Shown: positions 1 through 64,000 of the stretch, one piece after another
Layout: every line of letters starts with the position of its first letter
How positions within the stretch are numbered: position 1 is the first letter of the stretch
Assembly (NCBI GenBank): GCA_035529595.1
Contig: DATKWK010000017.1
Span: forward strand, 29,384-93,383
Direction of reading: 5' to 3'
From: Candidatus Bathyarchaeia archaeon
GTDB taxonomy: Bacteria > Patescibacteriota > Microgenomatia > PFEM01 > JAFGMK01
DNA length: 64,000 bases
The notes under the pieces: model-generated
Told to the model about the DNA's origin: nothing
What the model saw: the letters and a program-made list of their open reading frames with translations, nothing else
Databases searched by the model: none
Translations under genes and position numbers: made by a program

Positions 1-101
1 TGAACTGTTCCCATAAAGGTCTATCACGTAAATAAGACACTTCCTTTATTGTGGGAGCTTGAGATAAATATCCCTGTAATTCTTCATAAATCGGCCTGAC
101 A
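1..101 (-). CDS. Partial CDS (N-terminus only; continues beyond window start), hypothetical protein
   Basis: Minus-strand ATG at 99..101 (plus-strand 'cat'). The frame stays open to position 1 and reads MKENVRPIYEELQGYLSQAP... No recognisable motif. Confidence 0.3.
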
Positions 102-108
102 TTTTCTT

Positions 109-2505
109 TCATCTACCCGCCCTTTCTTGAATAATTTTTTCGAGTGTCTTAAAGTCTCCTTCATTAACAAGGTGAAATCTCACTTTTCCATCATAAGCTC
201 TTTCTAAAATTGAATCCTCCTTCGTTAAGCCCTGCTTTAATGCCTTTTTCTCTTTTGGTGTTACTTCTTTAAGCTCTGCAAAGACCCAATTTTGGGCAAA
301 ATAGTACCAAACGGCTGTTTTACCGTTAACCTTAATATAGTGGTCTGAGCCAGCTCCCCCTTTGACTACTGCTACTCTGCCATCAACAAAGGTCTCTTTA
401 GTCCAATTAGGTATGCCTCTAACCATCTTTTTTACGAAAGGACTCTTAACCCTCTCGATTATTTCTTTATCCGTTTCAGCGGTACTCTTTTTGACTCCTG
501 TTGCACTAATCATTTTTAGAATAGCTGCTAACCATTCTAAAGCTGCCTCACCTTCTTTTTTAATAAAGGGTGCAATCTCACCTCTACCATGCTTGACGGC
601 ATTGCGGTACTCTTTTAGACTCAGAAATCTTTTTTCCACTTCATATTTTGACCTGAAGATTGATTGAAAAGTGTCCCAGTTCAAAAGAATAATCTTGGAA
701 TAATCCATAATGTCGCAGAAATCTAGCCAATCACGGGGAGAAAGGTCAGTTATTACTTTGGGGGGGTTCTTTTTAAGGTGTTCGCCAACTCTATTTCTAA
801 CAACGCCAACAATATCGCTAGGGATTAATGTTTTCCAATAATTTACATCTTTAGCTATCAGCTTCACGCCAATCAAATCTCTTAGCTGGTTCTCGGTCTT
901 ATCAATTGCCCTGTTAACATCATCGACCACCACCTGACCAATTTTTGACCCTGTAGCAACCGTTATTTCCTCAAGCATTAAAGCGGCCCTGGAAGCCAAA
1001 AAAGAGGTGAAATCACCTTTTTTAATGGAATCGTCATAGCGAATCAAGTGAGTTTTAAGCGTGTCTTCAAAGTCTGGGTTTTCAGAAGCGTAGTCCTCGA
1101 AATATTTACTTGGCTTCTTGTTAGAAATTTCCTTGTTTAATTCGGCTGGTAAGAAGCAAAAATTAGGAAGTGAATGGACCATTACCATCGGGTAATGATT
1201 CTGAATAATGGATTTAGGAAAGATATGGTGTTTCTCTGAGCTGTTGAAATCGGAAAAATAGGCATCACGCAAGGGTAAAAGGGAGTTATTCTTGAAATGT
1301 CTGGGGTTCTTTTTGACAAGCAAACACAAAACACCATTCTTGACGGCTGATTTGCGAGTCATCCTAATTTTCATCAGGGATTCAATGTCTGGATTAAGAG
1401 GATATTTAATAGCTACCTCTTTTCTGTCAGCAATTTTATCCATCAATTTTCTATCCTCGGTCATTAAGGTTAAGGTTGAAGCGGCGTATCTTTCTGAAAA
1501 AGTGGTTTGCCAGAACCATTGTGACAGAAGCTCCACTTGTTTCTGGTCTAGGCTTCTTGCCTTGTTCTTATAAAACAAATAGGCAATCACAGCGATTAAA
1601 CTTCGGTAAGGAAGAAGAAGGGAGTTAACAACGCCAAAATTGCTACAAGCGTAATCTATTGCCAAGCCAAGCGACTCCAGGCAAGTTTTCCAGTAATTTT
1701 TAACATCTTCTACCCGAAGCTGAAGCTGAACAACCCGAGTACAAGAACCCTTAGCAATCAAGGAAAGAGCTTGGATATAAACTTCATTGTGGATTTCGCC
1801 AAACTCTTTGGTTTTGAGTTTCTCGTTTTCTTTTTTAACTGCGACTCTTAAATCAAACTCAGGTGTCCAAGTACTTGCTGAGATTAAATCAAAAAGGTTT
1901 AATTTCTGCCCACCTTGATTGATTCGTTCAAAAATATCACAAACTTCATCCAATTCTTTATCATGAACATCAATGGCAGAAAATGGATAGTTGTTAAATC
2001 GCTGGTAGCATTCATTGAACGCCTTCTTCCGCTCAACGGTTAACCCTTCGTAAACGTCAAACCTGTCATTAGAGAGCAAATCAGAAATAGAAACATATCT
2101 TTGATTATCAGGATTTCGGTCAACAAACACCTTTTCATCCAAATCAAAGCAAATCTTTTTATAATTCCGATTGTAAAGGGTCAATCCCTTGACAGTTACA
2201 TATAGAGAAGTGAGCCTCTGCTGTCCGTCTAAAATAAAAGTTATTTTTTCGTACTTATCAGGCTTGGGAAGATTAAGTTCGGCAATATCTCTGTAGAAGT
2301 CATAATATTTGCGAGGAGCGTCCCAAAAAAAGAAAGAGCCAATCGGATACTCAAGATAAATGCTTTCTAAAAGTTTCATCACTCTAGGCTTGTCCCAAAC
2401 GAACTCTCTTTGAAACTGGGGAATGCGAAGAACACCTTTTTCAATCTCACGAATAATATCCGCCAACTTATAATCACTTTTTATTTTTATCTTTTGTATT
2501 TCCAT
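109..2505 (-). CDS. GmrSD-like type IV restriction-type protein: DUF262 (ParB-like NTPase, DGQQR motif) plus DUF1524 (His-Me finger nuclease, HHIFPKS), with a C-terminal HEPN-like R-x4-H segment
   Basis: Translation carries the ILDGQQRLTSL hallmark of DUF262 in the N-terminal region. A mid-protein SEKHHIFPKSII matches the DUF1524 (D/E)HIxP motif. EYRNAVKHGRGE near residue ~620 matches the HEPN Rx4H signature. The ORF is 798 aa. Confidence 0.8.
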   Translation of the reverse strand: MEIQKIKIKSDYKLADIIREIEKGVLRIPQFQREFVWDKPRVMKLLESIYLEYPIGSFFFWDAPRKYYDFYRDIAELNLPKPDKYEKITFILDGQQRLTSLYVTVKGLTLYNRNYKKICFDLDEKVFVDRNPDNQRYVSISDLLSNDRFDVYEGLTVERKKAFNECYQRFNNYPFSAIDVHDKELDEVCDIFERINQGGQKLNLFDLISASTWTPEFDLRVAVKKENEKLKTKEFGEIHNEVYIQALSLIAKGSCTRVVQLQLRVEDVKNYWKTCLESLGLAIDYACSNFGVVNSLLLPYRSLIAVIAYLFYKNKARSLDQKQVELLSQWFWQTTFSERYAASTLTLMTEDRKLMDKIADRKEVAIKYPLNPDIESLMKIRMTRKSAVKNGVLCLLVKKNPRHFKNNSLLPLRDAYFSDFNSSEKHHIFPKSIIQNHYPMVMVHSLPNFCFLPAELNKEISNKKPSKYFEDYASENPDFEDTLKTHLIRYDDSIKKGDFTSFLASRAALMLEEITVATGSKIGQVVVDDVNRAIDKTENQLRDLIGVKLIAKDVNYWKTLIPSDIVGVVRNRVGEHLKKNPPKVITDLSPRDWLDFCDIMDYSKIILLNWDTFQSIFRSKYEVEKRFLSLKEYRNAVKHGRGEIAPFIKKEGEAALEWLAAILKMISATGVKKSTAETDKEIIERVKSPFVKKMVRGIPNWTKETFVDGRVAVVKGGAGSDHYIKVNGKTAVWYYFAQNWVFAELKEVTPKEKKALKQGLTKEDSILERAYDGKVRFHLVNEGDFKTLEKIIQERAGR

Positions 2506-2570
2506 TTTTATTCTCCAATCATAAACTTCTCGGGTACTCCAAATAAAGACCGATGGTTGATGGTGAAAGT

Positions 2571-5321
2571 TTAATCATTATCACTATTTCTCAATAAATA
2601 TCTTCTTTCTCTTTTAAGAAATGCTTCTTTTCCGCCCTCGAGGACATCACAAATGTGTTCTTTAATACCTTCTTCCTCAATCGCCCCACAGATGATGTTC
2701 TCAGTAACATCATCTTTATCATCATCTTTCAGAACAATCACCAATTCGGCATCGGCAAGAACTACAAGGTTTGGGTCACGAGTACAAATAATCATTTGTC
2801 TTGATTCTTTTTTATCCTTTATAGTAGGAATCAAGCGTTCAATTAAAAATTTCGTATCTATGTGGTCCTCTGGCTGGTCAATAATGAGAGGGCCTCTGCC
2901 TGAACTTAGGATTAACTCTAAAACTGTTCCGCACCTTTCACCAAAAGATAAAGACTCAAGGGGTTTATTTTTGTACTTAATTCTGTTAAGACCTTCAACA
3001 CAAAACTCTTGAAGTCTTAATGACATTTCATCCCTAAGACTGGCTGTTTCTTTTCTACAAAATATCCCATTAAAAAATTTCGACTGCTCGCCCTTGGGTA
3101 ATTTTTCATTCTTTAAACAATCCTTTAATGCCTTAAACAGTTTGTCTCGTGAAGAATACTTGGCAACCAATTGATTCTTAAAGTACTCCACTTGGAATTT
3201 CTCTAATCCTACAATTCTAACTTCTATCTGTTCCTTCCATGCATAATAAGCCTTCGAAAACTGCTCTATTACCCAATTAATCACTTTTTCCATGTCAATC
3301 TCGTAACTAGCACGAATTTCAGAAGAAGAAAACTTTTGATTAAAGGCGTCAACATTCTGCTGGTTAGATTTCTCCCATTTTTGAAAAAGTCTGTTCAACT
3401 TTTTACAACTTTCTTTGTGTTCACCCCTATTTCTTTTACATTGGGTAATTTGTCCCCCCACTTTTTGAAGACTAGAAATAAGTTTTGTCCGCCTTTTTTC
3501 TATCGACTTAACTTCAGCCTCTGAAATATCAATTCCTTGAGAAGCACAATATTGCCTGTAATTCTTTCCAGCTTTAACTAGGTCCTTAGACAATTTCTTG
3601 CACTCTTTAGAGTTAGTAATCTTTTTAAGAACCTGTATTATTTCTTCATCAGTCTTATCAAATCTATCAACTAAATCGGATAATAAATTTAACTTGCCTT
3701 TAAGGCTAGGAATTAATTCGGCAATGTCTTTAGTATCAACAACAAAATATTCTTTTAACTCACTCTTATAGACAGTTAACTTTCCAGACAACCAAGATAG
3801 GCTTTCTTTGAACGAATCAATTTTTTGCTTATTTTGCGAGAGTTCTCGAAAATTATTAAATAGTTTTATAAACTCTTTGGAGTTAAATTTTTTCAGTAAT
3901 AAATCAATCTCTTCTGCCTCCTTTTGAATATCATCTTTCTGTCTTGATAATTGGTAAATTCTCAGATAGTCCTGCCTTTTGTTCTTAATTTCTTTCCTTG
4001 TCTTTTCAATTTCCTCCCATAATTCTTTTAAATTAGCATCTTCAAATTTCTGATAAACTAATGATGAGACTTCATTTTTGTCTCTAGCAATTTTTTCTAC
4101 TTTCCCTTGCGACCAATAGTCAACAGAAATTGCCGTGGCCTTATTATTGGCTTCCTCAATGCCATCTACTTCCTCTTGCAAAGACTTTTTAATCTCATAA
4201 ACATCCTCTCCTGTCTTGACGCTCAATACCACGTTAATACCAGGACACTCTTGCTGAAGCGACTCAATAATCGAAGGCTCTTTGCCTCCAATAACCGTAG
4301 TGGTGTGTTTTCCGTAGACAAAAGAAATAAGTTCAACTAGGGTACTTTTTCCAACACCCCTGGGGCCAATGACTGCAGTTAAGTTAGGGTTAAAAGGAAC
4401 ATGCTCACTTAATTGGCTAAAACAGTATTTATTTTCGGCTTCACTATCCTGTTCGCTCAAAGAAAATTTTGAAATCCGAAAATGAACGTATTGAGGGCAA
4501 TTTTTTCCATACCAAACCCGTTTCTCTGGTTCATAAATAATCTGTTTTAAACCGCTAAAAGTAGGCCTCGCCTTAATCCAACAATATTTTCTTCCAATTT
4601 CGTCAAGAGAATGAGCGTCAGAAGTAACAACGCCCGCCTTTTGCCCGCCCGTTAGCCTTAATACGTCTTCGTGTTTTAAAGACTTTTCTTTTGTCTCAGC
4701 ACTGCTAATTTCGAAGAAATCAACTTCTTTATGAACATTGACCTTTAACTGAGAACCTTTGACTGAGTTTAATGAATCCAGTCCTTTGTGTTTATCATAA
4801 TGTAAATAAATTAAGCCCCCATTATTTTTAATAATTTTATACGCCTCTCGTAAATCAACATACGCATGTTCTAGCCCCTCTTTGAAATACTCGCCATCGG
4901 TCTTTCCTTCCTTTAGCCTCGACTTCCCAAGTTTTATTAGAGCACTTCTACTTATTCCTTCGCCTTTTTTCTCACAAAGAGGAAGTTGGTTTAAAACATT
5001 TTCCTTGATTTCACTGATGTCTATGTCTTCTGGAAACAAAGCCACTGCATGAATCGGAGAATCACCCTTATCTATTCGAAATTCAAATCCAGGCAATATA
5101 GTAATTTCCTCATCGACTGCAAGAATCCTAATTGCATCAACAAGCTCAACCGACCAATGGTCCGTAATAGCAGCTAATTGTATTTTTTCTTGTTTTATTT
5201 TCTCTACTATCTGCCTTGGGGTTATTGCTTTATTTTTATAGTCATAAGAGGCAGGAGTATGAATCTGTAAATCGCACTTTGTCCAAGTGGAACCAATCGT
5301 TCCAGGCTGAGAATCACTCAT
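2571..5321 (-). CDS. PHP-domain (polymerase/histidinol-phosphatase-like) plus ABC/SMC-like ATPase fusion protein; candidate single-gene antiphage system (PPL-like)
   Basis: N-terminus CDLQIHTPASYDY...ITDHWS resembles PHP metal-binding His motifs. Walker A is GPRGVGKST at about residue 320. A long coiled-coil middle is followed by an LSFGER signature-like segment and Walker B/D-loop LIIDQPEDHID near the C-terminus. 916 aa. Confidence 0.75.
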   Translation of the reverse strand: MSDSQPGTIGSTWTKCDLQIHTPASYDYKNKAITPRQIVEKIKQEKIQLAAITDHWSVELVDAIRILAVDEEITILPGFEFRIDKGDSPIHAVALFPEDIDISEIKENVLNQLPLCEKKGEGISRSALIKLGKSRLKEGKTDGEYFKEGLEHAYVDLREAYKIIKNNGGLIYLHYDKHKGLDSLNSVKGSQLKVNVHKEVDFFEISSAETKEKSLKHEDVLRLTGGQKAGVVTSDAHSLDEIGRKYCWIKARPTFSGLKQIIYEPEKRVWYGKNCPQYVHFRISKFSLSEQDSEAENKYCFSQLSEHVPFNPNLTAVIGPRGVGKSTLVELISFVYGKHTTTVIGGKEPSIIESLQQECPGINVVLSVKTGEDVYEIKKSLQEEVDGIEEANNKATAISVDYWSQGKVEKIARDKNEVSSLVYQKFEDANLKELWEEIEKTRKEIKNKRQDYLRIYQLSRQKDDIQKEAEEIDLLLKKFNSKEFIKLFNNFRELSQNKQKIDSFKESLSWLSGKLTVYKSELKEYFVVDTKDIAELIPSLKGKLNLLSDLVDRFDKTDEEIIQVLKKITNSKECKKLSKDLVKAGKNYRQYCASQGIDISEAEVKSIEKRRTKLISSLQKVGGQITQCKRNRGEHKESCKKLNRLFQKWEKSNQQNVDAFNQKFSSSEIRASYEIDMEKVINWVIEQFSKAYYAWKEQIEVRIVGLEKFQVEYFKNQLVAKYSSRDKLFKALKDCLKNEKLPKGEQSKFFNGIFCRKETASLRDEMSLRLQEFCVEGLNRIKYKNKPLESLSFGERCGTVLELILSSGRGPLIIDQPEDHIDTKFLIERLIPTIKDKKESRQMIICTRDPNLVVLADAELVIVLKDDDKDDVTENIICGAIEEEGIKEHICDVLEGGKEAFLKRERRYLLRNSDND

Positions 5322-6475
5322 GAAACTAATTCTCCTTTCATTGCCTTATTAAGCGTGCTTTCAAAAAGTTCATTTAGTAAAGTCTCTTTCATAAAAAGAC
5401 TACTAATGTAATCTAAAAGTTGTTCTGCTTTCACTATTATTTTTTTCTGTTTATCTAACAAAGGTAAGGTTATTTCAATCTCCTTTATCCTATTAGCGTT
5501 GAACTGGGGCTGCCCCGAACCAGTTACCAACTTCCTAGCCTGTTTCCAGTATTTTTCAGTTCTGGTAAACAACCAAATAAACAAGGGTATTGCTAAATCA
5601 GGATTAAATTTAACTCTTATCAGGAATGAAGCAAACACTGATGGTTTATCATAGTCGAATAATAAAAATTTTCCATAAGTTGCACCCGTACGAGCCACAA
5701 GCAAATCGTCATTGCTAAGAACATAGGATTTAGCTGTTCTCTCATTGACTTGCACAAATCTTTTATCATGGTTTCTTAGTTTCCCCGACTCATTAATATC
5801 GGTGATTCTTATTAATCTATAGTTACCTTTGTTCTTGCCTTCAGCTGTTAATCCATACTGAAATTCTGCAATATCACCAAACTTACTAAATTTTGCACTA
5901 TTATTTTGGACGAGCTGGCCAGTTATGAAAGAATCAAATAATTCTTCTGCCTTCTCAATTTCTTGCTGGTTTAGTTCTTGGAGTTTTCGAATCGCATCCA
6001 GTCGCTCAACAATTTTGTGTTGAATCTCGAGAGAAGGAAAAGAAATTTTAATCTTTTTTAGGGCCGTAGTGCTTAATTCTTTAAAAGTGGTTCCATAAGA
6101 TACCCTTTCTAGTCTTCTTTTATTCGCCAACAGCCAATAGGCAAGAAACCATGAGCCTAACTCCTTTTTGGGTGTAATTCCTTTTATGCCTTGGTTGTAG
6201 CCCGAAGCTGTTGAAGTAATCGCTACATTTCCAATTGTTGCTCTAGTCGATAAAAGAATACAATTCTTGTCGACTATTTTGGTATATTTTTTAGCTTCCT
6301 CGCTAATTTGTCTTTCACTGTCTTCTAAAACAGAAACTGTTCCTGAAGTTATTTCGGAAGGAGTAAACCATGGGACGTCGCCATTGAAATATTGAGGCTG
6401 ACTAGTTGGTGGAGTACCTCCGCCGTTGACCTCAACTAAATTGTCCAATTTTTTTGTTTGCCAATTATTTTTCAT
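5318..6475 (-). CDS. hsdS: Type I restriction-modification specificity subunit HsdS (two target-recognition domains)
   Basis: 385 aa with the N-terminal pattern KLDNLVEVNGGGTPPTSQPQYFNGDVPWFTPSEI typical of HsdS TRD1, and a second repeat-like half. It lies in an operon with hsdM/hsdR. The stop overlaps the next gene's start (5318..5321). Confidence 0.8.
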   Translation of the reverse strand: MKNNWQTKKLDNLVEVNGGGTPPTSQPQYFNGDVPWFTPSEITSGTVSVLEDSERQISEEAKKYTKIVDKNCILLSTRATIGNVAITSTASGYNQGIKGITPKKELGSWFLAYWLLANKRRLERVSYGTTFKELSTTALKKIKISFPSLEIQHKIVERLDAIRKLQELNQQEIEKAEELFDSFITGQLVQNNSAKFSKFGDIAEFQYGLTAEGKNKGNYRLIRITDINESGKLRNHDKRFVQVNERTAKSYVLSNDDLLVARTGATYGKFLLFDYDKPSVFASFLIRVKFNPDLAIPLFIWLFTRTEKYWKQARKLVTGSGQPQFNANRIKEIEITLPLLDKQKKIIVKAEQLLDYISSLFMKETLLNELFESTLNKAMKGELVS

Positions 6476-7176
6476 TTCAGTAATCTATATACCTCCGCTA
6501 ATAAAACATCTAAATCATTAGAGAAATCTATTTGGCTATGGCCTGGAAGTACCTCTTTTTTTCTTACTTGTGTATGCAAGAAACTGTCAGCAATCTTTCT
6601 AGAGGAATTTTCCAGGTGCTTCATTTGTTCCCTAAAGCTCTTTGTCCCTCGATAATTATTAGCAATTTCAGAAAAAGACCTAGTATTAAAGATTGGAGGA
6701 ATGTGGTCAAGAATAGACCGCACTACCATGGCCACAGAGTAATAACAATTATTCTCGTAGGCTGTATTCAGCTCCTCACAAAGTCTAATAAGCCTAATTA
6801 AGTCGAAAACATCACTTTTAACACTCTTTAACTCTTTTATCCTAGACTCACTCACATAGGATACGGTTCGTGTTTTGAGAACTTTTTTAGGTAGAACTAA
6901 AAAAGAGTGTAATTTCTTCTTTAAATCTCTCTTAACCGCTAAGGCATCAATTGACCGTCGAATAATATCAATTTTTTCTTCTTCGTTAAGCTCAGAATCT
7001 GCAACTGTCATCACCCAACTATAAGTCAATGCCGACCTTGCAGATGTTATTGCTTCGTTTGGATAATCTTTACACTTTAAATCAGTCAAAGAGTAAAAAA
7101 TACGATTTATCTCATTAATTGTGCTATCGTACTTTATGCCTTCACCAAATTGCGTAGCAAGAAATTTGTAATTCAT
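6472..7176 (-). CDS. Hypothetical helical protein with an R-x4-H (HEPN-like) motif, inserted inside the Type I R-M operon
   Basis: 234-aa ORF whose start overlaps the hsdS start region (6472..6475). It contains VVRSILDHIPP (R-x4-H). There is no TM segment and no other recognisable motif. Confidence 0.5.
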   Translation of the reverse strand: MNYKFLATQFGEGIKYDSTINEINRIFYSLTDLKCKDYPNEAITSARSALTYSWVMTVADSELNEEEKIDIIRRSIDALAVKRDLKKKLHSFLVLPKKVLKTRTVSYVSESRIKELKSVKSDVFDLIRLIRLCEELNTAYENNCYYSVAMVVRSILDHIPPIFNTRSFSEIANNYRGTKSFREQMKHLENSSRKIADSFLHTQVRKKEVLPGHSQIDFSNDLDVLLAEVYRLLK

Positions 7177-7185
7177 ATTAAGGCC

Positions 7186-7896
7186 TTATCTATCCTTTTT
7201 AATAAATTCAAGAAATTTTTCCCCAAATTCAGTCAAAGGTCCGAAAAATGTTCCACCATATCTACCATTTTTGACGGAAATTAAACCATAATTCCCCAGT
7301 CTTGCTAATTTGTCTTCTAAATCAATTTCATCTTCTCTTTTTTGGAGATAACCTGCCTCTTTAACATCTCTAATACTAATGCCCCTGCTTCCATCGACAT
7401 TAATCTTAGCTTCAGGATTCTCTTTTTTTTGTCTCTTAAGGGTGGCCCGAAGAATTCCGTCATATTTTTCATTAAGCCAAGCTAACCTATGTAGCTCATC
7501 AAAAGTAATCGAATTAATCGTCAGAATAATCTTGGAGTGATAATCAAAGGAGGGATAAATATCTTTATGAAGTTGGGAAATATAATTATAGTAGAGTCGT
7601 CTTTTTCTTCTGGATTCTTCCTGCAAAACATTCAGCAAAATTTTATGGAGAATGTCTTTAGCTTTATCGTCTCTTTGGATTAGCTCTAATAACTTTTTGG
7701 CTCCAACTTCATTTTTAACTTCCTTAATCCTGTCACCTCTCCATTTATCAACTAGAGACCAAATCCCTGATGCTGCTGCCGTACCAATGCCAACAAAGGG
7801 AGAAAATACAGAAATTACCGCCCCTGCAACAGGAAGACCTAATTCCTTAACAACATCCTTGGCTTTATCTTTTTTATTCTTGTTATTCTTGCTCAT
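7186..7896 (-). CDS. Hypothetical membrane protein with a Gly-zipper-like single TM segment near the N-terminus, inserted inside the Type I R-M operon
   Basis: 236 aa with a Lys-rich N-terminus followed by LGLPVAGAVISVFSPFVGIGTAAASGIWSLV (GxxxG-rich hydrophobic segment). Its stop overlaps the hsdM start (7893..7896). Confidence 0.5.
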   Translation of the reverse strand: MSKNNKNKKDKAKDVVKELGLPVAGAVISVFSPFVGIGTAAASGIWSLVDKWRGDRIKEVKNEVGAKKLLELIQRDDKAKDILHKILLNVLQEESRRKRRLYYNYISQLHKDIYPSFDYHSKIILTINSITFDELHRLAWLNEKYDGILRATLKRQKKENPEAKINVDGSRGISIRDVKEAGYLQKREDEIDLEDKLARLGNYGLISVKNGRYGGTFFGPLTEFGEKFLEFIKKDR

Positions 7897-9410
7897 CTGA
7901 TAAATCCCTTAACTTTCTTTAATTGTTGCTGAACCTTTTTATTAATTTCCTCAACCTCTTTGAATATCTCTTTTGGTTCTCGATATTCAGTCTCATCATC
8001 TTCAATGGGTTTGTAAGCTGAAGCTGAAAGAATGTAGTCATTTTCATCAATCTGTTTTCTGGTAGCGTACCAACTCCTGTCTGATTCGGGTTTGTCTTTC
8101 CATTTTTCAATTAAATCAGGCAAATCATTTTTATCTGGAGTTGGCCTCCTTTGAGTAGATAGTTGGAAACCGTCAAAACGCACTTCATAAAACCAAACTT
8201 TTTCCGTTTTCTTGCCGTCGTTATTGAAAAAAAGAACACTTGTTTTAACGCCTGAATAAGGCTGGAAAACACCGCCTGGCAAAGAAACTACAGCTACAAG
8301 GTTTCTTTTGTCCATTAGGTAACGCCTAATTTCTTTTGAAGCCCTATTTCTATTAAAAAGAATACCTTCGTTAACAATCACCCCAGCCCTACCACTTTTT
8401 CTTAAAGCATCAATCATTAAGCCTAAAAAGAGAGTGGTTGTATCGTTGGCCTGAACTGGGAGATATTTTCTGATTCTTTCTTTATTTACACTGCCTGCAA
8501 AAGGAGGATTAGTAACGACAACGTCAAATTCTCTGTCTTCCCATTCATCAGGACTGCCAGCAATAGAATCCCTTCTTAACACTTGCGATTTCTCAAGACC
8601 ATGCAAGATAAGATTCATAGTGGCGATTCTGACCATGGCCGCATCAACATCGAAACCATAAAAAGTACCAGTTTGTAAAAATTGCCATTGAGAAGGTGTT
8701 AACTTATCACCTGGTCCTTTTTTGACTTTTTGTCCACTGCCATTTCCTAGTTCTTCAATATTCTTCTTGTCAGAATTGTTTAGTTTTATCCATTCATAGA
8801 CTCCTAAAAGGAAGCCTGCAGTGCCACAGGCAGGGTCTAGCAATGTTTCACCAATCTGGGGGTTAACCAGCTGAACAACGGTTCTGATAATATGCCTTGG
8901 TGTTCTGAATTGGCCTGCTTTGCCTGAAGTAGCTATTTGGTTTAAAAGGTATTCATAAAGGTCACCCTTAACATCAGCATCTAGTTCAATAAAAGAAATC
9001 TCACGCAGCTTGTCAATCACATCTCTTAAAACAACTCCGTCTGGAATCTGAAATCGGGCTCCTGAAAAGAAACTTCTAACCGTTTCATCAGTGCCAGGCA
9101 AATTGGCCATAAAGGGGAAAACTTCATCTCGGACAAATTTATACATTTCGGTATTATCAGGAATATGAGTCCATTGGCTCCAACGGTACTTTTCATTCTC
9201 TTTATCAAAGATTGATTTATAGCCATTCTTACTGCCCATCAGCTTTGTTTCTTTCACTTTTTCGTTGTCCCATTCCTCAAGCATTTTTAGGAAAAAGAGA
9301 TACGATATTTGTTCAATGTAAGTAATGGGGTTTGTTAACCCTGCGGCCCAAAGTTTATTGCAAATTTGGTCGATGACAGATTTAAGTTCCTGTTTAGTTG
9401 TTCTACTCAT
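7893..9410 (-). CDS. hsdM: Type I restriction-modification N6-adenine DNA methyltransferase subunit HsdM
   Basis: 505 aa with the catalytic VVTNPPFAGS (NPPF) motif and the SAM-binding LLDPACGTAGFL motif. Its start/stop overlaps hsdR (9407..9410). Confidence 0.9.
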   Translation of the reverse strand: MSRTTKQELKSVIDQICNKLWAAGLTNPITYIEQISYLFFLKMLEEWDNEKVKETKLMGSKNGYKSIFDKENEKYRWSQWTHIPDNTEMYKFVRDEVFPFMANLPGTDETVRSFFSGARFQIPDGVVLRDVIDKLREISFIELDADVKGDLYEYLLNQIATSGKAGQFRTPRHIIRTVVQLVNPQIGETLLDPACGTAGFLLGVYEWIKLNNSDKKNIEELGNGSGQKVKKGPGDKLTPSQWQFLQTGTFYGFDVDAAMVRIATMNLILHGLEKSQVLRRDSIAGSPDEWEDREFDVVVTNPPFAGSVNKERIRKYLPVQANDTTTLFLGLMIDALRKSGRAGVIVNEGILFNRNRASKEIRRYLMDKRNLVAVVSLPGGVFQPYSGVKTSVLFFNNDGKKTEKVWFYEVRFDGFQLSTQRRPTPDKNDLPDLIEKWKDKPESDRSWYATRKQIDENDYILSASAYKPIEDDETEYREPKEIFKEVEEINKKVQQQLKKVKGFIR

Positions 9411-11629
9411 TGGAATACTCCTTGTTGCAAATCATCAACTACCTGCTTTAAGCCTTCATCTCCAAACACTTTTAAGGCGTACTGTAAACCGCCGTATTGA
9501 GAAATTGGTGGCCTATTGAAGTCAGCAATATCAGCCTTGCTCCCTGCAAGATATTGATTCTTCAGCATTCTTAAAACTCTGGCCTGCTCTGGAGCAAAAT
9601 TCTTTTGAATAATCCAAGCATCGAAGGCCTTGCTGACTCTTTCTTCTTTAGTTGGGAATTTGTGCATTCCAAGGGAAGATTTGATGAAATCTAATAAGTT
9701 GGCAGTTGGTTGGCCATAGGCATCTCTTAAATTGGCTTCATTGAAAAAGTATTCTGGGTGATTTAAAAGTTGGGCTAATTCTTGAAGTTCTTCATCTGTT
9801 ATCTCCTTGCCTTGTTTAACCTTGGCCACAATCTCATTTGAATCAACAAGAGTGCTCACTTCTTCAGCAAACTTATCTTTATACTCTCGAGCATCAACTT
9901 TTTCTCCTTCTGGCCCAAACTCAATAAATTTACGCTCCATCCATTCATCTGGAGCCTGTCCTTTGGGTACAGTTACAAACTCTCTTTTGGGCATCTTCAG
10001 TTCTTCTTCTTGTAGTAAATCTTCTTCCACTTTCTCCTCTTTTAGCTCCCTGGTAGCTGATTCCTTTTGTTCAAATGGGTCATAACCTTCATCGTTAAAA
10101 TATTTAGCATTACCAACGAAGTCATAAATCATAAAAGAAGTTTTACCGATTTCTGGGCAGAGTCGTGAACCCCTACCTCGCATTTGTTGGTAAAAAATTG
10201 GTGAGAGGGTTGGCCGACACATCATCAAATTTTCAATAGCTGGGTAGTCGAAACCTGTGTCTAACATGGCCACCGAAACCGCAATCACGGGCAAAGGTTC
10301 CTTTTTAAAACGTTTAATAGCTCTTTGTGGGTCGAAGGTGTCGGTGGTTATCATCTCAGCATACTTTCCCTTATATTCTGGATAAGCCTGGTTGAAGAAT
10401 CTGGTTAGTTGAGCGGCGTGTTTCTTGGTGACAGCAAATACAATTGTTTTCCTGGGATGGTCGCTTCCTTTCTTTTCTTCTTGCTCTTTGAATTCTTGGA
10501 CAAAGAGCATATTTCTGTCTTCAACTGTAATTACTCTTTCTAAATCTTGCGGCTGATAATCTTCGCCTTGCCATTTAATTCCTTCTAGAGAAATCTTCGA
10601 ACGGGCATGATAAACCTTGTAGCCAGCTAAATAGCCATCATTTATCGCTTGTCTAATGCCGTAAATAAAAGTGGGCTTACCTCGTCTGGTTGATGGGTTC
10701 CAACAGTCAAAAAATTTATAAGTGTTGCGGTCAATAAAATTGGCTGGAGTAGCGGTTAAACCAACATGAATAGCATCAAAATGAAGAAGAAGCGGACGAT
10801 ACATGCTGTAAATTGAACGATGACACTCATCAGTCACTACTAAATCAAAATAGCCACTAGTAAAAGAGTCAACTTGTGATTGAATCGTTGGTAAAGTACC
10901 AATCACTATCTGGCCTTCTTTGCTTCTTTTACCGCCGTATAAAACAATTGAGGGGTATTCAGAAAGATAATCATCAAAAGTTTCCTTGGCTTGGTTGGCA
11001 AGCTCGATTCGGTCGACTAGAAATAAAACTCGCTCAACAAGACCTGCCTGAAATAATCGCTTCATTTGCATGGCAATCACTAGCGTTTTCCCTGTCCCTG
11101 TAGCCATTTCTATTAACATCCGTCGTTTATTTTCTTCTATTCCTTTATCCATTGTTCTTAATGAATCTTTTTGGTAAGGCCTGACAGTGATTTCTTTGCC
11201 TCTAAAAAAGAATTTATCGGGAATGGGAATAGCGGAAAGCGGCTTGCGATATTTTCTTAAAGTGGAAATTCTTTCTAAATCATATCTGGAAAAAAAGGAG
11301 TCAACCAGACGAGCATCTGCCTGAGCGTAATCCCAAAAATAGGTGTCTTCGCCATTAGAAAGGAAAATAAAAGGAGCTTGAAGTTCCTTAGCATAATTCT
11401 CTGCCTGTTCTTTGGCAGAATACGGGTCCTTGTTGAATCTTTTTGTTTCTACGACCGCTAACGACCTTCCTCGAGCGTCCAAAAGAAGATAATCGGCCCT
11501 ACCGTCTTTAGTAGCTTCTTCGGTAGTAACCTGAGTTTTATCTTCAATATCCCAGCCTGCCTCTTTAAGCAAGCGGTCAACAATGATTCTGGAATCCGTC
11601 TCTTTCGAGGCAGATTTAGCATTAGCCAT
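9407..11629 (-). CDS. hsdR: Type I restriction enzyme R subunit HsdR (N-terminal PD-(D/E)xK nuclease plus SF2 helicase/translocase)
   Basis: The N-terminus ADYLLLDARGRSLAVVETKR is a PD-D/ExK-like segment. Helicase motif I is MATGTGKT and motif II is VVTDECHRS. 740 aa, which is on the short side for HsdR. Confidence 0.85.
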   Translation of the reverse strand: MANAKSASKETDSRIIVDRLLKEAGWDIEDKTQVTTEEATKDGRADYLLLDARGRSLAVVETKRFNKDPYSAKEQAENYAKELQAPFIFLSNGEDTYFWDYAQADARLVDSFFSRYDLERISTLRKYRKPLSAIPIPDKFFFRGKEITVRPYQKDSLRTMDKGIEENKRRMLIEMATGTGKTLVIAMQMKRLFQAGLVERVLFLVDRIELANQAKETFDDYLSEYPSIVLYGGKRSKEGQIVIGTLPTIQSQVDSFTSGYFDLVVTDECHRSIYSMYRPLLLHFDAIHVGLTATPANFIDRNTYKFFDCWNPSTRRGKPTFIYGIRQAINDGYLAGYKVYHARSKISLEGIKWQGEDYQPQDLERVITVEDRNMLFVQEFKEQEEKKGSDHPRKTIVFAVTKKHAAQLTRFFNQAYPEYKGKYAEMITTDTFDPQRAIKRFKKEPLPVIAVSVAMLDTGFDYPAIENLMMCRPTLSPIFYQQMRGRGSRLCPEIGKTSFMIYDFVGNAKYFNDEGYDPFEQKESATRELKEEKVEEDLLQEEELKMPKREFVTVPKGQAPDEWMERKFIEFGPEGEKVDAREYKDKFAEEVSTLVDSNEIVAKVKQGKEITDEELQELAQLLNHPEYFFNEANLRDAYGQPTANLLDFIKSSLGMHKFPTKEERVSKAFDAWIIQKNFAPEQARVLRMLKNQYLAGSKADIADFNRPPISQYGGLQYALKVFGDEGLKQVVDDLQQGVFQ

Positions 11630-11643
11630 TCTTTTATTTCTTT

Positions 11644-11838
11644 TTATTTCTTTTGTCTTTCAATATAACTCTCGATGTCTTCGGGCCTGTATCTTCTATC
11701 ACCGACGCCACGCCTGGAGCCAATTCTGACAGCCTTTAAACGGTCTTCGTTATCCAATCGCCTTAGAGTTGCGGGACTAACATTTAAAATGTCAGCTGCT
11801 TGTTTTAAGGTCAACAATTTTCTAATTTTTTTGGTCAT
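11644..11838 (-). CDS. Small HTH DNA-binding protein (excisionase/AlpA-like family); possible regulator or recombination directionality factor
   Basis: 64 aa with LTLKQAADILNVSPATLRRL, typical of excisionase-family HTH. It sits 14 nt upstream of hsdR. Confidence 0.6.
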   Translation of the reverse strand: MTKKIRKLLTLKQAADILNVSPATLRRLDNEDRLKAVRIGSRRGVGDRRYRPEDIESYIERQKK

Positions 11839-11839
11839 A

Positions 11840-12570
11840 GCTAATTGAACTTAATTATATCTTATTACTTACTGTTTTAGAAGTTGAAGATTCCAAAAGT
11901 ATAATTATTATTGTACTTTCATTTTGTACAAAAATATTACTCACCCTGCCTTAAATTTTATCTCAAAATTGATGCATTATGAGGTGAATTTTTCTAGTTG
12001 ACAGCCTCAATTCATTTTCTTAAAATTTAGTTAATCTTGAGTCTTGGTATTTGCCAAGGAGTAACAAGAAATTGTGAAGTTCAACTCAAATTAGGGTTGG
12101 ACTTTTTTTGTTTAAGCAGAAGTCGTAGTGCACCATTGTGTGAGAGGCTAAAGAAGCCAAGGTCTAGTTGTAGGTGAAGTTTAACCCCACTTCACTCTAC
12201 CAACGGGGCCTCACGGGGAGTCGGCAACAAATACGACGTTAAATAAAGGTGTGAGGATGGTTGGCTGTTGACGTGTGACGAAGTCCAAAGTGTGCACGGG
12301 AATGACAACAGAAAAATGTGTCGGGATAAAGAGTTACGCACTATGCTCTCCCACCTTCTAGCTCAATGGAGACTAGTTTGGAGGCGATAGTTGGCTTAAA
12401 CGCTCTGAGAGAAAACAGGTTAAAGCGTTGAAAACATTCTTATTTTCTGTTTCTATGCTCTAAATTCCAAAGTGTGCAGTAAGGGCAACTCTCGGAAGGC
12501 AGTAAACGCTACCGAAATTCAGAAGTAATCTCCAAGTCAATTAATTTGGCACTTTTATGCTCAAATTACT
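11840..12570. ncRNA. Candidate structured non-coding region of unknown class (GC-richer than flanks, no ORF of 60 aa or more, internal hairpins and a repeated 13-nt motif)
   Basis: A ~730-bp gap in a gene-dense genome. Local hairpins include GTGAAGT...ACTTCAC around 12175..12200 and GGGG/CCCC pairs. The motif TCCAAAGTGTGCA occurs twice (~12285 and ~12468). The strand is undetermined. Confidence 0.25.
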
Positions 12571-12792
12571 TTATCTATGAAACAAGTCTTCTACTTTAAC
12601 CTTAAATTTCCTAGATATTCTCATTAAGAGCTTTAAAGATGGGCTCTCTCGACCTTGTTCTATGAAGCCCATATAAACTCTGGAAATACCTAGCTGGTGA
12701 GCTAGTTCTTCTTGGGTTAAATTATTTTGCTTCCTTAACTTTTGCACCTTTTTCCCTAAGGTTCTTAGTGTTTCTTTACTTGTTTTAGGCAT
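12571..12792 (-). CDS. XRE-family helix-turn-helix transcriptional regulator (controller/C-protein-like)
   Basis: 73 aa with LRKQNNLTQEELAHQLGISRVYMGFIEQGRESPSLKLL, a classic XRE HTH. Confidence 0.7.
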   Translation of the reverse strand: MPKTSKETLRTLGKKVQKLRKQNNLTQEELAHQLGISRVYMGFIEQGRESPSLKLLMRISRKFKVKVEDLFHR

Positions 12793-12929
12793 ACATCCAT
12801 ATTGTTGTATGCCGTCGTTTTAAACTCCACTAAGTATAACTAAGCATTTGGCCTTGAAAAAGGCTTGATTTCTTCTCTTAGATATAGTATGATTTCCTAG
12901 AAGATTTAAAATAAAAGAGATAAAACGAA

Positions 12930-13577
12930 ATGAAAAAAATATTTGTAGTTTGCTTCTCTATAATCCTATTAATATTTGCCTCGCAACATTTCACTAAACC
13001 TGCCGAAGCCTTTTCGTTTAGATACTCACGAAACATATTTTTCCCCTATCGACAAGAAGTCCTTAAAATGATTAATAAGGCGATTGAGCCCATACAGGCT
13101 CTAATTGATAGTCTTACCAGTAGGACAGATGATTTAGAAGATAAAGTGGCAGATTTAGAAGAAAGGCTAAAAGGACTGGAAGAAATTGCCCACTGCCCAC
13201 CAGGGATGGTTCCTGAAATCCGTTTTGAGGGTGATTTAGGTCCTCTTAAATGCAGGCTCGTTGATAATCCTCAACCCACGATTGAACCACAACCAACTTC
13301 TAGTCCAGAAGCCTTTCAAGTAAGCTGTGGCGTTCCAGAAGGTTCTAGTAGCTCGAGCGAGTTTACCATTTCTGCCAACAAACCACTCAAATCCTGTCTG
13401 TACACTACCAGTCCGATAGATAACTCTGAGCCAGAAACATCAGTTAGCATAACTCCAAACGATAATATTTGTTCTTTCACAGAAAATAACTGCGACAGAC
13501 AAATATGGGTAGGAATGGAATCATTTGATAACGAAAACCAAGAATGTCTCTACGAAGCGGTTGCATGTAACCCCTAA
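12930..13577 (+). CDS. Secreted hypothetical protein (signal peptide, coiled coil, Cys-rich C-terminal domain)
   Basis: N-terminus MKKIFVVCFSIILLIFASQHFTKPAEA looks like a signal peptide. The heptad-like DDLEDKVADLEERLKGLEE and eight Cys follow. A purine-rich stretch lies upstream of the ATG. Confidence 0.5.
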   Translation: MKKIFVVCFSIILLIFASQHFTKPAEAFSFRYSRNIFFPYRQEVLKMINKAIEPIQALIDSLTSRTDDLEDKVADLEERLKGLEEIAHCPPGMVPEIRFEGDLGPLKCRLVDNPQPTIEPQPTSSPEAFQVSCGVPEGSSSSSEFTISANKPLKSCLYTTSPIDNSEPETSVSITPNDNICSFTENNCDRQIWVGMESFDNENQECLYEAVACNP

Positions 13578-13695
13578 AGAAGAAATAAGTTTCATTTTCC
13601 TTAAAAAAATTATTATCCAAGCTATTAATCTTGAAAATGAAGACTAATAAATATAGAGGTCTGATTAGTGAATTTGCCTGCTAAATAGGAATATT

Positions 13696-13902
13696 TTAAG
13701 AGCTAACGCTTAACAGCTGGTCCAGAACATTGCTCTCCATTTCCTTGAAATTTGGCCTTTTAAGTCTGAGCCACCTCTTTTTACTACCTGGGACAACATA
13801 ATAATCGAGCTCGCTTCGCTTTAAATAACGCCAGATAGTGGTCCGACTTACCCCTTTCTTTTTGGCGTATTCTGATATACCGACAAGTCTAATTTTTGCC
13901 AT
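13696..13902 (-). CDS. Small HTH DNA-binding protein (excisionase-like)
   Basis: 68 aa with YAKKKGVSRTTIWRYLKRSEL, a typical Xis/AlpA-like HTH. Confidence 0.55.
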   Translation of the reverse strand: MAKIRLVGISEYAKKKGVSRTTIWRYLKRSELDYYVVPGSKKRWLRLKRPNFKEMESNVLDQLLSVSS

Positions 13903-14274
13903 AATTTGAAGTTCGATTGATGTTAATTAAACTTATTGTTATTTTACCAGCTAAATACGGAAAATAGCCATTATAAACAGGGTAAGTTTCGAGACAGTTA
14001 GGGCCTATGAGAACTAGCGAACTTTTGTTTGATTGTCTTATTTCTGTAACTTCGGTACCCCCCAGGGCTATTTATTTCAACCCTCTTTGAAGTAGTTTTG
14101 GCACGGTTAAAACACACTATTTGCAAGCCAAAACTTCTTTCTTTTCTAAGTCGATAGAGAAAACTAACTCAACTGGTATCGAAATTGGCATAGTCTGACA
14201 TCTTGACTATTCAGCCTGTTTGTATGAAAATATGTAATTAGGGGTAATTAAATACAATATAAAAGGCTGTCATT

Positions 14275-14649
14275 ATGCTCAATTCAATCTTCAAAGTTTC
14301 TTTAAAAAGTTCCCTTATCACTTTTTTTATAATCCTCACTCCTTTTTTTATTCCCCTCTACTCTTTATTAGTTGTTATCTTTGTTGTCGTTAAACTCATC
14401 AGAATAGCAAACCATCAACTCATTGAAGAACCACGTCGAATAGCAGAGGTCTTGTGTCCAACTGAAGAAATTAATCCCGCCAAAAGACCTCAAAGGACAC
14501 CCGACAAACTCACCTTTTATAAAGACTGTCTGATTGAATCTTTCGTTAAGGAAAAGGCTTACCGAATTTTAACTCCTCAAAGTGCTGATTTAGGCATAAG
14601 TTTTAAAAATTTAAACGAAGCAAAAAGGGAAATAAGTCTTGTTAGATAG
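14275..14649 (+). CDS. Hypothetical small membrane protein
   Basis: 124-aa ORF with the N-terminal hydrophobic stretch LITFFIILTPFFIPLYSLLVVIFVVV. It lies in an AT-rich region. Confidence is low. Confidence 0.3.
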   Translation: MLNSIFKVSLKSSLITFFIILTPFFIPLYSLLVVIFVVVKLIRIANHQLIEEPRRIAEVLCPTEEINPAKRPQRTPDKLTFYKDCLIESFVKEKAYRILTPQSADLGISFKNLNEAKREISLVR

Positions 14650-14983
14650 GGCAAAATTACTATTGCACTTGAGGCTAAAATGTGTTATAAAACATTTAAT
14701 AAGACCTTCGGGTCGACAGAAATAAAAAGAAACAGAAATAAGAGGATAAAGCCATTCGGCGAGGCCTCTTTTTTTATTGGGAGAAAACTAATGAAAGACA
14801 TTGAAGCAAAGCTAAACCAGGCAGCCACCTTATTAGCAGAAGTGATGCTAAGCCAGTTGGGCTTTAATTTCATTCCAAAAGTTAGGATTGAACTTAGTTA
14901 TATTTTCCAGATAAAAATAATCTTGACTGGAAGCCCTTATGAAATTCCGTTTAATTACTACGAGAAACTTAGTTTTACCAGAA

Positions 14984-14989
14984 AGGAGG
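14984..14989 (+). promoter_or_regulatory. Shine-Dalgarno site (AGGAGG) for the serine recombinase gene
   Basis: A perfect AGGAGG sits 6 nt upstream of the ATG at 14996. This supports 14996 as the true start rather than the upstream ATG at 14939. Confidence 0.6.
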
Positions 14990-14995
14990 GATTTA

Positions 14996-16531
14996 ATGAA
15001 CCCATCTACACAGCCTATGCCATCTAAAAAATGCTTGATTTATACTCGTGTCTCGACCGATGAGCAAGTGCGGGAGGGCATGTCTCTTGACGTTCAAAAA
15101 AGAGTTTGTTCTAAATGGGCCAAAGATAATGGCTATCAGATAGTCGGTATTTATACAGACGAGGGCAAGAGTGCCACAACGACCAAGGGCAGACATGGCC
15201 TTGAAGATTTAATTATTCACTGCCAAAAAGAGCACATTGACATCGTACTTGTGCTGGACACGGACCGATTGGCCAGAAACCCATTTAGCCATTATTCAAT
15301 CAAGGAAGAACTAAGAAAGGTTCATACCGAAATTATATCTGTCAGCCAACCAATGATTGATAATTCTCCTGAAGGCAATCTGGTTGATGGCATTATGGCT
15401 AATGTCAACGCTTTCCAGAGCCAATTAACAGGCCGAAAGGTAAGAAAGAGTCTTGAGAAGAAGTGCCAGGACGGCTGGTGGCCAGGATGGGCAAAGTTAG
15501 GCTATTTGAATCACAATAAGGGAACAGCGGACAATCCAGAAAAAATAATCATTGTTGACCCAGAAAGAAGCCCGTTAATTACTTTATTTTTCAAACTTTA
15601 TTCGACAGGCAACTTCTCTATCGACAGTTTAGTTGATTTGATGTACGAAAAGGGCCTGAGGTCCAAAAATGGCAAGAAAGTATCCAGAAGCATTCTTTAT
15701 AATGTCCTCCATGACCCGTTTTATTTTGGCAAGATTGAATTCAAAAGTAGAACCTACCAAGGAAAACATCCTCACCTAACCACTTCTGCCATTTTTAAAA
15801 CTTGTCAAAGAATTTCTAGCCTGCATAATCAAAACGCCTGCCGAAGACGGAAATATCGCTGGTTGCTTAACGGCTTTGCTTATTGCTCGGTTTGCAGGAA
15901 AAGGATTTATGCTGAATGGCACAAGCCAAAGGTCAAGGCTTATTATCATTGTTCCAAGCGAAACGGTGATTGTCGGCAGCCCTATATTGAAATGAATCAT
16001 TTGGAGAAAAAGATAGAATTAGAGTTTAAGAAATTACAACTTTCTCAAGAATTCAGCCAAAGAATCGTTGACAAAGCCAAAGAATTAGTCAAAAAGTCAA
16101 GAGAAAATATTGAAGAAGATAAGCAGGCCCTAAGAAACGCCATCAACCAGCTTGAGATTAAAAGAAATCGGCTTGAAGACGAGCTACTTGACCGCACTAT
16201 CAGCAAAGAGGCCTTTAAACGCAAGCACACTGAGTTAGAAGGCCAGATTAAGAGCTTACAGGAACAAATCCATGATATTGAAACCAACCAGCGAATTGAT
16301 ATTGACGTTATTTCTCGGGTAATGGATATGGCCTCTAATATCTACGAGACCTACAAGAAGTCTAATTTCGATGCTAAGAGAATTTACTTGGGAATCTTCT
16401 TTGAAAAGTTTGAAATCAAAAATAAAAAGGTAGCGAAAGCAATTCCAACGCCACTCTTTGCAAGCCTAATTGAGCACGGCTATTGTAGAGTAACGCCTAA
16501 CTGGCTCCCCGGACTGGACTCGAACCAGTAA
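14996..16531 (+). CDS. Large serine recombinase/integrase (resolvase catalytic domain, recombinase domain and zinc-ribbon domain)
   Basis: N-terminal LIYTRVSTDEQ (catalytic Ser motif), a C-terminal Cys cluster (CSVCRKRIYAEWHK...YYHCSKRNGDC) and a long coiled coil. The last 30 nt overlap the tRNA-Asn 3' end. Confidence 0.85.
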   Translation: MNPSTQPMPSKKCLIYTRVSTDEQVREGMSLDVQKRVCSKWAKDNGYQIVGIYTDEGKSATTTKGRHGLEDLIIHCQKEHIDIVLVLDTDRLARNPFSHYSIKEELRKVHTEIISVSQPMIDNSPEGNLVDGIMANVNAFQSQLTGRKVRKSLEKKCQDGWWPGWAKLGYLNHNKGTADNPEKIIIVDPERSPLITLFFKLYSTGNFSIDSLVDLMYEKGLRSKNGKKVSRSILYNVLHDPFYFGKIEFKSRTYQGKHPHLTTSAIFKTCQRISSLHNQNACRRRKYRWLLNGFAYCSVCRKRIYAEWHKPKVKAYYHCSKRNGDCRQPYIEMNHLEKKIELEFKKLQLSQEFSQRIVDKAKELVKKSRENIEEDKQALRNAINQLEIKRNRLEDELLDRTISKEAFKRKHTELEGQIKSLQEQIHDIETNQRIDIDVISRVMDMASNIYETYKKSNFDAKRIYLGIFFEKFEIKNKKVAKAIPTPLFASLIEHGYCRVTPNWLPGLDSNQ

Positions 16532-16577
16532 CCCTTCGCTTAACAGGCGAATGCTCTGCCAATTGAGCTACCGGGGA
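16502..16577 (-). tRNA. tRNA-Asn (anticodon GTT)
   Basis: Cloverleaf read by hand: acceptor TCCCCGG/CCGGGGA, D-stem GCTC/GAGC, anticodon stem TTCGC/GCGAA with loop CTGTTAA, and T-arm ACTGG-TTCGAGT-CCAGT. CCA is encoded. The 3' end overlaps the recombinase ORF. Confidence 0.8.
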
Positions 16578-16626
16578 ATATTAATGTACTGCACAATTTT
16601 ACCAAACTTGGGAAGTTATTCCAAAT

Positions 16627-17101
16627 TCAAGAAATAGCTATCCTTGCCAAAACTGTTTCGATTTGGCGATAGAGATCTTCGGGAGCAGAATTATTAATCA
16701 ACTGAAAATCAGCGGCCTTAAGACAAACAGTAATATTCCTGCCCTCACTGTATTTATCCCGCTCTTCATTTTTTAAAAAAGCCGGCCAGGTCGTTGGGTC
16801 TCCTGCCCGGTCGCGGGCTATCATTCGCTGAAAACGAAGTCGGGGCTTGGCTGAAACACTCACCAGCCAAAAACCGGGTTGCTCTTTTAAAAATTCGACT
16901 TCCTCAATTCCCCGGATACTATCAATCACCGCTTTTTTTCTTTTGGCAGAGACTATCTTTTGCCAAACTCTCTGGGCCAACACCGTTGGTCCGAGCCGCT
17001 GGCGCAGATCACCGGCCACCCGCTGAAGCGAATCACGGGTAATCGGTTCCTTTGCCGGCGCAAGGCAAACCAACAAAGCCAAGAATTGTTCTGATAGTCA
17101 T
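16627..17101 (-). pseudogene. P-loop NMP-kinase-like gene with an apparent frameshift (possible pseudogene or sequence error)
   Basis: Minus-strand ATG at 17101 encodes MTIRTILGFVGLPCAGKGTDYP* (Walker A GxxxxGKGT) and then hits a stop. The 151-aa ORF 16627..17082 continues in another frame as ...ITRDSLQRVAGDLRQRLG... and starts only with a TTG. Confidence 0.45.
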
Positions 17102-17103
17102 GA

Positions 17104-18261
17104 TTATTCCAAATAGTCTTGCAGCTTCTTTCTCCTCGAGGGGTGCTTCAACTTCCGCAGGGCTTTAGCCTCAATCTGCCGGATCCGTTCACGAGTCACG
17201 CCAAACTCCCGACCAACCTCCTCTAAAGTCATCGGCCGGGAACCATTGAGGCCAAAACGCATCTTTAAAACCTTTGCCTCACGATCCGATAAAGTCTTTA
17301 AAACCTCGTTAACGTTTTCTTTTAAAAGTTGTTTTGAGGCCGAATCATAGGGAGACGGCTGAGAAGTATCCTGAATAAAATCTCCCAAGAGCGAGTCCTG
17401 GTCATCCCCAACCGGCTTTTCCAGCGAAGTCGTATTTTGGGCGATTTTAAAGATTTCCCTGACCCGGTCAGGATCCAATTCCAGTTCATCGCCGATTTCC
17501 TCAGGGCTCGGTTCCCGTCCCAGCTGTTGCATTAATTTCCGGGAAATCCGAATTACTTTATTAATTGTTTCCACCATGTGGACCGGAATCCGAATAGTTC
17601 TTGCCTGATCGGCTATTGCCCGCGTGATTGCCTGCCGGATCCACCAGGTAGCATAGGTAGAAAATTTATAACCTCGCCGCCAGTCGTATTTTTCCACCGC
17701 CCGCATCAACCCTTGATTCCCTTCTTGGATCAGATCCAAGAAGCCCATTCCCCTACCGACGTATTTTTTGGCAATCGAGACCACTAAACGTAAATTTGAT
17801 TGAACCAGTTTCTTTCGAGCCGCATCGGAACCTTTCTCGATCCGCTGGGCTAATTTCACTTCTTCTACGGCGGTCAAAAGAGAAATCCGGCCAATTTCCT
17901 TAAGATACATTCTTACCGGATCAGTGATTGTCTTGTCCTTCAAAGTCGCCAAAACCTCAAGCTCTTTCGTTAAGGCCGAAGCCGCCTTTTCGTCCTCAAC
18001 CATTTCCTCCTTTGTCACCGTTTCAAAAACATCCACTTCGGCTTTCAAAAGATGATCGTAGAGATTGTCAAGTTCCTCGATCCGATCTTCGGCATCGGGA
18101 AAAAGAACCAAAATTTCATCCTGGGTCACAAAACCCTGCTTTTTCCCCTTCTTTATAAGGGCGGTTACATTAACTTTCTTTTTGCGGCTGACTTTTGTTG
18201 GCATAATTGGATAATAAATCAGATAATAATCTTCTCCTACTCTTATTTTATCAAATCTCAC
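17104..18261 (-). CDS. rpoD: RNA polymerase sigma-70 factor RpoD
   Basis: Region 2 [18 protein letters not shown] and region 4 [26 protein letters not shown] are present. It lies in a dnaG-rpoD operon arrangement. Confidence 0.9.
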
Positions 18262-20044
18262 CTAATTTAGTTGAAAGGTCACGAAACTCCTCATTCAATC
18301 GGGCTAACTTTTTTCTTATTTCAGAGTCGTCTTCAGCTGTCCGATCTCTTTTTTGTTTTTCAATTTCTTTTATCTCCCGGGTAAGCTGACCGAACCTTTG
18401 CTTAATTTTAACCCTTTCGATCTCTTTAATCATCTTCTTTATTTCCGATTCCATTTTCTCTTTCTCATCAGTCCAATCGCCTAGATCATAAAGGTAAAGT
18501 TGATTAAAAATCTCCAGCAACTCTGGCGGAAGCATCTTCGCCAACCGGTCACTTTTAAGAGTTTTGAATTTTTTAAGATAAACGCCGATAGTTTCCATTA
18601 TCTGGGAAAGGGCTGGAGTGACGATCAGGTTTTTCAATACCCGCTTGGTTAGAAATTTCCATTTTCCGCTTTGCAAACAAAGAGCTAACAGATATTCCTC
18701 TAAAACCTGCAACCGGTTCTTATCGGCCGGCGGAAAGACAGCCGCTGTTATTGCTTGGCGGGTAGGTTTCTGGCTGAATCTTTCAATTTCTTTAATAATT
18801 ACTTCTTCCCCCACTCCAAGCCGGGCCGCTAATAAACCAATATAATGGCCGCGGACGATATTGTCAGAAATTTTGACTAGCACCGGAATAAACTCTTGGC
18901 CAATTTTCCTTTTTCCCTCGGCCGATCTGGCGTCAAAACGACTTAAGGCCGAGCTCAAGAAATAATCATAGATAGGAACAGCCTCGGCCACCAGCTGGCG
19001 CCAGAGTACCGGATCTTTTTGGGCAACTTCATCTGGGTCTTTTCCGCCTTTAATTTGGACTACTTTAATGGAAAATCCCAAATTATCAGCTAATTCAATT
19101 CCTCTTCTGGCCGCCGCATCGCCTGCCACGTCGCCATCCAAAGCCAGGATCAAATTCTGGCTATAGCGCTTGAGTAAAACCAGCTGTTCTTCGGTCAAGG
19201 CCGAACCTTTAATCGCCAATACATTTCGAACGCCAGTTTGATATGAAGAGATTGCGTCCAGTTCTCCTTCAACTAAAACTACCACGGCCGTTTTTTTAAT
19301 CTCTGACCGAGTCAACCAGAGGTCATACAACAACCGGCTTTTATGGTAGAGCCGTGTTTCCGGCGAATTGACATATTTTGCCTCCTTGGCTTCTTTTTCC
19401 AAGACACGACCGGCAAAACCGCAGGTATTTCCTTGGTGGTCTCGAAGAGGAAACATTAGCCGGTTCCGGAAGCGGTCATAAAACCCCGAACGCCCGCCCC
19501 TGATAATCAGACCGACCGCTTCTAAATCGCTGGAGCGGTAATTTTTTTTCTTGACCAAATATTTCTGGACACCGTCCCACATATTAGGAGAGTAACCTAA
19601 TTTAAAAAGACTAATCGACTCCTGAGAGATACCCCGCCCTAGAATATAATCCAAAGCCTTTTTTCCTGCCGGGTGCTTAGTCAGCAAATAATGATAAAAT
19701 TCGGCAGCCAGGTGGTTGATTTCATAAAAAAGCTGCTTCTGTTGCTCGCCTTGTGAACTTCTGAAAGGCTTAAGTTCAACCCCAACCCTTTTTGCCAACA
19801 AGCGAACCGCCTCCCCGAAATCCATTCCCTCAATTTCCGTCAAGAAATGGAAGGCATCGCCGCCTTTGGCGCAACCGAAACATTTCCAAATCTGTCTTTC
19901 CGGGGAAACAATAAAAGAAGGCTGGGCTTCCGAATGAAACGGACAGAGGGCTTTAAAATTACGGCCGGCCTTTTTCAAAGTGACATATTCACCGACCAGG
20001 TCTACGAGATTGACTTTCTGCCTTATTTCATCCAGTTGATCCAT
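18251..20044 (-). CDS. dnaG: DNA primase DnaG
   Basis: Zinc-ribbon [11 protein letters not shown]...CFGC, and the TOPRIM region VVLVEGELD...ALDGDVAG. 597 aa. The 3' end overlaps the rpoD start by 11 nt. Confidence 0.9.
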
Positions 20045-20153
20045 CTTCTGTCCTTTACAAACCTATCGGTTGTTCCTTAAATATTATTCAAACCAGACGA
20101 TCTTAACTTATCTATATTCTGGTAAAAGGGGAATTTTAAAGGCTGGCCGTCGG

Positions 20154-20714
20154 CTAATTTTTCCTACCAACATATCCTTTGGTTTCGGTGTCAATGGTAA
20201 TTACATCACCTTCCCGGATAAAAAGGGGTACTTTTACGACGATGCCGGTTTCCAGCTTCGCAGATTTCGTTGCCGCCGTGACCGTGTTTCCCTTATCTGA
20301 AACTTCGGCTTCGATAACTTTAAAAGACATCTTCGTCGGAAAATTAATCCCGATTACCTCATTTTCATAAATGACGAGCTGATATTCCAAGCCTTCCTTA
20401 ATTAAACCCTGGCTGTCCTCAACCAGTTTTTCTGCTACTTGGTATTGTTCGTAACTGCGGGGATCCATAAAAACGAACCGGTTTTCGTCTTTATATAAAT
20501 ATTGGGCCATTAGATAATCAACGGCAGTTTCCTCTATCATTTCGTCTGTTTTTATGACTTCGTGCAAAACATTACCGTTTTTCAAATTTTTTAACTTCAG
20601 CCGGACAATTGCCGAACCCTTCCCGGGACTGTAAAACTCTTTATCCGCTACCAAAACCGGTTCGTCGTGCCATTTGAGGTAAATACCTTTAGTGATACTC
20701 CCTGCCTTTATCAT
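20154..20714 (-). CDS. efp: Translation elongation factor P
   Basis: 186 aa with the conserved YSPGKGSAIVRLKLKN loop, which carries the modifiable Lys. Confidence 0.9.
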   Translation of the reverse strand: MIKAGSITKGIYLKWHDEPVLVADKEFYSPGKGSAIVRLKLKNLKNGNVLHEVIKTDEMIEETAVDYLMAQYLYKDENRFVFMDPRSYEQYQVAEKLVEDSQGLIKEGLEYQLVIYENEVIGINFPTKMSFKVIEAEVSDKGNTVTAATKSAKLETGIVVKVPLFIREGDVITIDTETKGYVGRKN

Positions 20715-20745
20715 AGCGCTATTTTACCATTTATCGGGTAATCAT

Positions 20746-21771
20746 TTAAGAAGCGAAGATTTCCTCCCCGGAGAAAAGCAGCACCTCGTCGATCGAGATT
20801 TGGTCGGTAAAAACCATGACTAAACGGTCAATCCCTAAGGCGACTCCGCTACAGGGCGGCAGGCCAGACCTTAGGGCAGCGACAAAATCCCAATCTGGCG
20901 GGCAATCGATTTTACCCATCTTCTTTCTTAAGCTTATTTCCTCTTCAAACCGGCTTTTTTGTTCTTCAGGGTCGGTTAATTCGGTGTATGCATCAGCCAG
21001 CTCGATACCAAAAAGAAAAAGTTCAAACCTTTCTTTTACCCGTGAGTCCGTTTGGCTGGTTTTGGCAAGCGGCGCAAATTGGGAGGGAAAATTGTAAAGA
21101 AGAGCCGGTTTTTTATAGCCTAGGTTCGGCTCAACTTCCTTAAGTAAAATCAGCTCGAAGATAATAGACCAATCGTCATCATCTTTTATCCGGTAGCCTT
21201 TTTTTAAAGCCGTATTCCTAAACTTTTTCTCATCAAATAATTCATCTTCAGCCATACCGGCAAAGCGCGAAAAAGCCTCAATTACGGATAATTTTTCAAA
21301 CGGCTTGGAGATATCGACAACCTGTCCCTGATATTCCAGCTTGGCTTTACCGTGATTAAGAAAACGGATTAATTCCTCGCAGTCTGCCATAGTCTCACCA
21401 TAATCGGTATTGATCCGGTACCACTCAAGCAAAGTAAATTCCGGATTATGGAAATGGCCGCCGATATCGGTATTGCGGAAACTTTTGGTAATTTCAAAAA
21501 TATTTCCCGAACCGGCAGCCAGCAGCTTCTTGTGCCACATTTCCGGCGAAGTTGTCAAAAAAGCCAGCCTTTTACGGCCCATTTTATCCAACAGTTCGGT
21601 TTGAAAATACTCAAGATAGGATTCCGGGATCAGTCTTGGGGTTAAAACCGGGGTCTGGACTTCCAGAAAATGCCTCCTTTTAAAGAATCGCCGAGTTCGA
21701 TCAATAATCCGGCTACGCACTTGGAACCTTTGCCACAGACCAGGATTTGCTTTCAGTTTTTGCCAATCCAT
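20746..21771 (-). CDS. epmA: EF-P lysyl ligase EpmA (PoxA/GenX; class II lysyl-tRNA-synthetase paralog)
   Basis: 341 aa with a class II aaRS core (motif 2-like FRNTDIGGHFHNPEFTLLEWY and motif 3-like GVALGIDRLVMV). It lacks an anticodon-binding domain and sits adjacent to efp. Confidence 0.75.
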   Translation of the reverse strand: MDWQKLKANPGLWQRFQVRSRIIDRTRRFFKRRHFLEVQTPVLTPRLIPESYLEYFQTELLDKMGRKRLAFLTTSPEMWHKKLLAAGSGNIFEITKSFRNTDIGGHFHNPEFTLLEWYRINTDYGETMADCEELIRFLNHGKAKLEYQGQVVDISKPFEKLSVIEAFSRFAGMAEDELFDEKKFRNTALKKGYRIKDDDDWSIIFELILLKEVEPNLGYKKPALLYNFPSQFAPLAKTSQTDSRVKERFELFLFGIELADAYTELTDPEEQKSRFEEEISLRKKMGKIDCPPDWDFVAALRSGLPPCSGVALGIDRLVMVFTDQISIDEVLLFSGEEIFAS

Positions 21772-21878
21772 TTTCCCCCTTTTTTCCGCAAATTAACCGC
21801 AAATTTAACGCAATGTTTATTTGATACGGCAATTAATATTATAAAAAGTCCTGCACCAATTATTACTCATCGCAACCT

Positions 21879-22589
21879 TTAAGAAACATCTTTCTGTTTT
21901 ATAAAAATACAAACCAATGCTTGTCCGTAGTTTCGCAAAACCGGCAGAGTGCAAAAAAAACTGTCAATCCGGTGGATCAGGTTATTACTAAACCAAAACC
22001 GGGGGACACCAAAAGCGTGAAGCGGTGGGAATAAGGTACTTGCCCGCGATTTTTCAAGCCTAAAGCCGCAACTTTCGACAATAGAAATCCATCTTTTTAA
22101 AGGGTAGCTTTGATTGTGAGCGTCAGGATTCCAACCTGAAGTCAGAATTTTTTTCTTTTCTTGCTTTAAGATAACGCATTTGACCTTGGAGACAAGATTA
22201 AGGAATTTGTCATGCATCGCTGGAAAAGTAACCAGCAATCTTCCTTTCCTTTTCAATAATCTGTTGGCTTCAAAGCACAATTTTCCCGGATTCTGTACGT
22301 GTTCAATGATGTCTATGGCAATCGCTTTATCAAAGGAGTTGCTCGGCAAAGGTATATTTTCAACATTGGCACAGATAGTTTGGTAATTCTTGACTCCATA
22401 AATTTTCATCACTTCTTTTGATTCCGCCAGCTTTTTTTTATTAATATCGACGCCGATCATTTCCCGATATTGCCCGGCATAGGCAATTGCCTGGGGACCT
22501 TTACCACAGCCGAGATTGATGACTCTGTCGCTTGGCTCAAAGGAGAAAAATTCTGGATAGACTCTGGCTGATAAAAGTTTGCCTTCCAT
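21879..22589 (-). CDS. Class I SAM-dependent methyltransferase
   Basis: Motif I VINLGCGKGPQAIA. 236 aa. Confidence 0.7.
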   Translation of the reverse strand: MEGKLLSARVYPEFFSFEPSDRVINLGCGKGPQAIAYAGQYREMIGVDINKKKLAESKEVMKIYGVKNYQTICANVENIPLPSNSFDKAIAIDIIEHVQNPGKLCFEANRLLKRKGRLLVTFPAMHDKFLNLVSKVKCVILKQEKKKILTSGWNPDAHNQSYPLKRWISIVESCGFRLEKSRASTLFPPLHAFGVPRFWFSNNLIHRIDSFFCTLPVLRNYGQALVCIFIKQKDVS

Positions 22590-22621
22590 AAAACCAGACC
22601 TACTATTTCTTCTAAGCTTAC

Positions 22622-23122
22622 CTACCGATTCGGGCTTAACACTTTAGCGGCTGTAATTATCTTCAGACTGTCAACGGAATTATAAAATTTAATCTTCGGA
22701 ATATCATTTAAACTAATCCACTCCGGTTTATCGGCATATTTTCTTTCGTCCTGATCAAAATATTTTTTTGAAATTCTACCACCTGTAATTTCACATAAGT
22801 AATGTATTAGAATCGAATGAACGTATTTCCCGACAAAGGGAAGCTTAAAAAAAGAATTTTCGCAGGAAATAACCTGGATTACCTCCACAGTCAGACCTGT
22901 TTCTTCCTTCACCTCCCTTTTAAGAGCATCCTTAATTGTTTCGCCCAAATCGACACCGCCACCGGGAAAATCATAGCCATCCCATTGTTTTGACAAAAGC
23001 ACCTGATTATCTTTAATTATTACCCCATAGACTGACGGTCTGAAAGTTAATCTATCAACTGAAACCCGATATTTTTTCCCTTTAATGTCCTCGCAAATAA
23101 CCTTTTTACTTTTGATATTCAT
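22622..23122 (-). CDS. Nudix hydrolase
   Basis: Nudix box GGVDLGETIKDALKREVKEETGL. Confidence 0.75.
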   Translation of the reverse strand: MNIKSKKVICEDIKGKKYRVSVDRLTFRPSVYGVIIKDNQVLLSKQWDGYDFPGGGVDLGETIKDALKREVKEETGLTVEVIQVISCENSFFKLPFVGKYVHSILIHYLCEITGGRISKKYFDQDERKYADKPEWISLNDIPKIKFYNSVDSLKIITAAKVLSPNR

Positions 23123-23137
23123 AGACTTTAAAAATTT

Positions 23138-24466
23138 CTATTTCTTTGTCTGAACAAAATATTTAATCATTAGAGAATCGTCTTTTATTGTATCAACCGA
23201 AAACAAATTGTTCAATTTACCCTCAAATTGTTTTCTGGTCGGAAGATTGAGTCTTGGTCTTCCCAGATACGATTCTAATTTTATCATCGTCTGTATCTGA
23301 GGGTGTTTTAGACTTGGCATATCAACTACCATCCGTCCGCCCGGTTTCAACACTCGATGTAACTCAAAAAGAGCTTTTTTGATATAACCAAGATCATAAT
23401 ATTCTAAAACACCGATTATTGCGGCGATGTCAAAAAAATTATCAGTAAAGGGTAACCTAGCGACATCAGCAGCAAACAATCCGCCAATTTCGACATCTTT
23501 TCCCTTTAACCACTTTCTGGTTGCCCGAACCAGTTTTGGACTGATATCGATTCCGTAATAATCAGATGGCCATTTATAGAGGGCATAATTGACTAAGTTT
23601 ACACCTGCTCCAACATCTAAAAATTTCATTCCCGGCTTCGGATTTAAATACTTCTTGATATCCGGTGCGCCACTGTTACAACTATGTTTTGTCTGTTGGA
23701 ATTTTTTGAACTCTAGTGAGTTTTTGAATTCTTCCGGTAGTAAATCTAAATCACTAATCTCTTTTTGATAACGATCAACCGTCTGATCATAAGCTTTTTT
23801 AATTAAATCTAGTTGTTTGATAGTATTTTCCCTTTTTTTATCCTTATAGTAATCAATCCTCATTTTTATCAGTCTTGGTAGTTCTTTTTTACCGTAGTCT
23901 GTGATAAATAAGGGACCTCTCTTTTTCTTAACCCCTTTTATATATCTTCTGTTTGATTCAAAATCAAATGTCGGTTTTATCAAGCTGGTGTCTAAACCAC
24001 CCAGGGTATCAGCTTCCATCAAAATTAACTCGTCAAGATCCTTAAGTGCTTTGAGATTATCGTGCACCAACACCAAATGCGCACATCTTTTTTTCTGCCT
24101 TTCAGTTAAGAAAGAAAATAATTTATCCTCAAGTAATTTCGATATTTTTTTCGCTCCAAGTCTCATATGCTCGCTTTTAGCCTGCTGAACATCGTCCATT
24201 TTAAGTATCTGGCCATCCCTGAACAAACCAAAATATCCCCAGTCGTGAGCATAAGCAGCAATCAAGAGAACGATTTTATCAACCTCAATCTGGGGTGAAC
24301 CTTGAATTATTTCTTTTATCTTGGTTACAACAGCAAGTGTATGTGGCCTGTCAAAGTTTGGTCTACTTTTTTCTAATTCAGGTAAGATTTTTGCCTGAAG
24401 ATATTCTTCAACTCTCTCTATTCGTTTTGATTCATTGTTGAGCATAATAGCTTTAGAGTTGACCAA
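23138..24466 (-). CDS. Fusion protein: N-terminal HD-domain-like phosphohydrolase plus C-terminal SAM-dependent methyltransferase
   Basis: N-terminal ...AAYAHDWGYF...VLVHDNLK (HD-like His/Asp). The C-terminus carries FLDVGAGVNLVNYA and VLKPGGRMVV, which are methyltransferase motifs I and post-I. Confidence 0.55.
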   Translation of the reverse strand: MVNSKAIMLNNESKRIERVEEYLQAKILPELEKSRPNFDRPHTLAVVTKIKEIIQGSPQIEVDKIVLLIAAYAHDWGYFGLFRDGQILKMDDVQQAKSEHMRLGAKKISKLLEDKLFSFLTERQKKRCAHLVLVHDNLKALKDLDELILMEADTLGGLDTSLIKPTFDFESNRRYIKGVKKKRGPLFITDYGKKELPRLIKMRIDYYKDKKRENTIKQLDLIKKAYDQTVDRYQKEISDLDLLPEEFKNSLEFKKFQQTKHSCNSGAPDIKKYLNPKPGMKFLDVGAGVNLVNYALYKWPSDYYGIDISPKLVRATRKWLKGKDVEIGGLFAADVARLPFTDNFFDIAAIIGVLEYYDLGYIKKALFELHRVLKPGGRMVVDMPSLKHPQIQTMIKLESYLGRPRLNLPTRKQFEGKLNNLFSVDTIKDDSLMIKYFVQTKK

Positions 24467-24547
24467 AAAATAAAAGTTAAACTTTCCGTATTAGCAAGGC
24501 AATTTTGTATTATTTTAACCGGGTATATCTACCGAGCTCTGTTCCTC

Positions 24548-24982
24548 TTATTTGAGATCTATTACGCGACCAAAAAAATAACAATCTTCTCCGTACCACT
24601 GTTTTTTTAACAGAAATGACTCTTTAAAACCCAGCTTCTGATAAAAACCTTTTGCTTGATATCTACTTAAACTCCAACACCAGAGTTTCAGAATCTTGTC
24701 CTGCTTGCATTTCTTTACTGCGAATTCAATTAACGCCCGGCCTCCACCTTTTTCCTTTGAAACAAGCAAATATATTTCATAACTTTGATCTTCTTGCCTT
24801 AAAATTAATGTTCCAATTATTTGCTTATTTTGGATTGCAATATAGCATTGCTTTTTATTTATATACTGATCAATGTCTTTGGGGTTTGAAAAAAAGTAGT
24901 TCTCAGTATCGAGAATTTTTAATAATTTCGATACTTTCTGGCAATTGTTCTTTTGAGCTAATTGAACTTTTACTGCTATCAT
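24548..24982 (-). CDS. GNAT family N-acetyltransferase
   Basis: 144 aa with the acetyl-CoA-binding pattern GGGRALIEFAVKKC...KGFYQKLGF. Confidence 0.6.
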   Translation of the reverse strand: MIAVKVQLAQKNNCQKVSKLLKILDTENYFFSNPKDIDQYINKKQCYIAIQNKQIIGTLILRQEDQSYEIYLLVSKEKGGGRALIEFAVKKCKQDKILKLWCWSLSRYQAKGFYQKLGFKESFLLKKQWYGEDCYFFGRVIDLK

Positions 24983-24987
24983 CCTGT

Positions 24988-25419
24988 TTATCCCAGAGCG
25001 ACTAGAAGCCCTCCGACGACAATCAAAGCGGCGCCGATGCCGGCTTTCAGAGAAATCTTTTCGCCCAGTATCAGAAAAGCCAGTACTAGGGCAAATACAA
25101 TACTAAGCCTATCGATCGGTACAACCTGAGAGACTTTAGCATTTTTGAGGGCGATAAAATAAAATAACCAGGACAAGGCGCCAACAATTCCACTCAGCAC
25201 AATATAGGTCAACGCCTTGCTATTTGTAAGTATTGAGTTCACCTCATCTAATTTTCCCTGAAACAGAGTCAATCCGATTAAAAATAAAGCCATAACCACA
25301 GCGCGGATTGCAGTCGCCGTATTGGTGTCAATTCCTTCTAACCCGATTTTTCCAAAAACCGCTACCAAGGCGGCCGTTAACGCTGATAATAAAGCAAAAA
25401 CAATCCAGGCAAAATCCAT
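24988..25419 (-). CDS. EamA/DMT-family small membrane transporter (4 TM)
   Basis: 143 aa and entirely hydrophobic with four predicted TM helices. It resembles a half-size EamA domain. Confidence 0.55.
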   Translation of the reverse strand: MDFAWIVFALLSALTAALVAVFGKIGLEGIDTNTATAIRAVVMALFLIGLTLFQGKLDEVNSILTNSKALTYIVLSGIVGALSWLFYFIALKNAKVSQVVPIDRLSIVFALVLAFLILGEKISLKAGIGAALIVVGGLLVALG

Positions 25420-25465
25420 CGATATTTTGTTTATTAACTACTCGGTTATTTTAGTATAATCCCTT

Positions 25466-25864
25466 TTACTCGGTGGTTATCCCGTCAAATTCAGCTTCGT
25501 TAACCTCCGCTTCTTGTTTAGTCAGCCTGATGATTCCGTCCTTGTGATGGGCCGGAGAATAAATCGTGTAGAGCTTTAATTCTTCCGAACTGGAAGTATT
25601 GATGATATTGTGCTGGGCGCCGGCCGGCACAACAATCGCCACCCCGTCACCGACCTGGTATTCATTACCGTCAATCAAACATTTACCTTGACCTTTTTCG
25701 AAACGGAAAAATTGGTCGTTATCCGGATGAACTTCCATTCCGATTTCCTCTCCCGGCCGGAGATTCATCAAAACTAGTTGACTATGCTTGCCGGTATAAA
25801 GCACCCGACGGAAATTGTTATTAGCTAGGGTTTGTTTTTCAATATCACCTCTGAATCCTTTCAT
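25466..25864 (-). CDS. Cupin-domain protein
   Basis: 132 aa with a cupin-like G(x)5HxH...E / H pattern: MEVHPDNDQFFRFEKGQGKCLIDG...AQHNIIN. Confidence 0.55.
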   Translation of the reverse strand: MKGFRGDIEKQTLANNNFRRVLYTGKHSQLVLMNLRPGEEIGMEVHPDNDQFFRFEKGQGKCLIDGNEYQVGDGVAIVVPAGAQHNIINTSSSEELKLYTIYSPAHHKDGIIRLTKQEAEVNEAEFDGITTE

Positions 25865-25966
25865 ACTATCACCTCCTTTTTTAGATTATATTTTTTATAA
25901 CCCAAATAGCAAACAGCTAAACCGACAAAAACGGTTAATTAATAATGTTTGCCTTAACCTGCAAAC

Positions 25967-26434
25967 TTATTCAATAAATATTCTATAAAAAACTTCATCC
26001 TTGTTTTGGCAAATGAATTTTACTTTCGGCATAGTGTTCTTACTGAAATGTTCACTACATTCAACCGAATTAAAACCTTTTTCGTTGCAGAAATCAATCT
26101 TGATCTTTTCAATACTTGAATCACAATTAGGTTCAACTGAATCACATTTTGATCGGATTTTGTCTTCTAAATCTATACTTGGCCCAGCTAAATACTTATC
26201 ACATAAACAACGAGCGATTTCCATTTCGGCATTGTATTTATTGAAGTCAGTTGTTATACAATGCCCGAAAGTTACATACTGACATAAGGTTCTTGAAAAT
26301 AAATATTTATGATAACTAGCAATGCAACCATGCTCTTCAATCCGGGATGAGACAGGTAATCCGTTAAAACTTGCGAAAATCAGTACGAAGATAAATAGAA
26401 TTATTGAGAGTGTAATTGTCCGTTTTTTATTCAT
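25967..26434 (-). CDS. Secreted Cys-rich hypothetical protein
   Basis: Signal-peptide-like N-terminus MNKKRTITLSIILFIFVLIFASF. 155 aa with more than 10 Cys. Confidence 0.45.
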   Translation of the reverse strand: MNKKRTITLSIILFIFVLIFASFNGLPVSSRIEEHGCIASYHKYLFSRTLCQYVTFGHCITTDFNKYNAEMEIARCLCDKYLAGPSIDLEDKIRSKCDSVEPNCDSSIEKIKIDFCNEKGFNSVECSEHFSKNTMPKVKFICQNKDEVFYRIFIE

Positions 26435-26499
26435 GACTCAATACTTTACTTAGCAATGCCGGCAGGTGCTTCGCTGTAACCATATTTTATCATTTTATT

Positions 26500-27138
26500 T
26501 TACCTATAATGAAATGTCCTCATGCCCATTTTCTTTGCCGTTAATATACACTCTTTACTATCTTCTATAAAAAATATCTCTGATGGCTTGACTTTAACTT
26601 TTCGGATAAAGATTTTATATAAATTTTTATCAGGCTTTGTATAACCATAAAAACTAGAGGTAATGAAACCTTTAAAATACTGTTTCAGATGATATTTTTT
26701 TACTCTATAGATCATCCATTCCCGGGGTTCGTCATTTAAGGTATAACAATCATATTTTTTATAAACCGCTTTAAGAAAATCAAACATTGGCAGATTGATT
26801 GCAACCGAGCTACGATAAAATTTTTTACATTGTTCGAGAGAAACATGGTATTTATTTATTAATGGTGCCCAAAAATCCTTCTCGCTTATCTTTCCCTGAT
26901 GAAAGATTTCGTAGTTTCGTGCGAGAAGCTTGTTAACGTCCTCATAGTTGAGTTTATATTGTTTGGCAATTGAACGGTAAGTTATTCCTTCGGGATCATT
27001 TTTGAAAAGCACTCCTCCTAAATCAAAAGCGATTACTTTCGTCTCTTTAGGTATGAATTTAATTAATTTCATGCTTAAAATTATAACCTCCTTATGGCGA
27101 GAATCTTGTTTTTTACCTCTTTTGAAATCAGCTGTCAA
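26500..27138 (-). CDS. HAD-superfamily-like hydrolase (degenerate motif I)
   Basis: VIAFDLGGVLF resembles the HAD motif I DxDGVL, but the second Asp is replaced by Gly. 212 aa. Confidence 0.45.
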   Translation of the reverse strand: MTADFKRGKKQDSRHKEVIILSMKLIKFIPKETKVIAFDLGGVLFKNDPEGITYRSIAKQYKLNYEDVNKLLARNYEIFHQGKISEKDFWAPLINKYHVSLEQCKKFYRSSVAINLPMFDFLKAVYKKYDCYTLNDEPREWMIYRVKKYHLKQYFKGFITSSFYGYTKPDKNLYKIFIRKVKVKPSEIFFIEDSKECILTAKKMGMRTFHYR

Positions 27139-27186
27139 GCCCTGTACCAGACGGTACAGGGCGAATCAAGCTCCGCTTTTACCAGT

Positions 27187-27276
27187 TTGGCGGTGGGTGT
27201 GGGATTCGAACCCACGATAGCCTTTCAGCCATACACGCTCTCCAAGCGTGCGCACTAGTCCACTATGCGAACCCAC
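27187..27276 (-). tRNA. tRNA-Ser (anticodon GGA), long variable arm
   Basis: Acceptor GGTGGGT/ACCCACC; anticodon stem CACGC/GCGTG with loop TTGGAGA; T-arm ...GGTTCGAATCC...; CCA encoded. 90 nt. Confidence 0.8.
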
Positions 27277-27296
27277 CTTTTCAATTTTTTATCAAT

Positions 27297-27818
27297 CTAA
27301 AACAAGCGAAGCCGTTTATTTCCTTCCTCCGATATCTTTTTTGCTTTTTCCAAAATTTCTTTCTCTGAGTCAAAGGTTAACTTAGCTTTTGCCCGGTCAA
27401 AAGTCAACCAAAGAACTTTTTCCACTTCGTTCGAATCAGGACCGGTTTTCGTATCCTTTACCCACCTCATTAAATAAAAAACAATTTCCTTGACTACTCT
27501 CTGTTTCTGATCGTTATAGAAAAAAATCGTAATTTTATCAATCTTTTCAAGAGCCTCTACTTCCACCCCACCTTCTTCTCCGGTCTCCCTGATCGCCGCC
27601 TGAAGGCTGGTTTCTCCCGGATCAATCCAGCCTTTCGGAAGCTGCCACCTTCCTTTTCGCCAAGGTTCAGTTTCGGTTGCTTTTGGCTGATAAACTAACC
27701 AGAGATATTGATTACTGTCATTTTTGTAGACAACACCGCCGGCTGAGTATTCACGTTTAGCTTTTTCCTTCTTCTGTCCTTCCAATTTCAAACCGGGTGT
27801 TATTTTTTTATTTTTCAT
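27297..27818 (-). CDS. Nudix hydrolase
   Basis: Nudix box GWIDPGETSLQAAIRETGEEGGV. Confidence 0.75.
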   Translation of the reverse strand: MKNKKITPGLKLEGQKKEKAKREYSAGGVVYKNDSNQYLWLVYQPKATETEPWRKGRWQLPKGWIDPGETSLQAAIRETGEEGGVEVEALEKIDKITIFFYNDQKQRVVKEIVFYLMRWVKDTKTGPDSNEVEKVLWLTFDRAKAKLTFDSEKEILEKAKKISEEGNKRLRLF

Positions 27819-27822
27819 TAAG

Positions 27823-27895
27823 TGCGCCTGGGAGGAATCGAACCTCTAGCCTTCTGCTCCGGAGGCAGACGCTCTTTCCATTGAGCTACAGGCGC
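27823..27895 (-). tRNA. tRNA-Arg (anticodon CCG)
   Basis: Acceptor GCGCCTG/CAGGCGC; anticodon stem TCTGC/GCAGA with loop CTCCGGA; T-loop TTCGATT. Confidence 0.8.
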
Positions 27896-27900
27896 GAGAA

Positions 27901-28476
27901 TTAAAGGATACGAACTCCAAATTGTTTGAGCTTCTCGGCCAGTAAACAGAGAGGCAAACCGATGACATTATAGTAATCCCCTTCGATCCTTTCAACGATC
28001 AATGCCCCCAAGCCTTGAATAGCAAAAGCACCGGCTTTTCCGATCGGCTCTCCGCTCTTAACATAATTATCGACTTCTGCTTCCGTCAGTTTACGAATAT
28101 AAACTTTTGTTTCCGCCAAATCAGAAACCGTTTTACCGCTTTCTGTATCAATAATGGTAAAGCCGGTAATTACCGACAAAGTTCTTCCCCCGATTTTTTC
28201 AAGCATTTTCTTTGCTTCCACCGCCGTATCCGGCTTGCCTAATAACTGTTTTCCTAAGATGATAAAAGTATCGGCACCAATGATTAATCCGGTTTTGTGA
28301 TTCTTGGCAACTGCTTTTGCTTTTCCCAGTGATAGTAATCTAGCAAGCTTCCGTGGACTAATATCTCTTATCATTTCCTCTTGGTAGTTACTGGCTTCTG
28401 TCTTAAACTTCAAACCAAGTTTTTTTAAAATTTCTTTTCGTCTGGGTGAGGCAGAAGCAAGGATAATAGGTTTCAT
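27901..28476 (-). CDS. maf: Maf-like nucleoside triphosphate pyrophosphatase
   Basis: N-terminal IILASASPRRKEIL and the overall Maf pattern. 191 aa. Confidence 0.85.
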   Translation of the reverse strand: MKPIILASASPRRKEILKKLGLKFKTEASNYQEEMIRDISPRKLARLLSLGKAKAVAKNHKTGLIIGADTFIILGKQLLGKPDTAVEAKKMLEKIGGRTLSVITGFTIIDTESGKTVSDLAETKVYIRKLTEAEVDNYVKSGEPIGKAGAFAIQGLGALIVERIEGDYYNVIGLPLCLLAEKLKQFGVRIL

Positions 28477-28498
28477 ATTTTAGACTGATGATATTATA

Positions 28499-29992
28499 TT
28501 ATTGCCGTCTAAGTTTGAACCTAGCTTTAAAATGCCTTAAAGGCAAATCGCGCCCATAGACGACATCAACGGGTGGGATTTTATCTCTTTCCTTGTATAA
28601 ATTCTTGACCGCTTCAACCACCGAATCCAAATCTTGTTTCTCATAACGGAGCCGGGGAACCGCAAACCTGACAAAGTTAACTTCAGGAAATGTCTCTTTT
28701 CCGGTTTCTTGATCATACGAACCAAAAGCAAAATAGCCCAGTTCACAAGCTCGATGGCCATAAGCCGCTAACAGAACGGCAGTAAAGGCAATCCCACCAA
28801 AATCATCAGGCTTCATTTTGGTGCCGGCAAAAAATCTGTTTACATCCAAATAAACTGCGTGGCCGCCAATCGGGGTTAGCACCGGTACACCCTGTTGCCG
28901 CATACCTTCGCCGAACTCTCGAATCTGATTGATCCGATAATCAAGATATTTTTCCCCAACGACCGTCCTTAATCCGACTGATAAAGTCATAATATCCCGT
29001 CCTGAAAGCCCGCCGTAGGTGGGGTGGCCTTCTTTAATAATTTGATAATTCATCAAGGCATCGGGAAGCCGTGGATATTTTTTAACAAACAATCCACCGT
29101 CCTTCAGAAAGATCCCTCCGCCCATATTGGCCAACCCGTCTTTTTTAAAACTTATCGTAAAACCATCAACCTGGGAAAACATCTCCTGAACAATTTCACT
29201 GATCTTCTTATTTTTATAACCCCGTTCAAATTTCTTAACAAACCAGGCATTCTCAGCAAAACGGCAGGCATCAAAAAACAAAGGAATTCCGAATCTATGC
29301 GAGAGCTCGGAAACCGTTTTGATATTTTCCATTGAAACCGGCTGGCCACCGCCCTTATTATTGGTAATCGTCAAATAAACGAGTGGTATTTTATGGCGCA
29401 TCTTTTTCAAAAGCCTTCCAAATTTGACTAGGTTCATATTACCCTTAAAATGCGAACTGGAATTCTGGTCTAATAACTCGGAAGAAAAAAGACTTAGGGC
29501 TTGTATCTTGTTAGTTTCAATATTGGCCTCGGTCGTATCAAAATGCCCATTACTGGGAATGGCCAGGCCTGTCCCAAGTCTGCCTAAGGCAGTGAAAAGA
29601 GCATCTTCGCTCGGCCTGCCTTGATGAAAAATAAAAGCGTTCGGCCGATTGGCCGTGGGGTGGTTAAAAAACATCTCGCCAAAGGTTTCTTTGATCTGTT
29701 TCATCAGTAAAAAATAACCTTTGTTTGAGCCATAAGCCTCGTCGCCTAAATGAAGAGCTGCCCATTGCTCATTCGTCATTGTGGTTGTGCCCGAATCTGA
29801 TAAAAAATCACCACCGGTAATCATCTCCGAAGGAAAAAAGAAGACATTCGAACCAACCGCTTCAAGCATTTTTGCCCGGTCCTTAGCCGAGTAAATACCT
29901 TTAAATTCCACCGAATGATTAAAGTACGGTCTGGCTTTGACCGTCAGTTTTTCTTCAGGTAAGAAAGTATCAATCACGGTAGTCAGCTGCAT
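28499..29992 (-). CDS. Beta-eliminating lyase family protein (tryptophanase/tyrosine phenol-lyase-like, PLP-dependent)
   Basis: DFLSDSGTTTMTNEQWAALHLGDEAYGSNKGY resembles the tryptophanase/TPL N-terminal region. SFKKDGLANMGG resembles the PLP-Lys region. 497 aa. Confidence 0.7.
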   Translation of the reverse strand: MQLTTVIDTFLPEEKLTVKARPYFNHSVEFKGIYSAKDRAKMLEAVGSNVFFFPSEMITGGDFLSDSGTTTMTNEQWAALHLGDEAYGSNKGYFLLMKQIKETFGEMFFNHPTANRPNAFIFHQGRPSEDALFTALGRLGTGLAIPSNGHFDTTEANIETNKIQALSLFSSELLDQNSSSHFKGNMNLVKFGRLLKKMRHKIPLVYLTITNNKGGGQPVSMENIKTVSELSHRFGIPLFFDACRFAENAWFVKKFERGYKNKKISEIVQEMFSQVDGFTISFKKDGLANMGGGIFLKDGGLFVKKYPRLPDALMNYQIIKEGHPTYGGLSGRDIMTLSVGLRTVVGEKYLDYRINQIREFGEGMRQQGVPVLTPIGGHAVYLDVNRFFAGTKMKPDDFGGIAFTAVLLAAYGHRACELGYFAFGSYDQETGKETFPEVNFVRFAVPRLRYEKQDLDSVVEAVKNLYKERDKIPPVDVVYGRDLPLRHFKARFKLRRQ

Positions 29993-30262
29993 TTCCCTCC
30001 TTTAAAAATTTATTACCAGGCGGCGAACCATTAACGCTGTCAGAACCTATTTCCTACATATCCCCCGGTCTGTATCTATGCCAGTTAAGAATAAGGGTAC
30101 TTACATTGATATCCTGGGAAACATTCTTTAAACCATTGGGGTGGTTTTCCACAAACTTGACCAGGTAAAGCGTATTTTAACAAAACATACCCCATTATTA
30201 ATAAAAACATTAATACAATAACAAAGAATAATTTCTTCATAATTTAATCAAATTTGATTCTG

Positions 30263-30349
30263 CGGAGAGGGCGGGATTCGAACTCGCGTGGGAATTACTT
30301 CCCCCAAGCTTTTCGAGAGCTGGCCGTTAAACCACTCCGGCACCTCTCC
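30263..30349 (-). tRNA. tRNA-Ser (anticodon CGA), long variable arm; slightly irregular anticodon and T stems
   Basis: Acceptor GGAGAGG/CCTCTCC and anticodon loop CTCGAAA. The anticodon stem has a C-T mismatch or bulge, and the T-stem has one A-C mismatch. It may be a divergent or pseudo tRNA. Confidence 0.55.
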
Positions 30350-30401
30350 ATTCGTCAAAAACAAATACTAATCTCGATTGATTATTTACATCAATTTGTA
30401 G

Positions 30402-30475
30402 TGCGCCTGAGAGGATTCGAACCTCTGACCTTCTCCTCCGCAGGGAGACGCTCTTATCCCCTGAGCTACAGGCGC
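30402..30475 (-). tRNA. tRNA-Arg (anticodon GCG)
   Basis: Acceptor GCGCCTG/CAGGCGC; anticodon stem TCTCC/GGAGA with loop CTGCGGA; T-loop TTCGAAT. Confidence 0.75.
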
Positions 30476-30677
30476 GCAATTTATCCTTATTCTATCACGC
30501 ACGACTCAATCTTTCCAAAGAAAGATATCCCCTCGATTATAAATAGAGATATAAAAAATATCATCGCCAACTTCCGATCAAACGTAATAGCCTTTTTTTT
30601 CAATTTTTGAGCTTATAAAACGGGGTAAAAAAAATTAGTCAAAATTAGCTGCATTTAGCAAACTATCTCTATAAGAA

Positions 30678-31238
30678 TTATTGTGAAGAGGGTTTTTCAA
30701 GAGGAATTTTCGTCGATAACCAATTAGTCGCTTTCTCAAGCCAACTTAGTTTAACTTCCTCATAATTTAAAAAGCGGGAAAGAAGCCGATTTATCTCTTC
30801 TTCTTTTTGCATACCTAAAAGAAGAATTAAGGTACCGGGAAACTGAAAGGGAGTCCTGATATTGAGAACTTTTTCTCCCCATTGCTCGCCGAACCAAAAG
30901 ATTCCTAATTCATCCCAGCTGTAATTTTTACCGCTTGTGGAGATCCCCTTGTTAGTAATCTGATGTTCAGTTTCTTCAGGTGGAACGGTGGAAAGAATAT
31001 AAACAAAAAATAAAAGCGCAATAATGGCAATGATTAGAAACCATTCCTTCAAAAAAAACAGAATAACGCCGAAGAGAAAGGCAATTGCTACGGCAGTAGA
31101 GTAAAATTCCTTATTTCTTTTTTTAAAGGGTCTGACCGGCGCTTTCCAAGTTAAAAGCAATTCTCTTTTGACCCCTCTTTCTGTCTCAATCTTTTCCTTT
31201 TTAAGAGTTGTGACTGAAGCTCTCTTTTCAGCCGCCAT
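30678..31238 (-). CDS. Hypothetical membrane protein (2 TM)
   Basis: 186 aa with the hydrophobic segments AIAFLFGVILFFL and IIAIIALLFFVYIL. Confidence 0.5.
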   Translation of the reverse strand: MAAEKRASVTTLKKEKIETERGVKRELLLTWKAPVRPFKKRNKEFYSTAVAIAFLFGVILFFLKEWFLIIAIIALLFFVYILSTVPPEETEHQITNKGISTSGKNYSWDELGIFWFGEQWGEKVLNIRTPFQFPGTLILLLGMQKEEEINRLLSRFLNYEEVKLSWLEKATNWLSTKIPLEKPSSQ

Positions 31239-31338
31239 ATCAGCCCTCCTTGATTTAGTGTAAACAATAATTTTTAAAAAGGCAAGCAGGAGTTTTTCCC
31301 GACCCTGAGGATTAAAGTCAAACTTCGTAAAACACCAG

Positions 31339-31424
31339 CGGAAGGGGCGAGATTCGAACTCGCGAGTCCCTTACAGGACACTGGTTCTCAAGACCAGCGC
31401 ATTAAACCGCTCTGCCACCCTTCC
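31339..31424 (-). tRNA. tRNA-Ser (anticodon TGA), long variable arm
   Basis: Acceptor GGAAGGG/CCCTTCC; anticodon stem CTGGT/ACCAG with loop CTTGAGA; variable-arm hairpin GTCC...GGAC; T-arm GCGAG-TTCGAAT-CTCGC. Confidence 0.8.
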
Positions 31425-31523
31425 AAAAATAGAGTTTATTTTCCCAATATTTTCTCTAAGAAACGGTCAGCTCCTTCCCTATGCAAACTTTGACGTATCT
31501 TAAAATACCGGGGGCTAAAATTG

Positions 31524-31611
31524 CGGAGGAGGTGGGATTCGAACCCACGTGAGCCTTTCAGCTCATCGGTTTAGCAAACCGACGCAATGGACCAAACTAT
31601 GCGACTCCTCC
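31524..31611 (-). tRNA. tRNA-Ser (anticodon GCT), long variable arm
   Basis: Acceptor GGAGGAG/CTCCTCC; anticodon stem TCGGT/ACCGA with loop TTGCTAA; T-arm GTGGG-TTCGAAT-CCCAC. Confidence 0.8.
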
Positions 31612-31638
31612 AATAAATTAATTATAGCAAACCTATAT

Positions 31639-32334
31639 TTACCTAGCCATTGTCATCCCCCAAACTCTAACAGCTTTAGTCTTTTTGAGAACCCGGGCAC
31701 ACTCTTTAATAGTTGAACCAGTTGTCCAAACGTCATCAAATAAGATAAATTTTGAATTGGGAATTCTAAGTTTTAAAATCGGGTTGATCTTAAAAGCCCC
31801 CCGAATATTAGCATACCGGTCTTTTATCTCTCTAATCTCTGCTTGCGGCTGGGTATATTTACGCCGTATCAAGACTTGACCATTAAATCTTAAATTCAAC
31901 ATCCCGGCTATTTTCTCCCCCAAAATTTGTGCTTGATTAAAACCGCGCCATCTTTCTCTTCGGAAATAAAGCGGAACCGGTGTTAAAATCCAACTACCGT
32001 CAAATTTGGGGAAAAATCTGCCTTGGCCTTCCCGAAAATGCTTGATTATCAGGTTAACCATTTCTTCAGCCAAATCAGTAATGAATCTGTACTTTAGTTT
32101 TTTAATCGCCTGCTGGATCATTCCTTCATATTTAAAAACAGTCACCAAACCGTCAAGAGAAAATACCCCTCGACATTGCGTGTGGATGGCACCATAAATC
32201 GAAGACCGAAAACAAAAAGGACAAACCGAAGCCTTAGGTGGCTTAACTGACGGAAGACAACCAGAACAAAAATATCGACCAACTTTGTTGCAGCCTAAAC
32301 ACCGACGAGGAAAAGGAAAATCCAACCAACCCAT
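31639..32334 (-). CDS. comF: ComF-family protein (competence-associated phosphoribosyltransferase with N-terminal zinc finger)
   Basis: N-terminal Cys cluster CLGCNKVGRYFCSGCL...CPFCF and the PRTase motif ILFDDVWTTGST. 231 aa. Confidence 0.8.
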   Translation of the reverse strand: MGWLDFPFPRRCLGCNKVGRYFCSGCLPSVKPPKASVCPFCFRSSIYGAIHTQCRGVFSLDGLVTVFKYEGMIQQAIKKLKYRFITDLAEEMVNLIIKHFREGQGRFFPKFDGSWILTPVPLYFRRERWRGFNQAQILGEKIAGMLNLRFNGQVLIRRKYTQPQAEIREIKDRYANIRGAFKINPILKLRIPNSKFILFDDVWTTGSTIKECARVLKKTKAVRVWGMTMAR

Positions 32335-32385
32335 CGATTCATCTTATCACCAAATTGCCCCACCGATTAGGCAAGGCAATTTCCA

Positions 32386-32774
32386 GGTGGAGACGCCCGG
32401 ATTTGAACCGGGGTCCGAAATTACTTTTTAACAACTTCTACAAGCTTAGTCGACCTTTAATTTTCGCTTCAATCTGATCCAGCCGACGGGAATATTGAAG
32501 CTAAGGCTATTTAAGACTTGGTTCCGCCAGTTTAGCCAAACCGGCGGGATTGTATCCTGGCTTCATTCATGCCCGCCAGATTCCACCAGGAAAGAACCTT
32601 GCGGACAGCATCAATGCCCTGAGCTAGGCATATACGTAAGCATACGCACCACTATCGGCATATCCGCGATCAACATTCTTGTTGACATTTATCTATTGAT
32701 CCTGTTTTAACACTTAGAATCAAAGTGTGCTTGCTGTTGTTAAAGAGCAGATTCCGTCGAAACCTTTCGTCCCC
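32386..32774 (-). ncRNA. ssrA: tmRNA (SsrA)
   Basis: Minus-strand 5' end GGGGACGAAAGGTTTCGACGGAATC is a canonical tmRNA start. The 3' tRNA-like end ...GGTTCAAATCCGGGCGTCTCCACC has its acceptor pairing with the 5' end. The length is about 389 nt. It sits immediately beside smpB. The tag-peptide frame was not resolved. Confidence 0.75.
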
Positions 32775-32819
32775 AAGATAACCTAATTTTATATGAAAAG
32801 GGCCAAAAAATCAATATTT

Positions 32820-33254
32820 TCACTTTTTTAACTCTCTTTTGACTTCCCTTTGCAAGTCTCTTCTTCTGATCGTCTCCCTTTTATCCCATCTCTTCTTGCC
32901 TTTTGCCAAAGCGATTTCCAGCTTAATCCTTCCTTTCTTGGTGTAACAACTCACCGGTACCAGAGTTAAATTCTTAGCTTCCATTTTCTTGGCCAAACTT
33001 AAGATCTCTTTCTTATGTAACAGGAGCCGACGACTTTTTTTTGAATCGTAATCTTGATCACCGGCATATTTATAGGGCGGTATATGGGCATTAACCAGAT
33101 AAGCGCCATCGTCAGTGAGACGGACAAAACTCTCCTCCATCTTGATTTTGTTTTCTTTAACAGACTTCACTTCAGCTCCAGTCAAAACAATACCGGCTTC
33201 GATTCTTTCAAAGAGCTGGTAATCGTAGTTAGCCCGACGGTTATAGACCTTCAT
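32820..33254 (-). CDS. smpB: SsrA-binding protein SmpB
   Basis: 144 aa with the N-terminal pattern ...DYQLFERIEAGIVLTGAEVKS, typical of SmpB, and a basic C-terminal tail. Confidence 0.9.
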   Translation of the reverse strand: MKVYNRRANYDYQLFERIEAGIVLTGAEVKSVKENKIKMEESFVRLTDDGAYLVNAHIPPYKYAGDQDYDSKKSRRLLLHKKEILSLAKKMEAKNLTLVPVSCYTKKGRIKLEIALAKGKKRWDKRETIRRRDLQREVKRELKK

Positions 33255-33302
33255 GAATTTAACTTTAAGTTCTTTTCGTAAAAAACTGTGATTGCCTATT
33301 AA

Positions 33303-35264
33303 TCATTGTTTAATCTTTATCTCGTATATTTTGCTCCCCCCGAGAAGCCAAACTTTACTCATCTTTTCTGAAACAACAAAATCGTCAATGAGCATTTGCG
33401 AAGACCAAATATACTGACAGCGATATTCACCATTTTTACTCAGAACAACAATTCGCCGGTTATCCTGATCCAAAATATAAAGATTTTCTTGATCCATATC
33501 GGTATAAATGCGCCCTATTGAAGAAAAAGGTTTATCTAAACCGGCAATTCCGAAAGGATCGGTAAAACCTTGGGTGAACTTTAGGATTTTTCCTCCTTGT
33601 TTGTAGATCCAAACCGAACCGTTTATCGACATCGAAACCGAACCGGCAAGATCATCCTGGTTACCTTTTGCCCAAGATTGCTTAGCACCAAAACCGCCCT
33701 CAATAACCGGATACCGAAAAAGGCCGGCATTCTTTGAATCAAGCAGGTAAAGATTACCAAAATATGCCCTAAGATCCACTACTTCTCCCCATGTTTGGTC
33801 CCATTCGACAATAACCCGAGGTTGATCATCATTAATGACTTGTTCGATTATGCCTTTTTTTGTCAAGACAAATATTTTATCGTCCGAAACTGCCAACTGA
33901 GATGCTCCCTCGAAACTGTCTCCACCGGCCAGTATCTTACCTTTCTTATTCTCGGTTCCAATCCCATAGACTGCTTTATTCTCATCCAACACAATCAAAT
34001 TATCTCCTAATAAAGCCAATTCTTTGCCCATACCTCCTTCTTTAACTATCTCTAAGTCAAAAAAAAGAGGTAAATCTGCTAAATTATATTCTCTTAAAAG
34101 TAACTTCATTGTTTCTTCAATTTGTTTTTTTAACCCGGATATTGTTTGATTATCTTTTTCTTCCGGCTTAAAGCCGCCTGCCAATTCCCAAGCTTCGGAT
34201 AACAATTGACGGGACCGGATGGGATTAAGTTCAACGAGATTTTTTCCTTCATTGATTTTCGATTCGATCTCTGCTAAAAGCGTTCTGATTTCAGTTTTAT
34301 GCTGTAAAGTCCTTTTTTGTCTTACTCCAAAAACAATACTGGCAGCCAAAAGTAAAATTGAGATAACGCCAATGCGCAAAAAAGGCAAAGACCTCTTTTT
34401 CCGTTCCTCAGGAGAAATTCTACCCAAGTATATCTGCCCGCCTCTGATCCTTTTTGAAAATAAGGCCCGAACAGTCTTTACGGAAATTACTAATTTTGTT
34501 TTCAAATTAGCCAAAGCCGTGAGTTTTTTAGGCTTCGAAGAAGGTTTTTCGGTTTCTTTTTTATCGATAACTGGCGATTTCTGCCCAGTGAGAAAAGGTT
34601 CTTTAAAATGGTCAGAAGCTTCATTCGTTGTTAACTTAATCTGGGCGATAACACCGACCGCAGCGCTCGAATCTTTTTTACCGTAAACAATTGGCGCTAA
34701 GGATTCGGCTACCTCCTCGACACCGCTACCTGATAAGGCTGCTTTGATCACCCCTTCGGCAACGTTTAACCAAAAATCACTGCTGGCTAATAATAGGAAA
34801 TCTCCTTCTTGTAAATAACCGCTAGAAGAGTTTAGTTCTCCCGATCTTCCCCGACAAACTACGGAAAGTAAGTCACCTCGCCCTAACATTGCTTTACCTG
34901 CGCCGTAAATTACTAAATAAACCAATTCTTCCCAAAAGACGGCGACGGCTATTTCCACCGTAAAGCCATCGGTAATTTCCCTGGCTACTTTTAAAACAGA
35001 CTTTTTAAGGTGTTCTAAAATCCCGTCCTCAACTTCCCCATAATATTCCTCATGGAGACGGGCGATTATCTCTCGGCCATAGAGAACCATTTCTTTATCC
35101 CGGTTATCTCCAGTTATCTTTTTCCCCAGAGAGATAGCTGCCAATAGCTGACCGCGCTTCTTGATTTTTATTTCCTCATCGGGAAGAAAACTATGGACTT
35201 GAGACCAAGAGAAACCAGTTGAAGTTCCGACAATTTTACCGATCTCGATTTGGTATCGATTCAT
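33303..35264 (-). CDS. Hypothetical membrane-anchored protein with a C-terminal beta-propeller-like repeat region
   Basis: 653 aa with a central TM (LPFLRIGVISILLLAASIVFGV). C-terminal repeats are rich in G/D/Y (..YILDQDNRRIVV.., ..LYLLDSKNAGLFRY..) and look NHL/propeller-like. Confidence 0.45.
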   Translation of the reverse strand: MNRYQIEIGKIVGTSTGFSWSQVHSFLPDEEIKIKKRGQLLAAISLGKKITGDNRDKEMVLYGREIIARLHEEYYGEVEDGILEHLKKSVLKVAREITDGFTVEIAVAVFWEELVYLVIYGAGKAMLGRGDLLSVVCRGRSGELNSSSGYLQEGDFLLLASSDFWLNVAEGVIKAALSGSGVEEVAESLAPIVYGKKDSSAAVGVIAQIKLTTNEASDHFKEPFLTGQKSPVIDKKETEKPSSKPKKLTALANLKTKLVISVKTVRALFSKRIRGGQIYLGRISPEERKKRSLPFLRIGVISILLLAASIVFGVRQKRTLQHKTEIRTLLAEIESKINEGKNLVELNPIRSRQLLSEAWELAGGFKPEEKDNQTISGLKKQIEETMKLLLREYNLADLPLFFDLEIVKEGGMGKELALLGDNLIVLDENKAVYGIGTENKKGKILAGGDSFEGASQLAVSDDKIFVLTKKGIIEQVINDDQPRVIVEWDQTWGEVVDLRAYFGNLYLLDSKNAGLFRYPVIEGGFGAKQSWAKGNQDDLAGSVSMSINGSVWIYKQGGKILKFTQGFTDPFGIAGLDKPFSSIGRIYTDMDQENLYILDQDNRRIVVLSKNGEYRCQYIWSSQMLIDDFVVSEKMSKVWLLGGSKIYEIKIKQ

Positions 35265-35271
35265 CTTAAAG

Positions 35272-35523
35272 TTAAAGTAAAATCATAGCAAGCAAGAAAA
35301 CAATAATAGTAGCCAAAAAATACAGCCAGGCAATCGTTTTTAACGGACCTTGGGATTTGCCATTCAGAGATCGTCCCATTAAACCTACCTGCCTAACGAT
35401 CATCACGGAAAACCCAATATAAAAGAAAAGGCCAATTAAAATCGCAATTTTAACCAGATTCCAAACTTGCAGACGGAGACCGGTCAGCTGGTTAATTAAC
35501 TGGGTAAAAAAACTCTCAGGCAT
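35272..35523 (-). CDS. Small membrane protein (2 TM)
   Basis: 83 aa with two hydrophobic helices. Confidence 0.45.
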   Translation of the reverse strand: MPESFFTQLINQLTGLRLQVWNLVKIAILIGLFFYIGFSVMIVRQVGLMGRSLNGKSQGPLKTIAWLYFLATIIVFLLAMILL

Positions 35524-35528
35524 TATTT

Positions 35529-36188
35529 TTATCTCGCCCTTCCCTCTAATTTTTCAATTTCTTCTTCGCTAATTAATTCGCGCAATATTTTAGCAACCCG
35601 ACCCGGATCGGGAACATTGTAAAATTCAAAACGGGCTTGTTCGGCCGCTGTCTGAATAAAAACGTCACCAAAATTAAAAAGATTTCTTAAGAACCCGCCG
35701 ACCCTATAAGTCACATCTTGAATATCTTCGGTTTTGGCATCGGATATTTCTTTATAAATCAAACCATAAAAATCAAAATCGATAATCCGTTCATCAGTAA
35801 TAATGAAGACGTTGAAAAACCAACCCAAAAAATGCTGAAAAATAAATCCTCCTAAGAATAAGTACCAAAGTAGAATAGCCATTACCTTAAATCTTAGGGG
35901 AAGAAAACCAAAAGGCAAGAGAATAAGCAAAAATCCGGGTAAAACCGTAAGCAGTACACTAAGAGCAACCCAACCGATATTAGTTATCCAGTGATTCCGG
36001 AGAATAAGAATGATCTCTTCGTCTTTTTCCTGAGTTTCAAAACTCCAATTTTTAGGCGCACTAATAAAAGCTGAGAGAGGATGAGCGACCCTGTCTCTCT
36101 TTATCCTCTCAAGCTCACTTTCCGGTGACGGATTCGGTAAAACCTGAGCATTGCGATTATCTGGAGAAGCAATAAAAACATCAGGCAT
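35529..36188 (-). CDS. Membrane protein with a bacterial PH-like (YdbS/YdbT-type) C-terminal domain
   Basis: 219 aa with multi-TM segments followed by ...IITDERIIDFDFYGLIYKEISDAKTEDIQDV..., resembling bPH_2. Confidence 0.45.
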   Translation of the reverse strand: MPDVFIASPDNRNAQVLPNPSPESELERIKRDRVAHPLSAFISAPKNWSFETQEKDEEIILILRNHWITNIGWVALSVLLTVLPGFLLILLPFGFLPLRFKVMAILLWYLFLGGFIFQHFLGWFFNVFIITDERIIDFDFYGLIYKEISDAKTEDIQDVTYRVGGFLRNLFNFGDVFIQTAAEQARFEFYNVPDPGRVAKILRELISEEEIEKLEGRAR

Positions 36189-36229
36189 ATTGTTTCAGGC
36201 TAATTATAAACTCTAATTTCTAAATTTTA

Positions 36230-38020
36230 TCACTTTTTCTCAATATTAAACAAAGGACTACGAATAGCAATATAGCCTGGGGCGCGCAGATTAAAAGCCT
36301 GTTTATATTCCGACCCGGAAATAGTAACCGATCCTTTATTGGTATTTACAACCAGCGAATTCGTCTCGCCATTATTTCCATAATTGATCGTGACCGAAGA
36401 AACAGCCGTAAAAGCTCCACCTAGACTGCCGGCTTTATTCTTAAGCTCTTCTAGCGTATAAGGGTTTCCGTCAACTCCACCGATCGGGCATTGGTTAATC
36501 GTTACCGGCAAAATTCGCTCATCATTACCCACATCTCTTAAAACCTGCCAGGCATTTAAAATATCAGCCATCTCTTCACTCGTCAACCAAGGATGGGAAC
36601 GGTTACATTTAGCTGAATCAGCGGGATAATTTTGGGTAAACCAGCCACTGTAAAACCAAGGCGATCCGGCCTTGCTTTCCCAGCTTCTCGAAGCAAAACC
36701 TGGCCCGCCTTGGCCATCAACCGTATCCCAACTTGAGGTCGTTAAATAACCACCGGCGGTCGATGAATAAAAGGTGGTAACACCTTCGATTACTTGTCCC
36801 CGAGTCGCCTCAACTGCCTGCCGCCACTGGGCCGGCGGATTATCCGCTTTACCTTTATTAAAAACTTGACAGGATTGACTGGTGCAAATCGATCTCCCTT
36901 CAGCCTTATAACGATAAGCATAACTTCTGGCGGCAATTGCCTGGGCTTTTAAGGCCTCCGGATGCCAGCTTGAAGGCATCTCGGCAATACCGAAAAGATA
37001 ATAATTTTCAAAATCCAGGGCACCGTAGCCATCAATCAGAATCGTCCCGCCGGTATCTTTACCAACCGCTGTCTGATTATAGTAATGTCTGAGAATATCG
37101 TCAGTACTTTGACCGGCTTCGGCCCGGCCTTTAGCTCCGTATTGGCTCATGCCTTTCCGGTGTGTCCAAGCGCCGAAAGAAAAGGCGGCAAACCAATCGC
37201 CACCGCCCGGATCGCAATAGGCCGGACTTCCCGGCGGCCCGCTGCAGGGAATGTTACTGATAGGAACCTCGCCGACACTGGTGGTAAACGTTCCTGACCT
37301 GGCGGCCAATAAAGATTGCTGCTTAGCCGTCAATTGGGCAATCTTACCTTTGATGGCCCCGAGATAATTTTCGGTTTTTTCAACTTCTTCTCCCAAAAAT
37401 TGAGTCGCCTTATCAACTTCAATCCGTGTCTTGGCCAACCAAGCCTTATTGTTTTCTAACTTATCTCTATCACTATGAAGCTGTACCAGATTTTGAGAAA
37501 TCTTAATGATTGCCTCCTTGTCTTCGTTAGTGGCCGCTTGGCGATAAGAAAGCTCGCGCGTCAATTGAGAAGCGGTGGTCGACGAAAGCAGTAAAAACAG
37601 CGGAGAGTATTGGCTGCTGCGTTTGTAGTAACTACGCACCCGGAGGTTAAAAACTTCTTCCTGATGTTGTAAAACCGTTTCTCTTTCGACAATATCCGAT
37701 GCCAGCCTGTCTATCTCAGTCTCAGCTACCTGCATCATTCTTTTAAGATCCTCAAGGCGAGCTTTTAAACCGGCTAGTTTTTCTTTGTTCTTTTCATTAG
37801 CAACATCATAAAGTCCCCAAATCTCGCCGCATTCTTCTTTCTTGCGCTGGCATTCCTCAATCGTCTCACAGCTAGCATCATCGCAAGTCGCGGCAAAAAC
37901 AGAATCATTATTAAAATTACTGGTAAATAAAATACTGAAAACTGAGATAACCAAACCTAGAAAAAGCAGTATCTTTAGAGGTTTCATTCTTAAGTAAAAG
38001 TATACCATTAGGCTATTCAA
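36230..38020 (-). CDS. SpoIID/LytB-domain protein (peptidoglycan remodelling) with N-terminal signal/TM and coiled coil
   Basis: The WHPEALKAQAIAARSYA motif is characteristic of the SpoIID/LytB domain. N-terminal TM, then a long coiled coil. 596 aa. Confidence 0.7.
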   Translation of the reverse strand: MNSLMVYFYLRMKPLKILLFLGLVISVFSILFTSNFNNDSVFAATCDDASCETIEECQRKKEECGEIWGLYDVANEKNKEKLAGLKARLEDLKRMMQVAETEIDRLASDIVERETVLQHQEEVFNLRVRSYYKRSSQYSPLFLLLSSTTASQLTRELSYRQAATNEDKEAIIKISQNLVQLHSDRDKLENNKAWLAKTRIEVDKATQFLGEEVEKTENYLGAIKGKIAQLTAKQQSLLAARSGTFTTSVGEVPISNIPCSGPPGSPAYCDPGGGDWFAAFSFGAWTHRKGMSQYGAKGRAEAGQSTDDILRHYYNQTAVGKDTGGTILIDGYGALDFENYYLFGIAEMPSSWHPEALKAQAIAARSYAYRYKAEGRSICTSQSCQVFNKGKADNPPAQWRQAVEATRGQVIEGVTTFYSSTAGGYLTTSSWDTVDGQGGPGFASRSWESKAGSPWFYSGWFTQNYPADSAKCNRSHPWLTSEEMADILNAWQVLRDVGNDERILPVTINQCPIGGVDGNPYTLEELKNKAGSLGGAFTAVSSVTINYGNNGETNSLVVNTNKGSVTISGSEYKQAFNLRAPGYIAIRSPLFNIEKK

Positions 38021-38088
38021 CGCACAACTTACAAAATCTATTAATCGACTCTTGCTTAGCAGATTATCATTATGCTAGACTGGAGAAA

Positions 38089-38907
38089 ATGAAACTGACT
38101 GTTCAAATTGCACTCATAATCACCATTCTTGGCGGTCTATTTTTAACTAATCCGAAAGGAACAATCGCCGCTTCCTGTACCGCCAAACATTTTTGTTTTG
38201 GATCTTCAGTATTTGGCTACGAATACTGCTGGTGTTCAATTCAAGAGAAATGCGGGGAGGGATATAAAGAAGTAACTGATGAAGACACTTGTAATTGTAC
38301 CTGTAAATCTTTATCAGAACCGGATGAACCGGCTGACTCGGGAACCTGCAAGGTCCAGATGATAGGAGCCTGCGTCGTGATACCCCCGGGCTGTCCAAAG
38401 GGACTAACAGCAGTCTATGACGAAAGCTGTACAACTTGCGATTGCAAAAAACCCTCAGCGGGCAATTGTACCGCGGTAGGTCTTGGTCCCATCTGTTTTG
38501 TTTTAGCTCCACACGGTTGTGCTTATGACCAAGAACCAGTTACCAGCACTAACGGATTAACTTGCGATTGTACCTGTCAACCGGTGAGCGCTGAAGGCGA
38601 TAAAGGCGGTGTTTTCTGCGACGATCGGGGATACTATGTCAATACCGCTTTTGGTTGCCTGCCGACCGATGCTAAAAGATTCGCAAGCTGGATAGTCAGC
38701 CGATTGATGATTATTGGTGGCGGAGTCGCTTTCCTATTAATGCTCTACGGTGCTTTCCAAATCATCACTTCTTCAGGGCATCCTGAAGGTATCCAGGCTG
38801 GAAAAGAACTCTTCACGGCTGCCATTAGTGGTCTTCTGTTGATAATCTTTGCAATTTATATCCTGAGGTTAGTTGGGGTCCAGATTTTGGGTATTCCCGG
38901 ACTGTAA
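38089..38907 (+). CDS. Secreted Cys-rich module fused to a C-terminal VirB2/TrbC-like pilin domain
   Basis: Signal peptide MKLTVQIALIITILGGLFL. About 30 Cys are arranged in C-x-C-x-C repeats. The C-terminal ~90 aa, RLMIIGGGVAFLLMLYGAFQIITSSGHPEGIQAGKELFTAAISGLLLIIFAIYIL, show the two-helix pilin architecture shared with the 44691..47109 paralogs. Confidence 0.6.
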   Translation: MKLTVQIALIITILGGLFLTNPKGTIAASCTAKHFCFGSSVFGYEYCWCSIQEKCGEGYKEVTDEDTCNCTCKSLSEPDEPADSGTCKVQMIGACVVIPPGCPKGLTAVYDESCTTCDCKKPSAGNCTAVGLGPICFVLAPHGCAYDQEPVTSTNGLTCDCTCQPVSAEGDKGGVFCDDRGYYVNTAFGCLPTDAKRFASWIVSRLMIIGGGVAFLLMLYGAFQIITSSGHPEGIQAGKELFTAAISGLLLIIFAIYILRLVGVQILGIPGL

Positions 38908-39211
38908 AATGAAAATCGCCAGTTTGCCTACCTATAATGATATTGACGCAGGAAATTTTAAATTACAAGTAAGTTTGGGAGAACTTATCTCCACCATTAT
39001 TCCCTATACCTACGCTCTGGCTGGCTTAGGACTTTTTTTTTATTTGATTATCGGCGGCTTTAAACTTTTAACCAGTGGCGGTGACCCGAAAAAAGCGGCC
39101 GCCGCCCGACAAATACTAACCAACGCAATTTTCGGTTTCCTGATCGTAATCGCCTCTTATTGGGTCTTTCAAATTGTCGGAGTGATCTTTAAGATTGATG
39201 TCTTCTCCTAA
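38906..39211 (+). CDS. VirB2/TrbC-like pilin paralog
   Basis: The ORF-track frame trimmed to the ATG at 38906 (MKIASLPTYND...). It shows the two-helix pattern YTYALAGLGLFFYLIIGGFKLLTSGGDPKKAAAARQILTNAIFGFLIVIASYWVFQIV. Confidence 0.6.
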   Translation, partial: KMKIASLPTYNDIDAGNFKLQVSLGELISTIIPYTYALAGLGLFFYLIIGGFKLLTSGGDPKKAAAARQILTNAIFGFLIVIASYWVFQIVGVIFKIDVFS

Positions 39212-39236
39212 CAAACACTTCAAGTAGCCTAAAAAT

Positions 39237-39986
39237 TTATTTAGTCTGGTAAACGAAAAACTTACCGCCGCCAAATCTTCTCTCGCGCTTTTGATAAGAA
39301 GCAACTGCCTTATCAAACTCAAACTGGCTAAAATCAGGCCAAAGAACCGGTGAGAAATAAAACTCGGCGTAAACGGACTGCCAGGGCAAGAATCCCGACA
39401 GGCGCATCTCACCGCCGGTTCTGATAATTAGATCGGGATCAGGCAAATCGGCCGTATCAAGATAAGAGGAAAAAAATTCTTCCGTGATCTTACTGACAGG
39501 AATCCGATCTTTAACTAATTTCTTGACTGCCCGGAGAATTTCCGGGCGGCCACCGTAATTTAACGCAAAGGTAACCGTAATTTTATCATTCCTGTGAGTC
39601 TCTTTAATTCCATTTAAAAATTTTTTGATAATATCTTTGGGGAACTTTGAAATATCACCCAAAAAATTAAGCCGGATTCCTTTTTGGTGGAGCTTTTTAA
39701 TCTTGCGGGACAGAATCTGGCGGAAGACTTGCATCAAACCTTTAATTTCCGCTTTGTCCCGTTTCCAGTTTTCCGTCGAAAAGGCCCAAAAAGTAATAAA
39801 CCTGACCCCTAACTCAACCGCCCGATCAATGATCGGTTCGATCGCTTCTTCAGCGGCCACCCGGTGGCCGTCAACCGGACCTAGGCCTCTTTTTGCCGCC
39901 CAGCGCCGGTTACCATCCATAATAATGGCGACATGAACAGGTATCTTACCCTGGTTAAGAGAAATATTTTTCATATAGATACGCAT
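39237..39986 (-). CDS. uppS: Undecaprenyl pyrophosphate synthase (cis-prenyltransferase)
   Basis: HVAIIMDGNRRWA near the N-terminus and the FTFWAFSTENWKR motif. 249 aa. Confidence 0.9.
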   Translation of the reverse strand: MRIYMKNISLNQGKIPVHVAIIMDGNRRWAAKRGLGPVDGHRVAAEEAIEPIIDRAVELGVRFITFWAFSTENWKRDKAEIKGLMQVFRQILSRKIKKLHQKGIRLNFLGDISKFPKDIIKKFLNGIKETHRNDKITVTFALNYGGRPEILRAVKKLVKDRIPVSKITEEFFSSYLDTADLPDPDLIIRTGGEMRLSGFLPWQSVYAEFYFSPVLWPDFSQFEFDKAVASYQKRERRFGGGKFFVYQTK

Positions 39987-40036
39987 TCACCTTTTAACTA
40001 TTTTACCAATTATTTTCAAAAAGACAAAGTAATTTT

Positions 40037-40828
40037 TCAGTTTATTATTGTTCCTTTTACTTCCTGGCCTAAAATCGCTCTTTTCAAGTTTCCCGGAACT
40101 TTCCCATTAACAATTAATGTTTTAATTCCCGATTTAGCTAATTTTAAAGCTGTCTCAACCTTATGCAGCATTCCACCGGTAACATCAATTCCCGCTGAGG
40201 CGCCAAAACACCGTTTTAGCCGACTAAACTGACCGGGCAGAATGGCAGAAATGGTTTGCCCTTTCCGGTTATATACCCCAGCGGTAATTCCTGCATAAAT
40301 CACCTTTTCCACCTTAAATTTATCTTTTAACCTTGTTGCTAAATGATTAAGAATCGTTTCTGTCGACAAAATACTGCAGCCCATTTCCAGATCCAAACCC
40401 ACGTCCCCATAGACAATCGGTAACATTCCAAAGTCCAATGTTCTTAAAAGTGGGCACAAAAAAGAATCTTCAATTTGTCCATTACTGGCAATCATGAAGC
40501 TTGATGGGCTAAAAGAGATAGCATTCTCGCCTTTTTGTAAGAACGCTCTGACAATAATCCGGTTAAGTCTTGCTGCTGCATCCTGGACTTCGGCAATTCC
40601 CCGAAAACTGCTTTTTCCAATCACGCCTTCGTTGGTTTTAAACTTAAGCGCGGGTACATGCGGAAAAGAACCGCCGCCATGACCGATAATCAGTAATTTT
40701 TTTGACCGTTGTTTAGTCTGACAAATCTCCCCGGCAAGACGTTTGATCACCAAACTCTTTTCGGTAAAAGGCTTACTTTTATCAGTAATCAGGCTGCCAC
40801 CAAGTTTAATCAAAATCAATTTATGCAT
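40037..40828 (-). CDS. Isopentenyl phosphate kinase (amino-acid-kinase family)
   Basis: N-terminal LILIKLGGSLITDK and the amino-acid-kinase fold pattern. It sits adjacent to the mevalonate-PP decarboxylase homolog. 263 aa. Confidence 0.7.
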   Translation of the reverse strand: MHKLILIKLGGSLITDKSKPFTEKSLVIKRLAGEICQTKQRSKKLLIIGHGGGSFPHVPALKFKTNEGVIGKSSFRGIAEVQDAAARLNRIIVRAFLQKGENAISFSPSSFMIASNGQIEDSFLCPLLRTLDFGMLPIVYGDVGLDLEMGCSILSTETILNHLATRLKDKFKVEKVIYAGITAGVYNRKGQTISAILPGQFSRLKRCFGASAGIDVTGGMLHKVETALKLAKSGIKTLIVNGKVPGNLKRAILGQEVKGTIIN

Positions 40829-40846
40829 ATCATGACATTATCGAAC

Positions 40847-41857
40847 TCAGAAAATATGATTATGAGCTAATCTCGTTCCCTTGCAAGGTCGATTAATAAT
40901 CGTAAATAATACCTGACTTAACTTTTTCAATCGTCTATTTACTTCCTGGTAATCTTTTTTCTGACAAATTACATGAACATTAGGACCGGCGTCGATCGTA
41001 AAGTAAGCAAATAGTCCTTTTTTGCGCCACTGTCGCAAGACCTGAATAATTTCTATTGTCCCCTGATTCCAGTAAAATATTGGCGGGCGCGAAGTCATGG
41101 CCACTATATGCATCGAAATTGCTTCCTCCTCAATTGCTTCTCCTGATGTCTGAAAATTCTTACTCAAAATTGCCTGTTTTACCCGTTTGATCCGGCTCGG
41201 AAGTTCCTTAAGCCGCGCCCGATAATAAGGACTGATGGCTGCCAATTGGTGGCCGGTGCGGGAAGAAAATTCCTTAATCCCGGTATCAACTACGGCAACG
41301 ATATCGACCAGATCCCACCATTTTTCATCTTTCAACTGGTAGGCATAACAGGTTTCTGAATCCTTCCCTTTCTGCCAATAAGCAAAACCGTCAATAATTG
41401 AACGGCAAGCTGATCCGGAACCGGCCAGACGGGTTAATATCGACAGTTCTTTTTTTGATAAGTTTAAACTCAAGGCAGCAGTTGCCGCCACAGTCAGAGC
41501 CGAGAAAGCCGAACCAGAAGCAGCAATTCCGGCATCGGAAGGAAAGGAATTATGAGAAACAACCTTAACGGGAAAATGGATATTAGCCATTTTTCTTATT
41601 CGGTTAACTTGGGCCAGTACCTTCTCTAAATGGCTACCTTCGGCAGTCTTTTCTTTCTGACCGAAAAACTTAATTTTAACAAGGTCTTTTTCAAAATTAG
41701 GCGAGAATTCAACCGTTGTCGTAGTCAGGCACTTATCCATCGTCATGGAAATACTGTCGTTGTTGGGTAAAACTAAGTCCTTATGCCACCAACCCCAATA
41801 TTTAATAAAGGCGATTGTCGCCGGCGAGATAACTGTCGCTTTGTATTCTTTTCCCAT
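40847..41857 (-). CDS. Diphospho-/phosphomevalonate decarboxylase (GHMP kinase family)
   Basis: N-terminal ATIAFIKYWGWWHKDLVLPNNDSISMTMD resembles the MVD family, and DAGPNVHVI lies near the C-terminus. 336 aa. Confidence 0.75.
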   Translation of the reverse strand: MGKEYKATVISPATIAFIKYWGWWHKDLVLPNNDSISMTMDKCLTTTTVEFSPNFEKDLVKIKFFGQKEKTAEGSHLEKVLAQVNRIRKMANIHFPVKVVSHNSFPSDAGIAASGSAFSALTVAATAALSLNLSKKELSILTRLAGSGSACRSIIDGFAYWQKGKDSETCYAYQLKDEKWWDLVDIVAVVDTGIKEFSSRTGHQLAAISPYYRARLKELPSRIKRVKQAILSKNFQTSGEAIEEEAISMHIVAMTSRPPIFYWNQGTIEIIQVLRQWRKKGLFAYFTIDAGPNVHVICQKKDYQEVNRRLKKLSQVLFTIINRPCKGTRLAHNHIF

Positions 41858-41875
41858 TTAACTTCAAATTAAGTT

Positions 41876-42574
41876 TTAATCCATAGCAACCCAATTCCAA
41901 GAACGAACCTTTCCTAAAAACTCCAAATCTTCCGGCCGTCCAACTTCCTCAGCCGCTGCACACATACCTTCAATTTGATGCAGAATACAAATCGCGGCCG
42001 ATTTTCCGACTAACCTGACACTACTTACTAGGCTGTCAGGATTCGCTTCTTCCCTGCCATTACGACCAGATGGATAGAGAACCGTTATCTCAACCAAACC
42101 CAGTTCATTGGCCCGGCTATCAACAATCGTCTGGTAGACGGCATAAAGCTCGAAGGCATACCGAAGCGGAGTTACTACTCTGCCTCTGGGAATAAACGGC
42201 CGCGATACTGGCACTTTCCGTCCGTTTCCCTCTTTTACTTCATCAAGAAGAAGACGGGGTAATATCCCATTCGGGCTTGATTCCAGACATCCCTGAACCT
42301 GATCACTGCCTCCTGTGATAGACAGATAATCCGAATAACCGAGAGCATGCGCCACTACTTCCCACTCTGGCGTAACTTCGAATTCCAGATCCACAGCCCT
42401 AACTGCCTCTTCGCAAGCTTCCAGTAACCCTGGCGGTGCTGTGACCGGATTCGGCTTAATAGGACGAATCCGCGATCCCGTCTGGTACCTCAGTCGCATA
42501 TCGCCATTCTCTTGATACACCACTGTCATAATCGCTGCCGCAAGGCCAGGTGGCATCGTCATGGCTTCCTTCAT
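41876..42574 (-). CDS. Hypothetical protein (GC-rich) within the isoprenoid gene cluster
   Basis: 232 aa with no recognisable motif. It lies between the decarboxylase and the ECF sigma region. Confidence 0.4.
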   Translation of the reverse strand: MKEAMTMPPGLAAAIMTVVYQENGDMRLRYQTGSRIRPIKPNPVTAPPGLLEACEEAVRAVDLEFEVTPEWEVVAHALGYSDYLSITGGSDQVQGCLESSPNGILPRLLLDEVKEGNGRKVPVSRPFIPRGRVVTPLRYAFELYAVYQTIVDSRANELGLVEITVLYPSGRNGREEANPDSLVSSVRLVGKSAAICILHQIEGMCAAAEEVGRPEDLEFLGKVRSWNWVAMD

Positions 42575-42582
42575 TATTTAAA

Positions 42583-42966
42583 TTACCCCTTAGGGAATTT
42601 ATTAACCCGTCTTAAATACTTGATTACCCAATAAAAGTAATAAATAGTTAAAACGAATAACAAAAAACCAGAAAGCAAAAATAACCTTATACCCAAAGTA
42701 GAAGCCAGCCCCATCGGCCGGACTAAAAGCCAAATTATAAGACTGAAACTGAGAAGCAAAAACCAAAGGTTAAAAGGTAATCCGAAAACTAAAAAAGCTT
42801 GGGAAAGATCTTTTCTGGAAAGAATCTTGGCAGTCGTTATTTCCGGATGAATTATCATTCCTAAAATGTTTTTCAAAAAAAAATAGGCTTCTTTAAAGCC
42901 CACTAATAAGACCAACTCTTTTAAGAAAGAAATCTCTTTTTTAACCTCCCCGGTCGATATTGACAT
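42583..42966 (-). CDS. Hypothetical membrane protein (2-3 TM)
   Basis: 127 aa with hydrophobic helices. It overlaps the upstream sigma-factor gene by 26 nt. Confidence 0.4.
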   Translation of the reverse strand: MSISTGEVKKEISFLKELVLLVGFKEAYFFLKNILGMIIHPEITTAKILSRKDLSQAFLVFGLPFNLWFLLLSFSLIIWLLVRPMGLASTLGIRLFLLSGFLLFVLTIYYFYWVIKYLRRVNKFPKG

Positions 42967-43522
42967 AGATACGAGCGAAGGCTTTCCTCGCCCGGGTCAA
43001 CCTTGATTCGATCGCTTTTTCCGTTTCTCCGAACTTTTGGGCAATTTCCCGAACAGAAAACCCCTGCATATACTTTAGTCGCAATATACGAGCATATCCT
43101 TCGGCCAAAAGCCGTAAAACTTTTAATACCTTTCTCTTTAATTCTTTCTCTTCCAGGTCTGCCTCCGGACCCAGAGCTTTACTGACAAAGATTTCCAAAG
43201 AAGGGAAAAGAGAAAAAACGACCGTCTTAATTTTCTTCTTCCGGTAAAAATCGGCGATCTCATGTTTGGCAATACCGCAAATCCACGTCAGCCAGGAAGA
43301 TCTACCGGAATAAAAAGGCAAGGCTTCAAAAGCAGAAATAAAGGTTTCCTGCAGAATCTCCTCAGCATCCTCCAAACTCTGAACCCGCGATAAAATATAG
43401 TTTAATATCCGCTTGTGATAACGACGATAAATCAATCCCTGTGCTTTCTTATTACCCCGAATTGCTTTTTCGATCATCCTCGACCGAATATTTAATATCT
43501 GAAACTTGAAGCTTTGACTCAT
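42941..43522 (-). CDS. ECF-type RNA polymerase sigma factor (sigma-70 family)
   Basis: Region 2-like ...ILNYILSRVQSLEDAEEILQETFISAF and region 4 HTH REIAQKFGETEKAIESRLTRARKAF. 193 aa. Confidence 0.7.
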   Translation of the reverse strand: MSQSFKFQILNIRSRMIEKAIRGNKKAQGLIYRRYHKRILNYILSRVQSLEDAEEILQETFISAFEALPFYSGRSSWLTWICGIAKHEIADFYRKKKIKTVVFSLFPSLEIFVSKALGPEADLEEKELKRKVLKVLRLLAEGYARILRLKYMQGFSVREIAQKFGETEKAIESRLTRARKAFARIYVNIDRGG

Positions 43523-44583
43523 TTCTCCCTGTTAATCATATAATCCGCAAGGCTCGAATAAATTTCACTCAAATTTGAATCAGAAGTTAATTCCGGAATT
43601 GCTCTTTTACCTTTAATAACTAAATCGCAGGCCAACTTTTGACAATAATCAACCGCTCCTGAATTTCTAATAATTATTCTCACTTTTTCAATTCCTTCTT
43701 CAGTCAAATTTTTGTCTCCTAAAGCTTTTTCAAGTATCTTTTTTTCATTTCCGTTTAATACTTCCAGAGCTTTGGCAACAATCAATGTTTTTTTACCTTC
43801 CCGCAGATCCGAACTAGCTGACTTGCCGGTTATTTTTTCGTCACCAAAAAGCCCAAGAAAATCATCTCTTAATTGAAAGGCAATACCAACCGGAAAACCA
43901 TATTTTTCAGCTGCTTTAATTTTTTCTTGGCTGGCGCTTGCTAAACTAATTCCAACTACAAGAGGCATAATCAAAGTATAATAAGCAGTTTTTAATTTCC
44001 GGATCTTAATTACTTCATTCCAAGCAAAACCAGGAACTAAATCATAGGTAATATCTAAAAATTCACCGAAACCTGTTTTAATCAAGTGATCCGATAAAAG
44101 AGAGATCGCTGTCATTTTGCGCTTGGCCGGAAAATCCGATTCGGAAATTAATCGGTGGCCTAGCCAACAACCAATATCACCCAATACAAAAGCCATTCCA
44201 CCTGACCACCTCTTCGGATCGCTTTTCTTAAAGCGTTCCCGATGGATCTGCTCGTACTGTTTATGAACTGTTGGCCTGCCATAACGCATCAAGTCGTTAT
44301 CAATCCAATCATCATGAATTAACAAAAAAGAGTGTATTATTTGCACGGCAACCGAAGGAGCAATAATCGCTGATCGATTTTTTCCACCGGCTGATTTGTA
44401 TCCGAGACAAACCAGAGCACCCCGAAGCATTTTTCCGCCTTTAGCAAATTTTTCATAAATTCCGACTGCCTCCGCACAAAGAGGTGACACTTTAGCGGCT
44501 TTTCTTTTTTCCTGCTGGAAAAATTTGTCCAAAAAGACGTCCGCTGCTTGCCGGTAACGAGCCAGGTAAGTTTTAATATCCAC
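43519..44583 (-). CDS. Polyprenyl diphosphate synthase (trans-isoprenyl diphosphate synthase, FPP/GGPP-type)
   Basis: The first Asp-rich motif LLIHDDWIDND and the second FQLRDDFLG are present. 354 aa. Confidence 0.85.
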   Translation of the reverse strand: MDIKTYLARYRQAADVFLDKFFQQEKRKAAKVSPLCAEAVGIYEKFAKGGKMLRGALVCLGYKSAGGKNRSAIIAPSVAVQIIHSFLLIHDDWIDNDLMRYGRPTVHKQYEQIHRERFKKSDPKRWSGGMAFVLGDIGCWLGHRLISESDFPAKRKMTAISLLSDHLIKTGFGEFLDITYDLVPGFAWNEVIKIRKLKTAYYTLIMPLVVGISLASASQEKIKAAEKYGFPVGIAFQLRDDFLGLFGDEKITGKSASSDLREGKKTLIVAKALEVLNGNEKKILEKALGDKNLTEEGIEKVRIIIRNSGAVDYCQKLACDLVIKGKRAIPELTSDSNLSEIYSSLADYMINREK

Positions 44584-44690
44584 GGTCTCTTAGTATAACG
44601 AAATGCCGGCTGAGTTGCAAAAACATCCCGGCATTTGCTATCATGAGATTGGTCAATCGTTTTCATAAATGTAATTGATAACTAAGAGAA

Positions 44691-45002
44691 ATGACAAATA
44701 TTGCCTTTGCTTTCGATATCGGAACCGCCTTCAACGCCCCGTTTAATTCAGTGGGCGAATTAATCTCGATCCTTTTACCGAATATTTATATTCTCGCCGG
44801 CGTCCTGCTTTTATTCCTCTTGATCGGGGGCGGATTTGGGGTTATATTGAGTGCAGGCAAAGGAGCCAAAGAAGGGGTTGGTCAAGGAAGCAAGGCGATT
44901 ACGACGGCCATAATCGGTTTCTTAATCATAATCGGCTCTTACTGGATTATCCAAATTATCAGCGTCGTAACCGGTCTGAATATCCTTGATCCCGGTCTAT
45001 AA
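44691..45002 (+). CDS. VirB2/TrbC-like pilin paralog 1
   Basis: 103 aa with two hydrophobic helices separated by a short polar loop: ILAGVLLLFLLIGGGFGVILSAGKGAKEGVGQGSKAITTAIIGFLIIIGSYWIIQII. Confidence 0.65.
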   Translation: MTNIAFAFDIGTAFNAPFNSVGELISILLPNIYILAGVLLLFLLIGGGFGVILSAGKGAKEGVGQGSKAITTAIIGFLIIIGSYWIIQIISVVTGLNILDPGL

Positions 45003-45015
45003 AGCTTATAAAAAA

Positions 45016-45378
45016 ATGGTCAAACACCTGTTAGCCAACGACTCAATCGGCACCGTCACTAATCCTTGGGAAACCCTAAACCCGGCATATACTGGCACCA
45101 GCGGCGAAGGATTGGTCACCTTATTAAACAACATCCTGAAATTAGCTGTTGTTGTCGCCGGCATCTTTTCATTCATTAATCTGATCGTCGCCGGCTACGG
45201 TTTTATGTCGGCCGCCGGTAACCCGGAAAAAATTACTGAAGCCTGGAGCAGAATTTGGCAATCACTGGTTGGTTTACTGATTGTCGCCAGTTCGTTTGTC
45301 CTGGCCGCCCTTTTTGGCTATCTGGTCTTTGGCGATCCGACAGCGATTATTTCACCTAAAATTTACGGACCGTCCTAA
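45016..45378 (+). CDS. VirB2/TrbC-like pilin paralog 2
   Basis: The ORF-track frame (44986..45378) trimmed to the internal ATG at 45016 (MVKHLL...). It contains LKLAVVVAGIFSFINLIVAGYGFMSAAGNPEKITEAWSRIWQSLVGLLIVASSFVLAALFGYLVF. Confidence 0.55.
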   Translation: MVKHLLANDSIGTVTNPWETLNPAYTGTSGEGLVTLLNNILKLAVVVAGIFSFINLIVAGYGFMSAAGNPEKITEAWSRIWQSLVGLLIVASSFVLAALFGYLVFGDPTAIISPKIYGPS

Positions 45379-45379
45379 A

Positions 45380-45745
45380 ATGAACCAAAAATTACTGGCT
45401 ACTTCATTGGGCAGTTTTCAAGGCTTCGGTAAAATCGGTACCGATTTTCTGGCTGACCCGGTTGCTTCTTTAGAGAAAATAATCTCTTTAGTAATCGGTA
45501 TAATGACTATCGGAGCCGGTATCTATTTCATATTTCTGTTAATTATCGCCGCTTACGGATGGATGAGCGCCGGCGGCGATAAACAAAAAATGCAAAAAGC
45601 CCAGGACAGCTTTACTCAGGCTATCATTGGCTTAGTAGTGGTTGTTGCCGCTTATGCTATCGCCTCGGTTGTCGGTTTCATGCTGGGCGTTAACATCTTA
45701 AATCCGTCAGAACTGTTAGGAAATATATGGTCAACCTCAACTTAG
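45380..45745 (+). CDS. VirB2/TrbC-like pilin paralog 3
   Basis: The frame (45281..45745) trimmed to the ATG at 45380 (MNQKLLATSLGSF...). It contains IMTIGAGIYFIFLLIIAAYGWMSAGGDKQKMQKAQDSFTQAIIGLVVVVAAYAIASVV. Confidence 0.6.
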   Translation: MNQKLLATSLGSFQGFGKIGTDFLADPVASLEKIISLVIGIMTIGAGIYFIFLLIIAAYGWMSAGGDKQKMQKAQDSFTQAIIGLVVVVAAYAIASVVGFMLGVNILNPSELLGNIWSTST

Positions 45746-46098
45746 AAAAAATGTTCAAGCCGGCTTACGCGCAAATTACCAACCCGGCTATCGGTGAGGC
45801 CGGAAGCGGTGAAGGAGCTCAGATTTTAAGCCGCCTTATCTCAATAATTCTGAGTGCTCTGCTAATTATGGGTGTAATCTTCTTTATGACCAATTTCATC
45901 CTTGGGGCATACCGGTGGATAAGCGGAGGCCATGACAAAAGCTATATCCAGGAAGCAAGAGACAGGGTTTCCCATGCGATTATCGGCCTGGTGATCCTTT
46001 TCTCCGTTTTTGCTATAATCAGATTGATCGGGGATATCTTTGGTCTTAATTTGATGAAACTTTCAATTCCGACAATTTCTGATGTAGGAGGAATTTGA
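45727..46098 (+). CDS. VirB2/TrbC-like pilin paralog 4
   Basis: It contains LISIILSALLIMGVIFFMTNFILGAYRWISGGHDKSYIQEARDRVSHAIIGLVILFSVFAII. The start may instead be the ATG at 45751. Confidence 0.6.
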   Translation: MVNLNLEKMFKPAYAQITNPAIGEAGSGEGAQILSRLISIILSALLIMGVIFFMTNFILGAYRWISGGHDKSYIQEARDRVSHAIIGLVILFSVFAIIRLIGDIFGLNLMKLSIPTISDVGGI

Positions 46099-46175
46099 AA
46101 TTACCGGTTAGAAGTTATTAAACTATTCCTTAGAACTATATCCTTAATAAGGAAATACTGAAAGGGGGTGAGAAG

Positions 46176-46598
46176 ATGAAAAAAATAGTCAAAACTACAG
46201 TCGCCTTAGGTTTAAGCGTTTTGCCTTTGATAACCTCAGTATCTATGGCTATGGCACAAGACCCTCTTACAGGACCGTTTAATCTTGCCCCTGGTGAAGG
46301 ATGGGAAAATCTATCCAAAATCAGTGTTGCCAGCATGGTAAAAGGACTGCTTTCTTTAGCGATGGTCCTGGCAGCCCTTGTCGCTTTTGGTTTCTTGCTC
46401 TATGGAGGTATTCTTTGGATTACTTCAGGCGGAGACAAAAGCAAGACGGAAACTGCCCGCAATACAATCACCGCTGCCTTAGTCGGATTGGTAATCGTAT
46501 TCGGCAGCTTTGCAATCATCCAATTAGTCCAGATAGCCTTTGGGGTCAGCATTCTTAAGCTTAATTTCGAATCGTTTAAGTTCTATTCAGGTAGTTAA
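46176..46598 (+). CDS. VirB2/TrbC-like pilin paralog 5 (with signal peptide)
   Basis: A strong RBS (AAAGGGGGTGAG) lies upstream. The signal peptide MKKIVKTTVALGLSVLPLITSVSMAMA is followed by LLSLAMVLAALVAFGFLLYGGILWITSGGDKSKTETARNTITAALVGLVIVFGSFAII. Confidence 0.65.
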   Translation: MKKIVKTTVALGLSVLPLITSVSMAMAQDPLTGPFNLAPGEGWENLSKISVASMVKGLLSLAMVLAALVAFGFLLYGGILWITSGGDKSKTETARNTITAALVGLVIVFGSFAIIQLVQIAFGVSILKLNFESFKFYSGS

Positions 46599-46725
46599 CG
46601 TGGAAATATTCAAGTTCCAGACAGCTAAAGCATGGGTACCAAAGCCACAAAGCTACCTTTCATCTCGCAATTAAGAGATGAAGGGTGGCTTTTGGCCATA
46701 GGGAATTAATAAATAGTCTAGAAAA

Positions 46726-47109
46726 ATGAAACAATACAAAGGACTGATTCTAAAACTAATTGTGACTGGTTGGTGTTTGCTGACTTTCTTCCCTTTTTCT
46801 GCAGCTTTAGCTCAGGATTGGTCGACTCCGCCTGACCAGCCGGCAGATTTGAAGGATATTGAGGTCGTCTTTGCCAGAATTATCGGGGTTGCCATTCCTT
46901 TAGCCGGATTCGCCGGCCTGATTATGTTGATTATCGGCGGCTTCCAATATCTTACCGCCGGCGAAGACCCAAAGGCAGTCGAACAAGCATCCAAGTCCCT
47001 TACTTCGGTCTTTACCGGGTTAGTGCTCTTAATCAGCGCCTGGATAATTCTTAAAGCAATCCAAACAATTACCGGGATAAATGTAACCATTTTTAAGATT
47101 TCGCCCTAG
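46726..47109 (+). CDS. VirB2/TrbC-like pilin paralog 6 (with signal peptide)
   Basis: The signal peptide MKQYKGLILKLIVTGWCLLTFFPFSAALA is followed by ARIIGVAIPLAGFAGLIMLIIGGFQYLTAGEDPKAVEQASKSLTSVFTGLVLLISAWIIL. Confidence 0.65.
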   Translation: MKQYKGLILKLIVTGWCLLTFFPFSAALAQDWSTPPDQPADLKDIEVVFARIIGVAIPLAGFAGLIMLIIGGFQYLTAGEDPKAVEQASKSLTSVFTGLVLLISAWIILKAIQTITGINVTIFKISP

Positions 47110-47156
47110 CTTAGATCATGTTGAAATAAAACGTCCTATAAGGTAAAATAACGTAT

Positions 47157-50100
47157 ATGGCTAATAAAAAAGTAAAATTATCGAAAAAACTAGGGGGGCT
47201 AGTCGTACTTTGGTTCTTGGCTGGTTTATTGGCAACCAAACCCTGCTTCGCCCAAAATGGCTCGGGAGCCTTATTCGGCTTTAATATTCACCATTTGGCA
47301 AAAATGGAAGAACAGGATATTAGCTCAATCTTACAGAAGCTCTCGACCGATTGTTCCACCAAAATAGTACGGATTTGGGGATACGAGACAGGAATTGACG
47401 CTTATGTCAGCCTGGAAAAAGTACTTCGGAATGCTCCGGAAGATGTTAAATTTATAGTTGCCTTAGAAGACTTTGCCCCAATTATTGAAGATCCGGTAAA
47501 CTGGTATCAGGAGGCTGCCCGGCCCGGATCAAATTACTATCGGCATGTCCAGCGGATGCTGGAACGCTACGGCAAGAATCCTCAGATTCTGGTTTGGGAA
47601 CTGGCTAACGAACCTTCCTGCGGTGGTTATTATGATGCTTGCTTGCCTAATTTTTTAAATTGGGTGGAGAAGATTTCCAATCTGATTGACGGTTATACGG
47701 ACGCCTATATTTCCCCCGGTCTGATCGGAATTCCCCAGTTCTCCGAGTACGATTATGAGCGGATTTCCAACACCGGCAGCATTAATGCTAATTCCTGCCA
47801 TTTTTATAGCAGTTATTCAGATAATGTCGTTAGTTGCCAATGGGCTTTTGATCACAAAGGCCGGGTTGAGTTTATCTATGCCGGTGAGGCCGGCTACGAA
47901 GGCGAGTTCGACTGTTCCGGCGGCGGCTGTACTACTAAACACTGTGAGAACTGCTGTGAACGGCCTATCCTTGAAAAACGAGCCAAAAAAGCGCTTGCCG
48001 ACTATGAAACATTGTCAAAAATGGGTTTTGATGCTTTCTTAATCTGGCAATTTTCACCCTTAGGCAGAGCTTGCGACAACTTTTCGGTCTTTCCGGGCGA
48101 CCCCCTCTGTCCGGGAATTCTAAATATCGCCCCGGACGAATTGACTCTGCCCCCGAATCGAAAAACCGAATGGGCCGATTCGGTTCCGGGAAGGAATATC
48201 CCCTGCCGGCCGCTGGTCGTCTCCCAACAGCAATGGGCTAGTGATACCACCAAAGGCGCCAACTATTTTAACCCATATTTTTTTAATACTGATCCGCTGG
48301 CTGCGGATTCCCTGAGCGGTTTTCCTTTTGATTATTCGCCCTGGCGGCCGTTTCCCGGCGATGCCGGCCGGGCTTTTTACGACACCAAGGGCAATATTAT
48401 CAACCAACCGCACAACGAAGACGACCAGGATGTCTGTTACGATTTGGAAAAGCTGGAAAAAGAAAAGCAGATCACCAGCTACTGCAATCCTTCCCCGCAA
48501 ATCACCGATTACATTCAATGGTTCCCTGACGAATCGGCTTTGGAAAAAACCGTAAGAGTCCTGGGCTATTACCGGCCTTTTTGGACCGACTCGCCGGCTC
48601 CGGAATATAAAACCACCCAGATTCCCTTCTTGGGCAACAGCTTAACCGCCTCACGGGAATACACCGACAACGCCCAAAGGATGTCTCTTTTTGTAAACGA
48701 TTTTCTGCGGGGAACGGTTTACTGGGACCAAACTGAAGTCGAAGAAAGAGACCCGCGGATTGCCCCGGAAAGCGGGCCGATCAGAAAACTGTTGCCTAAA
48801 AACCGGCAGATAAATAATGAGTATATTGATGCTTATATCGGCTGCCGTCTCTTTAAAGACCCTGATCAGTGTGGTTATCCGCTGCTGCATGAAGATGCCA
48901 TCCACGACTATGCTGTTCTGTGGACGACCGGAGACGCCGGTATTATCAAGACCGGCAATTTTACCGATCTGCCTGACCATCGAGAAATAAAAAAGTCTTC
49001 TGCCGTCCCCAATCCATGGCGGTTAAGCGCCTGGTTTTGCGGGTTGCCTGGTATCGCCCGACCACTTAAATATACTAATCTTTGTCCGGAAGACGATTAC
49101 AGCGGCGAAGGCATCTACTGGATCAGAAGTCAGGAAGGTTATCCCTATTTTCCGCTGACCTCCCGAGAAGACGTCCCGGCAGTGGTTGATGTCGGTTTTG
49201 ACGGCGTCTGGGATCCAAACGACCCAAGATTAAGTGAAATACCGCCCGGGAAACCTTTCCCCGTCGGCTATCAGATGAAAATGGAAGATTATTACGCTGT
49301 CATTGAAGACGGCTACTGGGAAGATTCCAATGGCGACGGAATTATGGAATATAATAAATGGGGTGGGATTTACCATATCGACAAGGGCGCCAATTCACCC
49401 GACAGCGATCCACCTCTGCCAATGTACGAATTCCACTTTGTCGATCTGGTTTTTATTCCCCATATAGCTGAAGCCCGCGAACTGGGAGAATGGGCTGGTT
49501 TAACGTTAACCCCCTATACAATGATGAAAAAAGATTTGCCTGATTTTTGGGAAAAAGACCGGAGCGTTCATCAACTTAATCTGGTCACCAGCCGTACCTG
49601 CGAGATCAATGATATTGCCCGCGGCGGACCGGGTGATGCCCTGGCAGTCGACTGGCGGCATAGTTTCCGCTATGTTGATTATCCTACCGACCCCTGGAAC
49701 ATCGGCAATGAAGGTGAAAGACAACTTAGGATACTGCGCGAAGAAAAAGCGATACCAGACCCCCTTCATGACTGGTGGTGTAAAGCCGATCCCAGCGAAT
49801 GGCCGGATCGGGAAACCACGCCGATTGAATCCAATAAAGGCTGGGTAGTGACCAAAATTCCTTATCTGGAACAAGTCGCCAAAAGACTCATCGGCCAAGC
49901 CGGGGTTTTTAAAACCTTAATGCCTTATAGTTTCAACGAGGAAGTCGAAGACTTGATTACAGAAGTTGGCAGAGGCAGCGTCTATCCTTGGGAACTGCCC
50001 GGTTACGGACCGGCCCAACACAGTTACAACAACGGCTTAGCCCCGGAAGGGGTTAAGGAACATTGGGGCTGCTGTAATTATCCAGGTGACAAGTGTGATG

Positions 50101-50387
50101 GTATGGATTATCCCCAGGCAGATTGTCCCGATTACTGCAAATGGAATTCTGAAGCTGGACTTTGTATAGTACCGGGAACTAAAGTAGATTGTATCGCCCC
50201 CTGCAACTGCGATTATTGCAGTAAAGATAACTGCGGACCGGTATCCAAGGACGGATCGGATATCCGCGGTTGGGGAACTGCCAATAATGAAGATGCCCGT
50301 TTCTATTATCCTTATATCGGAACGATTGATATTTTCCGGCAATACTTTATGAATGCCGTTCTCCCCTCTGAGCTATCGACTTTATAA
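47157..50387 (+). CDS. Large secreted protein: N-terminal GH5-family glycoside-hydrolase-like domain plus long extension with a Cys-rich C-terminus
   Basis: Signal peptide MANKK...LLATKPCFA. The GH5 acid/base motif QILVWELANEP is present, with the candidate nucleophile FIYAGEAGYEGE. The C-terminal ~100 aa are Cys-dense (GCCNYPGDKCDG...CNCDYCSKDNCGP). 1076 aa. Confidence 0.65.
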   Translation: MANKKVKLSKKLGGLVVLWFLAGLLATKPCFAQNGSGALFGFNIHHLAKMEEQDISSILQKLSTDCSTKIVRIWGYETGIDAYVSLEKVLRNAPEDVKFIVALEDFAPIIEDPVNWYQEAARPGSNYYRHVQRMLERYGKNPQILVWELANEPSCGGYYDACLPNFLNWVEKISNLIDGYTDAYISPGLIGIPQFSEYDYERISNTGSINANSCHFYSSYSDNVVSCQWAFDHKGRVEFIYAGEAGYEGEFDCSGGGCTTKHCENCCERPILEKRAKKALADYETLSKMGFDAFLIWQFSPLGRACDNFSVFPGDPLCPGILNIAPDELTLPPNRKTEWADSVPGRNIPCRPLVVSQQQWASDTTKGANYFNPYFFNTDPLAADSLSGFPFDYSPWRPFPGDAGRAFYDTKGNIINQPHNEDDQDVCYDLEKLEKEKQITSYCNPSPQITDYIQWFPDESALEKTVRVLGYYRPFWTDSPAPEYKTTQIPFLGNSLTASREYTDNAQRMSLFVNDFLRGTVYWDQTEVEERDPRIAPESGPIRKLLPKNRQINNEYIDAYIGCRLFKDPDQCGYPLLHEDAIHDYAVLWTTGDAGIIKTGNFTDLPDHREIKKSSAVPNPWRLSAWFCGLPGIARPLKYTNLCPEDDYSGEGIYWIRSQEGYPYFPLTSREDVPAVVDVGFDGVWDPNDPRLSEIPPGKPFPVGYQMKMEDYYAVIEDGYWEDSNGDGIMEYNKWGGIYHIDKGANSPDSDPPLPMYEFHFVDLVFIPHIAEARELGEWAGLTLTPYTMMKKDLPDFWEKDRSVHQLNLVTSRTCEINDIARGGPGDALAVDWRHSFRYVDYPTDPWNIGNEGERQLRILREEKAIPDPLHDWWCKADPSEWPDRETTPIESNKGWVVTKIPYLEQVAKRLIGQAGVFKTLMPYSFNEEVEDLITEVGRGSVYPWELPGYGPAQHSYNNGLAPEGVKEHWGCCNYPGDKCDGMDYPQADCPDYCKWNSEAGLCIVPGTKVDCIAPCNCDYCSKDNCGPVSKDGSDIRGWGTANNEDARFYYPYIGTIDIFRQYFMNAVLPSELSTL

Positions 50388-50439
50388 AGTAAAAATCGCC
50401 TCTTGCATTGTCAAAAAAAACCTGTTACTCTAAAAATCA

Positions 50440-52179
50440 ATGAACCTGAAAAGAATCGTTAAAAGCAAAAAAATACTAATCTTTTTACTGGCCTCTTTTT
50501 TGCTAGTCCCCCTTTTCACTAACCTGATTCTGGCTTATGACTCGACACCGGATGAAGATGATGTCCCCTATATTAAGCAGGTCTGGTTACCGGCGGTTAA
50601 ATCTTCGGAAATGAACTTGGAAAGCTTCGTCTACGAAACAATTAAAGCAATTCCCCCGTCTCTTATCAGTATGATTTTAACCAATAAGAGGTGGGCTGAC
50701 AGCTGGATAATCAAAGGAGATGTTACTCCCTATAAAATTCCCAAACCCTCCGAAGCTGGTATCTTGCAGTCTCTTTTGGGCTTTATCACCTATCTCTATG
50801 CCCAACCGCCGGCTTCAGGATTAAACTACATTGCTTACGTCCGCCAGAATCTCGGATTAGCCCCGGCCTATGCTCAAGGCAGTTACGGCTACCAAAGCTT
50901 GTCTCCGGTCATTCCGATGTGGACGGCCTTTCGTAATATAACGTACGCCTTATTTGCCATTTTGCTGGTCGTCGCCGGATTTCTGGTGATGTTCCGAATC
51001 AAGACCGATCCCCGGACGGTAATTACTGTTCAAGCCGCCATTCCTAAAGTAATTATGGCCTTGCTTTTGGTTACTTTTTCCTATGCCATTGCCGGTTTTG
51101 TGATGGACTTAACCTACGTAATTCTATTTGCCGCTCTTGGACTCTTCCGGGGAGCCGGCTTAATCGGCGGTGAAGTCTTGGGGGTAGATGTCATTAAGAA
51201 GGCGCTTACCGAGTGGAACGCGGCCTGGTTTGGTTTCATGGTCCTGATTTTTAGTACCGGTGGGCTTTTTAACGGCATTAACAATATTGTTTCCGGTTTC
51301 CTGACACCGCCGGTCATCCCCAGCATTCCATTAATCAGTGACACCTTAAGATATGTTGTCGGAATTGCTCCTTCAGCCTTGGTTTTGCTGATTATTCTGG
51401 TTGTGATTATCTTTGTCCTTTTTAAGATTTCTTTTCTACTTATTAAAAGCTACATCAGTATCATTCTGGCAGTCCTGATCGCTCCTTTCCAAATTATGCT
51501 AAGTTCTCTGCCGGGAGTAAACGGGTTTGGTTCTTGGCTAAAAAACCTGGTGGCGCATGCGGCAGTTTTCCCGATCGTCGGCATTATGTTCCTGGTGGCG
51601 GCGATTCTCATGGGACCGACAATCGGGATTCAGATTGGTCCGGTGGGCATTTCGTTTGACCCTTTTGACCGGACTAAAAGCGGTTTTAGTACCCCAGTTG
51701 CTCCGCCACCGCTTTTGGGCGACAATCTTTCCAAGCCCGGCTCGATCGAAACTTTAATCGGCCTGGGAATTATCTTTTATATCCCCAGCATCTGCAGCCG
51801 ATTACAGGAAGCGCTCCGACGCCCGCTTGGTCTTGAATCGGCGATTTCGATGGTCGGTTTTCAGAAGTCGTTTGTCGGCGGTGCTCTTTACGGATCAGCC
51901 CAGAAAAAAGCTGGGGATGCTGCTACTACGTTTCTAGGCAGTGTTCCAGGTAGGATCGCTGGTAAGGTCAAAGAAGAAAAAGGTAAGAAAGCTGTTTCTC
52001 CTACAGACCAAAGCCTTGCGCCGTCAACCCAGCAAACAGCTCATCACCCAGGTTGGCAACTACCGAGCCATAGACCGGCATCCGGCGGTGGCGCCCAGTT
52101 AGCTAAAGGTCAACAGGTTAGTCCGGCACCAACCGCGGGCCAGGCTGCAACCCCGAAGAAAACTCCAAGAGTAAGATAG
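50440..52179 (+). CDS. VirB6/TrbL-like polytopic membrane protein with a Pro/Ala/Gln-rich C-terminal tail
   Basis: 579 aa with an N-terminal signal/TM and five or more internal TM helices (ITYALFAILLVVAGFLV, IMALLLVTFSYAIAGFV, LVLLIILVVIIFVLF ...). This matches TrbL/VirB6 topology. The tail is low-complexity. Confidence 0.55.
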   Translation: MNLKRIVKSKKILIFLLASFLLVPLFTNLILAYDSTPDEDDVPYIKQVWLPAVKSSEMNLESFVYETIKAIPPSLISMILTNKRWADSWIIKGDVTPYKIPKPSEAGILQSLLGFITYLYAQPPASGLNYIAYVRQNLGLAPAYAQGSYGYQSLSPVIPMWTAFRNITYALFAILLVVAGFLVMFRIKTDPRTVITVQAAIPKVIMALLLVTFSYAIAGFVMDLTYVILFAALGLFRGAGLIGGEVLGVDVIKKALTEWNAAWFGFMVLIFSTGGLFNGINNIVSGFLTPPVIPSIPLISDTLRYVVGIAPSALVLLIILVVIIFVLFKISFLLIKSYISIILAVLIAPFQIMLSSLPGVNGFGSWLKNLVAHAAVFPIVGIMFLVAAILMGPTIGIQIGPVGISFDPFDRTKSGFSTPVAPPPLLGDNLSKPGSIETLIGLGIIFYIPSICSRLQEALRRPLGLESAISMVGFQKSFVGGALYGSAQKKAGDAATTFLGSVPGRIAGKVKEEKGKKAVSPTDQSLAPSTQQTAHHPGWQLPSHRPASGGGAQLAKGQQVSPAPTAGQAATPKKTPRVR

Positions 52180-52353
52180 GATGTCAAACAAAGACTTTAA
52201 AAAGAAGAAAAAGAAGCTTAAAGTAAGTCCGCAAGTTAAAGCGAGTTTACCCGCTTGGCAAATCTCAACCAAAAAGAAAGAAGACAACCTCAGGTTATGG
52301 AAAAAAACTCCCTACATTAGATAGAAGACTTTTTCTAATTCAAATATTAAAAC

Positions 52354-55300
52354 TTACCATCTTGGCGGTTTTTCCGGGCCAAATATTTCCCTAAATAATT
52401 GATGTCCGATACTGAAACCTAACTCCTTAGCAAACTGACTTAACCGGAAAGCATGGCCTGGCGTAATTAAACCGTCTGCTAACAGTGCGGGCACTAACGG
52501 TGCTCGTTCCCGAGTTAAGCCAAAGGTTGTCCTCAACTCCATCGTTTCAACTATCTCTGAAGCTGGCACTAACGCTTTTGAAAACGGCTGAGCCATGGCA
52601 TCCTTCCGCCACGGTGAAACCTGAACTAGGACATTCGCCGTCAGGATAGCTACATGATCCTGATAGGCTTGAATGTTCGCTTCATTGGATAATCCCCGCG
52701 TCCAAGCGCAAACGTCCATCAAATTTCGCAGAGCGCCGACCGCGCCATCAACTACTGCTACCGGATCAGTTAATTTCCTCGGATCAATTTGGCCGGTAGC
52801 CATTTCCATAAAAGTCATTGCCTGTATCCATAAGAAGTTCATATATAAACCATTATAAAATGTCTCCGATAACTGTCCAAACGGTATTGTCTTCCAACTG
52901 CCCCCGACAGTGAAATGTTCCAGAGGGATATCCGGCATCCCTTCTAGGCCGATTTTATCAATCGACTGCTGATGCTCCCAAGCCTCCTCTTCCGAACCAG
53001 TTAAGGCTAATCCCCGTTCTTTTTTACTCCTTGCTTGAGCTACTAAAGCTCTTAAGTCCCCATCCTCGTTCCATCTTTGCCTAATGTCATCTATTCTGCT
53101 TTTGATTTCAAGAATCATAGCCTCATCTGGAGCTAGTGGTTGTCCGCTGACCTTTTTAGCAGTAATATCCCGAAGAGCCGTATCTAATTTTGAGCCCTGA
53201 ATAGGACAAGTTGTCAGCACGTCAGCCACAATCTCGCCGATCAAGGGGTCTTTAGGATCGACGGTTAAAGGATAGCGGCGATCTACAAGTTCACCAGTGA
53301 CTCCAATTTCCAATAAACGTAAAAGCTTTTCTTGAGTAAGTCCTTTAGGTGTTCTTGACCGTTGTAGGGCTTTTTCTCTGGCCGCTTTTCCTGCCCGCTG
53401 ATAAAGCCTTTTAAACTGAGCAATATCGGCAAGTTCTTTCAAGGCCGGCTCACCTTGTTTTTGATAGCTTTTTAACAAAGCCGAAGCTCCTCGCCCTCTG
53501 ATATTCCAATTTGCCAGTAACGGCCTGACCGCATCCGCTCCTGCACGATGGTATATCGCTCTGAGTCTGCTTTCGGATTCCTTAATGCCAACTTTTTCAG
53601 CAACTACTGTAACTCTAGCCCGGTTATACGCTTTTATTAAATCACGTGCCTGACTCTCATGTACTCCCCCCGGTTTTTTTCCGCCCGCCATCAATCTGGC
53701 AACTCCAATTTCTCCCCCCAGCCTATATGCTTCGATCGCTTTTTCTGTATTTAAATGCCAATTTCTTAGTCTAATTAAATTCGCCACAGCCTGCTGGCCT
53801 GCCTGATCGCACTTCTCTGTCAATTCAGCCGGAAGAAAGAAAATACAAGCAGGATTTTTCACCTTAGCATCAACCTTAGCATTACTGACGAAGCGATATG
53901 TGGCTGAAATAAATATCTTATCGAGATAGGCACCAATATGCCAGGATCTATGGACATCTTCAACCGCGAACCGAAAAAGAGCCACCCTGGCTTTTCTGGC
54001 CATCTCAACCGCAAAAGGACTTCTGACGACTTGACCGATGCCTTCGACGAACCTATTCATTAACGAGGCCGACGTGTAGGCATCATCCAAAGACGGCATA
54101 TCATGCGGTAAACGATCTAGCATTTTGTCAACTAAGTTGCGTCTATTTGCCCGTTCTTCATCGCTTATACCCGGCTCATCCGGTTGTACGGCTCCCTCTA
54201 AGGCGACCCGGTATGCCTGGTTAGCCGCGCCGAGCCCTTCCTGGGCAAAAGAAGACCAACTGATAGATCTCATTGCCGGTGAAGCCAAAACATCCCAAAT
54301 GTGGTAGGCGCCCTCAAAAGGCTGGCTATACTCCGGGTTTGCGTAAACTTCGCCATCTTCGTCCGTTTTTGCAATTTCTGCTATAAACAGCTCATCCCAA
54401 AAGGCCATCATGGTTAAATGTTCCGGTTCGATTGTCGTACATCGAATTCTTGGAACAGATTCACCATAACCAAGTAATAAACCAACCTTTTCTCCGGCAG
54501 TACCGCTGCCCAAAGCGATTCTCATCTCCAAATAACGGTCGGTAAAGGCGATTACCGCTCGAGATAGCATTCTTACTCTTTCTTTAAAGGATCGCTCAAT
54601 TCCCATAATCGATTTCCATTCACCAACTTCGTCAGGAATCATAGCCATCCATTCTTGGATGTCCTGGACTAATGTATTATTTACCTCAAAATAACTAGGC
54701 TGTTCGGTTCTAATTAAAGTATCCAGACGGCGATAAAACCCATCCAACCAGTAATTAGGACCTTTTTCTTTCGTTTCTGTCGATTTAGCCGCTTCATTTT
54801 CTTTCTTTATCTGATCTTTTAAAATGCCGCATAAAGCTTCCATCACCCGGTGCTGACGGGTGTGTTCAAGGATATCTTTATCCAATCTTTCAATCTCATG
54901 TCTGTTACCCGCTGCTTGTACCTTGGCATAGCTAATAAATCGCCTCATTTGATCCCGCCAAGCCCGTTCCCGATCCATCAGATCCTCGATCTTGTCAAGA
55001 GTAAGATCTCCGTCACGACGCAACTCAACCGTCTCGATCACTAAATCAATCGGCGGCACTAACATTCCTGTTCCTGGAACTCTCTCTCTTGGTCCAAAAC
55101 CCTCATTCAAATCAGTCAGAGTCAAGACCTCAACATCGGCTTCAGGAATAAAAACCTGCCAGACCAAACAATTCAGGTTTTTTTCTAAAGCGGCGACTGC
55201 CTCTATAGTCCTCTCAGGGAATCTTTTAACCCGCTCTTTAAGACTCCTGATATCGCGAAGCCAGGCTGCCAATGAGGCCGCACTGACCCGATCAACTCCT

Positions 55301-55722
55301 TCTATTTCATTAATTTCTCTTTGAACCTGACCTAAAAAATCAAGAATTAAATCACGATCTCTGGGGTCTCCAACTAGATGAAGATTAACTGGCACAACTC
55401 CGTGCTGAAGCATTGAAACAATATCCGGGGGCAAACCTTCAGGATGACTCGCATCAACCCTGCCTAAATTATACTGCTGCCTGATTCTCTCCAACCCATA
55501 AGAAATAAATTCTTCCGGTGGCGACCAGTCTCCAGACTCCGGAGAAGTCGGCCCTTCACTATCTGGAGGAGGAGGCGTCTCCGGCGGCTGTCCACCCTGA
55601 GGAGATTGAGGAGGATTTTCAACAAATTCACCCTCTATTTCCTCGATTCTACCGTTAGCACCCTCATCACTGGAAGCATCATTTTCTTGAACAACGCGCC
55701 ATCTATTTTGTTCGTTACTCAT
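52354..55722 (-). CDS. Large soluble hypothetical protein (1122 aa) with a Pro/Glu-rich N-terminus; candidate secreted substrate
   Basis: No TM and no signal peptide. The N-terminus is PPQSPQGGQPPETPPPPDSEGPTSPESGDWSPPEE. It is GC-rich and encoded antisense to the surrounding T4SS-like genes. Confidence 0.55.
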   Translation of the reverse strand: MSNEQNRWRVVQENDASSDEGANGRIEEIEGEFVENPPQSPQGGQPPETPPPPDSEGPTSPESGDWSPPEEFISYGLERIRQQYNLGRVDASHPEGLPPDIVSMLQHGVVPVNLHLVGDPRDRDLILDFLGQVQREINEIEGVDRVSAASLAAWLRDIRSLKERVKRFPERTIEAVAALEKNLNCLVWQVFIPEADVEVLTLTDLNEGFGPRERVPGTGMLVPPIDLVIETVELRRDGDLTLDKIEDLMDRERAWRDQMRRFISYAKVQAAGNRHEIERLDKDILEHTRQHRVMEALCGILKDQIKKENEAAKSTETKEKGPNYWLDGFYRRLDTLIRTEQPSYFEVNNTLVQDIQEWMAMIPDEVGEWKSIMGIERSFKERVRMLSRAVIAFTDRYLEMRIALGSGTAGEKVGLLLGYGESVPRIRCTTIEPEHLTMMAFWDELFIAEIAKTDEDGEVYANPEYSQPFEGAYHIWDVLASPAMRSISWSSFAQEGLGAANQAYRVALEGAVQPDEPGISDEERANRRNLVDKMLDRLPHDMPSLDDAYTSASLMNRFVEGIGQVVRSPFAVEMARKARVALFRFAVEDVHRSWHIGAYLDKIFISATYRFVSNAKVDAKVKNPACIFFLPAELTEKCDQAGQQAVANLIRLRNWHLNTEKAIEAYRLGGEIGVARLMAGGKKPGGVHESQARDLIKAYNRARVTVVAEKVGIKESESRLRAIYHRAGADAVRPLLANWNIRGRGASALLKSYQKQGEPALKELADIAQFKRLYQRAGKAAREKALQRSRTPKGLTQEKLLRLLEIGVTGELVDRRYPLTVDPKDPLIGEIVADVLTTCPIQGSKLDTALRDITAKKVSGQPLAPDEAMILEIKSRIDDIRQRWNEDGDLRALVAQARSKKERGLALTGSEEEAWEHQQSIDKIGLEGMPDIPLEHFTVGGSWKTIPFGQLSETFYNGLYMNFLWIQAMTFMEMATGQIDPRKLTDPVAVVDGAVGALRNLMDVCAWTRGLSNEANIQAYQDHVAILTANVLVQVSPWRKDAMAQPFSKALVPASEIVETMELRTTFGLTRERAPLVPALLADGLITPGHAFRLSQFAKELGFSIGHQLFREIFGPEKPPRW

Positions 55723-55775
55723 AAATTCGTTGAATTAATAAGCAGCCTTATTTTACCATATCATGTCTGCTGAAG

Positions 55776-56297
55776 CTATCGTCGATACAATAATACAAAG
55801 CCGAAAGTAGCATCTGCTAAAATTGATTTTTCCGGTTGCCAACCTTCAAAAGTAAAACCGTAAGAAATAATCCGGGTACCGGGTTTCAATTCCTGCCAGA
55901 ATTTTTCTTTTAGAAGCTGATTAGTTGATTGAAGTAAGAACACACAGACAATGTCGGTAGCCGACAGATTAACATTAAAAAAATTATCATGGATAATTTC
56001 AGCATTTTTGCCAAGCCGCAGTAACCGAATCCACAGTCGGGAATAAAAAACCCGCAAAGAATTTATTTCAATACCATAAGCTCGAGCTCCTTTTAAAGCA
56101 GCAGCGATTACCAGTCGCCCATCACCCGAACCTAAGTCGTAAAAAATCTCGCCTTTTTTAATATCAGCCAGTTTCATTACCGCTTTAATCACTTCCGGAT
56201 CCATAGCAACATAAGGAGCGCCAAAACGGGCAAAAGACAAGTTGTACAAAAACCAAAAAACAAGAATAAGAATTCCCAGAATAAAACCAAGCTGCAT
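55776..56297 (-). CDS. Small SAM-dependent methyltransferase-like protein with an N-terminal TM anchor
   Basis: N-terminal hydrophobic LGFILGILILVFWFLY, then the motif I-like IFYDLGSGDGRLVIAAALKGARAYGIEIN. 173 aa. Confidence 0.5.
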   Translation of the reverse strand: MQLGFILGILILVFWFLYNLSFARFGAPYVAMDPEVIKAVMKLADIKKGEIFYDLGSGDGRLVIAAALKGARAYGIEINSLRVFYSRLWIRLLRLGKNAEIIHDNFFNVNLSATDIVCVFLLQSTNQLLKEKFWQELKPGTRIISYGFTFEGWQPEKSILADATFGFVLLYRR

Positions 56298-56700
56298 GAT
56301 TTTATTCTAACACAAGTTTCGCAGTTGTCTGTCATTCTGAAGCATCAGCAGTAGAATCTCTTTTTTACTTTGAGATCCTATCGGGTCGAAGGTTCTACCC
56401 TCCGGGATGACAAATAGAGAGAAAACAAGCGAAATCACTCCTGCCTGCCCGCAATCGCTACGCTCAAGCGTTGGCAGACGGGCAAGGTGACAGGTTGAAA
56501 GATTCGAATCCTAAACTTTCGACTTCTAAAAAAGTTACTTGGATAACGGATTCAAACCTGAAAAAAGTAGAAGGACGCGAGGCATCCTCCTCGGAGTGTG
56601 GGATTGAGTGTAGATACGGCAACGGAATCGGAGTTGAGAGCCAACCGTGATTATGATAGAGTGATTACATCAGAGTAAGTAATAAGCCGTCTATTCATTC

Positions 56701-57723
56701 ATGGAACAACACCCGATCCCGCAACAGATTTCAAGTTATCAATTCCGCCTGATCGGCGATATGACCCTCAAACAGTTTTCTCAACTGGCCGGCGGGGTAG
56801 TTATCGCCATACTCATTTATTCTCTGCCGATCCTTTCAGTCATTAAATGGTTTCTGGTTATTTTTTTTGTATTTTTAGGCTTTGCCTTAGCCTTTCTGCC
56901 TCTTGAAGACCGGCCTTTGGATAAATGGATCACTGCTTTTATCAGATCTATCTACTCCCCGACTCAATATATTTGGCAAAAAACAAAGAAAATACCCGAC
57001 TTCCTCCAGGAAATAACTACCAAATCAAAAAAAGCGGCAGAAAATATTCCCCAGATCGAAACAACCAGGCCTAATCTCGAGGAATATTTTGAAACTTTTT
57101 CGCCTCGCCGGCCGGAATCAAAGATTGAAAAAGAAGAACAATTAGCCTTGGAGAAAATGAATTCTCTTTTCCAGGCTACCAAATTACCAACGGATTTTAT
57201 TCCGGAAACCAGACAGATTGAACCTGAAGAACAAACGATGCCGCAAATTAAAGTCAGGCCGCATAAATTAAGAATTCCCCCTTCCGAGGCGGTTGTCCTA
57301 AAAATCGGTATCATTCCTAACCCCGTAAGAAAACCTAAGAAAAGCAGTGTTTCAACGATCACTCCTACGCCTAAGATCAGGATGCCTCCTTTCAAAAGAC
57401 AATCAACCAAGACAGCGGTCGAGGCCGTAACCTCAACTGACTTACCGATTCCTGATACTCCAAGACAACCAAACGTTATCGTTGGCATGATTCTGGATCA
57501 CAACGGGAAAATAGTGGAAAGAGCGATTGCCGAAATCAGGGATAAAGACGGCATCCCGGTTAGAGCTCTCAGGAGCAACCGTCTGGGCCAGTTTCAAATC
57601 GTGAACCCCTTGCCTGACGGCGCCTATGAAATCGAGATTGAAAAGGAAGGTTTTGAATTTGATATAATTAAATTAAATCTGACCGGGGAGGTTGTCGCCC
57701 CGATTGAAATTCGAGCCAAATGA
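56701..57723 (+). CDS. T4SS-associated membrane protein (VirB3-like 2-TM N-terminus, Pro-rich linker, C-terminal beta-sandwich-like domain)
   Basis: GVVIAILIYSLPILSVIKWFLVIFFVFLGFALAFL is a TM hairpin. The C-terminal ...VIVGMILDHNGKIVERAIAEIRDKDGIPV...DGAYEIEIEKEGFEF resembles a carboxypeptidase-regulatory-like fold. The stop overlaps the next gene's start. Confidence 0.45.
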   Translation: MEQHPIPQQISSYQFRLIGDMTLKQFSQLAGGVVIAILIYSLPILSVIKWFLVIFFVFLGFALAFLPLEDRPLDKWITAFIRSIYSPTQYIWQKTKKIPDFLQEITTKSKKAAENIPQIETTRPNLEEYFETFSPRRPESKIEKEEQLALEKMNSLFQATKLPTDFIPETRQIEPEEQTMPQIKVRPHKLRIPPSEAVVLKIGIIPNPVRKPKKSSVSTITPTPKIRMPPFKRQSTKTAVEAVTSTDLPIPDTPRQPNVIVGMILDHNGKIVERAIAEIRDKDGIPVRALRSNRLGQFQIVNPLPDGAYEIEIEKEGFEFDIIKLNLTGEVVAPIEIRAK

Positions 57724-58736
57724 ACTCAACCCAAACTATCATAACACCGATCAAATCAAGTACGCAGAAATTTTTGGAGATCGAAGATATTAAGGATGGA
57801 ATCATCATGCTAATGGGTGGCAGTTGTCTTTTAGTGCTTACGACCACGGCAGTTAATTTTGGTCTTCTTTCGGAACAAGAGCAGGATACGGCTATTTATG
57901 CTTACGGTTCTTTGCTTAATTCGTTGACATTTTCGATTCAAATTCTGATTCGTTCAAAAAGAAAGGATATTTCTTCCTACCTTAAATTACTTGAAGCGCA
58001 AGAAAAAAAAATTACAGGGGCTCTATTAAAAGAGCAAATCCAAAGGTACCGAAAATTTATTCAAGAAACGGTTCAGGTAAACAATGTTTTAGAGAAAAAA
58101 TTCTATATCATCATTCCGATGTCTTTTCTGGAATTGGGTGTCAGCAAAACCGTCGGCTCCAAAATTAAAAAGACAGGCAATCTCCCCTATCCCAAGGAAT
58201 ATATTATTGAAAAGGCAAAAACTAACCTTTATCCAAAACGGGATCACCTTTTCCGCTTGTTTAATCGTTTAGGTTTAAGATCAAGACAATTGAATACACA
58301 AGAATTAGTTAGGCTTTTTTTTGAAATCTACAACCCCGGCCAACAGGGACAAATATTAAGTATGCCTGCTGATTACCAAACTCCGATAGTTAAACCGGCA
58401 ACAGATTTTATGGAAACAAATTTACCGGAAGAAATCGAAATAGAAACACCTACAGAACCGGCAACGGATCTTCCTTCTCAACCGGAAGAGGCGGGCGCTA
58501 CGGAGGAGGCAGCCAATCAGATGCAAGCGAATCCGTCCCCAGTAAACTCTCAAAATAATGAGACAATAACCGGAAATGAAGAAACCTCGCCTCAAGACGA
58601 AATCGATCAATTAGTCAAGAAAGAAACTCCAGCCAGCAACCCCCAGCAAACCAATAATGAAGGTCAACCTTCCTCTCAAAACTTTAAGAACAAATTTAAG
58701 GCGATATTTGAATCAAAGCAAAAAAATCAATTATGA
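57720..58736 (+). CDS. T4SS-associated protein with a VirB4-N-terminal-like segment (no ATPase motifs)
   Basis: N-terminal FLEIEDIKDGIIMLMGG...VNFGLLSEQEQDTAIYAYGSLLNSLTFSIQILIRS resembles the N-terminal (CagE/TrbE-type) region of Gram-positive-type VirB4 proteins. There are no Walker motifs. The stop overlaps the virB4 start (ATGA at 58733). Confidence 0.45.
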   Translation: MNSTQTIITPIKSSTQKFLEIEDIKDGIIMLMGGSCLLVLTTTAVNFGLLSEQEQDTAIYAYGSLLNSLTFSIQILIRSKRKDISSYLKLLEAQEKKITGALLKEQIQRYRKFIQETVQVNNVLEKKFYIIIPMSFLELGVSKTVGSKIKKTGNLPYPKEYIIEKAKTNLYPKRDHLFRLFNRLGLRSRQLNTQELVRLFFEIYNPGQQGQILSMPADYQTPIVKPATDFMETNLPEEIEIETPTEPATDLPSQPEEAGATEEAANQMQANPSPVNSQNNETITGNEETSPQDEIDQLVKKETPASNPQQTNNEGQPSSQNFKNKFKAIFESKQKNQL

Positions 58737-60709
58737 AACTACCGCTATCTTTACCATTACCGTTTCTTAAACGTAAAGACAAGGAACAAGCCAAGCAAAC
58801 AGAAGGGCAACCGGAGAAAAAACCAAGCGAACTGCTGGCTGAAGGAATGGTTTCGATTCAGGATATCATTGCGCCTTCGGCAATCGAGGTTGATTTTGAC
58901 CAGCTTAAAATTGGCAACACTTATTTCAGAACTCTTTTTATTTCCGGCTATCCCCGCTACGTTTCCGCTAATTGGCTGGCTCCCCTGATCAACTTTGATC
59001 ACTCGCTCGATGTGTCAATGTTCATCTATCCGATCGAAGGACGTTCTATTCTTGATGACTTAAGAAGAAAAATTGCCGAGATGGAGGCAGAAATCCAGAC
59101 TGATCTTGAGCGCGGCCGGGTCGTTGATCCAAGCACTCAAGCTAAATTGGAAGATGCCCGGTCACTTCAAGAAGAATTAGTGAAAGGAATCGAGCGTTTT
59201 TTTCAATTCAGTCTTTACGTTACCATCCCCGCCCCGTCAATCGAAGAGCTAAATCATATCTCCAAACAGATCGAGTCAACCTTAGGATCACTTTTAATTA
59301 TTCCGAAACATGCTACTTTGCAAATGGAGGAGGGCTTTAAAACCACCATCCCCATTTGCACCGATAAGTTAATGATTACCCGCAACATGGATACGACTTC
59401 TTTGGCGACAACTTTTCCTTTTACTTCGTCGGAATTAACCGCCAACGAAGGCATTCTTTTCGGCATCAATGAACATAACGATTCCTTAATTATCTTCGAC
59501 CGATTCACCTTGGAAAACGCTAACTCGGTTGTCTTTGCCAAATCCGGTGCCGGCAAATCGTATCTTGTTAAGTTAGAAGCCCTTCGGTCACTGATGTTCG
59601 GCACAGAAATTATTATTATTGATCCTGAAGCCGAATACCAAACTCTCAGCGAAGCAGTCGGTGGCCAATATATCGGTTTTGGTTTCGGCAGCTATGCGAA
59701 AATCAACCCTTTTGACCTTTCTACCGTTTATGCCGAAGAGGAAAACGAATTAAACCAGAAACTGCTTTCTCTTCATTCGCTTTTTAAAGTAATTATGGGG
59801 GTGTTAAACCCTTCGGAAGAAGCGACTTTAGACCGGGCTCTGGTCCTGGCTTATAAAATGAAAGGCATCACACCGGATCCGGCCACTCAGAAAAACGAAC
59901 CCCCCCTGATGGAAGATTTATATAAAGCCTTAACCGGTATGGAGGAACCGGAAGCCAGATCTTTGGCCGATCGGATCGAAAAATTTGTCAAAGGTTCCTT
60001 TCGCGGCATATTTGACCAACATTCAAATGTTGATATTCAAAATTCCTTTACTGTCTTTTCCTTAAGGGATCTTGAAGACACCCTGCGCCCGATAGCGATG
60101 TTTATCCTGCTTGATTATATTTGGACAAGAATCAGAAGAGAAATGAAAAGAAGGATCCTGATTGTCGACGAAGCCTGGTACATGATGAGGTATCCCGATT
60201 CAGCCAATTTTCTGCGCTCAATTGCCAAAAGAGCCCGTAAATATTATTTGGGTGTAACCACCATTACCCAGGATGTCGAAGATTTTTTCACTACCGAATA
60301 CGGCAAAGAGATTGTCTCCAACTCGTCAATGCAAATCCTGATGAAACAATCCTCGGTCGCCATTGACCGGCTAGCCGAGGTTTTTTATCTCTCCGAAGGG
60401 GAGAAAAATTTACTTCTGGCAGCTGATGTCGGCGAAGGCCTTTTCTTTGCCGGTACCAACCACGTTGCTATCCGGGTGGTCGCCTCACCTGAAGAACATA
60501 AATTAATCACTTCAAAACCTGAGGAATTAATGAGAATGGCAGAAGAAAAAAGACGCAAGATTGAAGCCGCCAAAAGAGCCGGTATCGGTCCAATCCCTGC
60601 TGAACAAGAAGTTACAGAACAAGAAATCAGTGACAGCACTGAAATCAGGCCGGAGGCAGAAAGAGTTTCACCGGCCGAAGTAGCCTCGATTACCGCCAGA
60701 CCAAAATAA
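58733..60709 (+). CDS. virB4: VirB4/TraC/TrsE-family type IV secretion ATPase
   Basis: The N-terminus IQDIIAPSAIEVDFDQLKIGNTYFRTLFISGYPRYVSANWLAPL is the CagE/TrbE/VirB4 pattern. Walker A is AKSGAGKSYLVK and Walker B is RILIVDEAWYM. 658 aa. Confidence 0.85.
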   Translation: MKLPLSLPLPFLKRKDKEQAKQTEGQPEKKPSELLAEGMVSIQDIIAPSAIEVDFDQLKIGNTYFRTLFISGYPRYVSANWLAPLINFDHSLDVSMFIYPIEGRSILDDLRRKIAEMEAEIQTDLERGRVVDPSTQAKLEDARSLQEELVKGIERFFQFSLYVTIPAPSIEELNHISKQIESTLGSLLIIPKHATLQMEEGFKTTIPICTDKLMITRNMDTTSLATTFPFTSSELTANEGILFGINEHNDSLIIFDRFTLENANSVVFAKSGAGKSYLVKLEALRSLMFGTEIIIIDPEAEYQTLSEAVGGQYIGFGFGSYAKINPFDLSTVYAEEENELNQKLLSLHSLFKVIMGVLNPSEEATLDRALVLAYKMKGITPDPATQKNEPPLMEDLYKALTGMEEPEARSLADRIEKFVKGSFRGIFDQHSNVDIQNSFTVFSLRDLEDTLRPIAMFILLDYIWTRIRREMKRRILIVDEAWYMMRYPDSANFLRSIAKRARKYYLGVTTITQDVEDFFTTEYGKEIVSNSSMQILMKQSSVAIDRLAEVFYLSEGEKNLLLAADVGEGLFFAGTNHVAIRVVASPEEHKLITSKPEELMRMAEEKRRKIEAAKRAGIGPIPAEQEVTEQEISDSTEIRPEAERVSPAEVASITARPK

Positions 60710-60759
60710 AGCTGTCTACTCTATTGTCACTTGGTTAAAAACTTGCTATAGTAAAGCTG

Positions 60760-63474
60760 ATGGCAACGCAGAGTGTACAATCTACAGGAAGATACGTCAG
60801 AGGCCCATCTGACATCCGTTTCAGAGTACCAATTCGCATTTCCCCAACCATTATCAGGCTGACTAAAGATATCAGACCGAAAACTAGCAAACTGCTGTAC
60901 GGCCTAGCCCGAAAAGACACATTACGCCGGCTTTCACAAATCCATCCCGAAGCAAGACCCGAAGTAATTAGAACTCAAATTAAAGAGGCAGCCAGAGTCA
61001 ACGGCATTACTTTCACTTATACGCAAACTCAAATAATCCAGCAAGAAATCCGATCACCACACCGTCGTTCAGTTGAGCTTCCCCACTCCGTTAAAGCAAA
61101 AATTGAGACTGAAAAAGCCAAAATTGTTTATCCTAAAATCAGCCCCGTTGTTGTCCAATTAAGAAGCCTTTCACCAACCGGCCGCATTGCCAGAGGCATT
61201 GAAAAATCGATCGCCTCGCTTTCTGAAGAGCAGAGACAGAGATTAGAGCCTTGTTATCTCCATCCGGCTTTCCAGATGATGGCCAATGGTATTTTTGAAT
61301 CCGACTTCGAAAATACCATCCAAGAACTTAGAAAAATCGTTCAAGACCCAGCCACAAGCCAATCAGACACTCGTCAGGTCAATCAAGTGATTGAACAATA
61401 TCAGGACATTCAAACCCAACTGGCCGCGTTCAGACAATATCACCGAGCGACTGCCCAAGCTTTAGAGAATGTTTGGGAACCAGCCCGCCAGGCAGGTCTA
61501 GTAGACACCAAAAAAGTTGCCGAAAAACTGAATTTACCTCATCTGGAAAACATCGAGATCGTCCCCAAAACAGTAGACGCAGCAAAACTCAAGGTAAGAA
61601 ATTTCCTTGGTCAAAAAGTAGCCGAACCCTTAGGTTTGGTTAGGGCAGGGATAGTCAAAGAAGTTAAGCTCGGAGCCGGCAAATCTACTTATCGGTTGGC
61701 AATTAAAGATGCCGTTAAAGCTGTTGGGAAAAAAGCTTTTATCCGCTTTGCCCAAACTGCGGGCGGACGAGCGTTAATTACCTTTTTCCAAAGTTCGGTC
61801 AAACCACTACTGGTAGAACTGGGTAAAAAAGCAGTCTTTCTAGCCGCCAAAATCGGAGCCAAAATTGCGGCTAAATTCGGGTTAGAGATCTCTGCCGCCG
61901 TCTTAACGGCGATAATTCCCGCCGGTGTTACTCAAATTGCCGGAATCTTAATGCTGGTATATGGAATATATGATACTGTCCTCAGCCTGATAGAAGCCAT
62001 TCCGGTCATCGGTAGGCCACTCGCTCTACTACTTGATCTTTCTAATCCTCTCGGTTGGGCAAGAAGATTATTTAAGGTTGCCACCGGATTTTTGACTTTC
62101 CGCTATCTCCGGGAAGGATTAAAAGAGGGCGGTTTCAAAGGGACTGTCAAGGTAGTTATTAATGTTCTCCCTCTAGTCTTACTCGCCGGTATCTTTCTGC
62201 CTATATTGCTGCCTTTAATTGCTATACCGCTCCTGGTTATCGGCGGACTCTTTCTTGCCAGCCGTCTCGGAGTTACGGCCATCAGAACGGCGGGCTCATT
62301 AGCCGCCTTACCCGGTATCATCATCGGAGGTATCGCTACCCTTTTACTGACACCGATTGGTTGGGTTACCCTATTCTCCGCTAGTTTTCTCATGACTTTT
62401 ATTTATATTTTCTTGGGGCTGGTTTTATTGACTGTCATCATTGTCGTCATGCTTGCCGGCGGAGCGTTCATGGTCAATCCGGCTAAATTAGAAACCGAAA
62501 GCCCAAGAGATTTCGATCTTCCTTATTCAAGGTATATTAAAGTTGATAAAACTGCCCAACCCAGTTCATATACAGAAGAGCAATTAACCCAAATTTGGGA
62601 TGTCTCTGGAAGTAAAGCAGGAGTTGATTATACTCTGACTATTACAGCCCAAGAAAAGGATATTACTGTTACTGCAATTGAAGAAACATTTAACTCTTAC
62701 CCAGAAGGAGTCCCAACTCCCTCTTCCTCGATTAACATAACCTTACCCTTAGAAATTAGAGTCGATACACCCTTCACTTATACGTATAGAAAGGAGTTTG
62801 GTAAAGAATATAAGGACTCTTCCGTTATTAATAAGATTATAGTCACTGCTAATGTTGCTGACGGCCCAACTGGAGAACAATCAGGTGCCAGTGCCAGTGT
62901 TACGTTTGGTAATGCACCGACTCTTTGTTTTGTTTTCGATGAGAACTGGAACGAAACTGATAAAGCCTTAGAAATAAGTGCAATTAACTATCTTTCTCAA
63001 TGGCCAAACTGGGTTAATTTAGTATGCACAGATATTGGAAGCATTACTTTAAAAAGGAGTTATGCGTCAGTTACTTATGGAGGTTATAAAGAATCTAACT
63101 ATGCTATTCGTATTTATGATTTAGGTCTTGGTAGTTTCGCAAATACAATTTATACTTTAGCCCATGAGTGTGGCCATATGATCGAGGACCGAAATTCACC
63201 ATACCTGATGGACCGCTTTATGACCCAAGGTATCGATACCGAACAAAAAGACGGTAACTTTTGTAGCTATTGTTATGGATTTACTTCAAGAGAAAATTTT
63301 GCTGAAATGATTGGTGTTTTCCCGGTTTATGAAATGAGAAGATTTACTGATTGTTGTCCCAATGGCGCTCTTGATCATTGCGAATATAAGGCAAGCTTTC
63401 AATGCACAATTGATTACCCGAATGATTTTCCTAACTATTACAATTTTGTTACTAGCGAAATTTATCAGCCCTAA
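60760..63474 (+). CDS. Large polytopic membrane protein with a C-terminal extracytoplasmic domain carrying an HExxH zinc-metalloprotease-like motif (possible second VirB6-like/TcpH-like component)
   Basis: 904 aa. The central ~250 aa form six or more TM helices (IAGILMLVYGIY, VLPLVLLAGIFLPILLPLIAIPLLVIGGLFLA, FIYIFLGLVLLTVIIVVMLAGGAF). The C-terminal LAHECGHMIEDRN is an HExxH motif. The C-terminal third is AT-rich, unlike the rest of the gene. Confidence 0.55.
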   Translation: MATQSVQSTGRYVRGPSDIRFRVPIRISPTIIRLTKDIRPKTSKLLYGLARKDTLRRLSQIHPEARPEVIRTQIKEAARVNGITFTYTQTQIIQQEIRSPHRRSVELPHSVKAKIETEKAKIVYPKISPVVVQLRSLSPTGRIARGIEKSIASLSEEQRQRLEPCYLHPAFQMMANGIFESDFENTIQELRKIVQDPATSQSDTRQVNQVIEQYQDIQTQLAAFRQYHRATAQALENVWEPARQAGLVDTKKVAEKLNLPHLENIEIVPKTVDAAKLKVRNFLGQKVAEPLGLVRAGIVKEVKLGAGKSTYRLAIKDAVKAVGKKAFIRFAQTAGGRALITFFQSSVKPLLVELGKKAVFLAAKIGAKIAAKFGLEISAAVLTAIIPAGVTQIAGILMLVYGIYDTVLSLIEAIPVIGRPLALLLDLSNPLGWARRLFKVATGFLTFRYLREGLKEGGFKGTVKVVINVLPLVLLAGIFLPILLPLIAIPLLVIGGLFLASRLGVTAIRTAGSLAALPGIIIGGIATLLLTPIGWVTLFSASFLMTFIYIFLGLVLLTVIIVVMLAGGAFMVNPAKLETESPRDFDLPYSRYIKVDKTAQPSSYTEEQLTQIWDVSGSKAGVDYTLTITAQEKDITVTAIEETFNSYPEGVPTPSSSINITLPLEIRVDTPFTYTYRKEFGKEYKDSSVINKIIVTANVADGPTGEQSGASASVTFGNAPTLCFVFDENWNETDKALEISAINYLSQWPNWVNLVCTDIGSITLKRSYASVTYGGYKESNYAIRIYDLGLGSFANTIYTLAHECGHMIEDRNSPYLMDRFMTQGIDTEQKDGNFCSYCYGFTSRENFAEMIGVFPVYEMRRFTDCCPNGALDHCEYKASFQCTIDYPNDFPNYYNFVTSEIYQP

Positions 63475-63476
63475 TT

Positions 63477-64000
63477 ATGAAAAGCTTAATTTTAAAAATC
63501 AAATTTCTGATTAAAAAATATTGGATCTTTATTCTGCTTCTATTAATTATCGGCATTTTAGTATCTATTACTTCTAGACCTAAAAAAGAAACTTATCAAG
63601 AGGTCGTCCCTCCTTCTCCTACTCAAGAAGCAGAGCCCACTATCATTCCTTTCTGGCAAGAATTCGAACCTGAAAAGACGTCCGAAACTGAGATCAAAAA
63701 CAAAGTAGGCACGCCTCTAAAAGAATACGAAAAAGAGGGCCAGAAAATTCTGGAATACCCTTCGGATTACGAATACTATCCAAATAAAATTTACCTAAAA
63801 GATGACAAGTTGCAATTAGTAAAAGAGCTTGTTAGTTATCAAAGAAATATTAAACTTGAATCTTTCATAAAAAAATATGGAAACCCTTCACTTATTATGT
63901 ATGAAGAAAATCTCAACCAAGGATATCCAATAAATATCTTTCTAGATAATGGTATCGCTGTTGCTGCTCATATAGCTGATGGAAGTGTTTTAGAAATCTG
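63477..64000 (+). CDS. Partial CDS (N-terminus; continues past window end), membrane-anchored hypothetical protein
   Basis: The ATG at 63477 opens a frame with no stop up to position 64000. It reads MKSLILKIKFLIKKYWIFILLLLIIGILVSITSRPKKETYQEV... with an N-terminal TM anchor. Confidence 0.45.
   Translation, partial: MKSLILKIKFLIKKYWIFILLLLIIGILVSITSRPKKETYQEVVPPSPTQEAEPTIIPFWQEFEPEKTSETEIKNKVGTPLKEYEKEGQKILEYPSDYEYYPNKIYLKDDKLQLVKELVSYQRNIKLESFIKKYGNPSLIMYEENLNQGYPINIFLDNGIAVAAHIADGSVLEI

What the first reader, a model, noticed from the sequence alone, without database searches (positions are those of the whole stretch)
47157..50387. 1076-aa secreted GH5-like glycosidase with a long extension and Cys-knot-like tail embedded in the T4SS/pilin locus
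Directly after the pilin array and before the VirB6-like gene lies a signal-peptide protein. Its first ~280 aa carry the GH5 acid/base motif (LVWELANEP) and a candidate nucleophile (YAGEAGYEGE). About 700 aa of unknown function and a C-terminal ~100 aa with 18 Cys follow. In canonical T4SSs the wall-breaching enzyme is the VirB1 lytic transglycosylase. A GH5-type glycanase in that position might instead degrade the glycan layer of a host or partner cell. That would fit an epibiotic lifestyle.
Basis: partly seen in the sequence, partly recalled or inferred. Interest (0 to 1): 0.65.

Follow-up and report, generated by a model that had tools for sequence, protein, structure and literature searches.

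The report
Secretion-locus glycanase with swappable enzyme head
An ultra-small (CPR/Patescibacteria) bacterium encodes, inside its type IV secretion gene cluster, a large secreted protein made of an apparently active sugar-chain-cutting enzyme joined to a rare 750-residue module of unknown fold; relatives keep the module and the gene position but swap the enzyme, which suggests a surface-glycan-cutting tool tied to the secretion machine.

Summary
The ORF (47157-50387, +, 1076 aa) is real and has a Sec signal peptide. Residues ~36-323 form a GH5/clan GH-A barrel. The catalytic set is invariant in 12 homologs (R72, N151-E152, H215, E244, W297). The nearest solved structures are GH5_7 beta-mannanases, at only 16-21% identity. 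The remaining ~750 aa is a conserved module with no Pfam or PDB match. It is rare: 23 hits among 1.84 billion representatives. In 11 loci from Microgenomates-group bacteria, one large gene sits between the VirB2-like pilin array and a VirB6-like gene. Six of these carry the module behind non-GH5_7 heads. Four of the six head classes test as GH-A-like. My best reading is a T4SS-associated secreted glycanase whose head is exchanged to match a variable surface glycan. Whether the target is host or self is untested. The same GH5 domain also occurs outside T4SS loci. The NCBI labels "beta-galactosidase" and "Bathyarchaeia" are not supported. I class this as a new variant of a known kind, with moderate interest.

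The parts
47121..47149 (+). Promoter-like site TTGAAA-17-TAAAAT, ending 7 nt before the ATG. It would give a leaderless or near-leaderless mRNA.
   Evidence: This is the best-scoring consensus match in the region, 10 of 12; sequence read. It is a consensus match only, not evidence of function.
47157..50387 (+). Whole ORF, 1076 aa plus stop: a secreted two-part protein.
   Evidence: The identical protein is in public databases as P0001. Its source contig is JGI 3300031539 Ga0307380_10000013, 385 kb.
47157..47255 (+). Sec-type signal peptide, aa 1-33 (probable cleavage around CFA|Q).
   Evidence: Lys-rich n-region and a single hydrophobic segment at aa 8-32. Homologs share the same layout, ending in A-Q. 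No dedicated signal-peptide predictor was available.
47262..48125 (+). GH5-like (clan GH-A) (beta/alpha)8 catalytic domain, aa 36-323.
   Evidence: The AlphaFold model has pLDDT 81 and pTM 0.81, with eight beta-alpha units. The top five Foldseek PDB hits are GH5_7 mannanases, E 3.6e-14 to 1e-11. The profile against PDB sequences gives 3ziz at 6.9e-22 and 1qno at 1.5e-20.
47607..47612 (+). N151-E152 of the NEP motif: predicted acid/base catalyst at the end of strand beta-4.
   Evidence: Invariant in 12 homologs. It aligns with N168-E169 of 1QNO. Strand beta-4 spans aa 144-148 in the model.
47886..47888 (+). E244 (in YAGEAG): predicted nucleophile at the end of strand beta-7.
   Evidence: Invariant in 12 homologs. 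It lies within model strand 239-245. The nucleophile role is inferred from the GH-A layout and is not shown by a sequence alignment to a solved enzyme.
47913..47957 (+). Conserved Cys-rich loop after beta-7 (C253, C258, C263, C266, C267; consensus CSGGGCTxxxCxNCC).
   Evidence: Alignment A1. C267 is invariant, C258 is in at least 90% of sequences, and the other three are present in most. This is the lower-confidence part of the model (pLDDT 68-80).
48123..50384 (+). Conserved ~750-aa 'extension' module of unknown fold, aa 323-1076. Motifs: LPPNRxTEWG, DYSPWRPFPGD, IPFLGNS, ESGPIRKL, HDY, TSREDVP, FIPHIAExRE, RGGPGD, KIPYL, ELPGYGP.
   Evidence: Alignments A2 and A3. An exhaustive profile search found only 23 hits in 1.84e9 representatives. 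There is no Pfam or PDB match. The model pLDDT is 45, so it is unusable.
50070..50234 (+). Variable Cys-rich insertion, aa 972-1026, with 11 Cys, between the conserved HWG and RGWG motifs.
   Evidence: Cys positions. Length and Cys content vary widely between homologs, and the insertion is nearly absent in P0004.
50295..50345 (+). Conserved C-terminal motif ARFYYPYIGTIDIFRQY.
   Evidence: Near-invariant in A3. A recognisable version also occurs in the more distant slot protein P0009 (FYYPYLG).
44691..47109 (+). Context: array of six small two-TM ORFs. Five reach the Pfam T4SS_pilin (VirB2-like) cut-off.
   Evidence: PF18895, 26.9-39.9 bits against a cut-off of 26.6. Each ORF has an ortholog in the syntenic loci.
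50440..52179 (+). Context: 579-aa polytopic membrane protein. It is VirB6-like by position and topology only.
   Evidence: Hydrophobic segments. No family hit. Orthologs sit directly after the slot protein in L001, L002, L003, L005 and L008. In L080, L081, L082, L084 and L085 a gene of similar size (527-557 aa) with no Pfam hit follows the slot protein; its homology was not tested.
56701..60709 (+). Context: PrgI/VirB3-like gene (56701-57723) and VirB4 split into two ORFs (57720-58736 and 58733-60709).
   Evidence: PF12666 PrgI, PF19044, and NCBIfam conju_CD1110 at 399 bits.

Best explanation
The gene encodes a Sec-exported accessory protein of the monoderm-type T4SS of a Microgenomates-group (CPR/Patescibacteria) bacterium. 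It has two parts. (1) The head is a retaining clan GH-A glycosidase of the GH5 type. Its closest solved relatives are GH5_7 endo-beta-1,4-mannanases, and its catalytic residues are intact, so it most likely cleaves a beta-linked, non-peptidoglycan glycan. (2) The rest is a conserved ~750-aa module that is the constant part of the protein family occupying the slot between the VirB2-like pilin array and the VirB6-like gene. I infer that this module holds the protein at the T4SS, the pilus or the cell surface, and that the head is the working end. In my model the head locally removes a surface polysaccharide so that the pilus or channel can reach or pass an envelope. Closely related modules carry unrelated glycosidase heads, so the substrate is probably variable between lineages. 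That favours a partner or host surface glycan over the bacterium's own conserved wall. Shown: the ORF, the fold, conservation of the catalytic residues, conservation of the module, the synteny, and the head exchange. Inferred: secretion, enzymatic activity, substrate class, physical association with the T4SS, and the target (host versus self).
For: Fold and catalysis. The model has pLDDT 81. The top five Foldseek hits are GH5_7 mannanases. Profile E-values against PDB sequences are 7e-22 to 1e-11. R72, N151, E152, P153, H215, Y241, E244 and W297 are invariant in 12 sequences at 34-50% identity. Synteny. A large secreted protein occupies the same slot in the window, L001, L002, L003, L005, L008, L080, L081, L082, L084 and L085, flanked by pilins, a VirB6-like gene, PrgI and VirB4. 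Labelled sources include Woesebacteria, Shapirobacteria and Pacebacteria. Head exchange. The extension of the query is as similar to P0003 and P0004 (different heads, 44%) as to P0002 (same head, 42%). The heads fall into six classes. Class H3 hits Pfam Glyco_hydro_cc/GH5. A joint profile of H2 and H4 hits the GH5 endoglucanase 6wqp at E 3.8e-5, and its invariant Asn and Glu-x-Gly columns sit where the catalytic residues would be. Rarity. The extension has only 23 hits in 1.84e9 representatives. Of nine extension-bearing proteins whose context was looked up, the eight with the closer extension (at least 31% identity) are in the slot. Literature. [quoted passage not shown] The T4SS with its pilin array is essential for epibiotic growth in Southlakia (PMC10633639). 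No terminator-like site lies in the 47- and 52-bp gaps on either side of the ORF.
Against: No experiment or expression data exists. The extension has no interpretable structure (pLDDT 45), so its scaffold or anchor role is pure inference from conservation and position. The query's own Pfam GH5 score (14.1 bits) is below the cut-off of 23.5. Identity to characterised GH5_7 enzymes is only 16-21%, so the substrate cannot be read off. The GH5 domain also occurs outside T4SS loci (L009, P0014, L010). P0012, which has a divergent extension, is not followed by T4SS genes. CPR bacteria encode many glycoside hydrolases thought to serve nutrition (PMC11665869). No host of any Microgenomates bacterium came up in the papers read here, and I know of none.
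Confidence: 0.55

Rival explanations
1. It is a self-directed VirB1 substitute. The GH5 head cuts the bacterium's own wall, or a secondary wall polymer or sheath, to open a path for T4SS and pilus assembly.
For: It sits in the T4SS cluster, and no SLT or VirB1 hit was found in the window. The Woesebacteria slot protein P0010 fuses this GH5 domain to an SLT_3 lysozyme-like domain (27.3 bits against a cut-off of 27). P0007 has a weak N-terminal SLT hit (E 0.1). PMC12102498 raises exactly this possibility.
Against: To my knowledge no GH5 enzyme is known to cleave peptidoglycan, and the nearest relatives are mannanases and glucanases. The relatives' clusters already encode an M23 peptidoglycan peptidase. 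Exchange of heads between closely related modules is hard to explain if the substrate is the organism's own conserved wall.
Confidence: 0.2
2. It is an ordinary nutritional exo-enzyme, a secreted mannanase or glucanase that feeds fermentation, and it merely lies next to the T4SS genes.
For: The nearest solved structures are GH5_7-type mannanases. CPR bacteria carry many GHs thought to serve carbohydrate fermentation (PMC11665869). Related GH5 domains occur outside T4SS loci, fused to a GDSL esterase (L009) or found in Chloroflexota.
Against: The slot is conserved in 11 loci across several candidate phyla, although the head itself changes. No carbohydrate-binding module, sugar transporter or catabolic gene was seen nearby. 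The 750-aa module has not been found in any recognisable polysaccharide-utilisation context.
Confidence: 0.12
3. It is a surface adhesin or pilus-tip protein whose GH5-like head binds glycan without cutting it (lectin-like), or it is a Sec-exported effector or toxin acting on the partner.
For: Its position between the pilin genes and the VirB6-like gene resembles that of virB5 in the Agrobacterium operon (my own knowledge). The Cys-rich insertion is variable. No adhesin was detected in Patescibacteria T4SS clusters (PMC12102498).
Against: All catalytic residues are invariant across 12 sequences at 34-50% identity, which argues for retained catalysis. There is no homology to VirB5, PrgB or any known adhesin.
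Confidence: 0.1

Closest known systems
GH5 subfamily 7 endo-beta-1,4-mannanases (Podospora anserina Man5A 3ZIZ; Trichoderma reesei Man5A 1QNO; 3WFL; 3WH9)
   Same: Both have the (beta/alpha)8 clan GH-A fold. The WELxNEP acid/base motif aligns residue for residue (E152 with E169 of 1QNO). A Glu sits at the end of beta-7, an Arg on beta-2 and a Trp on beta-8. These are the best sequence-profile and structure matches.
   Different: Identity is only 16-21% and TM-score 0.60-0.64. The sequence alignment covers beta-1 to beta-5 only. A conserved five-Cys loop follows beta-7. The His usually found on beta-3 is not conserved (VALED / ITLSN). The domain is fused to a 750-aa module and encoded in a T4SS cluster. 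Substrate is unknown, and no formal CAZy subfamily assignment was possible.
VirB1 / PrgK / TraG(pIP501): T4SS-associated peptidoglycan hydrolases
   Same: All are secreted envelope-glycan hydrolases encoded inside a T4SS cluster. In monoderm systems they are large and multidomain. One ortholog (P0010) carries an SLT_3 domain alongside the GH5 domain.
   Different: The query has no lysozyme, SLT or CHAP fold. Its catalytic domain is a GH-A TIM barrel, which to my knowledge is not known to act on peptidoglycan. It follows the pilin array instead of heading the operon. It is not a member of the VirB1 family.
Phage tailspike and tail-fibre depolymerases (comparison from general knowledge, not tested here)
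   Same: A conserved attachment part is joined to an exchangeable glycan-degrading part, and the exchangeable part differs between close relatives.
   Different: There is no sequence or fold similarity and no beta-helix. This is a cellular secretion-system context, and attachment to a filament has not been shown.
VirB5-type minor pilin / pilus-tip adhesin (by gene position only)
   Same: The gene lies between the VirB2 pilin genes and the VirB6-like gene, and the product is exported by Sec.
   Different: It is about five times larger, shows no homology, and carries an enzyme domain.

Membership tests
Glycoside hydrolase family 5 (clan GH-A) | (beta/alpha)8 TIM-barrel fold | tested here: met
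   The model has pLDDT 81 and eight beta-alpha units. 255 PDB matches have E<=1e-3, and the listed best 50 are mostly GH5 and other TIM-barrel glycosidases.
Glycoside hydrolase family 5 (clan GH-A) | Asn-Glu (acid/base) at the C-terminal end of strand beta-4 | tested here: met
   N151-E152 is invariant in 12 homologs. It aligns with N168-E169 of 1QNO and follows model strand 144-148.
Glycoside hydrolase family 5 (clan GH-A) | Nucleophile Glu at the C-terminal end of strand beta-7 | tested here: met
   E244 is invariant and lies in model strand 239-245.
Glycoside hydrolase family 5 (clan GH-A) | Other conserved GH5 residues (Arg beta-2, His beta-3, His/Tyr beta-6, Trp beta-8) | tested here: inconclusive
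   R72, H215 and W297 are invariant, as is Y241, which lies on beta-7 rather than beta-6. The beta-3 His is not conserved (VALED / ITLSN).
Glycoside hydrolase family 5 (clan GH-A) | Pfam PF00150 score above the gathering cut-off | tested here: not met
   The query scores 14.1 bits against a cut-off of 23.5. Homologs of the same domain pass: P0007 33.4, P0012 31.1, P0014 38.4 and P0009 24.4 bits. The query is thus a divergent member, supported by profile and fold evidence and not by Pfam itself.
Glycoside hydrolase family 5 (clan GH-A) | Glycosidase activity | not testable with these tools
   This needs recombinant enzyme.
GH5 subfamily 7 (beta-mannanase) | Assignment by CAZy/dbCAN subfamily model or phylogeny | not tested
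   No CAZy HMMs were available. GH5_7 enzymes are the nearest solved relatives, but at 16-21% identity. The precomputed Pfam PF26410 (GH5_mannosidase) hits several homologs but not the query.
GH42 beta-galactosidase (the name given in NCBI) | Full GH42 catalytic domain plus trimerisation and C-terminal domains | tested here: not met
   PF02449 matches only aa 128-184, which is profile positions 113-172 of 376 (24.4 bits). This is the shared GH-A NEP region. Mannanases score far better.
VirB1-type lytic transglycosylase / lysozyme-like T4SS hydrolase | SLT/lysozyme-like domain with a catalytic Glu | tested here: not met
   The query has no SLT, SLT_3, CHAP or lysozyme hit. Only the ortholog P0010 carries SLT_3.
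VirB1-type lytic transglycosylase / lysozyme-like T4SS hydrolase | Encoded within a T4SS gene cluster | tested here: met
   Pilins, PrgI and VirB4 lie around it. The synteny holds in 10 further loci.
Cystine-knot domain | Conserved Cys framework retained across homologs | tested here: not met
   There are 11 Cys, not 18. The stretch varies from about 25 aa (2 Cys, P0004) to over 100 aa between homologs. Model confidence there is below 50.
Microgenomates T4SS 'slot protein' extension family (defined here; alignments A2/A3) | About 750-aa module with the motifs DYSPWRPFPGD, IPFLGNS, ESGPIRKL, TSREDVP, RGGPGD, ELPGYGP and FYYPYIG | tested here: met
   The query is 38-51% identical to nine of the ten other members of A3 and 23% to the divergent P0012. 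Local hmmsearch gives E 3e-302.

The most novel reading that the evidence does not exclude
The slot protein is a partner-range determinant displayed on or beside the VirB2-like pilus. The 750-aa module would be a new fold that docks to the T4SS or pilus, and the exchangeable glycosidase head would be matched to the surface polysaccharide of the host the epibiont attaches to. That would work like a phage tailspike depolymerase, but on a bacterial type IV secretion machine. Head class would then predict host type for uncultured Microgenomates.
Probability: 0.2. Interest if true: 0.8.

Novelty: new variant of a known kind. Interest (0 to 1): 0.55.

Why it matters
The role of the T4SS in Patescibacteria is described as completely unknown, although it is essential for epibiotic growth in the one species tested (PMC11665869, PMC10633639). 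The 2025 survey of these systems found few VirB1 homologs near virB4, found no adhesin, and left open that 'other glycosidases' take part (PMC12102498). A conserved, secreted protein with an exchangeable glycosidase head in a fixed slot of the Microgenomates cluster is a concrete candidate for that missing component. It also gives testable handles: an enzyme assay, localisation, and correlation of head class with co-occurring hosts. In addition, it defines a rare 750-aa protein module with no known fold. If the enzyme proves to be a plain mannanase with no tie to the T4SS, the finding is ordinary.

Tried and rejected
2. The idea that the C-terminal 'tail' domains of relatives (ALAYWGEETHF / ALWMEETGAS, alignment A4) are lysozyme-like. 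No PDB or Pfam hit was found, so I dropped it. The query lacks this tail anyway.
3. Pairwise hhalign of the other head classes against the GH5 alignment gave low probabilities (1-33%). A joint H2+H4 profile against PDB did give a GH5 endoglucanase. Classes H5 and H6 remain unassigned.
4. The Cys-knot reading was rejected.
5. The NCBI names were rejected. 'Beta-galactosidase' rests on a 57-aa GH42 match. 'Bathyarchaeia archaeon' conflicts with the tmRNA, ECF sigma factor and bacterial T4SS in the window and with VirB4 being 64-76% identical to Microgenomates-group loci.
6. A database search with the GH5-domain profile returned only three extra proteins. A metagenome contig scan with the extension profile found nothing. 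Neither enlarged the sample.
7. GC and GC3 across the head/extension junction show no sharp break.
8. The C-terminal region of the 904-aa downstream protein, searched against PDB, gave only chance-level hits.


Full report
OBSERVATION. The ORF at 47157..50387 (+) is real: 1076 aa with an ATG start. The identical protein is in public databases (P0001). NCBI names it 'beta-galactosidase [Candidatus Bathyarchaeia archaeon]', and it lies on a 385-kb contig of JGI metagenome 3300031539. The N-terminus has a Lys-rich start and a single hydrophobic segment at aa 8-32, ending in ...CFAQ. Homologs share this layout, so I read it as a Sec signal peptide. The Cys count is wrong. The protein has 33 Cys, only 11 of them after residue 971, all within aa 972-1026.

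CONTEXT AND ORGANISM. The window is bacterial. It carries a tmRNA, an ECF sigma factor and a monoderm-type T4SS. Five ORFs at 44986-47109 pass the Pfam T4SS_pilin cut-off, and a sixth small two-TM ORF lies at 44691-45002. After the big ORF comes a 579-aa polytopic membrane protein with no family hit. Next, on the opposite strand, come a 1122-aa protein with no predicted TM segment and a DOT1-like methyltransferase. Then follow a PrgI/VirB3-like protein and a VirB4 split into two ORFs (NCBIfam conju_CD1110, 399 bits). VirB4 is 64-76% identical to that of loci labelled Woesebacteria and Shapirobacteria. Shapirobacteria belongs to the Microgenomates group of Patescibacteria. The 'Bathyarchaeia' label is therefore most likely a binning or labelling error. 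No SLT, lysozyme or VirB1-type domain was found in any of the 30 window ORFs scanned.

THE HEAD. Pfam gives only short, weak hits around the NEP motif: GH42 at 24.4 bits over 57 aa, and GH5 at 14.1 bits, below its cut-off. A 12-sequence alignment of the domain (A1) shows invariant R72, N151-E152-P153, H215, Y241, E244 and W297, at 34-50% identity to the query. The A1 profile matches GH5_7 endo-beta-1,4-mannanases in the PDB at E 6.9e-22 (3ziz), 1.5e-20 (1qno) and 1.6e-19 (3wfl). In that alignment E152 falls on E169 of 1QNO, which I know as the acid/base of that enzyme. The AlphaFold model (pLDDT 81, pTM 0.81) is an eight-fold beta/alpha barrel. NE follows strand 4, H215 ends strand 6, E244 ends strand 7 and W297 ends strand 8. 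Foldseek against the PDB returns five GH5_7 mannanases first (E 3.6e-14 to 1e-11, TM 0.60-0.64, 16-21% identity), then GH5 cellulases and other GH-A enzymes. The head is therefore a divergent GH5/clan GH-A domain with an intact catalytic set. A conserved five-Cys loop (aa 253-267) follows strand 7. Formal CAZy subfamily assignment could not be done.

THE REST OF THE PROTEIN. Residues ~323-1076 form one conserved module with about 47 invariant positions across 11 sequences. It has no Pfam family and no PDB sequence relative. An exhaustive HMM search of 1.84 billion cluster representatives found only 23 proteins at E<=1e-3, 13 of them at E<=1e-30. The structure prediction failed (pLDDT 45), and its fold search is meaningless. 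The 'Cys-rich tail' is a variable insertion between the conserved HWG and RGWG motifs. It is about 25 aa in P0004, 55 aa here, and over 100 aa in P0002, P0003, P0005 and P0017. After it comes the conserved C-terminal motif ARFYYPYIGTIDIFRQY.

MODULARITY. The module sits behind different N-terminal domains. By all-against-all BLAST the heads fall into six classes. H1 is the GH5_7-like head (query, P0002, P0012). H3 (P0004) hits Pfam Glyco_hydro_cc and GH5. H2 and H4 are related to each other (hhalign probability 88%). Their joint alignment keeps an invariant Asn, Tyr and Glu-x-Gly, and matches the GH5 endoglucanase 6wqp at E 3.8e-5 with those columns on the catalytic positions. H5 and H6 are unassigned. 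The query's module is as similar to modules behind other heads (P0003 and P0004, 44%) as to the one behind the same head (P0002, 42%). The heads have therefore been exchanged on a conserved chassis. Conversely, the same GH5 domain is found with other partners:
- an SLT_3 lysozyme-like domain in Woesebacteria P0010 (27.3 bits);
- a weak SLT hit in P0007;
- a Peptidase_M64 domain in P0014;
- a GDSL esterase in Gottesmanbacteria L009.

SYNTENY. In the window and ten further loci, one large secreted protein lies directly after the pilin array and before the VirB6-like gene. PrgI and VirB4 lie downstream, and a polyprenyl synthase and ECF sigma factor often lie upstream. The ten loci are L001, L002, L003, L005, L008, L080, L081, L082, L084 and L085. 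Five of the eleven carry the GH5_7-like head and six carry other heads. In five of the relatives the gene after VirB4 encodes a Peptidase_M23 protein. There are exceptions. The Gottesmanbacteria protein, P0014 and L010 carry the GH5 domain at 30-39% identity outside any visible T4SS context. P0012, which has a 25%-identical extension plus an extra tail, is followed by unrelated genes.

INTERPRETATION. Three things are established. The head is a probably active GH-A glycanase. The module is rare and conserved. The gene slot inside the Microgenomates T4SS cluster is fixed while the head is exchanged. From this I infer a T4SS-associated, Sec-exported glycanase in which the module provides association with the machine or the surface, and the head removes a surface polysaccharide. 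Exchange of heads among close relatives points to a substrate that differs between lineages. That fits a partner's surface glycan better than the producer's own wall, but this step is inference only.

Three rivals remain. It could be a self-directed VirB1 substitute; the SLT_3 fusion and PMC12102498 support this, while known GH5 substrate range and the M23 genes in relatives argue against it. It could be a nutritional exo-enzyme; GH5_7 similarity and out-of-context relatives support this, while the conserved slot argues against it. Or it could be a non-catalytic adhesin or effector, which the invariant catalytic residues argue against.

LITERATURE. PMC12102498 reports that VirB1 homologs are seldom linked to virB4 in Patescibacteria. 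It also reports that pilin arrays are abundant in Microgenomatia, that no adhesin was detected, and that other glycosidases might take the VirB1 role. GH5 is not mentioned there. PMC10633639 shows that the T4SS with its pilin array is essential in Southlakia. PMC11665869 calls the T4SS role completely unknown and notes that CPR glycoside hydrolases are generally thought to be nutritional. My three searches of the held paper library found no description of this slot protein or its module.

VERDICT. It is wrong on the Cys knot and unproven on the host-glycan idea. I class it as a new variant of a known kind: a secretion-system-associated envelope hydrolase with a different catalytic fold and a novel conserved module. 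Interest is 0.55.

Noticed in passing
whole window; protein P0001: NCBI labels the identical protein 'beta-galactosidase [Candidatus Bathyarchaeia archaeon]'. The contig, however, carries a tmRNA, an ECF sigma factor and a bacterial T4SS whose VirB4 is 64-76% identical to Microgenomates-group loci. This is probably a mis-binned or mislabelled MAG. Locus L010, labelled Aenigmatarchaeota, also carries a 31%-identical GH5 domain and may have the same problem.
   Followed up: partly
window 40037-44583 (- strand): Isoprenoid genes lie beside the pilin array: an AA_kinase-family protein (possibly isopentenyl phosphate kinase), a diphosphomevalonate decarboxylase-like protein and a polyprenyl synthetase, together with an ECF sigma factor. 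The polyprenyl synthase, sigma factor and pilin array are linked in the same way in L001, L080, L082 and L084, and without the sigma factor in L003.
   Followed up: partly
window 60760-63474 (+): The 904-aa protein after VirB4 has a cluster of TM segments (aa ~370-577) and a C-terminal region with an HECGH (HExxH-type) motif. In relatives the gene at this position carries Peptidase_M23 instead. No family or PDB match was found for the window's version.
   Followed up: partly
window 57720-60709 (+): VirB4 is split into two overlapping ORFs: 338 aa (N-terminal part) and 658 aa (ATPase). The same split (TraC-like plus P-loop_TraG) is seen in all relatives examined. In L085 the ATPase ORF also carries an intein (Intein_splicing, LAGLIDADG_3).
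   Followed up: no
window 52354-56297 (- strand): A 1122-aa protein with no predicted TM segment and no family hit, and a DOT1-like methyltransferase with an N-terminal TM segment, sit on the opposite strand in the middle of the T4SS cluster. A large minus-strand gene occupies this position in all relatives with enough downstream sequence, and the DOT1-like gene in three of them (L005, L080, L084).
   Followed up: no
window 109-16577: A low-GC (35-39%) defence and mobile island: GmrSD-like nuclease, a PHP/SMC-type ATPase, a type I restriction-modification system (HsdS, HsdM, HsdR) and a large serine recombinase, ending beside tRNA-Asn (16502-16577).
   Followed up: no
window 27188-32774 (- strand): Six tRNA genes (four Ser, two Arg) and the tmRNA lie within about 5.6 kb.
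   Followed up: no
window 47121-47157 and 50408-50440: Promoter-like hexamers end 7 nt and 2 nt before the ATGs of the big ORF and of the VirB6-like gene, and I saw no Shine-Dalgarno sequence by eye. These may be leaderless transcripts, or the matches may be chance.
   Followed up: no
relatives P0005, P0019, P0021, P0012, P0025-P0029, P0031, P0032 (C-terminal ~170-280 aa): Many extension-bearing relatives end in an extra conserved domain (motifs ALW(I/M)EETGAS or ALAYWGEETHF) that has no Pfam or PDB match. The query lacks it.
   Followed up: yes
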